The position numbers were made by a program, and so were the translations under genes. A DNA stretch of 64,000 bases from Nemertoderma westbladi (lineage: Eukaryota; Animalia; Xenacoelomorpha), in NCBI GenBank assembly GCA_032718475.1, contig JAUCBJ010007881.1, positions 19,760 to 83,759 of the forward strand. Direction: 5' to 3'. Under the pieces are notes generated by a model. That model was not told the DNA's origin. It did not search any database and worked only from the letters and a program-made list of their open reading frames with translations. Shown here piece by piece: positions 1-64,000 of the stretch. How positions within the stretch are numbered: position 1 is the stretch's first letter; each line of letters opens with the position of its first letter.

Positions 1-800
1 GAACACAGCCAAATGAGACAGTGAAGTGGCGAGGTGAAACGGCGAAAGCAATGTCCTTCAAATCGGAGGCGACTTTGTTCCAGTGTCAAGCTTGGGGGAA
101 CCAATGAGACACCTCCAATGTTATATAGTGTCTGGTTGGAGATGTGTGCATTGTACTTGACACAATGAACCTGGCGTAGCATTCTTGTGAATGTGCCATC
201 CAGAGATTTAGTGTCCTCCGCAGTTAGAGCCCAGCATGGACTCCCATAGAGGAGTACTGGAATTACTGCTGCTCTAAATAATCGGACCTTAAGATTCCGA
301 TTAATTCTGTGTGACTTCCAAATCCTGGAAAGCCTATTCAGGGCTGCCCATGCCTTTCCCTTACGTATTTGAAGGTCCTAACTTCCTAATCCTAACTAAC
401 TAAAAATTAAAACTAACTTCCGGATCCATGATCCCAGGTAACAGAAGTCATCCACAGGCTCAAGCGTACCATCCTTTGAGCTTATGCGCATCCGGTCAGT
501 GACTTGCTGAGGACTTTCAAAGTTAACTGTCAAAATTTTGGTCTTTTTGGAGTTAATAAAACCAACACTAGAAGCAGCCTGTTCTAATGAGCTGAGGAGC
601 CGTTGGGCTCCCTCTAGTGGTTCTGAGAGTACTCCTAAGTCATCAGCTAAGTCTAGATCAGTTAGGTACTTGGCAGGATTTCCTCGACTTTTGTAGCCAG
701 TAGGTGGAGTAACCATCACCCCATCATTATTATGATGATTTAAGTACATGCGTAGAACATAGCCAACCACAATTATGAACAAGAATGGCGCAAGATAGTG
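1..800 (-). mobile_element. RTE-clade non-LTR retrotransposon fragment (C-terminal half of RT, degraded)
   Basis: Minus-strand translation LTDLDLADDL...INSKKTK...FCYLGS, continuing after a disruption as RKGKAWAALNRLSRIWKS...VLLYGSPCWALT; typical of RTE ORF2. Confidence 0.8.
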
Positions 801-1398
801 ATACTTTAAACGTAGAAAGGAAAATTAGAGAGATTTGTTTCTTAGAGAAATCATCGCTACATTTAGGGCGTCCAATTGAAGATTTCCAAAGAGCTGTGGA
901 ATAGGTTTCCAGTTGAGATGTGAATTTGCTAAAGCAATTGAGCACTACCTGTTACAACTGTTATAGTAGATGATTGAGATTAATGACCAACTGCTAACTT
1001 ATGCAGTTAACCAAACACTGCAACTAGAACGCCATCAAGATGGCTTTAAACGAACCTGTCTTACACAGACTCCAAGAAACAGATGGGATTGGAAGATGCA
1101 AACCAAGAATGACTTGCATCAACCAAAAAACTGCCTCCCATCTAATGTAATACACATTCGCCTAGGCAAACAAATCATAATCACAATTACTACGATGATG
1201 TGTGAAATGGTATCCATATCCGCAACCTGAGAAACGGCCCAAAAGAGCAGTTTATTCTGCGGAGGGGTCTTTTCTGTATTAGATAAATAAAATAAAGAAC
1301 ACTATAATTACAGTATTTATACCTGATACATTCTCAGTTAGCCTAATAAAAACATCGGAGCAACCAATATAATGTACATGTACAAGCATCCTATGAAA

Positions 1399-2461
1399 GG
1401 TGTTCGGACACTTCCCCCCCGGACACTTCCCCCCCGCGGACACTTCCCCCCCGACTCGACTGTTCTTAACTTCGCACATTCGTATTTTTCATTTTGTAAG
1501 GTAAACGGACCGCTTGTATCCAGATAAGTTGTATCCAATTTTCCTTTCGTAGCGCAGAAAGTGATCTTTTGCATCCCGATTTTACATTTTATATCCAAGT
1601 TTTATTTATGGGTTTTATCAATGCAATTACATCGTATTGTTTGCTAATCTTCAAACAATTAATTATATTAGATGACCTATAAATTCCATCCCCGGAATGA
1701 TATACTGTTTTTATTAACTATAGAATTATAAAAATTAATTGTTTTAATTATAGGTATTATTATGTAATAGTCTTCTTCAAATTGTAGCAGATGGGGATGA
1801 ATATTATTGTTGCAATCAAAATTATACCTCTCCAGGGTAAAATCGGTGTGCGTCGACCTGTATTCTGTGTTCAGCATTACTTATTGATATATATATTACT
1901 ACTATACATACTATATAGATATTATACACACTACATATTAAATTTCCTGGTTACTTGCAATATTTTTAATAGGATTTTGTTGAATTATATAATATTGTAG
2001 TAATTTATATATTAAATTGGTTAACATTCAATACAGCTCCTACTTTAGGCTTAGTCAATTTATTATCTGATGATACAAACATGAATTAATTATTTCAAAG
2101 AAGCGGGGGTTTGGGGGCGGTAGCCCCCAACAAAAGAAGCGGGGGTTTGGGGGCGGCAGCCCCCAATTAAAAGAAATTAAAAGAATTAAAGGAATTAAAA
2201 GAAAAACAAACAAAATTTGACTATAAAAATGTTTCTTTTATAATTTTGAAAAAACTTGTCTAGATACAACTTGTCCTGTAACCATCTTTAACTTTTGTTT
2301 ATTGCTTTGATGCACCCAGATTAATTTTAACACTTTAACTGGGGGGGAAGTGTCCGGGGGGCAAGTGTCCGGGGGGGAAGTGTCCGGGGGGGAAGTGTCC
2401 TACTTGGGCGGGGGGGAAGTGTCCGGGGGGGAAGTGTCCGGGGGGGAAGTGTCCTAGATCC
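1399..2461. mobile_element. Non-autonomous Mutator-like (MULE/foldback) element
   Basis: Terminal inverted arrays GGACACTTCCCCCC / GGGGGGAAGTGTCC; 9-bp direct repeat CCTATGAAA at 1390-1398 and 2462-2470. Confidence 0.8.
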
Positions 2462-2680
2462 CCTATGAAAGTTTGTGAAATGTTCCCTTAAGTCTACCCA
2501 ACAGCCGTTGGTACCCGGCTGGCAGCCACCCTGGTTCAGTTTTATGGTTTTGTTAGTTTAATCGACAGCTGTTGTAAACGTATATACAAAACCTACTAAG
2601 CCTTTGCATTCCAATTGAGCTTAGCCTAAGTTGATGACAGTATTATAACGATGACAATTAGGCCCTATAGATACATACGA

Positions 2681-2779
2681 TATATAAATGATGTACTGCT
2701 TGACATTACACTAACTGGCTGAATAGAGATAGAACTATAATAATACGTTTGGCATTCTGTCAGATTTCAGTAGTAAGTA
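2681..2779 (+). promoter_or_regulatory. Possible TATA box and non-coding first exon of the peptide-precursor gene
   Basis: TATATAAA at 2681 and a GTAAGT donor at ~2774. The ATG at 4225 directly follows a splice acceptor, which implies an upstream non-coding exon. The assignment is inference. Confidence 0.3.
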
Positions 2780-3534
2780 ACCTCATAATAATTGCTAAAT
2801 ATCAATCACCTGAAAAACATTTCAAGCAAGGGAGTTGTGGGTATTTAATTTCGCGTTCAATAATGTTGAAAATATGCAAATATTTCGAATATCGCACTTC
2901 GAATCGTTCCCAACTTTTTTATTCAACAACTAGACAACAATTGATAAATACTTGCGTTTACAATTTTACAATGCATGCAAGTGGTTTCAAGCCATTTGGT
3001 GAACATACATAGTGACATATATAGTGATATAGGTAAATATATCCATCGTGTTTTTGCCGGCCTCAGCTTTAGACAAAAACTACCCAGTCTAAAGACAGGT
3101 TCGTTATTACCGAGCTTTCGATTTGCACTTTAAAAATGTAAGAATTGAGAATACTCGAAACGTGTCCCAGAAGTCACTTTGCAGCGTAACAAAATTCATT
3201 AATAGTACTAATTAATTGTAAGCTGGGATAATATCACTGGGACAATCACTCCCGAAGTTATATTCTGTGTATTATCGCAGACTGATGATGATGTCAGATA
3301 GTGGCTCAAATTGCCTGCAAGTTAAATACAGTTTATTTTATTGTTTTGGTTAGAAAACACAGCCACTGTAATCTGCTCCTTTCTATTAGATAGTTTCAGT
3401 GGGATAACAATGTGCGCAACCTGTTGAATTTTAAAAGCTATGAAACAAAAAAAAATACGACAAAACCTGTCTCACAGAAACAATCAACAGTGAAACCTTA
3501 GCTATAAATGAAATATATATAAAAAATATATGTA

Positions 3535-3564
3535 TCTATACCTATAAAAATCAAATTCTGTCTG

Positions 3565-3601
<37 letters not shown>

Positions 3602-3829
3602 GTGTTCGAACTCCTCCAAAACGGGCAGAGGGATTGCGCTGGGACTTGGCATGTGTGTATAACTTTAACCAGCGGTCGTTATAGGCCACTTTTCGAAAAG
3701 TATAATTCACGTTCGGTACCGGTACTGGGTACCGGTACGTCAGTAGGCCTATACCGGTACCAGTACGCCAGTAGGCATATGCCGGTAGCGGGAAATACCG
3801 GGTAACATGCCTCGGGTATTGCCTGCTAG
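3535..3829 (+). mobile_element. Non-autonomous Helitron
   Basis: A|TC 5' end, internal (TC)n microsatellite, subterminal hairpin AATACCGGG...CTCGGGTATT, CTAG|T 3' end. Confidence 0.7.
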
Positions 3830-4224
3830 TAAAACATAATAATAAAAATTCAAATTAAATTTGAAATTGAAGAAAATTAAGAGTGTTAATTTCAAAAATA
3901 TAAGTTATATTTTTGACGTGTTATAGCCCAATCATATTCAGAAGAGACAATTATTGTGTGAACAGAAAAGATAATGAAGTAAATATTGCACCTTCAAAGT
4001 ATCGTATGCGTTCATTAACAACAGCAAAATCCTGGCTGCTGTGGGAGTTTGAAATGAACAACTACGACATTAATGACATTTACATTTCAAGATAAATTCG
4101 TTTATTAACACAATACAATTATGCTAAATTTAATTGTTCTTCGTATTGAAATAAATCCGCCTTAATATTTTTTTGTAATCATTGACTAACATTTAATATC
4201 ATTATAAATTATCTATTCCTTTAG

Positions 4225-4365
4225 ATGAAGAGTTACATTTTGTGTGCAGTTATTTGTGTTGTAGTACTGAGCTGTACACTGACAAATGCGCAGCCAAATA
4301 TGCATAGCTTCTCTGCGCCAATGTCCCATGTCCAATGGCTTAAACGGAATGGACAAGGAGTCAAG
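4225..4365 (+). CDS. Putative neuropeptide precursor, coding exon 1 (signal peptide, peptide, KR site)
   Basis: ttccttTAG|ATG acceptor; MKSYILCAVICVVVLSCTLTNA-QPNMHSFSAPMSHVQWL-KR-NGQGVK; AAG|GTAATG phase-0 donor. Confidence 0.7.
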
Positions 4366-5259
4366 GTAATGTGTAGTTAGTTTACTTGGTATAATAATAG
4401 ACCAATATATATATTATAGTTTAATTATTGAAAGTAAAACTTACAGTTAGTTATACCATAGAAGGCGGACTAGCTCAGTTGGGCATTATATGTGTAAATA
4501 TGACTAGATGTTGCATTTTGTTCCTGAAATGAAACAAATGTCACCATTTGGTTTTCCACTAATTGTTGGGGCCTGTGGTAATCAGGTATCTGGAGCAAAC
4601 GGCTGAAACTCCACACAGGAGTTGCAGGGATCACGTTCTCTGGCCACTGCCAACATAACAACAAACTTTAGGATATCTAAATTATCGTATTTTTGTGACA
4701 TATTATGTAAATTACTATTTTAAGTCAGGGGTTATGAACAGAGCAAGAAGCGTAATGCACAGCATGTGAAGTTTAAATGAAAGTATTTGCATGGGATCAT
4801 TTCTTGCCCATAATATGATTTTCAGCATCAAGATATATCAAGGCAGTCCAGTGAAGGGCGCCAGAAGTTGTAAGTTATACGTAATTATGATGGAGACCAT
4901 TTGAAAGAATGAAAAAGAACACCACAGCGCTGTCAATGGCTACTAAGGTTGCCGAGATTGATCTCCGGGCCAGTGGGTGTTTGGGGGTGATCGTGATCAA
5001 CTGCGATGAGGATAGCAGTGGTCGAGGAATACTTCGATACTCCACACCACAGCTTCCAGAAGAAGGCTTATGTGATCGAGCTCCTCCAGTGTGCCCGAGT
5101 TAATCACGCCAAACCGGAGGAGATATGGCAGGGATAATTACCGTGAGCCACAGTTTATTAGCAGTGGCTAAGTTTGTTGAAGTGAGATTAACTTTTGATA
5201 ATAGAAGAAAACAGCACGCGATTTTCTTTTATACTTTTCATTGTAGTGGCCGCTTGCGA

Positions 5260-5360
5260 CTATTGTAGTGGTCAGTCGCGTGGTGTCCAACAAGGAGACG
5301 GACTCAGTCCATATCTATTCATCCTTTACATCACCGATTTGATCACGTACATCCTGTATA
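5260..5360 (+). mobile_element. Short LINE RT remnant
   Basis: GVQQGDGLSPYLFILYITDL matches the non-LTR RT motif G-x-x-Q-G-x-x-L-S-P. Confidence 0.6.
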
Positions 5361-6033
5361 GTCACCGCTTCGCAATGTAGTCAGTCACTCGATTAAGCTG
5401 CCACTGATTTCATCACCACATTATGCAGAACTCAAGGATTCCACCAGTTAGATGAAGGCCGCTGTGTTTGTGTGGGGAACCAACCAGCCACTTATTTCCA
5501 TCTGATCCAATGCCACCGGAACAAAAGTTCATTGTCATACTGGGCCTCACTATAGCTTTTGAAAACATATATTATCCAAATTTTAACAACTAATTATTAT
5601 TATAGGCTATGTTTGTGTTTTATACCTTCCTGTATTTTTCTTTTAACTTATATTTTATTGCATTGGGGCTTAACCATACTAACACCATGCCACGACCCTG
5701 GCATGGCTTCATCCTGATTATATATATTGTAGTGGCCGCTTGTGACATTCTTAATTGTTAGAGTCACTCCTAGGTAGTTAAATAGGTTCACAAATTCGAT
5801 TGCTGTGTACCTCTGTAGGTGAGCTTGCCGTTGTTACATAGGTAGACTCCATGACGAAAAGTGATTGGTTTGGTTTTTGTTGAGTTAACCTTTAGATCAT
5901 TGGCACAATAAACCGATAGAGTCAATGAGTGTCTGCGCCTCTATGGAGTTACCAGTTATGGCGACATAACTTTTAACTTTATGTTAATTGCCTTATGGAG
6001 TTTTAATTGCCTTATGGGGTGTTAATTGCCTTA

Positions 6034-6660
6034 CTACTACTACTACTAGGCCGAGCGAACTCGGACAGTGGAAATGAGATCCTTCCAGGCTTCCCGATTC
6101 TCCATAGTTTCTCTCAAGTTCAGTATCCCTTTCAAGCTGGTCTATATATGTTATAGCCGGTCCTCCACTGGTACGCTTTCCGTGAGTTGGTTGCCAGAAA
6201 TGTAGGTCTGGAATGACCTCGTCTTTACTTCTCCAGCAGTGCCCACTGAATTTGAATCTGCGTTCATGGGTGTTGTTGATACAAATGGTATAGTACCATA
6301 GAGCTCGGCGTTTGTCATGTGTTGTCTCCAGCTGATGTTTAGGGCTGCCCTTAGTAGTCTTGTGTAGCAACCATAAATTCGGTGTTCAAGTGATTTCGTC
6401 AATGTCCAGGTCTCACCCCCGTATAAAAGTACACTTTCCACTGTGGCTCGAAAGAACTTAGTCTTCAGGTGCCTGGAGAGATCTGATTTCCAGATGGTAT
6501 TCATTTTTGATAGAGCTACCCAAGCCTGTGCTTTCCTAACTTCTTATGTCCTTTTTGCTACTCTCTATCCATGATCCAAGGTACTGGAAGTCGTCGACCT
6601 TCCTTAGTTGATTATTATCAATGGTTGTCAAGTTTCCATCATCATTTGGCATCATTAACA
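6034..6660 (-). mobile_element. 5'-truncated RTE-clade LINE
   Basis: KVDDFQYLGS, FFRATVESVLLYGGETWTLT, GHCWR motifs; (TAG)n tail; 24-bp TSD CCTTATGGGGTGTTAATTGCCTTA at 6010-6033 and 6661-6684. Confidence 0.9.
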
Positions 6661-6746
6661 CCTTATGGGGTGTTAATTGCCTTAATTATGCTAATTGCAT
6701 TTGGAATAATAATTAATAATTAATATTTTAATTTTTTTACTTTAAG

Positions 6747-6809
6747 GAAACTGATAAATGTAGCCGTTTAATCGATGCGATGTATTCCTACATTTCTGAA
6801 GTAAAGCAG
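6747..6809 (+). CDS. Putative neuropeptide precursor, coding exon 2
   Basis: Polypyrimidine tract plus AAG acceptor; open phase-0 exon ETDKCSRLIDAMYSYISEVKQ; consensus CAG|GTAAGT donor. Confidence 0.6.
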
Positions 6810-8181
6810 GTAAGTTCATAGAAAACCTAACATAACAAAAATATCAAAATCTTTACTCCAACAGCAGCAGTAGCCAGCTTCACCTATTGTAGCATGGTCA
6901 ATTACGAATTTGTACCTGACCCATGGAATTTAAATTTACCACTTTATAACAAGGGCTAAAATAGTCCAACCTATACTCAGATATATTGTATTACAAGGTA
7001 GAAGAGAAAAGAGTTAAGGTAGAAAAATGCAGTGACGTAGTTGCTGAGACATTGTATTAGCTATTATTCTTTTTCCATCGATTAATATCATGGCCAACAT
7101 GGGTCGAAAGCTTTTACAGTTAAACAATACTAGTGCATGCTATCTATATGGACAGAATAGTATAGTGATTGTAGACATTGATACCAAGATCTATACAGCC
7201 TAATAGAAACTCTATATATATGTTTCCTATCATTTAACGTTAAAGTATTATTTTACTGGTTAGTCACTAGAAAGCCAGCAAGCTGGCTTTAAACGAACCT
7301 GCCCCTCAAACCAGTACACTGAGTGAGCGAAAATGAAAACACGAAAATTGCCATCAACTCAATGATAGAAACACCAGCTGCTGGTACTCATGAGGGCCTA
7401 GTAAGCTACTACTATTTATTGAATGGATAGCCCAAACTGCACAGAAGTAGGCCTATATTACTTGCTAAATTTATTACTCTCTCACTCTATCTCAGACAGT
7501 AATCAAACATCAACTGTTAGTTTGTATAATATATTACCCCGCCAGCTGAATAGCTCTTCCCAGTGGATCCTATGGGAATATCATTGTAAGCACAGGGCCG
7601 TTCAAATGTTTTATAGGTTGATGATAATGAATGATGAGGGACCCAACTACACTACGTTTGTCTATATGGACGGTCTCCTTACAGCCAGCTGACTGGCTTT
7701 TCTAATTTAATCATATTATTCTGCAACCAATAGTTTACTCATTTAGACGAATTAGTGCGTTTTTTTGCCGGACTAACAAATTTTGGCGACGTTCTGTGCG
7801 AGATTGGCGATATTTGAAAAGATTCTGAGGCTCAAATATGTTGCTCAAATGACTGAATAGCCCAAATAAAAAAGTTGGTGCATACTCGACGAGATGAAAT
7901 CGGTGAAATTCGACTTTAAAGTTTCAAAATTTTATTTTTCACTATTTTTCAGTGACCCCGTGATCGAAACGCCACAAAAAATATACAGTCTTGTGCGCAA
8001 CCAAAATTTTTGTTGAGTTTCTTATTAAAATTTTTGCGTACCTTCTTGAGTTTTTGAGATATTGGATGGTTATACATACACACACACACACAACAACGTC
8101 GTGTTTTTGAACGGCTCAACTCTTGACTTGAATCTCAGCTCTAATATATAATATCTATAATATCTAATAATATCTAAGCTC

Positions 8182-9202
8182 TTGAATCCAATTAGAATAA
8201 AATGCAATAAAATAATCCGTGCAATCACTTTTAGTCACTACCAAGCGCATGCTGCTCCCTTATATAAACAATTAAATATTCTACCCTTAGGAAAATGCCA
8301 TGAACTTGAAGTTAATAAATTTATGTTTGATATAACTCACAAAAAAAAACCGCAACCACTACAACACTTTTTCCAACAAACTGCTAATATCCATCGCTAC
8401 CACACAAGATCCACAACTTCGCAAAACTTCTACATTCCATATGCCAGACTACAGCACACACAAAACTCACTGATGCACACCGGCCCAAAAATCTGGAACA
8501 AACTACCCCCCTCATTAAAAAACTCAGTATCTCGTAAATCGCTTTCTCGAAAACTGAAGAAACATTTCCTATTCGACCTACAGTAACAATTACTTATTAA
8601 ACGACTTTACTCTCCCCTCTGTCTTAGTCTGCACCCACACCCCGGACCCAACTTGTGTCTCTATTAACGATACACAGTGCACTCTGTGCGTCACGTGGAA
8701 GATTGGTACACTGCCTCCGCCATGTTGTTTTCGCATGGTAGATGGTAAATAATTCTAGATAGCTCCAATAAATTCTAGACAACTTCAATCGTTACACTCT
8801 AATCGCAACAATCGCTGCCTCTCCCTTAGTCCCTACCTCTACCCCCACCCCCCCCCCCCCCCCTCCCACGCCCCTACCCCCCCCCCCCCCCCCCACCACC
8901 CCCTCCCCCTTATTTTAATACACCACATGAACATATAAACATATATTATCTCACTGATAGTCTACACTAGCTTCGCTACAGACTACAGTGGGAATAACTA
9001 ATACTATACTTTCAACATGACTGTGCCACTGCCGATTTAAGTTTAATGTGTCTAATTGTCTAATATCACATTACCATTGTATATTTACAGTACAGTATGT
9101 TGTTCAGTTACATTCAAAATGTTATGCTGTGCTATGTTTTATATGTAACTAATATACGAGCTCGCGAGGGCTCATCGAATTGAATTGAATCGAATTGAAT
9201 TG
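8182..9202 (+). mobile_element. 3' end of a CR1/L2-group LINE
   Basis: ORF2 C-terminus HAAPLYKQLNILPL...HRYHTR...GPKIWNKLP, then a 3' UTR with poly-C and an (ATTGA)n tail at ~9176-9202. Confidence 0.8.
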
Positions 9203-11538
9203 ACAAGAACTACCCTGGCCTATTAGAGGCATGTTCGTTATTATAATGTTTGATTTATCTATAATATGGTTACGTGACAATGGTGTATCCACGCAAATAA
9301 TATAATAATAATATTAAACTGAAAATCGTCTGTCGTCGTCATTGTTATACTGGGTGGAGCCGTTATTGTGGGCTTCATAAATCTTTGACTGGGATCTGCG
9401 GGCAGTTAATAAATGGGAATTTCCTGCGTTGTATCGTAGTGATTTAAGCTGATAAGTAGGTGGTGTATATGATACGTAATGGTATATGTGAAAAATTAGC
9501 CTCGTATTCTGTTGTGTGTGGTATTATTATATACAGCGGACATAGATTTTTAGACGAAGATTTTTATTCTGCGCAATAAAGAACCAGCAGCGTATTAAAC
9601 ACATAGTTAACACAGATGCGATCCTGGTAGGATTTAGCCTGATCGAATATCAGACACTGCAACCTTGTAATTTACATTCACACAATCCCGGAAGGATTTA
9701 CCCTGGATAAAGTGTAATGCATCAAACCGGTTAATTTATATTTAGACAATCCTTTAAGGATTTATACATTGATCTAAAATGGAATGTTGAGAACCTGTTA
9801 ATTAAGGATCCAAAGATTGAAAGCCAAACATCAGGTTAATATGGGACGAATTTACTCCATTTAATATTACATTGGACTAGTTTTCGGTTTATGCATTGTA
9901 GTTCTGTAATAAATGTGGTATTTATTGATTTATATACCAGTGATTGCGATTGGTCAATAAATACATTATAAAGATATATGTAGTCCATATATATGTCCAA
10001 TGGATAACTGGTTCCTGATAGGGAAATAAAGAAAAAAGGTTTGGATAGTTATGATGTGTTCAACCTTTGGAGTTAGTATGCCACCCTCATTGCCTCACGG
10101 GTAACAGATGGGCTAAAATGTGGGTCCAGTTTATGACAAAACATAATTAAAGTTATTACATTCGAACGTATTGTAGGTGAGAACGATAATAATTTATTTA
10201 TTTATTCAGTTACAAATCAATTACGATATCTCGATACTGTACTGCTGCTTTTTACTTATTGATCAAATATAGGGCCTATATACACAGATAATGCACAAAC
10301 AATATACAATATGTAATAATAGTGTAGCTCATCTACCCCTGGAATGCTCAATAATCAAACATAATGGAGAAACCAATTAATATCAGATAGAAAAATAAGT
10401 AACCTCGATGCACTTCGTTTCCTAGACAATTCTAATAATGATTTTCTTGAGTTGTCCAACGATATCATCATTGACCTCAGACTGAAAAATCATGCTCCAG
10501 CAGAATTTACTCTTGACCCGGCTCTTAGAGGTCCAATTGAGATATTCCCTCCTAGTACTTTGTCAGAACACATAAACATGAAAGAGATTGGCCCGCAGAT
10601 CATCAAGCACTTCATTGTGGTTCATCTACATTTCTTGCAGGATAGATCATGGTCGTGGTCGTGGTCGGGTGTATTTAAGACATAACAGACACAGGGGGAA
10701 TGTATTGTATACATGTTTTACGTTGCTTAGTTACAATACAAGAGTTATCAAATTGAACAGCTGCAGAAGAAGTAGGATTTGTAATCCCAAGACCACCATA
10801 GCGCCCTGGTGATCTAATATGTCCTTAAGGCCTGAGTCGCAAAAGGAACGCAACATAGATGGGATTAATCGCTTATAGATTCTCATCCAAAAAAGATCCT
10901 CATCACCTTGAATTGAATGAATAAATTGAATTGAATTGAAGTCTCTTCTTTATATTAGAATTATTAAAATAAAAACAAATAAGTACGGAAATTTACAATA
11001 TACATGAATTGAATTGAACGCTGAATCTGAATTTGTTATTATTACAAATAACCACATCAAAAGCTACCAGTGCTACCAATAAACTATAAAACATTTTATG
11101 TATTTAAAACATTAATGAAAAAGAGGGGAAGCCCACCAAGGCCAATTGCACTTATTGGGGGCGCTGCGCAGCATCACAAAAGATTTATTAATTTGACTAC
11201 GTCACTGGGAAGTGAATTCCATAATGGCACTACTCTATTGGCAAACAAATGTAACACCGCTGGAAAAATATCCATCTAGAACTCAAGCTATGTGTAAATG
11301 CAGCATATGCTCCACTTAGCTCAGTTTCAGCTATTTCTCCTAACTTTTCGATCTGTTCACACCACCCTGCAACCTTACACTTGGCAAACATTGAAATTAA
11401 GTCTTGTGAAAGTTCCTATGACACCGACTTCTAAAATTGTTGGCAAGTAATAATATACTTCTGAATATCATTGTATATATTGAATATCATTATTATCTAT
11501 TGAATATCATTATTAGGCCCTCTCTATCGATTTTTCAG

Positions 11539-11586
11539 AAGCACCAGCTGGTGTTTTTATCATTGTGTCAATGGACGGCGTTTTAA
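11539..11586 (+). CDS. Putative neuropeptide precursor, last coding exon
   Basis: TTTTTCAG| acceptor; phase 0 gives KHQLVFLSLCQWTAF*, supplying a second Cys. The join to exon 2 is inferred. Confidence 0.4.
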   Translation, partial: KHQLVFLSLCQWTAF

Positions 11587-11765
11587 GTCTATATTTCGAG
11601 CCCAGAGGCTATGGAGGGAGTAGGCGAGTATGCCAGAGACCTTAGAATCCTGTCAGCCAGTGGAGTTGCTGTGAAAATTTATCGTTAGCGTTAGAGTAGT
11701 TTTGGCTGAAGATGAGTCAGTCAGCCAGTCACGAGCAATACTTACAGTTCGTAACCTCTCGGTTC

Positions 11766-12172
11766 GGTTGGTTGAATTCTTAGCCCGCGAGTATTCTTAG
11801 ACTGACGGTATTCTTAGCCCGCGAGTATTCTTAGCAGTATTAAAGGAGCAGGTTTCAGAAGCGTATTGGGGGAACCAAAACAATAAACGTTATTGAATGG
11901 GAGAATCTTTTGGGCTCGTTAAGCCAAGGAATGCCTATTCACCACCATGGGTGATCTTCCACAGTAAACCCTTCCGCTCTGTTTCCCAAGTTGCCTTGGT
12001 TCCCATTTATCGACCACTGAAGGATGAAAGCCGGGGTTGGGCTAGGCTGCAGCATTTAAAGCACTGTGCCCAAACAGTGCTGCCCCATCTAGGGATCGAT
12101 AAACGTTATTGTTTTGTGGGCTAAGAATACCCACGGGCTAAGAATACTCGCGGGCTAAGAATTCCTGAGACC
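11766..12172. mobile_element. MULE-like MITE containing a nested short retroposed insertion
   Basis: Inverted repeats GAATTCTTAGCCCGCGAGTATTCTTAG / CTAAGAATACTCGCGGGCTAAGAATTC; flanks CTCGGTTC / CTCAGTTC. Internal ~200-bp insert (11896-12098) flanked by 13-bp ATAAACGTTATTG duplication, SINE-like. Confidence 0.65.
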
Positions 12173-15100
12173 CTCAGTTCCTTTACGTCATTTTATGTTT
12201 AATATGTTTTTGCCCTAATAATATAATATAATGTACGTTGTTTCTATTTTCCAACTCTAAATTCGTTTTTGATTTCACCAATTTTGTTTCATTTACTTCA
12301 TGGCAATTATTTAAGAAATTGTTTCTATGTAGATCATATTGTAGATCATATTGTTGATCATTAACTGCAAATTCATTAATCATCAGATCATTAACGTGCT
12401 TATATCTTTTTGCATATATTTGCATTTGCAATCATACCCCTTTTCAGATTTGTACATATTATTATTCATCTATAAATTTATGTATATTTGTCGCGAATTC
12501 TCTTGCAGTTATGTATAATGTTTTGAATTTTCATGTTATATATTTAAGGTGTATAAGGGATAATAAAATTAATATCTACATATAAAAAGAAGTAAATAGG
12601 ACAAAATTATTTATTGCATGGAAAATAAACTATTTTGTCCGTCGACCTCAATAATATGAATAATAAGCTGATGTCGGTCATGGTTATCGACTTATCATCG
12701 GATCAACAACCACCAATCGCTATCATTCAGCTGTTTCATTGGTCAGCAATGAAAAATCAAGTTCCTCAGAGCAGTCTTCAGTCATAATGGCATTCTATGA
12801 AGTATAAAACTACAGGAAGTGACTCATACAATTATTCCAGTCATTAACTTAAAGTCCTTAGTCTCAAACGACCATTAATTTTCTTCGGTAGCCGTTCGTT
12901 ATCACAGGTACGTACACACGCATCTACAATCAGTCTCGTTTATTACCAGCTGAGCCAAGACTATTAATGGTTGCCGAATTCAGGAAGCTAAGCCGAATGT
13001 CCCTAGGGTTTTTTTTTGTAAGATGAAACATGCAGCTTATTGATTGGCATAGGCAGTTCCTTTTTCCATTACAGGCCTGTAATATACCTGAATACGAGAC
13101 ACTTATGACATGTAAAATGACTAGGCCTCATCTCTACAGGTAATTAATCTACTTATTTATGGAGCAGGGCACACTTACATATTAAAGTAGCAAATTACAT
13201 CCAGATTAACTTTATAGTGATTAATTAGACAGAGATAGAAAATTGAGTTGATTGAGTGTATAATTAAAGTCCAGGATTGGCTCAAATTAACATAATGACC
13301 GGAGTTAACTAGTTGTAAACTTATTTATGTTGCAAACACGCGTCGTCCAACTGGTGTATGTACTGTGATGTGTAGTGTTATACAGTTATAGGTTCCAATA
13401 AGTCGTCTACAGTAGTGTGAAAACGAAAACTTTAAAAAAAAAAAATTTTAATTTCCTTCTCTCAAAAATTTGTTCCTATGCTTTTCTAAACTTTTCATCA
13501 ACTACACGCATTTGGAATTTAAAAAATTTTACTGTTGGGGAAATATTTATTTTAAAATATTGAACCAACCAAATAAATAGCTGGACTGAAAGACAAATCC
13601 TATTTGGCCCAGAGACTGCAAACTCCAGTAGTTTGTGGTTCGCCACACCGCAGCGGCAGCGGTACGCAGAAAATGTTGATGGCACAATAATCATGATCTG
13701 ATGCTCGCAGCCAGGAAGCTTAAAGTTCGCAATTTCGTTGATAAAATCCATGTATTTCCTTTTCGGTTTTCTTTCCCCTTTTTCAATCAATTCCTTTCGG
13801 AGTTCCCGTCGCCGCTGCATAGCTAACGGTTCGTCTTGACAAAAATGCCCGACATTAGGGTTCTAGGTGATCAATTTTTAACAATAATCTGATGTACCTG
13901 TAATTGTAAATTGCATTAAATTATTGTCATTACTGTAGCTTTAATGAATGTAACATCATACCATTTAATTCTTGTAATTTAATTGAAAAGTTATTATATA
14001 TAACGCAGTTGGAGAATGACAAAATGAAAGTAAATTCAAATCTGAACAAAATCCGCACGCATATTTCCAATTGGGATGTCGTTTCAGACTATGGAAGAAT
14101 TTCAGGGCTGTTAATTGGCTGTTCCTCAAATAAGCTCACCTCATTGGCTAACACTCTCCCATAGTCAACAGATGTGTCGGTTCGGCCTAATTGCCAGAGG
14201 GGGTGTCGGTTGGGGCAAACTACTTATGTTACTGTTATTAACAAATCTGCCATACAGGCCCCGATACATACTAACTAATCTACATATTATATAATTAATT
14301 CACAATGACATTTGCGCGAGCCACGTAGTGTAGTATGCAAAGAATTTGTAAACTGACAGTGTTGGGGGAGGGGGGGGGTCAATAAATGGAAATACCTGTG
14401 GTCATTAGTTTTTGTAGAGTAAGCCTACAGGCTTATTATTATTAAGACACAAAAATATAAAAAAACAATAAATTAATGAAAGTAATATATACAATTTTCA
14501 TTGGTGCTTCAAAATTAGCTACAGTATTACTGACAACCTAGGCTAGCCACAAGCAAATCAATTCATGATTTAGTCACAGTTGCAGACACCGCTTTCCTAC
14601 TGTAATATTGTTCATTGTTGTTCTGCAAATTAACAAACGTTGTCGGTCGTTCAATTACTAATGTCATTTTGAGATGGAATGTAACGAATATCTGAGTATC
14701 TGCCAACCTACTAGAATACAGGCCGTGCAGCCGACTGCAACCATAAAACTTATGGACCGACATTTTATGAGTGCTGCTCCTTCAGTGTAACAGAATACTT
14801 GCAATTCAGTAATAACGACGGGAGAGTGTTAGCCAATGAGGAGAGCTTATTTTATTGGAGGAACAGCCAATTAGAAGCCCAGAAATACTCCCATAGGATG
14901 AAACGACACCCCAATTGGAAATATACAATCCGTACCTGTGCTTGAGACTGTAACTAAGGATGTACCGGTACCCCATAGAACACAATATGTTATATATTGA
15001 ATGTGAGATTGTCGAAGAAATAGGAAAGATGGTAAAATCCCCCACCCCCCTGAATACTCACATGCTGTAAATCATTATTACATTACATTTTCGGACCTCA

Positions 15101-16498
15101 TTTATACACCATAGAATAATATTGATAATGATTTTCCTTATGTAAAACCAAGACAAAAGATTAGCCGTAACGCTTCAAGTAGCCGCAAAGTGACTTTTAG
15201 AGTAGCCGTACCGCGACTTGCGCAACTTGCGTGCCACTCTCCCAAAAAATTAGCCGTAGCGCGACATTAGCCGTATACCAAGTGTATAGTAACACCATAC
15301 GCATGCGTATGTCTATTGTTATAATCTGGCGACTTATTTTTATTGCGGTCTAACCCACAACTATCTCGTACTCATTTAGCCACTATTATATTCCCGTTCA
15401 CTTCACATCCAACGGAGAGTGGTAAACTACTGTACATGTTGACAGGGGAGTTTGGTTCCAATAGTTAGTCTACTGTACCGGTATTGAAGCGGTATTCATG
15501 CGGTACACTACCGCTGAGCCTTTTAGCGGTAGCCCGTTCACACCCAACGGTATCGCGGTAACTGTTGGTCCATTTGTTCACAGTTAACTTAACAGTCTAG
15601 AAAGACATTTTATTAACATTATTTCAATGGGCAGCGGTAAACAGCGCGGTGTACCGTTCCGTGGAGTGCGAACACACCTTTAAGTTTGCAAGACAGAGAT
15701 GCGCCCTAGCTAGTCCCTTTAAAGCATTCGTGCCGAATCGAAACCTACCCTAACCGCCATGCAGGGATCGAACCCACTATTTATTTATATCAAAATTGTG
15801 AGAACATCACAAAAAACACCTGTTGTAATCGACATACCATTGTGATATAAAGGGCTCCTGGAATAGGAGGTAATGGGGGGGGGGGGGGGGGGGGGTAATC
15901 GTAATGAAATTAAAATTTATCCCGCTCCAGGGGAAATTCGACTGAGATACTACAAAAACTTCAAACTTCAAAAACTACAGTGGATCTAAGTTGTATGTCC
16001 TGAATAAATTCCATATTCTAGAAGTCCTTGCTGTATGCTGAAGCTATAGCACGTAACCTGTTCGGCGGAAGGCAACCATATAAATTTCACTTGAAAATAT
16101 AAATTCGAATTATTTATAATTATTATAATTAATTATTATTCTAATTAAATCCACTCCACATATTTGTGTTGTATAGTACTCGTGAAATACGATTCTAATT
16201 GGTAAATTGGTAAATATTGTTTTTAAAAATTATAAACTTCAGTTTAACCTCCAGGAATATACCCCAGGTTATAAAATGTTCATTGATAACAATAAGTCGA
16301 CATTTTAACAATAAGCTTACATATTGTACTGCAAATAAAGTAATTTATTTACCGTCACATCCCTCGTTCTATCTTATTGATCTCGCTCCCTGCGCTCGGT
16401 CGGTAAATAAGTGCAATGTGCTGTAAATTATGTATATTTTATTTACAGTACAATCAACTTCAACCCCAATTTATTTAGTTGATTATATAGGATTCATC

Positions 16499-17114
16499 TT
16501 CATGGATATTACTCCATTCATGGATATTACTCCATTCATGGATATTACTCCATTCATGGATATTACTCCGTTCATGGATATTACTCCGTTCATGGATATT
16601 ACTCCATTCATGGATATTACTCCATTCATGGATATTACTCCATTCATGGATATTACTCCATTCATGGATATTACTCCATTCATGGATATTACTCCATTCA
16701 TGGATATTACTCCATTCATGGATATTACTCCATTCATGGATATTACTCCATTCATGGATATTACTCCATTCATGGATATTACTCCATTCATGGATATTAC
16801 TCCATTCATGGATATTACTCCATTCATGGATATTACTCCATTCATGGATATTACTCCATTCATGGATATTACTCCATTCATGGATATTACTCCATTCATG
16901 GATATTACTCCATTCATTGATATTACTCCATTCATAGATATTACTCCATTCATGGATATTACTCCATTCATGGATATTACTCCATTCATGGATATTACTC
17001 CATTCATGGATATTACTCCATTCATGGATATTACTCCATTCATGGATATTATTCCATTCATGGATATTACTCCATTCATGGATATTACTCCATTCATGGA
17101 TATTACTCCGTTCA
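16499..17114. repeat. 18-bp minisatellite (TTCATGGATATTACTCCA)n, ~34 copies
   Basis: Direct reading; paralog of the array at 52121-53510. Confidence 0.97.
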
Positions 17115-18456
17115 TTACGTTGTTAACATAACTAACCCTTTAGGAAAATCCGAAGTACAGCATACCGTTCCACCACTTATAAGGGTGTAGGTGAGGTGTA
17201 AAACGTTACATTTGATTTACAATGACATAACACATATTTAATATATTTTAACAATATTTATTTCAGATATTAGGAGAAGAAGTACAACGAAAATGAAGTT
17301 GAAACACACTAGACAACAAGACTCGACTCTACAAAGAATATAAAACTGCGTCCATACAAAACTTCTACAAAATAACATTATATAAATACAGAGTAATACA
17401 ATATTGGGTCGTCAATATATATATAATCATACAAAATAAAATAATCTTATACTAATAATAATTTATTATGACCTGTAAAACAATTGAATTAATTAACTGT
17501 TGACTTTTGGTTAATTTTAAGTCTTAATTAAATGAACGTTGAAATGTTTACTCGCAAACAACTCACACAAGGTTTTTTGTGTAAAATTAACCAACTTTGA
17601 TCACGTCACCCATGCAGCAGTCTGTCACTGGGTCTCTTTTACCAGAGGCTGATAGTCAGTCTAGGAACGAGAGTAGGCCTACTGATACACTCTAAATGTT
17701 AGGTGGACAGAATTTAAAGAGGTGCCGGGTGAGATAGAGTTGAATTGTAGAAGAGGTAAAGTAGTTGGTAGTTGGTAGATGGAAGAACCTCTAATATTCC
17801 ATTCAAAAATATTAATTTCTTTACATCATAACCGCACTTTAGCCCTTATAAGTATAAAGTATAATCGTTTAATAGTAAGGTAATGAAGATAAGAACTGTC
17901 ATTGCTAGGTTACGACATATGAAGAACATACTTTTATTCATAAATTCGTACATTGTTTCTCAACGATGGAGATGTATTTATATAGGCAGGAATCTGTCAA
18001 CCCTGATCTCTCGTTCTAAACGAATGCTCTTGCTCAGTTACTACCAGCTGACATCCAAATGTAAAAGCGATGCGAAACAAAGTCAATATCCTAGACCTTC
18101 CTGATTAATCCAGTCGAGTACGAACTCGATTCGGCATTGCTAGGAATTAGTCGAAGTGTAAATTTTATACCTAAAATTTCAACAATATTGTGACTCTATA
18201 ACAATTGTAGTTGGCCTCCTCTCTGGTCAGGAACGACAGCCAAAACAAGTTAAGAAACTAAAATATCGCCATACCTTAACGTAAGTATCAGTTGACTGCT
18301 GCCCGTTGCTCATTGGTTATAGATAATTGTGCTATCATCAGTACCCTAGCCTTAGTATATTCGATTTTTAGTGAATCATGATTCTTTACTTAACAATTAA
18401 CAAAATAAGTACAACTAATTACTGTAACTAAATACGACCAAGTTTTTCACATTAAA

Positions 18457-18810
18457 TTAAACTGTTGAATTAGGATGAGAGGTGTATTTCGGTACTCCAT
18501 CATATTTCATGAAGGTTACATCCTGATTAGTTAGGAATGTATTGCTTTGGTTGGTATAGTTCGCTACATCCGTATAACTGTGACTGGTAGAAGAATCCAT
18601 CGACGGCTGCATTGAGATGTTTCCCGTAGAGAGGTTAGGGGCTGACATTGCCAGATACTGGGAGAATGCCGGTACACATGTAACTGGTGTCACATCCATG
18701 GGAAGCGGAACTACGAGCGAATCTTGTTTCCTTTGTTTCTGTTTTGAATGAATTTTGGTATGTCTTTTTTTCTCGTCTGATCGCGCAAACTTCCTTCCAC
18801 ATGTTTCGCA
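18457..18810 (-). pseudogene. egr: Duplicated orphan last exon of egr (third zinc finger and C-terminus)
   Basis: TTTTTAG|TGC acceptor intact; [21 protein letters not shown]...PNSTV* open, two amino-acid differences from 54841-55194 in the ORF-track portion; exons 1-2 are not in this copy. Confidence 0.85.
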
Positions 18811-18919
18811 CTAAAAAATAATAATATCACGGAATATGAGGCGATATTACAGTCGGAAATCCAATATACAGCAAAGCACACTGTTCAGGGAACTGATAGC
18901 ACAGATGTAACCAATGACT

Positions 18920-19530
18920 GACTGTTGATTCTCACCTGACCTTAGAGAAACAAATATCACTAACGGTGGCCCGCTCTTCATTTTTCCACCTTTGGAATAT
19001 TTCAAAGATCAAGAGATATTTCTCTGGTAAGATTTCGAAATGACAATTCATTCCCTAATAACTAGTAAACTGGACAATTACGGATTACCAAACAAATCTC
19101 TAAAGGCCATGATACTCCACAGGAGCGGCGAGCGGCCGCGTCAAGCGGCCACTTTTTAAAAATAGAACACATTACTTTCTATGGGTGTAGATACACCACA
19201 AATGGCCGCTGCCGCTCGCCGCTGTTCTGGGTATTATACCAAAAGTCGCCGTTCACATCGGCCGCTCACATCGGCCGCTCACATCGGCCGCTCACATCGG
19301 CCGCTCACATCGGCCGCTCACATCGGCCGCTCACATCGGCCGCTTATATCGGCCACACGCCGCGGCCGCTCGCCCGTCGCCGCGGCCGCTCGCCGCTCCT
19401 GTGGTGTATCATGGTCTTTAAGAAGCTTCAATATGTTCAGAATAGTGCTGAAAGACTACTGTGTGGAATCCGTAAACGGGAACATATAACGCCAGTTAAA
19501 AACTCCTTCATTGGCTTCCGATTACTCAGA
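18920..19530 (+). mobile_element. Degraded L2/CR1-like LINE fragment split by a MITE (MITE ~19103-19418)
   Basis: DSHLTLEKQI...ITSKLD...GLP | KKLQYVQNSAERLL...HITPV. MITE TIRs AGGCCATGATACTCCACAGGAGCGGCGAGCGGCCGCG / CGCGGCCGCTCGCCGCTCCTGTGGTGTATCATGGTCT in a TA/TAA context; internal 13-bp repeat CACATCGGCCGCT. Confidence 0.7.
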
Positions 19531-20965
19531 GAATTTACTACAGTATAAAATTGCGTTATATACGGCAAGCGTTGTTTCTTTTAGCGCTGCACACAAAATA
19601 GGGAACGCCCTGCCTCTAAAAATTTTATCGACTACGTCAATCGATGTAATTAAAAAGAGGTAATTAAAAACACATTATGTAAGTTTGGAATATCGATTTT
19701 GATTAGTATGGAATATAAGTTTTTGCAGACAACTCCGTTTATGCCAGTATCACACTCATGTTTTTAAAAATTTTTTAATGATTTTTATTTATTGAGCATT
19801 ATTTATAATAAGTAATCAAACTGAACTACAGTAAATTATTTTTTGTGACGTCTAGTTTGGTAATTTATTTTTGTTAGAATTATCAAACCATGCCCATATA
19901 TAATTATGTTTTTGTTTTTTGGTAACATTTCCGTATAGCACTACATTTTTGTAACATTAATTATTGTTACCATGGCAACAATGTAGAGTTCTAGAACAAA
20001 ATATAAATATTATACGCTATTCTAGAACATCAATAAAATAAAAAATATAAAAAATATAATGTTCTAGAACATATAGCTAGTTATTTTTCAAATTTAAATT
20101 TACAAGTGCACAAAAGTCAAATTAAGCAATTAAATGACAAGTACGGAGAAAAATAAGAAAAATATACGACGCCAGAGCTTTGTGTCAGGAGTGCATTAAC
20201 TATGAAGAGAAATTATCCCTAAAACTGACAGAATACATGTGGAGGCTACATATAAGAAAGGGAAAATTGAACGGATTCCATGAGATATTAAAGGCCAACA
20301 AAAGCCAATAAATACCCAATGGATAAATAAACTAATTAGTTACATCAGTATACAAAAAGTTTAAAATCAATAGGCCTAGTAATTTTAAATGTATTCAGAA
20401 ATTTATTTAAAAATAAATTTATTCTTAGATTGTTACTTTTTCGCTCGAATCTAGACCAAAATCGGGAGAAAAAGTCCTAGGGAAAAAAAGTAACCCATAG
20501 GATTGCATTGATTTTACTTTTTTCCCGGCGAAAAAAGTAAAATAAAATAATTTTGGTGGAATTTCTTAAATTTTGTCAAATGTGTTCAAAGAGCATTGAC
20601 GTAGAAAAAGTTTGCAAATGATTTGAGCAATTGAGCAAAATCCATCCACGCACTCAAAAGTTATGGCAAACTTAGTGCCTGTGCGGCGTACTCAAAAACG
20701 GAACTGAATATCCAATATTGTTTTATGTTCTAAAGCGGTTCTCTACAGTGCAGTAGTTACGTAATAAATATAAGAGAACACTAAATTATTTAACATTGAG
20801 TACGGCAGCATCAGGAGTTGAAGAGTACAATAATTTGAATCACAGTAACTATGGAAGCAATGTAGTAAAATACTGCAGTTCAATTTATTTTGTAACACTA
20901 TATCGCTGTAAGGTTTATTAAATAATTAAGTAACATAAAAGTACCAATTTAAGAATAAAATTACG

Positions 20966-21096
20966 TATTACATGGAAAAAAAAGTAGGACATTTTTTTTC
21001 AATATTCTCCCGACTCTTTATTAACCTCGCTGACGCTCGGTAAATAAAATGCCTTGAGAATAGTGAAAAAAAGTTCTACTTTTTTCCCATGTAATA
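20966..21096. repeat. ~130-bp imperfect palindrome (non-autonomous element remnant); paralog at ~57305-57436
   Basis: TTACATGGAAAAAAAAGTAGGAC...GTTCTACTTTTTTCCCATGTAA arms around a CCTCGCTGACGCTCGG centre. Confidence 0.65.
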
Positions 21097-23182
21097 GATA
21101 ATTATTTTATTAAATTTACTACCTATTTTAAAATTTAAAACAACAACTTAAAAGGCTATATGTTCTAGAACATTATAATTTGATTTTAAAATTTTTTTAT
21201 AATTTTTTCTTGTGAAAAAGGCTATTATCATGAGTTTTTTGTTCTAGATCAAATAATTTTCCTTCTGTAAGTAAGATGGTAGCTAGTAATTTTGATTGTG
21301 TTAGCTTAAGTACTTTTTATAAGATATTAAAAATATAACTTACTTAATTAGAACATCAAATATCAAACTGTGTGGAGAACGAATTGTGTTTGTGTGTTAT
21401 TATAAGTTCTATAATTAAAATTCTGCAGTTTCTAAGAGGTCTAATCATATAAAAAATGACGATATTTTTAATAAGGGTTATATGATGATTCTTGTACTAT
21501 TTAATTTTTTTCAAAAATGTTCTAGAATTAAAGAAAACTGTTCTAGAATAAAAATATTTATCAAAATTGATAGCCAACACGTGTTCTATAACATTTATAT
21601 TTATTAAAAAATAGCAAAATTTAGCTAGTATAAAAAATCTGGTCAATGAGTACCCAAGGTGTACCAATGCCAACTTTTCAACGTTGCCATATTGTTATTG
21701 GAATTTAGAACTGTGCAAGCGCATAGTAGTGGGTCTAATACATTGTACATACACAAACGTAATTAATTATATTAATTATACGAATGTACGAAACGATTGA
21801 TTATACTGTATGGCACTACTACAGTATGTGTACCCATGACCATATTTTTTTACTATAACTAGTTTTGGCTACTTTTTTTTTAGAACTATTCTATTTCATG
21901 TTAGCTATTTGTAAGTAAAAAAATTATGTTCTAGAACAAATATTTTTTGTTCTAGAACATTTTTATATAAAAAAAAATTATTAAAAATTTATTATTATGT
22001 GTAATAAATTGTTTATTTATCTATAAACATTAAAAAATACATATTATCAGGCTAGCTAGTGATTTTCCAAGTTAGCTACTGTATTAAAAAAAAAATGTTT
22101 TTTCAAAATTATATACTTTTATTTTATACTATTCTTTGGAAATCTCAATAATATATGGATCTTTAGAGCACTTTTGTTTTCGTGACGTGGCATTTTATTT
22201 AATGAAAACAGTTAAAGTGTGTAAGCGGATTCAATTCCATACATTACCCACCGAAAATGGGATTAGTGGCATTTTACCAATTATAGTTGGCGAGGTGACA
22301 TTACCAATAATAATGTCACCTCACAACCAAGTAAGGCGATACACGCCGTAAGCCACAGGGATAGTTGAGAGGTCAAACCACCTCAAAGGGGCAAACAAGC
22401 TAGTAAAGACGTGAAAGACCTTCGGCCTAGTATATACATATCCAGACAACAGCTTCAGCAGCCTACGGACGCGGCAACGCGTCCAACACAAACAACGGTC
22501 GGGATGTATACTGCCAACTCAAAGTTCCCGTCACAAAGTGAACCTACTGCTGTAAACATTAGAAAACATTCTAGAATAATATTTTGAAGTATTTATTAAA
22601 GGCAACATATTATTAACATTTTAAGTGTGTGTGTTAAGTGTGTGTTATTTAAAGTGTGTGGTAACAAATAACACCAAACATTAATGAATTAGAAAAAATA
22701 TTCTGATTAATCAGTTTAATACGGAAGGAGTGAGTAAAATATACAAGTAGGCCTAACAAAAGTGCTTTCCCCGAAACGACATCCCTTTTGGCAATTAGGC
22801 CGAACCGACACACCTTTGCCTACGGGAGAGTGTTAGCCAATGAGGAGAGCTTATTTTATTGGAGGAACAGCCAATTAGAAGCCCAGAAATACTCCCATAG
22901 GATGAAACGACACCCCAATTGGAAATATGCAATCCGTACCTGTGCTTGAGACTGTAACTAAGGATGTACCGGTACCCCATAGAATACAATATGTTATATA
23001 TTGAATGTTAGATTGTCGAAGAAATAGGAAAGATGGTAAAATCCCCCCACCCCCCTGAATACTCACATGCTGTAAAACATTATTACATTACATTTTCAGA
23101 CCTCATCTGTACGTATGTATACACCATAGAATAATATTGATAATGATTTTCCTTATGTAAAACCAAGACAAAAGATTAGCCG

Positions 23183-24352
23183 TGTTCGCGCTTTTAGGCC
23201 TTTAGCAGTTTAACCTGCCAATTTTAGTTGTCCTCTTGTTTATAAATCGACTTTAGCCTATATCGATTATTTAGTGTACTGAAGTTACATTAGCCGAAGC
23301 CAGTCTGTGCGCGATCATTCACCCACAGTTAAGGGAGACTGGATTCGGGTGCTTTGAAAGTTATTGCAATGTAGACCTACTGTATTATTCGATTGATCGT
23401 TACTATATAATCTCTGACAATATATTTATTTTCGGGGAAATATTAACAGTTCCTTTAGGACGTGGCGCTTTAAGTATAAAAACAGAGTTATGACTTATAC
23501 TAATCACAACGAGATGGCCACAGAGTTTCGTAAAAAGCGCATTCTTTAGGAGATGCTTTATTATCTGTCACACTACTTCACACGACTTCACACTACTTCA
23601 CACTACTTCGCACTGATCTGCCGACCGTCACTGAATTTGATCATATATAAGGAGGATCGCAACTGACACATGTAGGGATTATGAAATAGCATTTAATTCA
23701 CACAAAAACCACTATAATGTAAGTCGCAATTGCTACCGGTAACCTGTTCCTCTTACCTTCAGTAATCAAGAAGATTGGGGGTTTTATGATTATTTATCGG
23801 TATTCTCCAAATATAACAACATATCCATCAATATAACAACAATTAATAACAGACCGTAAACAGAAGTAAAATAATGCGGTGAACAGTCAGTATGTGTTAC
23901 ATAATGCAGTTATGAAATGTGTATCCAAGTAAGGTAGTTGAATTGAATTGAGTATGATCAGGTGTGAGCCGGTGCTCCAGGATAATAGATTTACGTTCTT
24001 ATAATCAAAGCCATCTAATATTTAGGCCAAAGTCTGAAACTTCCAAAACAGAAGTACAGAAGATTCCAAGCCGGTTCTGAGGCTCAGAAAGGTAAACAAA
24101 GACCGTAATTCATTGCGCGGGTTTCCATAGGCCCCTGTCCAACATAAAGTGAAAATCACTCTGATTGGCTGAATAGGCAGAACAAAGAGGTTCCACATCT
24201 ACAGGAAATCAGCTGACAGATTTCGTCATCTGAGCTCCAATCTTTTAGAGTATTAGGCGCATTGCGGCAAAAATGACTTGTTATGTCCGCAAAAGCACCT
24301 ACACTGCACATTGCGGGAAAAATAACTTGTTATGTCCGCAAAAGCTTTTACA
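23183..24352 (-). repeat. 3' LTR of outer element
   Basis: TGTTCGCG...CTTTTACA; direct repeat of 49656-50819; short purine tract GGGAGCGG precedes it on the minus strand. Confidence 0.95.
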
Positions 24353-24429
24353 CCGCTCCCAGAAAATGGGATTTAAGTCTATAAAATATAAAAATCACAG
24401 TTTCTAAAATATAAAAATACTCTAAACGA

Positions 24430-25939
24430 TTAGTCCTTCTTACGTGAACGGCATTTACGAAGTTTTTTGAGGCTAGCAAGAGTCCTTTTCTCTTTGGGGT
24501 GAGTCACTTTACTAGGAGGGCTATAACTCCTGGGTGAGGGGTGCAATACGATTGCATCGGAAGGTTTAGGGTTATGGTCAGTGTATCCACCGTATACAAA
24601 CGTCCTTGAAAATGGCGAATCCAGCGCTGTCAAACTTCTCAGCAGCTGAGCCTCTTAGGCTGAGCTTAGTCAGAGCGCGGTCCTTGAACTGACTATCAAC
24701 GTTATGGAACGGAGTCAGAAAGCGCCTAAAGCATTCGAATTGGAGGAATTGATTGTATTCCTAATATGTCTTCCATTGATGGTAGAGAGCAGGGGAAGGC
24801 CTATGTCGTATTCAGAAATATTCAGAAATACAATCTCAGTAGGAGGATTCAACATTCGAAGACCATCTCCAAATGAATTTATCCCCAATCATTAAGGAAG
24901 GTGAACAACCCGATTTATGACACATAATGGTACCAGTTGTTCACAGCCTATCAACGTGTCCTTTCAGTCCTTGTATCAATGGCCGTGGACTTGAGGAAAT
25001 TATTGGTGGTTGATTATCTAATCAACAACAAGAGGAGTAGTAGTTGATACTATGAATATCAACACAATGGTACATGGACAGGAGGTGCAGACACCAATAT
25101 AAGCATCCAGATCAATAGTAAGGGATGGGGAGGTTTAGTAGGAGGCGGTACGATCAATACCACGATACCACTATGATTGATCGATCATCTCCCAAAAGCT
25201 CCGAGCGCGTTGGGTAGAAAAGATGGGAAGAAGAGGGTTTCTCTATCAACGTCTTGTATCCTCGATAGCGATAGATAGAGGGAGAACAGTAGTAGGGAGG
25301 AGGAAGGATATGTGGGTAGTATCTATAAGATACCACAATGGACATGTTTTCCTTTTACGTCATTACTCATTCTTACTCTTTGATTGTGACACTGATCACA
25401 ATAATTGCAGGGAGAGGATGAAGTAAGAGGAAATTACAGCCTCCCGAAGGAGACCGCCCGTGAGCACCCGCGCCCCGGGGAAAAATATTCACATTATGGA
25501 CCCTGGACATTAACGTATGGTTTTTCTCCAGCTGGTTCTCCTCTACTTGTCTTTACAAACATTCTTCCACATTCTATCTTTCGAGTTGGTTTCGAATAGA
25601 ATTCTCATGTTCGATTCTCAGTTTATCGTTCGGACTCCGCTGGGTATGATATTTAAATAGGACCATTTCCCTTTGGGTGTCTACATCGTCCAGGATAGGA
25701 TGACCAGTAGTTAAGAAGTCCATATACATACCATTACGATGCATATAGCGAGCGGTGAATTTTCTATAGTTCAATTCACGCGTGAGCTGTTCCTTTGACA
25801 TTGGCGGTTCGATATAACGGCCATCGTCCTCCGTAGTGGGTTGACTAGCGTCGCCGCGTATTAAACTATCAACAATCGCTTGCAATGGTAGGGTATATCG
25901 CTCCCTGATACCAAGATCATCTTCTATGAACTCAGTCAT
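24430..25939 (-). pseudogene. Possible degraded accessory ORF in the 3' region of the outer element
   Basis: ATG-initiated 121-aa protein-like ORF (25939-25574), followed by broken frames in a less AT-rich zone; no family recognised. Confidence 0.3.
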
Positions 25940-26760
25940 AGCTGCTATATGAGTTTATCGATATTATAATTAATTATATTTAGGCTAGCGGTCATCGCTG
26001 CCTCCCCCTCAATGCCCCCGGACAGCGCAAGATCCTCAGCGCTGATGTACTGTCGTCGCTGTGCCTCTTGCCAACGTAGTAGCTACACAACGACAACAAT
26101 AACCAGCGCGAGTCACTCCACTGTCCGTCCCAAGGGCTTAGAATTACTTCAGGTTTTTGCTACAGAGGTAGGGTAACTTTCACAACTGCGACTCGCTACT
26201 GTAAACACACTTTAGTAGTGACATTCACTTATAAATGCACAAATTCCACACAACTGTCACAAATTGTACACATTCGGGCCATTTGTCCGTTAGTCAAGTG
26301 CCTTCCAGAATGCCACGTTATTATTATGTATCCCTGGATACTAGCAGTGTGCTATTTATTCCGTATGCTATTCAATGGGGCAAGCTTTCTATTGTTCTTT
26401 TAATTCGCTTCTAATTCTAGCGTGGTTGTTGCTATGGTGACATTATGGAAAGCTAGCAGTAGAATAAGGGTAATTCTCATGCATACAGATCTGGGATGCC
26501 ATTTAATAGTAATTCTTTAATTGTCAATATTCCCCTAGTTATACATGATTTTATGAATTTTATCGGCTATTGACTATACATTGGAGATTCTCTCACACTA
26601 ATATATTTAATAGGGTGAATCTCCGCTCCCATGATCTATTAATTAATGGAATTTTGGGAATGTTATAAATTGTATAAAATGACAATTTATCAAATTCATG
26701 AGAGGATATGAATTTAAAATTATTCCCGTAAATTTTATTATTTGACACTAAATAGACACA

Positions 26761-27170
26761 ATTTTATTCCAGAGCATGTCTGATCCTAGGACTTCGGATC
26801 TCCGGACTAGGATCCTTAATTCTAGGAAATTTGTCCTTTTAAGAGTATCGGTAAGTGCTACGATATCTTAATCGACTAGAATTTTAAAGGATCTGAATTT
26901 TAACAGATTTTGGATTTCTAGATTTCCTTGGTTTACAAACTCCTTAGAGTTGATTTGTCTGCTTTTTACTCTATTACAACATTTGTTTTAATAGATTTTA
27001 TAAATATTTATTAAATATTTTATTTTTAAGATGGGCACCGATTTATTCCAGAACATGTCTGGGGACGTTAACCACTGATTCTAGAATTTTGTCTTTCAAG
27101 TATATCGGCGGGTGCCGCGATATCTTAATCGACTAGAATTGCAGATGGTCAAAGGGTTTAACAGATTTAT
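26761..27170 (-). ncRNA. Two diverged copies of a putative structured cis-RNA element (26761-26910, 27041-27170)
   Basis: Shared blocks TTATTCCAGARCATGTCTG, ATTCTAG, CGATATCTTAATCGACTAGAATT, TTAACAGATTT, with compensatory changes in predicted stems. Confidence 0.5.
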
Positions 27171-27699
27171 TTTGCGTTTTACGGTTTTACGTTAAATGGA
27201 CATCATTCTACTATATGTATTATTTAATATACGGTATGAGAGCAATATTGCAAGAAGCAATGTCAGTGAGAAGAGGGAAGTCGTTTCCAAGGTCTACCCA
27301 GAGCTTGGTTTAGCCGAGACACGAGGATCTGAACTTTGCATTCCTAATACTCTACTTACCAATAATACTTGAGTATAGTAGGGGCAGTATTGTAATTTTA
27401 ATAAGTACAGACATTTCTTCTTACTGTAGTCACATATTTATAATATGATACGGACAGTAAGGAAAGAGAAAATGAATTGTTTCTCGCCGTTAAACTAAAT
27501 ATATAATGTTAAGTAATTAAGTAATAAACACGAATATATATATTGCACTAATCTTCTAAATAATCGCTAAAATAATATTCTGCTAAATAAAATTAAAGAA
27601 AACGATTATAATAAAATTACATAATAATACATACATAAATATAAAAATAATAAAAAACAGATATAAAATAATGTAGTCACACACCCACTCCAGACTCTC

Positions 27700-30600
27700 T
27701 TACGTTGGGGAGTCCCTAGATGTTTGTTGGAATAGGGAGGTGGTCGTGGGAAGAGTATCTTGCCTTCCATAGTTTCCGGATAGCTCTCGGTCTCTTTCCA
27801 GTAAACATAAACGACCAACTGGGCGATTGAGTTGTTGTGTTTCGAATACAATTCCAGGTTTCTTAAAGTTACGTCGCATGACGACGAGTTCTACTCTGTT
27901 GGCCACTCTGTTGGTAACGAAGACGCTGAACTGACAGACTTCATTGGTTATATACTCCAAAACGAGTAAACTTTAGCAGTTCTCCCTTAAGTGAATCATC
28001 CCACGAGTGGTTTTCAAGCCACATTTGTTGCACTAAGCTCCGAGCAACCAATATAACTGGACTAATAAATCCCAATGGATCGAAATAAGTGCTCAGTATA
28101 CTTAGGCAAATCCGTTTAGTTCTAACTGGATTCTCTCGCTGTTTTTACAGGAAAAACAAGATATCTCTCTCCGTGTCCCATTTTAAACCAAGTGTCTTGG
28201 TTTCCGGAAGATCGTCCTTGATGAGGTCCAGATCTTTAACACCTCGGTCTTCTACCGGGATCGATTCCAAAAACTCACGGGAGTTACTAGTGAATTTGGT
28301 TAGTCAAAATCCACCGCGTTGCAAGCACTCCACCGTTCCCTTGGCAACATCAATGGCTTCTTCCACCGATGGGAGGGACTTTAAATTGTCGTCCATGTAT
28401 ATATCCCGTTTGATGTTGTCGATAACCGCTTTAGAGAAGGCGTCTCGGTTGTCATCAGCAGTGGTACGCACTACTGAACAAGCGTTCGAGGGGCTTGAGA
28501 TGATCCTGAAAGCCTGGATGGTCATCCAGTACTCCACCGGTTTTAGGTTGAGGTCTCCTTCAGGCCACCACAGAAATCGTAGGCTGTCTCGATCCCTATC
28601 CAGCGCCTTGACTTGTAAGAACATGCCTTCTATATCCGAAGCGAAAGCGATAGAATATTGCCGTAATCTTAATAGTATTCCCAACAAGGATTGGAGTAAG
28701 TTGGGTCCCGGCAACAATTCGGAGTTCAGGGATTGACCCATGTAAAGGGCGGAGCCGTCGAACACTACCCGGACTTCGTTGGGTTTACCGGGTTTGGGAA
28801 CGTAATGGTGTGTTAGATAATACGTTCTCTCTGTTATGTGTGTTTCTTCCGGTACTCGCTCCGCGTATCCCTTATCGATAAATTTCTTAGCTGGGTTTTA
28901 TACATTTCCCTGGCTGAAACATTGGCTGTAAGACGCCAATGTAGTTGTGCGATTCTCTTTTCCGCTAAAGGTCGGTTATTTATAAAGTTGGGTTCTCGCC
29001 GTCGGAACGGAAGACCAATCTCATAGCGACCTTCATCTTTCAGAAAACGGGTAGTCGTTTCCTGAATCTGCTTGGCTCTCTCTTCCTCGACGGACAAGGC
29101 CTTGTCGTAGGAATTGGGCTCTACGGCTTCTTGAGTAAGGAATCGTACGGCGTGTTCATCGCGAATTTTGTTATTGTATCGATCTATCACTTCGTTTAAT
29201 TCGTCGTTATATGTGAATTGTCCACCTTGTTGATCGATGAGATGGCACAAGTTTACTTGGTTTACCCAAGTTTGATTTTCGGTGAGGAGGTCGATTGTAT
29301 TTTCCTCGTCATATCAGTGGTGGTTTCTCCCTCACTGATTTCTTCTTCCCATTCACTCACCTGATGTATCCTGTCATTAGGGAGTCTTTCCATTAGGGTT
29401 CTATGGGAAGGTCCAGTGAAGAACCAACCTACTCTCGTTCTTCCCGCATACGTTTGTAATGGTTGCGGTCGAGCAGGCCGTTTTTCTAAGGTCTCAAGCG
29501 CTTCGTGCGCGTTTTGGCCGATTAATATCTGAACCCCTGGGTAATCGGTGTTGAATCTAGGGATATCATGTTGCTGGGTAAAATGGTCTTCATCCCAGTT
29601 GTAAGGCTCCACTTGGCTAGTAGCAAAGTTCTTTATCGCCACCATTTTTACCGACCTTACGCTATGTTCTCCTAGTTCATCCTGGGGAGTGAACAACTCA
29701 CCCACATAGTAGTCTGTAGCTACTGTGGATTTCCAAACCTGCATAATTCCTGAAAGGTTCAACTTAGTTCGGAACTTGGGTTGTCCAGCAAAGATGTCTT
29801 CGGCTAGTTCTTTGTCGATGAATTTACCTGTACTGCCGGAGTCAAGGAGGGCGTTTACTATCAGGCTCTTCCCTACACCATGGACTCTCAGTTGCACCAC
29901 AGGGAATTCCCGGATTCCGACGTTAGAAGTTGGCGCTTTCCAAGATGGTTGTCGGTCCGGAATAGTCAGTCGAGGCTCTTCATTGTCGGTTTCAGTCTCA
30001 TATGTAAGTGCTCGATACACCGCGGTGTTTATCATATAACAGGATTCGTTTTCGTCGGAAAATTCGTCCGTGTAGAATCCTTCCATCTCAGAGCTGTGGT
30101 CAGTGTCGTTCACATCACTGAATTGGACATGTAGTTCGGGCTCACTTACCTGACTCGTGCGGGTTCTGTCAAATTCAGTGTGCAGCAAGATATGATGTTT
30201 TGCGCCGCACTTAGCACACCTAGCATCTGAGTAACAGGTCCACCGTTGGTGTCCTCGTCTGAGGCAATTATAACACAACCGCTTATCCCACATGACATCA
30301 CGTCTATCCTTAAGGGATTTCTTCAAGAATTCATCACACCCACTCAAGCGATGTGGCCCGTCGCACAATGCACATTAGGGTTTGATATTACTTACTTTAA
30401 CCTGTGTGGTGTTGTGCAACTTGTTCTTTCTTCGAGCTTTCTTCCATGAATTCTCTTAGGAGACGTACGAGGAGTTGTTACCTGTTCTCTCCTGTCACTG
30501 GTTCGAGACTTAAATTTACTTACGTCCTTTCTCGTTTTATTGACATAATAAGATCTTTCGGTGTCTTTCCCGCTGTTCTCCTCGTATGAGGTTTGGCTTT

Positions 30601-32578
30601 CGCCGTCGTCTGTATAACACACTGGTGTTACCTTTCTCCTAGAAATGGGTTTTTCACTCACCTTATTTTCCGGTGTCTTCTCTCGGGACTGCTTTAGGAG
30701 CTGTAATCTTACCTCTCCATTTAAGAATGACATGAGATCAGCCATGGTAGGGTCCCTTTGTTGCTGGTCCATCATATAGAGAACCCTTTTGTCCCAATGC
30801 ATACCTACTCCACCTTTTGGCAAAGTAGATGCTACGGCTCCAACAACAATAGAACTCTGATATTCCTGAGACTTACCTAGCCAATCTAACTGTCTACATA
30901 TCTCCTGGATCTCATCGAAAAATTCTATAATCCCGCTGCTAAGAAACTTTCGGGGCGCTACTAATTTCGCATACAAATACCTAGCTATGTTAGTCCTATT
31001 ACCATACCTGATGTTTAGTGTATCCCAAACTTGTCTTAATCCATCTGGATGTCCAATAAACTTTAACGCCATTAACTTGGGAGGTCCATCCAGGCACTCG
31101 ATAAGGAATCTAAGTTTCTCTCCGTTGGATAGTACAGAGTTCTGTATATTTTCTTTATAATATTCATTAAAAGGTAACCATTTCATCTCATCTCCATTGA
31201 ACTTGACGACCTCTCCCACCTTTACCGCTTGACGGGCTTCGGTTCTAACCATTTGACGCGTAAAACTTTCTTGAGCCATCGTATTATTTAATATCGAGTT
31301 ATCGGTATATAAATTTCTCGGATTATGATCAGATCTGTATGGGATATCATTGTCAACAGGTTTATAATTACCCTTAATAGGGTTTACTATAGGAGTTTCT
31401 ACTTCACTAGCAGTATAGATGCGTGTAGGCTCCACACCTTGCGCATGAAATACTTCAGACCTAACAGGTTGACACATTGTTACAGGGGGTGGTGGTATAC
31501 CCATTTGTATATTTACTAATTTATCGCGCTCTAAAGCGATACTCTGCTGCACTTCTTGCAACTCTAACCTACTCTCTCTTACTGTTCCCTTTAACTGCTG
31601 AACAGTCCCTTCCAACTCTCGGACCTGCTGGGAAGAAAGTCTTTTATGTTCTTCCAGCTGCCCACGATTCATCCCCCGCCGTCCCTCGTCCACCCACTCA
31701 ACCGCTGCCGCGGGAGCCGCCAACGTGGTAGCCGGGTGACGCGTGGGGACGACGGGAGACAAGTCATTTATGTCTTGCTCGGCGTCCAGGACCGGGAGTG
31801 ATTCAGGGGCTAGTCTACTGGGCACAGGTAGTTTAGTACTGTGCAAAGGGAATTTAGAGTTAGGTTCTGTAAGTATAGGGGTCTCTATCACTGGAGTGAC
31901 TTCAATGACAGGCCTAATTATTTCGGGCTCATCTACTATAGTAGGGAGTCTTTCTATTCTAATAATTTGGTCTGTAGGTTCAGGATTACTTAAATCTACA
32001 CTAGCTAGTTGCCTTTTCACAGCTGGAGGCAAATTAGGCAATTTCTGATGGTGTGGCGTTCTTCTACGTCCGCTGGAACGAGATTTATTTCCTCCACCTT
32101 CGGGATCTGTTGTATCACCCTCATCGGAGGAGGTAAATCCCTGTCTTCTGGGAGTAGATCGACTCAGTAACTGCATCTGAGTAGCTGTCCTTTGTTTCTT
32201 CAAGTAATCTTGTTTCGCCTGAAGGTTCTCCAGCTCTAGTTGGGTAGTCGCTTCAGACGCTTTCAGTACTGCTTCTGCCACTGCCGCCTTTCTTTCAGCC
32301 TCTGCAGCTAATGCCTTCCTCTCAGATTCTGCCGCTGTCGCTGCCGCTGCTGCTTTTCTTTCAGATTCCGCCACTGCTGCTGACCTTCAGTCTTCTATTT
32401 GCCGTTTCTTTAATTGTTCTTCTTGATCCATTGCCATGTGGATGCTTTCATCATATTTAGCCTGCTCCGTGGCTAATATTTCCGCATCTAACGAGTCCAA
32501 CACAAATTTGGCTCCCTCACTATTAGGATGAAGTCCAGCTAGCCGTCTCCTTAGCTCTTTGTCACCTATAAATCGTTG
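27700..32578 (-). pseudogene. gag-pol: Outer element gag (3' part)-protease-RT pseudogene with RNase H and integrase remnants
   Basis: KFNGD...LIECLDG gag core; knuckles CYNCLRRGHQRWTC and CAKCGAKHHILLH; protease LLDSGS; RT SDIEGMFLQV and YMDD; FDPLG; fused FVTNRV and RPVGRLCLLE; multiple stops and frameshifts. Confidence 0.92.
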
Positions 32579-32583
32579 ATAGT

Positions 32584-33104
32584 TGTTAGCTTATTCAATA
32601 AAGTTATAAGCCGATAAGCAATATTGGGAGCCACGAGATTGGGCAATTAACCAACTCGTGCCATCCCAATAAGAATGGGAAGGAAGCACACAATGAGGGT
32701 CAGGGGCCAAACCCCTAACCCAGAGAGAATAGGTGGAGTGAATGGGAACACTCCAAAGGGCGCCAACAAGGGTATCAACCAATCAGAGGGGGGAAAGGCA
32801 TCGATTAGGTAGAGTAACAAGGCCAACCGTGCAATATAGCCACTTGGCAGTAATAATACCAATTCAGTTATCTCAGTGCAATACCGGTGCTAGTTTAGGT
32901 TATTACATAGTTTTAGATAGGGAAGGACCGGGACTTTAGTTACCGTATCCCGCCTTCCATATACGACAATACTATATCTATATCTATATCCGCATATCAT
33001 ATTATATACGACAAACAACATCAGAACTCATTCACTCTTTATACACGGCGGGGACGCGTGAACTAAAACCGGATAAACCGGGATCCCTCTTGGATGCCGT
33101 CACA
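32584..33104 (+). repeat. 5' LTR of inner element (521 bp)
   Basis: Matches 46190-46726 except a 16-bp indel and about three substitutions. Confidence 0.97.
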
Positions 33105-33172
33105 GTAACTAAACCAGCTGCCGCCCTAGATAAACTCAATAACCACTAGCCACCGAAATCTGCAGAAGAGAG

Positions 33173-36100
33173 ATGAGTCGGTCAGGTGACACGACACCGA
33201 CGCGGACCCCGGACGAAGAGCTAACGATCCGCGAGGCCGCAACCAGGCGATACAGGCCCACAACGCCGGACCCATCGGTAACGGGTCATCCGGCAGTTCA
33301 GGACGAGGGGGGCCTGGAACCCGAGGTCGAACCGAGAGAAAGAGAGAGCGAGACGGAGGGAGACGGAGACGAGTCGACACGGGACGGGGGTCGACGCACC
33401 GGTGTCGCCGGCCAGCCACAGGCCGAGGGCGACGAGCGGCCTGCCGAAACGGCGACGGTGGGGCCGACGGTGCGGCCCCGGACGCAGAGAGACGAAGGAG
33501 ATATCGGTACCGATGTCGCCGGCCAGCCACAGGCTGAGGGCGACGGACGGCCCGCCGGAACGGCGACGGTGGGGCCGCCGGTATGACGTCGGACCCGGAG
33601 AGACGGACGAAAGATCGGCGACGAGGACGTCGGGGTTTCTGATCGACTCCGACAGGCCTACAACGCGACCCAAAGACTAATAAAGGACGCTAAGAAGGAA
33701 GGGGCGGAGATAGACGAGGTGAGACTGAGGAAACGACTAGGTGAGTCGGATAGACACTTTAATTACCTAATGCGTTTTGGGCAGAGGGAACTAGCCGAGG
33801 AGAGAGCAAAAGGGGTTGCCAGCGAACTGTTTGAACTATGGGAATGTGGGAGTATGGAACCTAGTGTAGCGTCAGTGTACATAGGGCCATACTTGGTCGA
33901 TGCCCGGGGAGTAAAATTAGTGGGTTGGAACAGACCTGAGGAGGGCGAATCCGAGGCTGACCCCGCGGATTCGGTCTCGTCGGTCAGAGGGAGTTCCGGG
34001 AGGAGGGGGAGAGCTAGTAGATCGGGAAGGCGGAGGGAATCCTCCACAACCGATAAGTCTGCTACATCCTCCGCAAAAGAAAGACGGGTGAGAGAGATAG
34101 ACGCTAGGTACCGTCTCAATCTAGCAGTGCAAGGTAATAGAGAAGTAGGTAGACGGCTAGAGGAAGGGAGAGTGCTGCTGGAGAGGGAAATGGCGTCGAT
34201 TGGAGAGATAAGAGAGAGGGCCGAAAGGGCCGTGAGGAGCCTTAGGGAGTATGATGAAATAGAGTTGAAGGAACAAGAAGAGCGTGTGGCGAGAGAGAAA
34301 AGCGAACGCGAGAAGCGTGAAGCGAAGGAGGAAAGTGAACGCAGAGAGCGTGAAGCGAGGGAGGAGAGTGAGCGTAGAGCGCGTGAGGCGAGGCGAAGGG
34401 AGGGGATTAGGAGAGAGATGAAATTGGCCAAGCAGACCGAAAGGGAGGCTATGGATAAAATAGCAAAAGTGGAGCGTGAGCGAAAAGAATTGGAGAAACA
34501 GCGAGACAAACTCGTAGAGTATGAAGCTGTACACACGCGTGAGGTGGAACTGGCGCAGATGGGGGAGTCTGAGAGCGAGGCTGGCTCGAGTATTTTTGAG
34601 GAGCCGGGGGCCGTGGATACATTTATTAATACCCCACTTACAGGGACCGCACGACAGACCCAAAACTGGTGTGACCGTACGGGCGGGGGGGGTAATAATG
34701 ATAATGGTACAGTAGACGTGGTTAATATTAATAGTACCGTATGGGACAATTCTAATCAAACCTTTATTGCAGGAAATACTTTACCTAGTGGTAGTAATTT
34801 AAATTTAAATCAGAACATTCCTAATATTAATGTAGAAAATAATTCTAATATTAATGTAGCTACGCAAAATAATCCAATTAATCAAAGTAATAACCCAAAT
34901 TCGAACTTACAAAATAATTTTAAGTAATGCAATAACACAAAATAATCCAAATAACTTAAATAATTCAGCGAGCCCGAATTTACAAAATAATTCAGATAGT
35001 GTAGTCGCGCAAGATAATTCAAATGATTTTATTCCGAACGAACAAATTAATTCCGTTTCCAATACGGGTGCTATTAATGTAAACACGTCGGGCGTGTATG
35101 GCCAGACAGACGAGGGCCTGGTAGGCCACGTAGTTGGTAGGCAGGGAATAGCTGGGTTAGGTAGACCCGGCGAGGGCCTGGTAGGCCACGTAGTTGGTAG
35201 GCAGGGAGTAGCTGGGTTAGGTAGACCCAGCGAGGGCCTGGTAGGCCACGTAGTTGGTAGGCAGGGAGTGGCTGGGTTAGGTAGACCCAGCGAGGGCCTG
35301 GTAGGCCACATAGTTGGTAGGCAGGGAGTAGAGGGCCTGGTAGGCCACGCAATAGCAGAGGGAGAGGCGGGGGTGAATAGACCCGACCGCGGTAGGGTTG
35401 ATGTGTCGACTGGAGAGGGATATAGTAGCGGGGTGAGGAGTAGCGAAGTTAGATGTGGCGAGTGGGGGGGGGGGGGCTACGAGAACCCCACAACAGCGAG
35501 TTAGCGGCGAAAGGGGGGGCAGAGAGTGTCCCACAGCCGTCAGCGGATAATGCGCGGGCCAAAATAGGTAAACCGCAACAACCGGCGACGGAAAGTAATA
35601 GGGGGATTGCGAGTATCCCCAGCGGCGTGCGACCGAGCAGAGAGAGACAGGTTGACGTCGTAAGAGGGCGGACGAAGCGTCGAGCCCGATCAGAAGAGGG
35701 AAGAAGAACAGTGGGGTTTAACCGGGAGGTCGACGAGAGATCTCACGAGCGGGAATACTCCACTGAAAGGAGAAGAAGAGAAGACAGTAGTAGAGGTATC
35801 GCCGCGAACGATAGAAGAGCGAGGACGGATAGTGAGCCGTCGGTAGTTGAGATGAGAACGGAGAGTCAGTGGGGTCGGACTCCGGGAGATTGCCGTCGCC
35901 CCGGAGAGATGCGACCCGGCGAGGCGCACTACGCGCCGATGGAGGGGTACGCGATGTACCGGTACGAAGACGAGAACAGTAGAGGGGGGGGGTCGAAGAG
36001 AAACTTTCCGATGGAATACACCTATTGATCGAGAATACGGTAGCCGCGGGGAGGATTATTCGAGAAGAATAAACTTCGATCCCGAGCGACACATGCAGAC

Positions 36101-36328
36101 TGTAGGACATACTGTAGGCCTTACTGCACATACCATAGGCCATACTGAGAGAGGCAATGTAGGCGATAGGATGGCGTGGACAACGTGATTAAACCCGGAA
36201 GTCGCGGAATACATACCGGCGAGTAGGCCAGAAGCTGATAGGCCTATACCGGTACCAGCACAGCAGTATGACTACAGCATGCAGGGACATAACATATACC
36301 CAGGGGAGGGGGGAATTATTGCGGATAG
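33173..36328 (+). pseudogene. gag: N-terminal gag region of inner element, interrupted
   Basis: ATG at 33173 shares a frame with 33719-34927 across one TGA (33584). Further frame changes at ~34920 and in poly-G runs (~35465, ~35985), plus stops near 36030-36190. Contains DPADSVSSV, an E/R coiled coil and an Asn-rich tract. Confidence 0.75.
35111..35349 (+). repeat. 60-bp coding tandem repeat (~4 copies) in gag
   Basis: EGLVGHVVGRQGVAGLGRPS repeated. Confidence 0.9.
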
Positions 36329-39300
36329 GTGTATGGGCCCCAACATATTAACATCAACCCCAGTACCAAACATACCGGTGGGGGGGGGGGACAGGGTGAC
36401 ATTCCCCCATCACAATATCAACAATATACCCCGATAGGGGCAAGAACAACGAGACCCTTGGATGAGAATAGGTCGTGTGATACAGACATATGGAGGGGGC
36501 CGCTACCCCCGATGACATACCCAAGTCAGAGAAAGTCAAGAAATAGGACAGACGGAACGCACCAGACAGGAGAAACTATGCAGCACCCATCGAATCCATT
36601 GGAAGCGCAGGCGATGGGGATGGCCACGTTGATCGATGCGTTGAAAACGAGGATCGAGTTACCACCCGTGGAACCATTCAAATTCGATGGGAGCAGGCCG
36701 GAAGAATATCTACAGTTTCGGCGCATGTATAGTAACGAAATACTAACAAAGAACTTGACGCAGGCGGAGTGCCTAAAGTATCTGCAAGTGTACACGGGAG
36801 GCCCAGCATACGACATCGTGAGGCAATATCAAGGAATAGAGGGCGGCTTCACGACAGCATGGCGGGCACTGGATAGGGAATACGGGCACCCGGCCAAGAT
36901 CATCAGGCAGACGCTGAGAGGCATAACATCGGGTGGCCTACAGGATAATCCCGTTAGCATTAAGACGTTCGCTAACAAAGTCGAAAAGGCGCTAATCGTG
37001 CTGAAGACGCTAGACGCGCCGTACGAGCTCAATGCGTCCAACAACATCACCACGATAGCGCAGGCACTACCAAACTGGCTGCGCAACAAGTGGAGAAAAA
37101 TCGCCTTCTCCACTCGAGATAAGAAGGGTGCGGAACCGGGTTTAGAAGAAATGTCAAACTTCTTAAACTACGAGGCTGAACTAATAACTGACCCAGTCTA
37201 TAGCGAAGACAGCCTGGGAAAGGGACCGAAGACAGACTACCATAGACCGAAACCAGAGCACAACACATCGAACGCATTACCGAGACTCAGGCAATCATTG
37301 CCATATGCAGCGACGCAGGGGACTGCAAGTCCACAGCTAGCCGAGGATAAGACAACATCATGGAACGGACAGGGAAACAATAATAACACGAATAAACATA
37401 ACCCCAGTACGTCCAATAGGCAAAACCCAAACAATAAGAATAGTAGGGACTTTGGTACGAACGCAACTGCGATACGCAATGCACTGTATAAAGAGGGCTA
37501 CGACCCAAAGAGCAAATGTCAGCTACACGCAAATGCGCTTCATCAAACTATGAACTGCAGGTACTGGCAGGCGCTACCTAGGCAAGATCAGATAGACTAC
37601 GCGTTCAGCAATAAAATCTGCTCGCGATGTGTAATGAGTGGACATAGAGCAAGGGAGTGCAAGGAGAAGCCAATGAAATTTGGTCAAAGGAGAGGCCAAA
37701 CGATGGCGACGAGCACAGTAGGGGCGAAGAAGAGAGGAACGGTGCTACTTGGAGTAGTACCAGTACGAGTGATCGGGGAAGGCAATCGATCAGTAACAAC
37801 ACTAATGCTGGTTGATAGTGGAGCTGCCTTCACATTAGTCGAGGAATGGGTGGCCGAGGAGATAGGATTGAGAACGAGGCCAAGCAGGATGGCGGTAACA
37901 ACCATCTCTAGCAAAGATGAGATCCTGGAGATGAGAACAGGACGGTGCGCAATTGCAGCAGTGGCACCAGGATGCGACTATGGGGCAACCATCGACCCCA
38001 TTCAAGTGATAGAGTCAATTAATATCAATGCCAGGCGGCCAACCAACATCGAGGTCGAGCAGTATAAATTCCTGGACAACATTGACTTCTCAATCCCAGA
38101 CGTGGACGTTAGGAAGGTATCCATCATAGTAGGTATGGACTGCCCAACGGCCCACGAAAGAATGCAAACGGTCTTCGGCGAAGACAAGCAGAGTGACCCG
38201 GTGGCCATATTAACACCATTCGGGTGGACGCTGAGTGGTCCAATCAAGAGCAAGATACCATTTAGGATGTCGGAGACATCAGGATGCATGTTCGCGGGAA
38301 CAATGCAGGAAATGGGTGACGAGGGAGCAGAGGAGCAGCTCAAAAGACTGCTCAGACAAGATTTCGAGGGACTGAAAGAAACCGGGGTCGGGACCTCGGT
38401 AGAAGACAAGCAGGCTTTACAAAGCGTGGAGGAATCGATGACATGCAATGAGGGGCGGTATACTATAGGAATGGTATGGAAACTACCGAAGATACCGCTG
38501 CCCGACAATAGGGGGATGGTACTCACGAGACTCCGCAAGCTGAAACAAACACTAAAACGGAGCCCCGAGAAGAATGAGTACATCCACAGGACGATTAAGA
38601 AGTACGTCGAGAAAGGATGGGCCGTGGAGTTACCGGTCGACGAGCCGAACACGGATAGGACATATTACCTGCCACTGCACGTGGCTTTAGATCCAAAGAA
38701 AGGTAAACTAAGGATGGTAGTCGACGCATCGGCAAAGACCGACGGAAAGTGCTTAAACGACTACCTGTTAGAAGGCCCAAACATATACAATTCGGGCATA
38801 GAGGTGTTACTTAGATTTAGAAATGGGAAACACGCCTTCACGTGTGACATAGAAGGCATGTTCAACCAAGTCCGTGTAACGGAAGAAGATAGCGACAGTC
38901 AACGCTTCTTATGGTATAACGGCGAGGAAGAACCGTCGATAATACCGGCATATAAGATGGTAGTACAGAACATGGGGGCCAAGTCGTCTTCATTTACGAC
39001 GACTATGGCAGTGAGAGACACAGTAAAGGGGAGGGAAGATAGATACAGCAGTAGGGCCGTCGATATGATTCGACGCGGCTTCTACGTAGACGACGGAATG
39101 GAGTCTGGAAATACGGTTAAGGAGATACTGGATACAGGGCGCGAGGTTCGCGACATCCTAAAAGGATCCGGCTTTAACCTGACCAAATTCCAATCCAGTT
39201 CGGAAGAATTTATCAAAGCCATAGAGGACAGGAAACCAGAATCGACCATGGATAATCCCACAACAGCCAAAGGGCAGGACATGGCGATTAAGAGAACGGA

Positions 39301-41722
39301 ATCCCAGCAGAAGGCATTGGGAATCGTGTGGGATAGAAAGACAGACGAACTGAAGTATCAGCTGAGCCAGGAGGGCGCAGACATCCACACGAAGAGGGGC
39401 TATGTATCGTATATAGCAAGGATATACGATCCCCTAGGCCTAGCATCCCCATTATTAGTCACGGGGAAACAGATACTCAAGAGAGTATACAAATTGAAAG
39501 ATGAGTGGGACGTAGAGGTACCAGAGGAAATCAAGAAACAGTGGAGCAAGTGGACAGGAAACTTGGAGAAGATGGGAACATACAACATGCCAAGGGTGTA
39601 TTTCCCGGATGGGAACATGACGAATCTGGACCTACACATGTTCTCCGACGCGTCGTTGGAAGCGTACGGAGCGGCACTCTACTTAGTACAACGAGAGGGG
39701 GCTCATAAGCCAAGACTAGCCTTTAGTAAAGCAAAGTCAACGCCACCAGATTCAGCATCAGTTCCCAAGTTAGAATTGACAGCTGCGAGACTAGGAGTAA
39801 GAGCCACAGCCTACCTAGTGGATACTATTCCCAACATAGTGGAGACACACTACTGGACGGACTCCATGGTAGTGCTTGGTTGGCTACATAACGAAAGGAC
39901 GAGATACCCGATATTCGTCGCGAATAGAGTGGACGAAATAAGGGCGAGCACAGAACTGGAAAGGTGGCACTACTGCCCAACAGACGAGAACCCAGCGGAC
40001 TTGCTGTCGAGGGGCGTGGAACGCCACACTTTCCTGAAGAAGGAAGTATTGTGGCAACATGGGCCACAATTTCTGAGCGATAGGGAGGCCTGGCCGCCGA
40101 TGAGGAAGGTGGACCCGGGCTCGGAAGTAGTATCAGAAGGAGAAGAGGGAGATTCAGAGGGAGAAGAGATATACTCCCAGATGGTGAGGGAGATTAGGGA
40201 CGTGCAACCAGGACGGGAACTGTGCGATAACCCGACGGATAAACTCCTCAGCTACAGTTCTAGTTGGTATAAGACCAAGAAACTAGTGGCGTACTGGAGA
40301 GCCTTCGGGAATTTCCTTGCGGGAGTCGGCAAGGACAAGAAGATCAGGACAACCATAGATCTGGAAGGAGCGGCCAAGGCAGTGATCCGCTATGAACAAC
40401 GGAAGAACTACGGCGACGAGGTGGAACGCATCGGTAACCAACAGCACCTCCGACGGGACAGCGAGCTGATTACGCTGTCGCCACAACTCAATGACGATGG
40501 GATTCTAGTAATGAATTCTAGGGTGGGATACAACAACAGCATAGTCGTACCACCGAAACCCATCATCATTCCTACAGGATCGCCAATAGTCCACCAGATC
40601 ATATGGGACTCCCACAAATCGATATTACATGGGGGCACCAACCGAACCCTCACAGAGATAAGGAGGACCTATTGGGTCAAACAACTGAGGAAGAAGGTAA
40701 AAGCAGTAGTGGGGCAGTGCCAGACCTGCCGACGAGCGAAGAAGGAGCGAGCTGTACAGGAGATGGCGCCACTACCGGCGAGTAGGGTAAGACAGCACGA
40801 CCCGCCATTTACGCATTGCGGTGTGGACATGTTCGGGCCGATAAAGATCAAAGTGATGCGACACACAGAGAAACGCTACGGCATTATCTTCGTATGCAAC
40901 AATACGCGGGCGGTAGGGATAGAACTCGCCCAAGATGCAACCGCATCAGCGTTCATTAACGCCTTAGAAAGGTTTAGGGACCGCAAAGGTGGGACGATCG
41001 CAGTGATATACAGCAACAACGGCACCAACTTTGTGGGCGCAGAGAGTGAGATGGCAGAGGCCTTGGACATCTTGGAGGGAGAAGAAGTCAAGGCAGCCAT
41101 GAGGAGACGACAAGTAAAGTGGGAGAGAAGGACGCCGTATGCACCACATACACTAGGATGCGTCGAGAGACTGGTGGGCAGTTCAAAGCGTCTAATGACG
41201 AAGCTAATGAACACCCACATGGTCACTGAGGACGTCTTACGGACAGTACTTGCGAAGTGCGAGGGGATCATTAATAGCAGACCGCTATATCCGGAGAATG
41301 ATGACCCTGAGTCACTAGACGTGCTGACGCCTAGCCATTTCCTGATGGAAAGGCCAGTGACCATCGATATGCGGGGTGTAGACCCAGATGACATACACTC
41401 CCGCCAAAGTTGGAAAGTCGCAAAGGCAATAAGCGCAGAGTATTGGAGGAGGTGGGTCGAGGAATACCTACCCACACTCCATAAACGAAGCAAGTGGAGG
41501 AAGTCAAACAGGGAGTTAAGAGAGGGAGATCTCGAAATCGTTACGGATGATACTATCATCAACAACCAATGGCGGTTGGCGAGAGTTGTAGGCACCTACT
41601 CCGACGAGGACGGAAGAGTCCAATCGGTAGAAGTGCGGATAGGTGGAAAGATAGGTGCGAAGGACAGAAAAACCTACAGGAGAGCTGTAGGCAAATGCTG
41701 TCTATTAGAAGGGGCACCTTAG
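36329..41722 (+). CDS. gag-pol: BEL/Pao gag-pol polyprotein (gag core, Zn knuckle, protease, RT, RNase H, integrase)
   Basis: KFDG gag core; CSRCVMSGHRAREC; LVDSGA; CDIEGMFNQV and YVDD; YDPLG; HMFSDAS, PKLEL, YWTDS, ENPADLLSRG; H-x4-H...CQTC; GVDMFGP, SNNGTNF (D>N), ERLV; RAVGKCCLLE. Confidence 0.96.
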   Translation: MYGPQHININPSTKHTGGGGGQGDIPPSQYQQYTPIGARTTRPLDENRSCDTDIWRGPLPPMTYPSQRKSRNRTDGTHQTGETMQHPSNPLEAQAMGMATLIDALKTRIELPPVEPFKFDGSRPEEYLQFRRMYSNEILTKNLTQAECLKYLQVYTGGPAYDIVRQYQGIEGGFTTAWRALDREYGHPAKIIRQTLRGITSGGLQDNPVSIKTFANKVEKALIVLKTLDAPYELNASNNITTIAQALPNWLRNKWRKIAFSTRDKKGAEPGLEEMSNFLNYEAELITDPVYSEDSLGKGPKTDYHRPKPEHNTSNALPRLRQSLPYAATQGTASPQLAEDKTTSWNGQGNNNNTNKHNPSTSNRQNPNNKNSRDFGTNATAIRNALYKEGYDPKSKCQLHANALHQTMNCRYWQALPRQDQIDYAFSNKICSRCVMSGHRARECKEKPMKFGQRRGQTMATSTVGAKKRGTVLLGVVPVRVIGEGNRSVTTLMLVDSGAAFTLVEEWVAEEIGLRTRPSRMAVTTISSKDEILEMRTGRCAIAAVAPGCDYGATIDPIQVIESININARRPTNIEVEQYKFLDNIDFSIPDVDVRKVSIIVGMDCPTAHERMQTVFGEDKQSDPVAILTPFGWTLSGPIKSKIPFRMSETSGCMFAGTMQEMGDEGAEEQLKRLLRQDFEGLKETGVGTSVEDKQALQSVEESMTCNEGRYTIGMVWKLPKIPLPDNRGMVLTRLRKLKQTLKRSPEKNEYIHRTIKKYVEKGWAVELPVDEPNTDRTYYLPLHVALDPKKGKLRMVVDASAKTDGKCLNDYLLEGPNIYNSGIEVLLRFRNGKHAFTCDIEGMFNQVRVTEEDSDSQRFLWYNGEEEPSIIPAYKMVVQNMGAKSSSFTTTMAVRDTVKGREDRYSSRAVDMIRRGFYVDDGMESGNTVKEILDTGREVRDILKGSGFNLTKFQSSSEEFIKAIEDRKPESTMDNPTTAKGQDMAIKRTESQQKALGIVWDRKTDELKYQLSQEGADIHTKRGYVSYIARIYDPLGLASPLLVTGKQILKRVYKLKDEWDVEVPEEIKKQWSKWTGNLEKMGTYNMPRVYFPDGNMTNLDLHMFSDASLEAYGAALYLVQREGAHKPRLAFSKAKSTPPDSASVPKLELTAARLGVRATAYLVDTIPNIVETHYWTDSMVVLGWLHNERTRYPIFVANRVDEIRASTELERWHYCPTDENPADLLSRGVERHTFLKKEVLWQHGPQFLSDREAWPPMRKVDPGSEVVSEGEEGDSEGEEIYSQMVREIRDVQPGRELCDNPTDKLLSYSSSWYKTKKLVAYWRAFGNFLAGVGKDKKIRTTIDLEGAAKAVIRYEQRKNYGDEVERIGNQQHLRRDSELITLSPQLNDDGILVMNSRVGYNNSIVVPPKPIIIPTGSPIVHQIIWDSHKSILHGGTNRTLTEIRRTYWVKQLRKKVKAVVGQCQTCRRAKKERAVQEMAPLPASRVRQHDPPFTHCGVDMFGPIKIKVMRHTEKRYGIIFVCNNTRAVGIELAQDATASAFINALERFRDRKGGTIAVIYSNNGTNFVGAESEMAEALDILEGEEVKAAMRRRQVKWERRTPYAPHTLGCVERLVGSSKRLMTKLMNTHMVTEDVLRTVLAKCEGIINSRPLYPENDDPESLDVLTPSHFLMERPVTIDMRGVDPDDIHSRQSWKVAKAISAEYWRRWVEEYLPTLHKRSKWRKSNRELREGDLEIVTDDTIINNQWRLARVVGTYSDEDGRVQSVEVRIGGKIGAKDRKTYRRAVGKCCLLEGAP

Positions 41723-41849
41723 TAAAGTTACAGAAAAGTTTAGTCGTCCAAGTTTTGGACTGAGGGGGGTGGGATTGAGGGCGAGACGCCCTTCCCACAA
41801 ACAAAATAATAAAATAAAAAAAAATAAAATAGTACATGGTAGGTACGCA

Positions 41850-42450
41850 GTTAGTAGGCAGAGAGTTAGTAAGAAGGTACGTAGTACCTAGTTAGTTAGT
41901 TAGTTAGGAGGTACGTAGTACCGCCAGTTAGAGAGTTAGTTAGAGGGTACGTAAGTACCGTTAGTTAGTTAGTTAGTTAGTTAGGAGCTACGTAGTACCG
42001 CCAGTTAGAGAGTTAGTTAGAGGGTACGTAAGTACCGTTAGTTAGTCAGAGAGTTAGAGGGTACGTAGTACCGCTAGTTAGTTAGAGTTAGAGGGTACGT
42101 AGTACTGATAGTTAGTTAGAGAGTTAGAGGGTACGTAAGTACCGCTAGTTAGTCAGAGAGTTAGAGGGTACGTAAGTACCGCTAGTTAGTTAGAGAGTTA
42201 GAGGGTACGTAGTACCGATAGTTAGTTAGAGAGTTAGAGGGTACGTAGTACCGATAGTTAGTTAGAGAGTTAGAGGGTACGTAAGTACCGCTAGTTAGTT
42301 GGAGGATTAGAGGGTACGTAAGTACCGCTAGTTAGTTAGAGAGTTAGAGGGTACGTAGTACCGATAGTTAGTTAGAGAGTTAGAGGGTACGTAAGTACCG
42401 TTAGTTAGAAGAGTTAGAGTTAGAGGGTACGTAGTACCGTTAGTTAGAAG
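41850..42450 (+). repeat. ~36-40 bp tandem array, ~16 units, each with hairpin GGTAC-GTA(A)-GTACC
   Basis: Unit approximately GTTAGTTAGAGAGTTAGAG-GGTACGTAGTACC-GCTA, between pol and the extra ORF. Confidence 0.92.
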
Positions 42451-42934
42451 AGAGAGAGTAAGAGGTAAAAGGGGATATAGATATAGGTATTAGTTAGCAG
42501 TTAGTAGAGAGAGGGGGGCATATGAGTACAGCTGGATAAATCGTGTGGCCACACGACGCATACTGCTGTACTGCATAGACCCACAGAGTAGGCCAGAATG
42601 TGGATTAGAGAATAGAATAATCCATAGGCAGTAGTAAGTAGTAGGACAGTAGAATCAAAGTAAATGGATAAATAAATAGAATAGGGCTGAAAGTTGTAAA
42701 ATAGTGGCAACATAAGGGAAGTTATTCTAGAACATAATAAAAGTAACGGACAGAAATTGTAAATTACGCTCATTTACTAGCTTCAAAATTAATTAGGAAT
42801 AATTTAGGTTAAAAGGCGCAGTTAAGTAGGAAATAGGCCATTATCGAACTGTACAGAACATCCTAGATACATCACTCATCTGTATTGCGCCTTGGTAAGG
42901 CACCACCTTGCAGGTGAGCGAGTGAACGTTCGGA

Positions 42935-45484
42935 ATGGCGAGTAAGTTGATCAGAAAGAGAAAGGCGGAGTAAGGAGGAAAGGAGATACTGGTGGATTTC
43001 ACCGAGAGGCATCCGGAAGAGAAGACGAGAGGATACTACGAGAGGTTGGAAAGGGGTCACGCGGCACGAGCGCTGCAGGATCACTTCCGGGAGGCGCACG
43101 AACAGCGGCTGGTCGGGACCTACGGGACCCCGTCGCTGGACAACGCGATCTTCCAACACTTCCACTACGTGGTGAAAGGGGACGAGGCGAAGTTCGGGAT
43201 TCCGAAATACCCGAGGGAATCACCGAGGAAGGACTGGAAGAGATTCATAGAGTCCGTCAACAGTGGAGGATATATGATCCTAGATGACGAGGGAACCGTG
43301 GAAGACGAAGCGGGTTCGAGACGAGGAACGGCAGGGTCGGCCAGGACCATACTCCTACATTTGGCCGCGCCAAATGGGGACATCTTCTTATTCGACCTAG
43401 GGACGTATGGGAAGAAGGACGGGCCGAAATTAGACCGATTACCGAAAGCGGTACAAGTCTTAGTAAGAGAGAAGTCGACGACGAAAGTGGGATCGGCGAT
43501 TCGCGAGGACGCGGAGAGGATCATCGGTCCGGACGCCACCAACCTCCTGGATATGCAGAAAGTCTTTATGGCTATGACGGCACCGGATGGATTGGGGGTA
43601 GTCGAAAACGCAGGCCAATGCGGGGCGGTGGCGATGGACCAATTATTGGGGCTCGTATGCCACAAACCGATGGACTGGGGGAAGTTTAGGGAAGAATACG
43701 GAGCAGAACCAGCGAACTCGCTAAAGTGGGGAGCGAGACAGGGAAAGCAGGAGGTATATCAGTTCCGCAGGGGAGCGATAAAGGTATATCAGAAGCGATA
43801 TATCCTGCAGGAGGACTGGATGATGATAAGTTTGCTTAACTTATTCATGACCGTGATTATCGAGAGGGAACCAGGGGCATTTCTGTTATCGGGATCACCC
43901 CTAAGCTACAGGAGAGCCTTTAAAGTGGCCTTTGACGGTCTGGTAGACCACCCGGGGCTGAAGGGCGAGTCGGTGTACTACAACAGCCGACATCTGGTAG
44001 ACGGGGAGACAGATACACCGTATCAGAGATGGGAGCAGCTAGAGACGGATAGACGAGAAGCAAAGCGACTGGAAGAAGTCGCTAGACGGGAGAGGATAGA
44101 AGCAGAGGAGAGGGAAGAGGAGGCCAGGACACAGAGTTACGGCTTCGAGGAACAGGCGGGCCTAGACGAACTTCATTGGACTTCGTCAGGGAGTTCGGGG
44201 GAGTCTCTAGGGCGAGAATTGGGATGGACGGTGGGATCGCCGAAACAGTCGACGTCGGGGTTGCAAACGATGCCCATACCAGCGGGCGCCGAGGGCGACC
44301 AACCGCCAAGGAAATTAAGGGAGCTAGAGGGATGGAGAGCTACGGGCGAGAGCCAAGGCGGGAAGGGACATAGTGGATCCATCGGGATACCGGGATTGGA
44401 GACACTACCAGAAGAGGAGGACGACGACGACGAGTTCGGAGAGATGCCGCCCATCGAGAGGATAGGCCACTCGGACACGGACTGGGTTGGCGGAAGGGTG
44501 GTGACGGCCAGTGGGGCAAGGGCCTTCTGGAACAGATCCGGCAAGCGGACCTGGGTGCACGAGGAGCCGGCGATGGATTTCGCGGGGAGCACCATCAGGT
44601 TGGGCGAGCAACCGGGGACGGCACCACGGATAGTATTCGGGGAGACGATGCCCGAGAGGGGCAGAGAGATCGACGTAGATAGAGAGACCAATGTAGAGAA
44701 GTTCGCCTACCAGCGACTCCACAGACCGCGGAGATCGCTTGGGACGAAAGACGAGGTGGGACGGGAGACATTGGTACTCGGCTGCGACTACTGTGGGAGA
44801 CAGACCCATCGGGAAAGCAGCTGCCTATACCGGTTCCAAAAGGGAACCTTGTGTCTCTACTGCAGAGAACCAAGCCACAGGATGGTGGCGTGTCCACGGT
44901 TGCATAACCGATGTCCAAAGTGCCACTTTCGGGGACACTACGGACGCGAGTGCGACTGGATGAACGACGAGGAGAAGTTCACAAGATTCGAGGAGTGGGC
45001 CGACGTCGGGGCCATGATGCGCCAGTGCATGAAGGCCCAGGAGTTCAAGTGGGGTTTCTTCCTTATCAATCAGGAGACTCACATGGAAATCATAAAGCGG
45101 AGGCTACCGTTTACCTACCAAGAGGTAGCAACGGCGGCGTCGTACGCTGGAGTGATGAACACGCAAAGGTATCTGGACAGGTGGACGCCGGAGAACCGAA
45201 GGGAGTTTAGGGATTTCTTGGCGGAGCACGTACCAAAGGCAATGAAAATGATCCTATGGGACGCCACTAGAGGGAGACAACCGGGCCACTCTGAGGGGCC
45301 ACCGGCGAAGCGATATCGGGCACTAATAACACCAGCGCCCAAGGAGCCAACGACCGGGATCAGCAAGGAAGTGGCGGCGAAGGTCCGAAAGCAGAAAGCG
45401 GATGATGCCAGAGGGACGGTGATAACCAAGAAACGACCCAGGGAAGAGGATGCCAGGGGGAACTACCCCCGGAGGAACAGATAG
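42935..45484 (+). CDS. Accessory protein: DEDDy (WRN/EXD/mut-7-like) 3'-5' exonuclease domain plus three CCHC zinc knuckles
   Basis: ExoI-like YMILDDEG; ILLHLAAPNGDIFLFDL; LPKAVQVLVREKSTTKVGSAIREDAERI (ExoII); LLDMQ; ExoIII-like QKRYILQED; CDYCGRQTHRESSC, CLYCREPSHRMVAC, CPKCHFRGHYGREC. The in-frame ATG at 42935 is separated from the 830-aa frame by one TAA (42971-42973). Confidence 0.75.
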
Positions 45485-46189
45485 GTTCCCAGAGTCGAGG
45501 GAGAGAGACTGGGACTTGGACGTGGTACGCCTGGAAGGCGCTGCGTGGGATGTACGAACTATTAAGTACAAATTTAATTAATGCAAAATAATCATATAAG
45601 TGCAATTTGTATGTACGTACGTAGTAATTAGTAATCTATAAATATATACGTTCGGAGTGAGTACTATAGTCATACAACCTTTCTCAATTAGCTACTGGGA
45701 CTGGGGGATAACTGACTATGGCACTATGGACGAGACACCAGACAATTTCACACTTCTTGAGTGCGACGGCACGAGAGGGGGGGGAGATTCGTCAGAAGAG
45801 AAGAGACAGCCGAAGTGAGGTTGAGGGACGGAATAGTGCGGAGTGCGGAGAGAGTGCGGACGCAATTCTAGTGTGGGGGGGGAGAATAAGAGGCTGAGTG
45901 AGGGACGAGGAGGTCCGAGTGTGAGAGAGTTAGGGTGAGAGTGAAGAAGAGATAGGGCGGAAGTGTTGGGGAAACAAAAGTTACGTGAGAGGTGAGCGCG
46001 ATCGGCCCGACATGAGACGCCAGGCACACAGGGTAGCGTTATCATACCCATAGGGGGCGGCCTGGAAAGCCGGCTCCGAGAGAAAAGAATTCCACCCCAC
46101 ACCCGATACTAGATCGGGATCCAGCGGGATTGTAGCGCACTTTTTTGGTTGATGCTATCTTCTTACCGGGAAGATAGCATGGGGGGGAG

Positions 46190-46726
46190 TGTTAGCTTAT
46201 TCAATCCCGCTAACACCCCATAAAGTTATAAGCCGATAAGCAATATTGGGAGCCACGAGATTGGGCAATTAACCAACTCGTGCCATCCCAATAAGAATGG
46301 GAAGGAAGCACACAATGAGGGTCAGGGGCCAAACCCCTAACCCAGAGAGAATAGGTGGAGTGAACGGGAACACTCCAAAGGGCGCCAACAAGGGTATCAA
46401 CCAATCAGAGGGGGAAAAGGCATCGATTAGGTAGAGTAACAAGGCCAACCGTGCAATATAGCCACTTGGCAGTAATAATACCAATTCAGTTATCTCAGTG
46501 CAATACCGGTGCTAGTTTAGGTTATTACATAGTTTTAGATAGGGAAGGACCGGGACTTTAGTTACCGTATCCCGCCTTCCATATACGACAATACTATATC
46601 TATATCTATATCCGCATATCATATTATATACGACAAACAACATCAGAACTCATTCACTCTTTATACACGGCGGGGACGCGTGAACTAAAACCGGATAAAC
46701 CGGGATCCCTCTTGGATCCCGTCACA
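46190..46726 (+). repeat. 3' LTR of inner element (537 bp)
   Basis: Follows the PPT; ends GTCACA before TSD ATAGT. Confidence 0.97.
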
Positions 46727-47709
46727 ATAGTCCGACAGATAGATGTCAATAGCATCCTTCTTCTGAGGTTTTTCGGATGTAGCTTCGCCTTCCACTTGAG
46801 AAAAGGTAGTGTCTGTTGATTCTCCATGGGTCGAGCGCTCAGTTAGCTGAACTTTCCATTGTGTCGTTCCCTGGACTTTAAGACTCACCCGTTGGAACCA
46901 AGTCTTTACGGCAACTTGCAACGATGTGTCTTGCTTCTCTTCGAGGCTTCCTCAAAGGCTGAAAGGATTAGTCTGATCCGTAAGATTCGTTCTCGAACTT
47001 GATAAAGCAGCTCTCCCTGCTCTTGAGGTCCTTGACGTTGTTGAAACAGGTGTTCCTCTAATCGCTCCAAATAGCTGAAGAATCCCTGGACATATCCTGC
47101 TGCCGACCTCTTCCATACAGCTGGATTTCGAGTGTCCCTTACTACTCCCATCCTGTATAAGTCTTCCCAGGCAGCTTCCGATAAGTTGAACGGGAGTCCG
47201 GGTCCTGGGAAGTTCCGTTGCGTCTCGACAATAGACCTCAGTTCCTCCATCGTATATCCCGCATAACTGTCCCTGGTTGATCGCTTACTTCTCGCCCAAT
47301 CGATTTGATGTTCTTCCACAGCGATCAATACTCTAGTGAGTACGGCCCCAGGAAGAATTAGAAGTGGAACCGGATAAACCGCTTCTGCCATCCTTGCTCC
47401 GATTTCGGGTGTCAACTCTACAGTGTCTGAACTACTGGAGTTATCGGGCTGTTGAGAAATAAGTTCTCGGTTCAGGTGCTGCTGCTGTTTAACAGCTGCC
47501 TCTTGGTCTCGCTTGACTTGAGCCCTAGTGCCTATAATAGACCTATGGTGCTTTACTAGCCTAGGGTCTGACACTACTACTGTAGGGATGACCTTTCTTA
47601 CAGTAGGAGGGGACTTGGACTTTGGTCTCAGATGTTCTATACTCTTATCTGAGTCGCAGACTGTTCTTTCTAGGAGACTATCTGACAGTGTTTGCTTTGT
47701 ATCAGCCAT
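46727..47709 (-). pseudogene. gag: 5' part of outer element gag
   Basis: MADTKQ... ORF with a frameshift near 46920. Removing the inner element restores the reading ...IYLSDY|QRFIGDKELRRR... into 32578. Confidence 0.8.
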
Positions 47710-47845
47710 GATTTATTTTACAGTTGAATGCCTATTACTATAACGACAGTTAAAGCAAGTCTAGTAATTCAGTATCAACTGTAAGCCTAGTAATTAATTA
47801 CCGATACCGTTACTCAGTGTAACGTGATATATATATAATATATTA

Positions 47846-48100
47846 AAATACCGGTATACACTTATAATATATATAAGTATTATTACAGACTAGGATTAGT
47901 CACAGAATACCGGTATATAATTTCAGCCTAAATTTATATAAATATATATAATAAGCCTACCGTAAATACCGGTATACACCCATAGTATATATAAGTATTA
48001 TTATAGACTAGGATTAGTCACAGAATACCGGTATATAATTTCAGCCTAAATTTATATAAATAAATATAATAAGCCTACCGTAAATACCAGTATATAATTA
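47846..48100. repeat. ~120-bp tandem duplication in the 5' leader of the outer element
   Basis: AATACCGGTATACAC...GACTAGGATTAGTCACAGAATACCGG...AAGCCTACCGTAAATACC occurs twice. Confidence 0.85.
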
Positions 48101-49655
48101 TTTTATAATAACTGAATTTCTGAATTTTAGGGTTACTTCCCTTTTACTTATTACTGTTATTAAGCAGTAGTCCAACTGATATTAAGACCTAATTGATGTA
48201 TAACAGCCCTACTATTTTATAAATCTGTTTGAGTTGATTTATAATATATATATATATACCCGTACAATGGGTTTTGACAATGTTTGAAATAAATGTTGTT
48301 ATTTCTGGGTAAGGGGGTCACTACACAGATAATTCTACTTTACTAAGTTACTTATCACTACAAATTACTTACAATTACAGTTTGAGATTACAATCTCTAA
48401 ATAAACACTAAAAAGTTACACATACAATTTTTAGGGTAATTTTACAAGAAATCTACAAACCTGTTGTTAAACAAACAAACATCTACAAACAGTCTAACAA
48501 GGAGTTAGAATTTCTGGTTCTTACAAACTGACAGGAACTACGGTATTTGAAAACAATAAAGCAATAGTAAGTAAATTGCGTTGTCCAGATAAGAAAATAC
48601 CACCGTCTGACGACTTATAGTCTTAGCTCTATAAGTACTACGTTATGTACCCGGAGTGTCCTTACCTAAAGGTTAATTACTGAAGCCAACCAGAGCTAAC
48701 GTGCCTATTAACCACATTACAACACAAATATACTTACTGCCTACACACAAAATTACTTTCGGAAAGCACTGTACGCTAAACCCTAAATTAGGTACAAGTA
48801 CTTATACAACAAATAACCAGCAGTTAAATATACTTGTACAGCCAAAAGAACCACAGTATCTGCTGGAGTGACCGGAGCACAAAATCACCAGTCTTTAGCT
48901 ACGCCAAGCAGCCCTGATGTAGTACCAGGGTTAATTTTACTATAACGGTATGTATAACAAGCACAATTACTGTAGGAATAAACTTGGGGAGTTGGTGGTT
49001 GCGAATACTTGCATAGACTCTGAATAATAAATATTACGCTACCCGTGCAGACTATACAAACAAAATACAGACCAAATGCTGGCAGACTACTGTCAAGCCT
49101 AAATAAACTACAGTATATGCAGACTCCGAAATGGTTAGTTAGTAGACGTTCTAACCGAGTAGTACGACTTATTCTTTAGGAGGGGATTTACCATACAGCA
49201 CTGGATGCCCCCACCTTCCTAACTAGCACTTTATCGGACAGACACTCTACACACACTGCAATCGCTCCAAACCTAACAACAGTTAGACAACAATCCGGCC
49301 TACAAATTATATATACAATCTGAGCAGGCTTACACGCCTTCTGCTCAATATTACACTTACAGATAAACAAACTGACAGAAATAAATAAGCTCTAAAAGAA
49401 ATAAGGGGTGTACAGTCCCTACTCTCTTAAACAGCCTACCAATATACAATATCACAATCGAAATAATACTGGGTACCGGTAAGTACCGGTTTGGGTGGTT
49501 AGGTAGATAGGCCTACAGTTTACCGTCCGACCGGTACATTCGACTTTATTGCCTACAGTGCAATAAAGAAACAAACAAATCTATTATTGTTCTTACCAGA
49601 ACAATAGACAACTATATTTATTGCCTACTGTGCAATAAAGAACAAAATCTATTAT

Positions 49656-50819
49656 TGTTCGCGCTTTTAGACCTTTAGCAGTTTAACCTGCCAATTTTAG
49701 TTGTCCTCTTGTTTATAAATCGACTTTAGCCTATATCGATTATTTAGTGTACTGAAGTTACATTAGCCGAAGCCAGTCTGTGCGCGATCATTCACCCACA
49801 GTTAAGGGAGACTGGATTCGGGTGCTTTGAAAGTTATTGCAATGTAGACCTACTGTATTATTCGATTGATCGTTACTATATAATCTCTGACAATATATTT
49901 ATTTTCGGGGAAATATTAACAGTTCCTTTAGGACGTGGCACTTTAAGTATAAAAACAGAGTTATGATTTGGACTAATCACAACGAGATGGCCACAGAGTT
50001 TCGTAAATAGCGCATTCTTTAGGAGATGCTTTATTATCTGTCACACTACTTCACACGACTTCACACTACTTCGCACTGATCTGCCGACCGTCAATGAATT
50101 TGATCATATATAAGGAGGATCGCAACTGACACATGTATTGATTATGAAATAGCATTTAATTCACACAAAAACCACTATAATGTAAGTCGCAATTGCTACC
50201 GGTAACCTGTTCCTCTTACCTTCAGTAATCAAGAAGATTGGGGGTTTTATGATTATTTATCGGTATTCTCCAAATATAACAACATATCCATCAATATAAC
50301 AACAATTAATAACAGACCGTAAACAGAAGTAAAATAATGCGGTGAACAGTCAGTATGTGTTACATAATGCAGTTATGAAATGTGTATCCAAGTAAGGTAG
50401 TTAGTTGAATTGAATTGAGTATGATCAGGTGTGAGCCGGTGCTCCAGGATAATAGATTTACATTCTTATAATCAAAGAAATCTAATGTTTAGGCCAAAGT
50501 CTGAAACTTCCAAAACAGAAGTACAGAAGATTCCAAGCCGGTTCTGAGGCTCAGAAAGGTAAACAAAGACCGTAATGCATTGCGCGGGTTTCCATAGGCC
50601 CCTGTCCAACATAAAGTGAAAATCGCTCTGATTGGCTGAATAGGCAGAACAAAGAGGTTCCACGTCTACAGGAAATCAGCTGACAGATTTCGTCATCTGA
50701 GCTCCAATCTTTTAGAGTATTATGGGCATTGCGGCAAAAATGACTTGTTATGTCCGCAAAAGCACCTACACTGCGCATTGCGGGAAAAATGACTTGTTAT
50801 GTCCGCAAAAGCTTTTACA
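49656..50819 (-). repeat. 5' LTR of outer element
   Basis: Direct repeat of 23183-24352 with scattered substitutions and small indels; followed by TSD AGCCG. Confidence 0.95.
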
Positions 50820-52120
50820 AGCCGTAACGCTTCAAGTAGCCGCAAAGTGACTTTTAGAGTACGAACTTAACGCGACTTGGAAAGTCGCGTTACGGCCACT
50901 TTCCCAAAAAATTAGCCGTAGCGTGACATTAGCCGTATACCAAGTGTATAGTAACTCCATACGCATGCGTATGTCTATTGTTATAATCTGGCGACTTATT
51001 TTTATTGCGGTCTAACCCACAACTATCTCGTACTCATTTAGCCACTATTATATTCCCGTTCACTTCACATCCAACGGAGAGTGGTAAACTACTGTACATG
51101 TTGACAGGGGAGTTTGGTTCCAATAGTTAGTCTACTGTACCGGTATTGAAGCGGTATTCATGCGGTACACTACCGCTGAGCCTTTTAGCGGTAGCCCGTT
51201 CACACCCAACGGTATCGCGGTAACTGTTGGTCCATTTGTTCACAGTTAACTTAACAGTCTAGAAAGACATTTTATTAACATTATTTCAATGGGCAGCGGT
51301 AAACAGCGCGGTGTACCGTTCCGTGGAGTGCGAACACACCTTTAAGTTTGCAAGACAGAGATGCGCCCTAGCTAGTCCCTTTAAAGCATTCGTGCCGAAT
51401 CGAAAACTACCCTGATCGCCATGCAGGGATCGAACCCACTATTTATTTATATCAAAATTGTGAGAACATCACAAAAAACACCTGTTGTAATCGACATACC
51501 ATTGTGATATAAAGGGCTCCTGGAATAGGAGGTAATGGGGGGGGGGGGGGGGGGTAATCGTAATGAAATTAAAATGTATCCCTCTCCAGGGGAAATTCGA
51601 CTGAGATACTACAAGTATGTCCTGAATAAATTCCATATTCTAGAAGTCCTTGCTGTATGCTGTAGCTATAGGACGTAACCTGTTAGGCGGAAGGCAACCA
51701 TATAAATTTCACTTGAAAATATAAATTCGAATTATTTATAATTATTATAATTAATTATTATTCTAATTAAATCCACTCCACATATTTGTGTTATATAGTA
51801 CTCGTGAAATACGATTCTAATTGGTAAATTGGTAAATATTGTTTTTAAAAATTATAAACTTCAGTTTAACCTCCAGGAATATACCCCAGGTTATAAAATG
51901 TTCATTGATGACAATAAGTCGACATGTTAACATTAAGCTTACATATTGTACTGCAAATAAAGTAATTTATTTACCGTCACATCCCTCGTTCTATCTTATT
52001 GATCTCGCTCCCTGCGCTCGGTCGGTAAATAAGTGCAATGTGCTGTAAATTATGGATATTTTATTTACAGTACAATCAACTTCAACCCCAATTTATTTAG
52101 TTGTTTTTATAGGATTCATC

Positions 52121-53510
52121 TTCATGGATATTACTCCATTCATGGATATTACTCCATTCATGGATATTACTCCATTCATGGATATTACTCCATTCATGGA
52201 TATTACTCCATTCATGGATATTACTCCATTCATGGATATTACTCCATTCATGGATATTACTCCATTCATGGATATTACTCCATTCATGGATATTACTCCA
52301 TTCATGGATATTACTCCATTCATGGATATTACTCCATTCATGGATATTACTCCATTCATGGATATTACTCCATTCATGGATATTACTCCATTCATGGATA
52401 TTACTCCATTCATGGATATTACTCCATTCATGGATATTACTCCATTCATGGATATTACTCCATTCATGGATATTACTCCATTCATGGATATTACTCCATT
52501 CATGGATATTACTCCATTCATGGATATTACTCCATTCATGGATATTACTCCATTCATGGATATTACTCCATTCATGGATATTACTCCATTCATGGATATT
52601 ACTCCATTCATGGATATTACTCCATTCATGGATATTACTCCATTCATGGATATTACTCCATTCATGGATATTACTCCATTCATGGATATTACTCCGTTCA
52701 TGGATATTACTCCGTTCATGGATATTACTCCATTCATGGATATTACTCCATTCATGGATATTACTCCATTCATGGATATTACTCCATTCATGGATATTAC
52801 TCCATTCATGGATATTACTCCATTCATGGATATTACTCCATTCATGGATATTACTCCATTCATGGATATTACTCCATTCATGGATATTACTCCATTCATG
52901 GATATTACTCCATTCATGGATATTACTCCGTTCATGGATATTACTCCATTCATGGATATTACTCCATTCATGGATATTACTCCATTCATGGATATTACTC
53001 CATTCATGGATATTACTCCATTCATGGATATTACTCCATTCATGGATATTACTCCATTCATGGATATTACTCCATTCATGGATATTACTCCATTCATGGA
53101 TATTACTCCATTCATGGATATTACTCCGTTCATGGATATTACTCCATTCATGGATATTACTCCATTCATGGATATTACTCCATTCATGGATATTACTCCA
53201 TTCATGGATATTACTCCATTCATGGATATTACTCCATTCATGGATATTACTCCATTCATGGATATTACTCCATTCATGGATATTACTCCATTCATGGATA
53301 TTACTCCATTCATGGATATTACTCCATTCATGGATATTACTCCATTCATGGATATTACTCCATTCATGGATATTACTCCATTCATGGATATTACTCCATT
53401 CATGGATATTACTCCATTCATGGATATTACTCCATTCATGGATATTACTCCATTCATGGATATTACTCCATTCATGGATATTACTCCATTCATGGATATT
53501 ACTCCGTTCA
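52121..53510. repeat. 18-bp minisatellite (TTCATGGATATTACTCCA)n, ~77 copies
   Basis: Direct reading. Confidence 0.97.
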
Positions 53511-54840
53511 TTACGTTGTTAACATAACTAACCCTTTAGGAAAATCCGAAGTACAGCATACTGCCACCACTTATAAGGGTGTAGGTGAGGTGTAAAACGT
53601 TACATTTGATTTACAATGACATAACACATATTTAATATATTTTAACAATATTTATTTCAGATATTAGGAGAAGAAGTACAACGAAAATGAAGTTGAAAAA
53701 CACAAGACAACAAGACTCGACTCTACAAAGAATATAAAACTGCGTCCATACAAAACTTCTACAAAATAACATTATATAAATACAGAGTAATACAATATTG
53801 GGTCGTCAATATATATATAATCATACAAAATAAAATAATCTTATACTAATAATAATTTATTATGACCTGTAAAACAATTGAATTAATTAACTGTTGACTT
53901 CTGGTTAATTTTAAGTCTTAATTAAATAAACGTTGAAATGTTTACTCGCAAACAACTCACACAAGTTTTTTGTGTAAAATTAACCAACTTTGAACACGTC
54001 ACCCATGCAGCAGTCTGTCACTGGGTCTCTTTTACCAGAGGCTGATAGTCAGTCTAGGAGCGAGTGTAGGCCTACTGATACACTCTAAATGTTAGGTGGA
54101 CAGAATTTAAAGAGGTGCCGGGTGAGATAGGGTTGAATTGTAGAAGAGGTAAAGTAGTTGGTAGATGGAAGAACCTCTAATATTCCATTCAAAAATATTA
54201 ATTTCTTTACATCATAACGCGCTTTAGCCCTTATAAGTATAAAGTATAATCGTTTAATAGTAAGGTAATGAAGAAAAGAAGTGTCATTGCTAGGTTACGG
54301 CGTATGAAGAACAAACTTTTATTCATAAATTCGTACATTGTTTCTCAACGATGGAGATGTATTTATATAGGCAGAAATCTGTCAACCCTGATCTCTCGTT
54401 CTAAACGAATGCTCTTGCTCAGTTACTACCAGCTGACATCCAAATGTAAAAGCGATGCGAAACAAAGTCAATATCCTAGACCTTCCTGATTAATCCAGTC
54501 GAGTACGAACTCGATTCGGCATGCTAGGAAGTAGTCGAAGTGTAAATTTTATACCTAAAATTTCAACAATATTGTGACTCTATAACAATTGTAGTTGGCC
54601 TCCTCTCTGGTCAGGAACGACAGCCAAAACAAGTTAAGAAACTAAAATATCGCCATACCTTAACGTAAGTATCAGTTGACTGCTGCCCGTTGCTCATTGG
54701 TTATACATATCTGTGCTATCACCAGTACCCTAGCCTTAGTATATTCGATTTTTAGTGAATCATGATTCTTTACTTAACAATTAACAAAATAAGTACAACT
54801 AATTACTGTAACTAAATACGACCAAGTTTTTCACATTAAA

Positions 54841-55194
54841 TTAAACTGTTGAATTAGGATGAGAGGTGTATTTCGGTACTCCATCATATTTCATGAAGGT
54901 TACATCCTGATTAGTTAGGAATGTATTCCTTTGGTTGGTATAGTTCGCTACATCCGTATAACTGTGACTGGTAGAAGAATCCATCGACGGCTGCATTGAG
55001 ATGTTTCCCGTAGAGAGGTTAGGGGCTGACATTGCCAGATACTGGGAGAATGCCGGTTCACATGTAACTGGTGTCACATCCATGGGAAGCGGAACTACGA
55101 GCGAATCTTGTTTCCTTTGTTTCTGTTTTGAATGAATTTTGGTATGTCTTTTTTTCTCGTCTGATCGCGCAAACTTCCTTCCACATGTTTCGCA
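54841..55194 (-). CDS. egr: EGR-family transcription factor, exon 3
   Basis: TTTTAG|TGC acceptor, phase 0; third finger [21 protein letters not shown], then a Ser/Thr-rich tail to TAA. Confidence 0.93.
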
Positions 55195-55486
55195 CTAAAA
55201 CATAATAATATCACGGAATATGAGGCGATATTATAGTCGGAAATCTAATATACAGCAAAGCACACTGTTCAGGGTACTGATAGCACAGATGTAACCAATG
55301 ACTGACTGTTGATTCTCACCTGACCTTAGAGAAACAAATATCACTAACGGTGGCCCGCTCTTGATTTTTCCACCTTTGGAATATTTCAAAGATCAAGAGA
55401 TATTTATCTGGTAAGATTTCGAAATGACAATTCATTCCCTAATAACTAGTAAACTGGACAAATACGGATTACCAAACAAATCTCTA

Positions 55487-55815
55487 AAGGCCATGATACT
55501 CCACAGGAGCGGCGAGCGGCCGCGTCAAGCGGCCACTTTTTAAAAATAGAACACATTACTTTCTATGGGTGTAGATACACCACAAATGGCCGCTGCCGCT
55601 CGCCGCTGCTCTGGGTATTATACCAAAAGTCGCCGTTCACATCGGCCGCTCACATCGGCCGCTCACATCGGCCGCTCACATCGGCCGCTCACATCGGCCG
55701 CTCACATCGGCCGCTCACATCGGCCGCTCACATCGGCCGCTCACATCGGCCGCTCACATCGGCCGCTCGCCCGTCGCCGCGGCCGCTCGCCGCTCCTGTG
55801 GTGTATCATGGTCTT
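55487..55815. mobile_element. MITE (paralog of 19103-19418) within a LINE remnant in egr intron 2
   Basis: Same TIRs; more copies of the 13-bp CACATCGGCCGCT unit. Confidence 0.75.
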
Positions 55816-56349
55816 TAAGAAGCTTCAATATGTTCAGAATAGTGCTGAAAGACTACTGTGTGGTTTCCGTAAACGGGAACGTATAACGCCAGTTAAAAAC
55901 TCCTTCATTGGCTTCCGATTACTCACAGAATTTACTATAAAATTGCGTTATATACGGCAAGCGTTGTTTCTTTTAGCGCTGCACACAAAATAGGGAACGC
56001 CCTGCCTCTAGAAATTTTATCGACTACGTCAATCGATGTAATTAAAAAGAGGTAATTAAAAACAAATTATGTAAGTTTGGAATATCCCTCCTAGTTTTTG
56101 CAGAGAACTCCGTTTATGCAGGTATCACACTCATGTTTTTAACAATTTTTTAATGATTTTTATTTATTGAGCATTATTTATAATAAGTAATCAAACTGAA
56201 CTACAGTAAATTATTTTTTGTGACGCCTAGTTTGGTAATTTATTTTTGTTAGAATTATCAAACCATGCCCATATATAATTATGTTTTTGTTTTTTTGGTA
56301 ACAATTCCGTATAGCATTACATTTTTATAACATTAATTATTGTTACCAT

Positions 56350-58945
56350 GGCAACAATGTAGAGTTCTAGAACAAAATATAAATATTATACACTATTCTA
56401 GAACATCAATAAAATAAAAAATATAATGTTCTAGAACATATAGCTAGTTATTTTTCAAATTTAACATTACAAGTGCACAAAAGTCAAATTAAGCAATTAA
56501 ATGACGGAGACAAATAAGAAAAATATACGACGCCAGAGCTTTGTGTCAGGAGTGCATTATCTATGAAGATAAATTATCCCTAAAACTGACAGAATACATG
56601 TGGAGGCTACATATAAGAAAAGGAAAGTTGAACGGATTCCATGAGATATTAAAGGCCAACAAAAGCCAATAAATACCCAATGGATAAATAAACTAATTAG
56701 TTACATCAGTAAACAAAAAGTTTAAAATCAATAGGCCTAGTAATTTTAAATGTATTCAGAAATTTATTTAAAAATAAATTTATTCTTAGATTGTTACTTT
56801 TTCGCTCGAATCTAGACCAAAATCGGGAGAAAAAGTTGCACTTTCAGGATTGCATTGATTTTACTTTTTTCCCGGCGAAAAAAGTAAAATAAAATATTTT
56901 TGGTGGAATTTCTTAAATTTTGTCAAATGTGTTCAAAGAGCATTGACGTAGAAAAAGTTTGCACGTAATTTGAGCAAAATCCATCCACGCACTCAAAAGT
57001 TATGGCAAACTTAGTGCCTGTGCGGCGTACTCAAAAATGGAACTGAATATCCAATATTGTTTTATGTTCTAAAGCGGCTCTCTACAGTGCAGTAGTTACG
57101 TAATAAATATAAGTGAACACTAAATTATTTAACATTGAGTAAGGCAGCATCAGGAGTTGAATAGTACAATAAATTGAATCACAGTAACTATGGAAGCAAT
57201 ATAGTAAAATATTATAGTTCAATTTATTTTGTACTTCTATATCGCTGTACGTTTTATTAAAGAATTAAGCAACAAAAAAGTACCAATTTAAAAATAAAAT
57301 TACGTATTACATGGGAAAAAAAAGTAGGACATTTTTTTTCAATATTCTCTCGACCCTTTATTAACCTCGCTAACGCTCGGTAAATAAAATGCCTCGAGAA
57401 TAGTGAAAAAAAGTTCTACTTTTTTCCCATGTAATAGATAATTATTTTATTAAATTTACTACCTATTTTAAAATTTAAAACAACAACTTAAAAGGCTATA
57501 TGTTCTAGAACATTGTAATTTGATTTTAAAATTTTTTTATAATTTTTTCTTGTGAAAAAGGCTATTATCATGAGTTTTTTGTTCTAGATCAAATAATTTT
57601 CCTTCTGTAAGTAAGATGGTAGCTAGTAATTTTGATTGTGTTAGCTTAAGTACTTTTTATATGATATTAAAAATATAACTTACTTAATTAGAACATCAAA
57701 CTACTGTGTGGAGAACGAATTGTAGAACATCAAACTGTGTGTTTGTGTGTTATTATAAGTTCTAAGTAAAATTCTGCAGTTTCTAAGAGGTCTAATCATA
57801 TAAAAAATGACGATATTTTTAATAAGGGTTATATGATGATTCTTGTACTATTTAATTTTTTTCAAAAATGTTCTAGAATTAAAGAAAACTGTTCTAGAAT
57901 AAAAATATTTATCAAAATTGATAGCCAACACGTGTTCTATAACATTTATAAAAAATAAGTTGAAAAATCTAGCTAGTACAAAAAATAAAAAATGTGTTCT
58001 AGAACCAAAAATGTGTTCTAGAACAAAAAATGTGTTCTAGAACAAAAATATTTTTATCAAAATTGATAGCTATCACATCTTCTGTAACATTTATTAAAAA
58101 ATAGCAAAATTTAGCTAGTATAAAAAATCTGGTCAATGAGTACCCAAGGTGTACCAATGCCAACTTTTCAACGTTGCGATTGTTACTGGAATTTAGAACT
58201 GTGCAAGCGCATAGTAGTGGGTCTAATACATTGTATATACACAAACGTAATTAATTATATTAATTATACGAATGTACGAAACGAATGATTATACTCTATA
58301 TAGAAGATTCTGCCCGTAGAAATAATAAAACTGCAACAATATAATTTCTACGGCATTTTTCTACTATTCGTATTCTACAATACGGAATAAATTCTCCGAC
58401 GTCACAAAAATATCATTAGGGGACAGAAACTGACGGATTCTAAGCGAATTTCGCAAACGTCGGGAATTGTTGACATTAGAAGACCTTTGCTACCGTACCC
58501 CGTACCCATTGACCATTCTTTTTATACTAGCTAGTTTTTACAATTATATTATAAATTATTTATATTAGATGACAGTAAATGTTCTAGAACATGTTAGATG
58601 TCAATTTAAAAAATAATATTGTTCTAGTAATTAATAATAAACTAATAATTACTAGCTACAATGACTCATAAATCATTCCAGACAAATTAAATTGAGGATT
58701 AAATTATAATCTTATTATTTTACTAGCTAATACAAAGTACTACCGGTTATAATACCAAATCAAAATTACTAGCTACCATCTTACTGTCTGAAGTTTAAAT
58801 ATTTGTTCTAGAACAAAAAACAGCATTTTCACAATAAAAATTGAATAAATTTGTGGCACTTGCGTGGTTGAAGCGTCAGAATTCCAAACTGTATGTCACC
58901 AGTTCAGTTCATGTTATAGAATTCTACGACACAATTGTTCTAGAT
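56350..58945. repeat. AT-rich foldback-like repeat rich in GTTCTAGAAC palindromes (also ~19980-22130)
   Basis: More than 10 TTCTAGAA copies; inverted pair AGTAAGATGGTAGCTAGTAATTTTGATT (~57610) / AATCAAAATTACTAGCTACCATCTTACT (~58758). Confidence 0.6.
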
Positions 58946-59142
58946 GAACAAAGTAATTCCTAAGTATCAATAAATATAAATGCGCCACAGATGTAAAAAT
59001 ATGTGATGTAGATAATCCCTAATTCTCCCCCTCCCGCTTAGGAATAAAAATCTATAAGAAATATAAAAATAATTACTTTGATTTTTTATTCAAAAAGCGT
59101 TAAAAAGTGATAATAATCTCCGCCGGTAAGTAAAAATATTTA

Positions 59143-60084
<942 letters not shown>

Positions 60085-60681
60085 TTATATTATTTAATAT
60101 TGTACTTGTGGAGTACGATGCGTTGGCGAACGAATAATTGCCCATTTAAAAATTAATCCATTTTTTGTTGTATGGTGGTAAGTCAGAAACATGTAGAAAC
60201 CGAAAGTTTTTATTTGAAAACGGTGCAGACCGCGACAGACGAATGAGGATAGGCAAATGGTTATGAAGACAATTAAGTATGAAGGCAGATAGATAGGTAG
60301 TCAAGCAAGCCAGGCAGGTAGGCAGGCACTTAGACAGACATCAGGCAGACTAGCAGGTGGGCAGTCTACAGGTCTAAGCAGGCAGGTAGGCAGCCAGTTA
60401 GTTAGACATGCATCAGGCAGGAAAGGAAGGTGGGCAGTTAGGCAGGCAGTTAGACAGGCCTCAGTAACACAAGAAGGCAAGCAGGAAGTCCGTCAAGCAA
60501 GAAGGTAGGCAGGCAGGCATATATTAAAAATGGACAAGTGGTGCAAACAGAAACAGATATGTTCGAAATAATGGTGGCAGACCGACAGAAACTGACCCGC
60601 AGGCAGACATTCAAGCGTAAAACAATGTAAGCTTCGCCCATTGTATGGCTCGCCCCTATGCCCTGCTGCTCATGTACTAAC

Positions 60682-60868
60682 CTTGATCTTCAAAGTTTAA
60701 TACTTGGCTGAGGAACAGCTGTTCAGTAGCAGTCGTAACCGTGGGAGTGTTGAGAGGAAAGTCGGAATCCATGCTGCAAGCTGTGCTATCGGGCATTGAT
60801 AAACTACCCCTGTTGTACGCGTAAAAAACCTCGGATTGGTATTCAGTTAAATGTGCCGCTAATTCCAT
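60682..60868 (-). CDS. egr: EGR-family transcription factor, coding exon 1
   Basis: MELAAHL...; AAG|GTTAGT phase-1 donor joins exon 2 in frame; total 481 aa. Confidence 0.8.
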
Positions 60869-61059
60869 TACTTTACGAAACTTTCTCTCAGCTCCACATT
60901 AAATCCTCCTTGATCAGACAAGGTGAATTAAAATAAAAATACAGTTTCAAACACTTTACATAAAAATATATTCGTAAAATAAATAAAGTATTCCAAAACT
61001 TTGATTTAGCAACTTCTCAGTGAATGAAACCAAGTTGTTAATGAAAGAGTTGTAAGCAT

Positions 61060-61320
61060 GTGGTTATATCGTTGGTTGAAATACTTATTCTCACACCATA
61101 TAAGGAGTGTTACTACGTATTTGTAGCCAATCCGTGGAGTGTAGTATTGCGTCGTCCCAGTGATTCCATTGACGTCAATCTACGTCAATTGAATATAAAT
61201 AACCGGATTGCAACGCTTTGGGTTGCGTTGGGAATTCGCAGGCAGATTTCTACTGAGCTTAGCTTAGCTACGCGGTAAGCCATTTGCCCATGTGTGCCAT
61301 GCCATATTGGGAAGTTGCAT
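61060..61320 (-). promoter_or_regulatory. egr promoter: TATA-like box, CArG/SRE and CRE
   Basis: TATAA on the minus strand at ~61064-61068; perfect CArG CCATATAAGG at 61096-61105; palindromic CRE TGACGTCA at 61170-61177 plus a CGTCA half-site; CArG-like CCATATTGGG overlapping an ETS core GGAAG at ~61302-61314. Confidence 0.7.
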
Positions 61321-62238
61321 AGGCGAGCTATCCAACTATTGTTGGCTACGCAATTACTGTGGAAAATCTCATGGCTTTGTCATCACAATTCATTCAAGTA
61401 ATAAAAAAATTGTTTTATATTATTCGATATTATAGTCAATAAATAAGTAGGTACCAGTACTGTATGTTTACGGGAATATAATGTAATCACGTATTACTAC
61501 ATAACTAAATGTATAGTAATAGTCGTTGGGCCAAAATACGATCCATTTACCTCAACTTGTATTGTACGCAATACACGTCGGTTTAATAGGATTTCGTAAA
61601 GAAAACAGGAGCTGTAATCCTGGAAAATCATTTACATGATATTATCGCAAGTAAATTTACACAGATTTTATAAACGGCTGAGGAAATCCACCATTTTCTC
61701 AATAATACTACTACTCAATCGAGCGAGCTTGGACATTGGAAATGAGTTTCATTTCAACCATATTCACATAAAGAATTAAAATTCACAAATCACGCCACTA
61801 GATCCACAACATTAAGAAACTATTCCATCCCCCGAACTAGGTTACTGTCAACGCCACTTTCATTAATATGCCGTGGTGCTATTATATGGAACTCAATGGA
61901 TATCAAACAAATTTAGTCAAAATATTCATTAGCCCAAAAATCAAAAATAACACTACAGTAGTACGCGTAATACTAAAACGCCTTTCCCTACCAAACAATA
62001 ATAAATTACACTACTGAGAAACCATCTTAGCGAACAATTATAATTATCCTTTAGCTGTTATATAGGACTATCCTGATATTGGCTTCCGAAAATGATGGCT
62101 TCTGACGCCCACACACTGACACAGACACACTGACACACACTCCAACTAACAGACTTTTGGAAAACGGCCATCATCGTTTGCCGTAACAACTTGATTGAAA
62201 CAAACAGAGTGTCTGCGGATGTACTACCACCACAAAAC

Positions 62239-64000
62239 GCAATGCAATAGTAACAACAACCCATACTGATCGCAATGCAATAGTAACAGCAACCCATACT
62301 GATCACAATGCAATAGTAACAGCAACCCATACTGATCGCAATGCAATAGTAACAGCAACCCATACTGATCGCAATGCAATAGTAACAGCAACCCATACTG
62401 ATCACAATGCAATAGTAACAGCAACCCATACTGATCGCAATGCAATAGTAACAGCAACCCATACTGATCACAATGCAATAGTAACAGCAACCCATACTGA
62501 TCGCAATGCAATAGTAACAACAACCCATACTGATCGCAATGCAATAGTAACAGCAACCCATACTGATCGCAATGCAATAGTAACAGCAACCCATACTGAT
62601 CACAATGCAATAGTAACAGCAACCCATACTGATCGCAATGCAATAGTAACAACAACCCATACTGATCGCAATGCAATAGTAACAGCAACCCATACTCATC
62701 ACAATGCAATAGTAACAACAACCCATACTGATCGTAATGCAATAGTAACAACAACCCATACTCATCACAATGCAATAGTAACAACAACCCATACTGATCG
62801 CAATGCAATAGTAACAACAACCCATACTGATCGTAATGCAATAGTAACAACAACCCATACTGATCGCAATGCAATAGTAACAACAACCCATACTGATCGC
62901 AATGCAATAATAACAACAACCCATACTCATCACAATGCAATAATAACAACAACCCATACTCATCACAATGCAATAGTAACAACAACCCATACTGATCGCA
63001 ATGCAATAGTAACAACAACCCATGCTCATCGCAATGCAATAGTAACAACAACCCATACTCATCACAATGCAATAATAACAACAACCCATACTGATCGCAA
63101 TGCAATAGTAACAACAACCCATACTGATCGTAATGCAATAGTAACAACAACCCATGCTCATCGCAATGCAATAGTAACAACAACCCATACTCATCACAAT
63201 GCAATAGTAACAACAACCCATACTGATCGCAATGCAATAGTAACAACAACCCATACTGATCGCAATGCAATAATAACAACAACCCATACTGATCGTAATG
63301 CAATAGTAACAACAACCCATACTCATCACAATGCAATAGTAACAACAACCCATACTGATCGCAATGCAATAGTAACAACAACCCATGCTCATCGCAATGC
63401 AATAGTAACAACAACCCATACTCATCACAATGCAATAGTAACAACAACCCATACTGATCGCAATGCAATAGTAACAACAACCCATACTGATCGCAATGCA
63501 ATAGTAACAACAACCCATGCTCATCGCAATGCAATAGTAACAACAACCCATACTGATCGCAATGCAATAATAACAACAACCCATACTCATCACAATGCAA
63601 TAGTAACAACAACCCATACTGATCGCAATGCAATAGTAACAACAACCCATGCTCATCGCAATGCAATAGTAACAACAACCCATACTCATCACAATGCAAT
63701 AGTAACAACAACCCATACTGATCGCAATGCAATAGTAACAACAACCCATACTGATCGTAATGCAATAGTAACAACAACCCATACTGATCGCAATGCAATA
63801 GTAACAACAACCCATACTGATCGTAATGCAATAGTAACAACAACCCATACTGATCGCAATGCAATAGTAACAACAACCCATACTCATCACAATGCAATAA
63901 TAACAACAACCCATACTCATCACAATGCAATAGTAACAACAACCCATACTGATCGCAATGCAATAGTAACAACAACCCATACTGATCGCAATGCAATAGT
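62239..64000. repeat. 33-bp minisatellite (GCAATGCAATAGTAACAACAACCCATACTGATC)n, runs off the window
   Basis: Direct reading; more than 50 units with a few recurrent variants. Confidence 0.97.

Follow-up and report, generated by a model that had tools for sequence, protein, structure and literature searches.

The inner of two nested BEL/Pao retrotransposons in the analysed window (the whole 64-kb stretch of DNA examined here) very probably primes minus-strand DNA synthesis with its own RNA, through some form of self-priming. On balance we lean, by a modest degree, towards a primer that is a spliced junction, generated by removal of a 41-nt GT..AG segment (32899-32939) from the LTR transcript, with RNA start site, splicing, cleavage and priming all predicted from the sequence. 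The edges of the LTRs are defined, the sequence directly following the 5' LTR lacks a TGG and is complementary to the LTR itself, and the same layout, with covariation, is found in BEL/Pao relatives. More generally, it seems somewhat likelier than the contrary that a large part of BEL/Pao uses no tRNA and has its primer built by host splicing of an LTR intron, with only the spliced 5' end being competent for priming and the unspliced 3' LTR transmitting the intron; the window would then hold a miniature of this design (41 nt), with the additional effect that splicing takes away one arm of a hairpin that hides the primer. A splice-built self-primer appears to be well supported by covariation at the level of the superfamily, and less surely so for the window copy.

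Self-comparison and reading of the sequence place the LTR element at 32584-46726, nested in an older BEL/Pao element of opposite strand, with the following components:

32579-32583 (no strand): left target-site duplication ATAGT, identical to the 5 nt at 46727-46731
32584-33104 (+): 5' LTR, 521 nt, TGTTAG...GTCACA, direct repeat with 46190-46726 (99.4% over 507 nt)
33105-33123 (+): primer-binding site (PBS), non-TGG, flush with the LTR edge
33587-35504 (+): 5' coding region, broken into frames 33587-34927 and 34860-35504, without Pfam match
36329-41722 (+): BEL/Pao gag-pol frame, 1797 aa, with DUF1759, protease, reverse transcriptase with YVDD, Peptidase_A17, integrase H2C2 and DUF5641
42974-45484 (+): additional frame of 836 aa, located 3' of pol and 5' of the 3' LTR
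46181-46189 (+): polypurine tract (PPT), directly 5' of the 3' LTR
46190-46726 (+): 3' LTR, 537 nt, containing the unspliced primer region at 46511-46565
46727-46731 (no strand): right target-site duplication ATAGT, matching 32579-32583

The inner insertion is young, since its LTRs differ by just 3 substitutions over 507 aligned nt and by one indel, which gives the 3' LTR 16 additional nt at its beginning. Because the two LTR copies, the ATAGT duplications and the purine tract all define it, the 5' LTR edge is fixed independently of any argument concerning the PBS. Gag-pol domains in the order PR-RT-RH-IN, together with LTRs, target-site duplication and PPT, identify the element as BEL/Pao, and homologues of its pol share this domain set, the nearest protein relatives in the protein libraries searched being 37% identical; no relatives were found among the viral contigs searched. 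The integrase core motif of the pol frame is imperfect in this copy, which, given the fragmented 5' coding region, is probably not autonomous.

Tandem repeats are located after pol (41839-42454) and, with a 60-bp unit, in the 5' coding region (35107-35331), while an 11-bp inverted-repeat hairpin (46152-46180) abuts the PPT on its upstream side. The extra 836-aa frame returned no sequence homologue, Pfam match or PDB match, and a single-sequence fold reached a pLDDT of 31. Its N-terminal 340 aa score 0.92 to clusters of 3'-5' exonucleases (PF01612) by language-model features alone, and Cys/His knuckle-like motifs are present close to its C-terminus. An accessory nuclease would be unusual in a BEL/Pao element, and a role of this frame in primer processing is pure speculation.

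Complementarity between the LTR and the primer-binding site

The elements of the 5' LTR that bear on priming, predicted ones included, are the following:

32835-32869 (+): weak TATA-like motif (32835) and initiator-like TCAGTT (32864-32869), with a candidate RNA start at about 32866
32885-32898 (+): predicted upstream half of the primer and end of predicted exon 1, pairing with PBS positions 5-14 and beyond
32899-32939 (+): predicted 41-nt GT..AG intron, donor TAG/GTTATT, acceptor ..CTTTAG/, with a TTTAG direct repeat at its borders, identical in the 3' LTR copy
32917-32962 (+): hairpin in the unspliced RNA, with the 9-mer and acceptor in its 14-nt loop (-15.6 kcal/mol, z -1.64)
32935-32943 (+): 9-mer TTTAGTTAC, whose final 4 nt are the predicted 3' end of the primer
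33000-33033 (+): best-scoring pair of TATA-like (33003) and initiator-like (+1 at 33030) motifs, 3' of the primer in a TATATC-rich tract
33048-33073 (+): U5 segment pairing, in folds, with 32944-32954 beside the primer and holding a PBS-like decoy for the 9-mer

The original prediction that the element has no TGG-type PBS was borne out, as GTAACTAAA (33105-33113) abuts the 5' LTR and not a single TGG occurs within the first 100 nt. A TGG at 33092 was rejected as a PBS, since both LTR copies contain it and it takes part in a hairpin. The exact reverse complement of GTAACTAAA reported at 32935-32943, TTTAGTTAC, is indeed present; it represents the sole 9-nt match and is not extendable to 10. The pairing is also flush with the LTR edge as claimed (offset 0), a flush run of at least 9 occurring in 6 of 3000 dinucleotide-shuffled LTRs, and one at any offset from 0 to 5 in 18 of 3000. 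The AU-rich 9-mer duplex is ordinary by energy, with 26 of 200 shuffles being equally stable against the first 14 PBS bases, and the match is one base under the 10-bp criterion that has been applied to plant self-primers (PMC6317226). A screen of the LTR region for tRNA-like or Rfam matches returned none, and no tRNA gene was found in the 64-kb window.

The 9-mer straddles a candidate splice acceptor, TTTAG/TTAC, and PBS complementarity resumes 41 nt upstream of its end segment, across the GT..AG segment. All GT-AG junctions in the LTR that span 30 nt or more were scored for PBS pairing, in addition to the unspliced registers, and the best register overall was that produced by removal of 32899-32939, with 10 perfect and 13 of 14 pairs at offset 0 to the LTR edge. 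Alternative donors for the same acceptor, at 32809 and 32733, were discarded, giving just 8 and 7 pairs. Among shuffled LTRs, 13 of 14 pairs were reached through a GT-AG junction in 2 of 3000 and through any route in 3 of 3000, while in a laxer, matched energy null covering all junctions and registers 15 of 400 shuffles were as good as the spliced register of the window. The duplex energy of this register is -17.9 kcal/mol, versus -7.7 kcal/mol for the 9-mer. The hairpin that holds the 9-mer in its loop is not unusually stable (matched by 17 of 200 shuffles), and its 5' arm is intronic with respect to the predicted intron.

The candidate donor ranks in the top 11% of the 19 GT sites in the LTR and is without GTRAG, and the acceptor is weak, with 6 pyrimidines in 15 positions and 69% of the AG sites of the LTR being equally good. 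With its 41 nt, the predicted intron falls short of the 50-90 nt that are usual for the smallest animal introns, although it exceeds a 30-nt floor (PMC13644364). The one host intron that is readable in the window (n=1, predicted boundaries) has a GTT donor and a TTTTAG acceptor. Since a TTTAG repeat bounds the 41-nt segment, the latter could also have originated by insertion or duplication, without splicing.

Folding assigns primer:PBS probabilities of 0.98 and 0.70 to spliced leaders ending 20 and 35 nt beyond the LTR, respectively, as compared to 0.0 for unspliced leaders, and the short spliced leaders are predicted to form two flanking helices, one that immediately follows the primer on its 3' side and a short one beside the PBS. 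In spliced leaders extended to 33175 or 33250 the probability collapses to 0.02-0.06 and the three-duplex-like structure is lost, for which reason folding is not decisive.

With regard to the promoter, the TACATAG (32904-32910) and TTAGTT (32936-32941) motifs invoked in the original prediction are present, yet are outranked by other promoter-like motifs in the LTR. A scan for TATA and initiator pairs was performed by consensus patterns, with the six best pairs printed; neither these motifs nor the 32835/32866 pair are among those six. The supposed initiator TTAGTT would more simply be read as a 3' splice site. No AATAAA or ATTAAA was found 3' of the acceptor in the window, a signal that 6 of 6 relatives possess.

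According to the splice-junction model, a capped RNA with a predicted start upstream of about 32885 would lose 32899-32939 as a cap-proximal intron, and of the first 14 bases that follow the LTR, 13 would be matched by the joined exons. Cleavage 3' of C32943, postulated by analogy to the RNase H cleavage of Tf1, would place the resulting 3'-OH exactly at the LTR edge. Synthesis of strong-stop DNA would be confined to 32944-33104 before the jump to the 3' LTR, and it is consequently proposed that the intron is passed on by the 3' LTR at the end of the RNA, where it stays unspliced (46511-46565). Weak splice sites would, at a guess, suit splicing that is restricted to the cap-proximal copy.

The same layout in BEL/Pao relatives

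Relatives were fetched with an alignment of the window pol and 30 homologues, which yielded 121 loci, i.e., 77 from metagenomes (from the best 80 of 491 confirmed) and 44 from a genome collection. Of these, 79 reached 4 kb or more and matched pol, pol was flanked by a repeat in 40, and both copies fixed the LTR end in 17; 12 of the 40 repeat-bearing loci were left out as contig-end overlaps alone, and 81 of the 121 were without a usable LTR pair. All 17 fixed-end loci were scored, six being TGG-type (TGG at most 7 nt from the edge) and eleven, like the window element, being without TGG, and a tRNA-type PBS is accordingly treated here as not general to the protein-defined BEL/Pao family.

A pairing run of at least 10 nt with their own LTR was found in seven of the eleven non-TGG loci, versus none of the six TGG-type loci, whose longest such pairing is at most 7 nt (Fisher p 0.017, or 0.026 with the sister loci L099 and L100 counted once, kinship being otherwise uncorrected). 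Five of the seven (L050, L086, L088, L099 and L100) pair across an intron over 11-14 nt, with GTAAGT, GTGAGT or GTACGT as donor, while L024 and L082 have an unspliced 11-nt match that was equalled in 1 of 300 shuffles each. Furthermore, L096 forms 10 of 11 pairs across a canonical intron, and no own-LTR pairing was found in the non-TGG loci L012, L023 and L057, whose ends are unclear. Shuffles of single loci equalled the spliced runs in 15, 0, 18, 5 and 14 of 300 cases, and in 57 of 300 for L096; given these modest values, the weight in the relatives rests on the donors, each of which ranks in the top 1-12% of the GT sites of its own LTR, and on covariation.

Covariation between PBS and LTR, which the original prediction had put forward as a check, is observed between L099 and L100. 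These differ at 2 of 35 positions near the donor (-1 and -3), and the PBS partners at positions 10 and 12 change too, such that the pairs are kept; a further PBS difference is located at position 17. For L099, the donor homologous to that of L100 was used, the top-scoring donor being another GT of equal run length. L050, L086 and L088 share the PBS start GTA and the primer end TAC with the window element. Perfect TATA boxes are positioned upstream of the donor in L099 (2 of 2) and L100 (2 of 3). When the spliced leaders of six relatives were folded at two lengths each, four attained a primer:PBS probability of 0.59 or more at one length or both, while the value was close to 0 for L096 and L099.

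Eleven additional loci have a known LTR start and an end inferred post hoc. Nine of them exhibit spliced matches of 10-12 nt (six of 11-12 nt by a filtered scan, and three spotted by visual inspection, for which 10-11 nt were confirmed), one an unspliced match and one nothing. Within this set, L035 parallels the window element, with a 38-nt intron and an AG/GTT donor. L052 (3667-3851) and L096 (5855-6016) have a common end of exon 1, while their exon 2 and PBS differ at partner positions, L096 retaining one mismatch.

A quick tree, which contains no named clade references, tentatively positions the window pol amid 21 non-TGG rows on a branch 2.58 long (support 86, unstarred), with the six TGG rows and one spliced-type row (L107) outside the non-TGG group. 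No starred group of this tree includes the window pol, as regards its placement with Pao, BEL, Tas, Sinbad, Suzu or Sailor. Of note, 44 loci, several with both LTRs, are located in contigs filed as bacterial or archaeal genomes (L081, L082, L086, L088, L096, L099, L100, L104-L106, L120 and others), and most likely represent contamination from animal hosts.

Alternative explanations and known systems

The LTR match and the independent BEL/Pao relatives support the tRNA-independent self-priming of the original prediction, although the Tf1 geometry that it envisaged, in which an RNA starting at about 32935 uses its first 9 nt as primer, is disfavoured. Self-priming from unspliced RNA, whether by such a start, by display of the 9-mer in the 14-nt hairpin loop of a longer RNA, or by pairing of 32889-32903 through a one-base bulge, appears rather unlikely. 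It would dispense with a short and weak intron, the 9-nt flush match is rare in shuffles (just 6 of 3000) and lies in a hairpin loop, L024 and L082 have unspliced 11-nt matches, and the bulged register reaches -12.9 kcal/mol with a pairing probability of about 0.65 in one fold. This register, however, terminates in a G-U pair, and the 9-bp duplex is worth merely -7.7 kcal/mol. A start at 32935 gives a primer:PBS probability of 0.01-0.11 in folds that exclude pseudoknots, because the PBS-like U5 segment (about 33048-33068) captures the 9-mer, and it leaves the complementarity upstream (32885-32898) unexplained.

It is quite improbable that there is no self-priming at all, the PBS being read by a tRNA fragment or other host RNA, or having been lost from this partly decayed copy, with the LTR match arising by chance. 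Half-tRNA primers are known in Ty1/copia lineages (PMC6317226), half-tRNA-primed elements such as Osser and Bianca having a PBS that matches an internal tRNA segment, and the energy-based nulls are at just p about 0.04-0.13, but the count-based nulls stand at 0.07-0.6%, the LTR region is without tRNA-like or Rfam match, and a non-TGG PBS with self-complementarity is found in seven of eleven relatives versus none of six TGG-type loci, with compensatory changes in addition. A main start at about 33030, 3' of the primer, would imply that the primer is supplied in trans, spliced or not, either by a second RNA copy through its 3' LTR end or by solo-LTR transcripts. The pair at 33003/33030 is the best of its kind, and Tf2 has two starts, one of them downstream of the self-primer (PMC5341516). 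Nevertheless, the motif is located in a TATATC-rich tract where such matches come easily, L099 and L100 carry the perfect TATA boxes upstream of their donors, and cutting the 3' LTR end would presumably deprive that RNA of the repeat on which strand transfer relies; we consider this arrangement very unlikely.

A BEL-type element of C. elegans, Cer7, has reportedly been proposed to carry its own tRNA-like primer sequence, unlike the primer region of the window, which has no tRNA-like feature. Self-priming has been shown for Tf1 and proposed for Tj1, Tf1/sushi, Tcn1 and copia TAR (PMC4600332, 10.1101/2022.12.06.519325, PMC6317226, PMC6934838). Tf1 RNA pairs with its PBS through its first 11 nt, and the RNase H cleavage site is between nucleotides 11 and 12 (PMC7175516), in a three-duplex structure that has been described (10.1101/2022.12.06.519325). 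Similar to Tf1/Tf2 of S. pombe, Tj1, Tf1/sushi and Tcn1, all Ty3/gypsy chromoviruses, the window element has no tRNA PBS and a post-LTR sequence complementary to its own LTR RNA, and helices reminiscent of Tf1 flank the primer duplex in its predicted short spliced leaders, an arrangement lost in longer ones. In contrast to Tf1/sushi, it has BEL/Pao domains, no chromodomain hit and no Ty3/gypsy chromovirus polyprotein; its primer, moreover, is predicted to lie within the RNA (about 37 nt, given a start at 32866) and to span an intron, unlike the first 11 nt of the RNA in Tf1, for which priming is demonstrated where here it is predicted. A precedent outside Tf1/sushi is the TAR/Houba/Osr-1 Ty1/copia lineage, where self-priming was likewise predicted from LTR-PBS complementarity (PMC6317226); these are plant copia elements with a contiguous match of at least 10 bp, for which the available text mentions no splice junction (PMC6317226), in contrast to the window element.

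The ICTV description assigns Belpaoviridae a PBS of 18 nt, complementary to host tRNA-Arg or -Gly, along with a genome of 4.2-10 kb (PMC8742986). In agreement with it are LTRs within 0.2-1.2 kb, a PPT, BEL/Pao gag-pol and a 5-bp target-site duplication, as well as the TGG-type PBS of six relatives; the window element departs from the description, as available, by having no TGG PBS, spanning 14.1 kb and possessing the extra 836-aa frame (PMC8742986). A term search found neither PBS nor tRNA in the main text of the BEL/Pao survey PMC3118150 and the Sinbad paper PMC554778, and the available texts of PMC3601003, PMC13524379, PMC5341516 and PMC8220671 do not mention self-priming or splice-built primers in BEL/Pao. 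The statement in the original prediction that no self-priming report is known for BEL/Pao thus agrees with the literature searched, a body that leaves most subscription journals out of reach and absence from print unproven. If true, the present reading would add a third LTR superfamily to self-priming, beyond Tf1 (shown) and copia TAR (predicted), and would explain BEL/Pao copies scored as PBS-less by PBS-based annotation. A splice-made primer would furthermore couple the onset of reverse transcription to the host spliceosome, as a control point for both host and element.

Neighbouring features of the window

The outer BEL/Pao element, host of the inner insertion, occupies about 27977-32583 and 46727-47712 (-) and has a truncated pol; a partner LTR was sought in the window and not found, which makes this element unusable as a comparison. 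An EGR/Krox-type zinc-finger host gene is located at 59140-60084 and 54841-55194 (-), and its last coding exon recurs, almost unchanged, at 18457-18810 (-) as part of a more extensive duplication. This EGR-like gene identifies the host as an animal, at no finer level. Rearranged duplicated blocks pair 14818-15168 with 22822-23183, 15163-17115 with 50820-52737 and 23183-24352 with 49656-50819, an 18-bp tandem array included, and a 350-nt repeat bounds 14818-23183. The end of the window is occupied by a 33-bp tandem array (62238-64000).

Follow-up and report, generated by a model that had tools for sequence, protein, structure and literature searches.

A BEL/Pao element with an additional gene behind pol

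The window, that is, the whole 64,000-nucleotide stretch of DNA analysed here, contains an LTR retrotransposon at positions 32584-46726 (Table 1). TG...CA LTRs, a target duplication and a polypurine tract mark it as an LTR element, and a Pao-type pol with the order protease, reverse transcriptase (RT), RNase H and integrase places it in the BEL/Pao group. Pfam matches in the long frame comprise DUF1759, an aspartic protease, RT, Peptidase_A17/RNase H, an integrase zinc finger, integrase and DUF5641, with E-values of 2.7e-40 for PF05380, 4.5e-22 for PF18701 and 9.9e-11 for PF03564. Together with the LTRs and the target duplication these domains support the BEL/Pao context in which the first-pass annotation had placed the gene discussed below. 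The LTRs are 99.2% identical over 510 nt (self-comparison, direct repeat). In relatives gag-pol is a single frame of 2,100-2,400 aa, whereas the gag side of the window copy is split; the window element is a young yet damaged copy. Its gag-side region also contains a 60-nt coding tandem repeat (3.7 copies, 35111-35331), and the length of the 37-nt array behind pol differs among copies, as seen from indels and joints in run contigs.

Table 1. Features of the window element, with P0001 denoting the ORF3 protein
Feature	Position	Strand	Basis or remark
5' target-site duplication ATAGT	32579..32583	+	sequence
5' LTR, TG...CA, 521 nt	32584..33104	+	self-comparison
Atypical primer-binding region without TGG, self-priming candidate	33105..33113	+	complement to LTR
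Gag-side region, divided among several frames in the window copy	33173..36028	+	one gag-pol frame in relatives
BEL/Pao gag-pol frame, 1736 aa	36512..41722	+	Pfam
37-nt repeat array, some 16 tandem copies, within the 1.2 kb between pol and ORF3	41868..42454	+	
ORF3: predicted exonuclease, linker and triple zinc knuckle	42935..45484	+	translation
Predicted DEDDy 3'-5' exonuclease domain, P0001 55-330	43136..43963	+	fold, profiles
Predicted catalytic positions	D104 (43283), E106 (43289), D179 (43508), Y276 (43799), E280 (43811)	+	
Charged helix and acidic linker, predicted disordered	44021..44782	+	model, alignment
Three CX2CX4HX4C zinc knuckles	44783..44953	+	exact motifs
Helical module particular to the family, following the knuckles (F..xAD.G...R...WGF)	44975..45064	+	alignment, model
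Polypurine tract	46181..46189	+	sequence
3' LTR, TG...CA, 537 nt	46190..46726	+	ATAGT at 46727-46731 directly after

Behind pol, within the LTRs and in the same sense as pol, lies a third reading frame, ORF3. It is open from 42974 to 45481, encodes 836 aa (P0001) and ends with a stop at 45482-45484, bearing out the ORF of some 830 aa proposed earlier. The stretch 42935-45484 is not the single open frame it had been taken for, as in the window copy a frame started at the ATG at 42935 runs into a TAA stop at codon 13 (42971-42973). The next ATG, at 43274, lies three codons ahead of the first catalytic Asp, and a start there would lose one strand and one helix kept by homologs. Because of this early stop and the late next ATG the window copy is probably disabled, or else the stop is bypassed by splicing, for which acceptor-like and donor-like sites are found in the sequence at 42908-42947. 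Among the best-supported 40 of 2,281 variant places none falls on the codon-13 stop. Within the window element's own family 12 of the 15 ORF3 variants among these best-supported places, which are not a random sample, are synonymous third-position changes, and at two of the three non-synonymous places the window stands apart from nearly every other contig, which would fit private damage to this copy. Contigs of runs X1 and X3 include copies with deletions through the 3' part of ORF3 (44754-45508 and 44947-45507).

ORF3 occupies the place of env. The highest hydropathy of any 19-residue stretch of its protein is 1.32, located within the nuclease core, no signal peptide, membrane segment or fusogen fold was found and the fold matches are to nucleases. 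This confirms that env features are absent and rules out a reading of ORF3 as an env gene.

The element was inserted into the 5' coding region of another BEL/Pao element, broken and lying on the minus strand (about 28089-32578 and 46727-47712), which has matches to DUF1759, protease and RT and, within the window, none to ORF3. A joint 32578->46727 with five shared letters occurs in contigs of runs X1, X3 and X5; since the insertion target is itself a BEL element, these contigs may be other copies of the target. Elsewhere in the window multi-kilobase segments are duplicated at 96-97% likeness (15163-21638 and 50820-57986; 23183-24352 and 49656-50819); they contain numerous inverted repeats along with an 18-nt satellite and are probably another mobile element family. 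A minus-strand frame at 59140-60084 ends in C2H2 zinc fingers (PF00096, E 1.3e-12) and is probably a host exon.

The predicted exonuclease and the zinc knuckles

As a single sequence P0001 gave no match in Pfam, in PDB sequences or in a word-indexed homolog database, and alignment A1 found none in the word-indexed search either. When residues 60-350 were compared with the ESM Atlas, 25 of 30 matches fell into PF01612-bearing clusters (score 0.94), half of whose members carry PF01612. HMMER over 1.84 billion representatives returned 50 proteins at E<=0.001, mainly via the knuckles, and 22 of these, picked by length (446-925 aa range screened), were aligned with P0001; the order nuclease, linker, knuckles is common to all of them. 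A first family profile matched EXD2 (E 7.6e-9) and, with both of its halves, RNase D of Trypanosoma brucei (E 6e-7), and more weakly WRN, Egalitarian and mut-7; a second profile, built from 44 domains, matched EXD2 at E 4.2e-12. The Pfam cut-off for PF01612 is narrowly missed by the best homolog, P0016 (23.3 bits against 23.6), and P0001 has no match.

The structural model of the domain (pLDDT 85.7, pTM 0.86) has the DnaQ-like alpha/beta fold. In VIA-align, run on the top 1,000 Foldseek matches, it aligns to Nibbler over 202 residues with a Z of 14.5 and an rmsd of 3.2, followed by NrnC (13.9), WRN and the proofreading domain of the apicoplast polymerase (13.3 each), T. brucei RNase D (12.8) and Egalitarian (12.7), and EXD1 and mut-7 are among the related matches. 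In the fold search with the whole protein, matches are mostly due to the nuclease. The ESM Atlas, the EXD2 profile matches, Foldseek and the Nibbler alignment thus support the earlier assignment to the DnaQ/DEDDy fold, and the domain is predicted to be a DEDDy 3'-5' exonuclease. Nibbler, NrnC, T. brucei RNase D, Egalitarian and Rrp6, which are the best structural matches, act on RNA 3' ends or bind RNA. With WRN and proofreading domains within about 1 Z of Nibbler, the modelled fold would be compatible with RNA as well as with DNA as substrate, and as the structural matches are tied within 1 Z no donor gene can be named.

The ExoI D-x-E and the ExoII D are present in conserved columns (D104, E106, D179). 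ExoIII reads Y276-x3-E280 in the window. The spacing had been described as one residue off, a reading rejected by the alignment, in which E280 takes the place of the D of a canonical Y-x3-D; the E is shared by five homologs whose ExoI is intact, most others having D.

Beyond the nuclease the protein follows the anticipated plan of an acidic linker and three CCHC knuckles. The linker is predicted with pLDDT below 50 over residues 390-599 and is not conserved in sequence. The knuckles, at residues 604-617, 627-640 and 647-660, are all exact CX2CX4HX4C; in 23 homologs nine Cys and two His ligands are invariant and H612 is nearly so. In the helical module that follows, modelled as helices, G694 is invariant and G679 nearly so. 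One homolog, P0002, combines a degenerate nuclease with a duplicated knuckle-helix module.

Distribution, variation and connection to pol

Does ORF3 occur in other elements? A motif spanning knuckles 2-3, which has one match in the window and none in 100 shuffles, was used to scan metagenome contigs of the JGI and found 120 loci in 26 of 64 parts, from which about 300 are estimated; in viral contigs the scan found no loci. As the scan selects for knuckles, versions without them could not appear. All but two loci (118 of 120) score as members of the ORF3 family; L071 and L014 are under the family threshold and were left out of the tallies. Loci L081-L120 span only some 660 nt, and the context counts use the 80 loci with flanks. 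Where 5 kb or more of sequence precedes ORF3, 31 of 32 family loci have a pol there in the same orientation, and where 3 kb or more does, 38 of 43 have one; the loci without a match are L005, L008, L012, L032 and L052. Among 15 frames scanned, one of which belongs to a downstream element, PF05380 is found in 12 and PF18701 in 14, and the relatives' pols are only 24-34% identical to that of the window. L012, L008, L032 and L072 have no pol match upstream, L012 having 10 kb of upstream sequence and an interrupted frame; these are remnants or stand-alone copies. In L005, L015, L043 and L051 the ORF3 frames are 1,300-1,600 codons from stop to stop, and the nuclease is preceded by a large N-terminal extension of low complexity.

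The nuclease domain varies by lineage, being intact in some, dead yet conserved in others and absent in a few. It was detected in 43 of the 47 loci with room for it and had no match in the other four. In L047 and L059 pol and the knuckles are present and a nuclease was not detected; these two sit behind a deep-branching BEL pol, and together with L061 they show a knuckle-helix module with a long acidic N-terminus and a helical C-terminus in place of a detectable nuclease. The 44 aligned domains divide into 19 with D-E-D-Y-D/E, 17 in which neither ExoI acid is present and eight that are partial, truncated or ambiguous. Pairwise dN/dS (NG86; 17 pairs picked by similarity and sharing members) is 0.04-0.58 for the nuclease in 15 measurable pairs, 13 of them at or below 0.32, and 0.03-0.46 for the knuckle region, where one pair is saturated. 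For seven pairs of dead nucleases the exonuclease values are 0.04-0.52. Active and dead classes are both under purifying selection, which answers the dN/dS question raised by the first-pass annotation.

The same annotation had named a neutral, one-off capture of a host gene as the outcome that would undo its reading. The early stop in the window copy and the fact that P0001 alone has no close homolog would agree with such a capture. Against it stand the 118 of 120 loci that belong to the family, the fixed position behind pol and dN/dS well below 1, and on these grounds neutral capture is rejected as hardly conceivable. Recurrence, position and dN/dS all speak for a maintained element gene, and ORF3 genuinely constitutes a family of accessory genes under selection in BEL/Pao elements.

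Proofreading for the reverse transcriptase had also been suggested as role of the protein. The DnaQ-like fold is that of polymerase proofreading domains, as exemplified by the match to the apicoplast polymerase, and the elements are long (10-14 kb). Yet dead and nuclease-less versions are maintained, 17 of 44 domains remaining under purifying selection without the ExoI acids, and the versions linked to Pol are mostly dead, which weakens this suggestion and makes proofreading quite improbable.

How ORF3 is expressed appears to differ between lineages. Among 37 elements in which a pol end as well as a nuclease is found, 11 have an ORF3 frame that continues from pol over one stop for 400-800 nt, while shuffled spacers predict about 0.5 such continuations, with the reservation that the 11 elements (L007, L021, L029, L031, L034, L065, L066, L068, L069, L076, L080) are related and not independent. 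Their pol stops are all TGA, in ten cases followed by C. UGA-C is a leaky stop context, and the TGA junctions are candidates for programmed read-through. Nine of the 11 belong to the dead class and two (L029, L076) to the active class. In four close relatives (L002, L033, L037, L062) the pol stop is TGA-C and the spacer is interrupted by a stop or a frameshift. P0182 is a stop-free Pol-ORF3 protein of 1928 aa with RNase H, integrase, DUF5641, dead nuclease and knuckles. The remaining 26 of the 37 elements, including that of the window, have no single-stop link; the window junction reads TAG-TAA and leads into the 1.2-kb spacer with the 37-nt array. The in-frame continuation from the C-terminus of the integrase and the P0182 fusion could be taken to mean that ORF3 encodes a factor on the side of the integrase, acting as a read-through tether, in RNA-guided targeting to a site or compartment, or in trimming of cDNA ends before integration. 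The structural matches include Egalitarian, an adaptor in RNA transport, and in the part of the report consulted the DEDDy domains of Dada transposons are proposed to process DNA ends (PMC3706591). Such a role is nevertheless rather unlikely, since 26 of 37 elements have no such link and most fused versions, being without catalytic acids, would be unable to trim DNA.

The first nine nucleotides after the 5' LTR complement LTR positions 32935-32943, such a 9-mer being found in 18 of 10,000 shuffled LTRs, and within 20 nt of this LTR no tRNA-type TGG is present. The primer-complementary arm is part of a hairpin (32935-33066) in which it also folds with 33046-33066. Self-priming as in Tf1 is therefore a candidate mode for the window element, separate from ORF3. 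Primer sites were surveyed at 21 loci, of which five start inside gag-pol and 16 could be scored. At all 16 visible LTR-internal junctions TGG stands just after the LTR, as TGGCGCC in 15 and TGGTGCC in one, and these sites we take to be tRNA-type. A tRNA-type primer site is typical of BEL/Pao elements rather than defining. The coupling of ORF3 to a self-complementary primer site, as envisaged before, thus finds no support in the 16 relatives. The related idea that the ORF3 protein trims the self-primer to a paired 3'-OH could appeal to the missing TGG and the nine complementary bases of the window, but the tRNA-type TGG accompanies active and dead ORF3 alike in the 16 relatives, and self-priming in Tf1 is said to use RNase H alone. 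As a role of the family self-primer trimming is refuted by these relatives, and it is very improbable altogether.

In RT-RNase H trees, which are quick, unrooted and without reference elements of Sinbad, Suzu, Tas, Pao and BEL, ORF3-bearing pols occupy several deep branches, the window pol being a long branch beside elements of fish, urchin, snail, barnacle and anemone (36-40% identity). A single clade of all ORF3 bearers is rejected by an AU test (p 0.004; 26 of 58 rows, quick tree, LG+G4, group named after the first tree had been seen). As the comparison pols are unscored for ORF3 and the trees have no root, both module exchange and an ancient origin with losses would agree with these data.

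Possible function and comparison with known systems

What could such a protein do for a retrotransposon? Knuckles are found in all loci, by construction of the scan, and the nuclease is intact, dead or absent according to lineage, which suggests that the knuckle module is the core of the protein. Moreover, the conservation of dead versions suggests that what all versions have in common is RNA binding, and the 17 of 44 domains without ExoI acids together with the four of 47 loci without a nuclease mean that trimming cannot be universal. The explanation that we consider best, at a probability of roughly 45%, is that the ORF3 protein binds RNA 3' ends and trims them within the ribonucleoprotein of the element. 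Briefly, ORF3 would encode an exonuclease of the RNase D/Nibbler type, as judged from the predicted fold, and three CCHC knuckles that might grip single-stranded RNA and present its 3' end to the nuclease, by analogy with T. brucei RNase D. Trimming of the element's RNA 3' ends could blunt host tailing or small-RNA silencing. Dead versions may retain RNA binding only, in the manner of EXD1 and Maelstrom, which are dead relatives that keep RNA binding (PMC5408684). In one lineage read-through of the stop would tether the protein to Pol and bring it into the particle, while in the window element ORF3 would be made from a message of its own, probably a spliced one. That tailing can restrict a retroelement is indicated by LINE-1, whose reduced retrotransposition accompanies uridylation by TUT4/7 according to the portion of the source consulted (PMC11014359); restriction of LTR elements by tailing was not met in the literature searched. 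Against 3'-end trimming speak the linker of about 250 aa, far longer than that in T. brucei RNase D, the modelled fold, which would suit DNA as well as RNA, the E for D in ExoIII of the window, which might affect activity, and the interruption of the window copy.

Alternatively, the protein may act in trans as silencing suppressor that degrades or over-trims piRNAs or siRNAs, dead versions serving as decoys for partners of the Nibbler/EXD1 type. In favour of this are the top structural match to Nibbler, the relatedness of EXD1 and mut-7 and the maintenance of dead versions by selection, and the idea was already raised for the DEDDy ORF3s of bdelloids (PMC5408684). On the other hand, the Pol fusion (11 of 37 elements and P0182) better fits a role in cis, and dN/dS, albeit as pairwise averages, indicates constraint and not the fast change that an arms race might bring; trans suppression is hence unlikely. 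It could further be imagined that a knuckle-guided exoribonuclease serves a deep, unannotated BEL/Pao group as its own counter-silencing or RNA-guiding machine, has moved between pol lineages and, in one of them, has lost catalysis and turned into an RNA-binding adaptor fused to Pol by programmed UGA read-through. We regard this larger scenario as a tentative possibility.

Juno and Vesta are gypsy-like LTR retrotransposons of bdelloids. DEDDy ORF3s were reported in these and in Terminons (Rodriguez, Kenefick and Arkhipova, 2017; PMC5408684), so that the label of an undescribed system, given to the window gene at first, was too strong; a 2019 opinion article, in the part consulted, describes the DnaQ-like domain as a well-known accessory of LTR elements (PMC6338049). 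Like the window gene, the bdelloid ORF3 encodes an RNase D-like exonuclease in the position of env without transmembrane or env features, is shared between unrelated lineages and has a predicted activity. The hosts there are Juno/Vesta and Penelope-like elements and the motif is DEED, whereas here they are BEL/Pao elements with DEDD or DEDE. No triple CCHC module or read-through was described for bdelloids, both being found here, and the helical module, the active, dead and absent classes and the UGA-C link to pol in one lineage are likewise particular to the present family. Variation in the bdelloid ORF3s is near neutral (env and GDSL were tested), in contrast to the purifying selection found here. 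The two sets are likened by description and fold, not by sequence kinship.

Among cellular proteins T. brucei RNase D (TbRND; PDB 7c42-7c4c) is the one solved DEDD-plus-CCHC protein and, like ORF3, has the exonuclease first and the fingers after it. As far as the consulted text goes, the fingers bind RNA and the enzyme trims U-tails (PMC7797062); it is a mitochondrial enzyme with four fingers, a 28-residue linker and 17% identity to ORF3, and the two architectures are likely convergent. Members of the PF01612 group (Nibbler/mut-7, EXD2, WRN exonuclease, NrnC, Egalitarian, EXD1) share the fold and motifs Exo I-III with a Z of 11.4-14.5, but are host or bacterial genes with 9-15% identity to the ORF3 domain.

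In the literature searched (Repbase, subscription papers and supplements aside) neither an exonuclease ORF3 in BEL/Pao nor a knuckle-linked or read-through form of such an ORF3 was found, and the word exonuclease has no occurrence in PMC3118150, PMC6238403 and PMC13524379. DEDDy ORF3s are thus known from other retrotransposon lineages, and the triple-knuckle form in BEL/Pao elements is apparently new. It adds to BEL/Pao a class of ORF3 that is not env and a candidate recoding signal, and constitutes a protein family missed by Pfam. Element-encoded counter-defence against small-RNA and tailing pathways of animals is rarely documented, and the 2017 report on bdelloids, based on few elements, left the function of DEDDy ORF3 open. 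The present family offers dozens of intact natural variants in active, dead and nuclease-less states and two expression modes, as separate gene and as apparent read-through fusion, which make this function testable by comparison and simple assays.

Two further kinds of element invite comparison, as far as the consulted parts of the reports allow. Env-bearing BEL/Pao elements (roo; Chuviridae-like glycoproteins) likewise have an additional ORF behind pol and ahead of the 3' LTR, which there encodes a fusion glycoprotein (PMC13524379, PMC3118150) and not, as ORF3 does, a protein with nuclease fold and no membrane segment. Dada, as a mobile element with a DnaQ-like (DEDDy) exonuclease, resembles the present elements (PMC3706591, PMC6431247), but is a DNA transposon with the DEDDy domain inside its transposase, unlike the separate ORF3 (PMC3706591).
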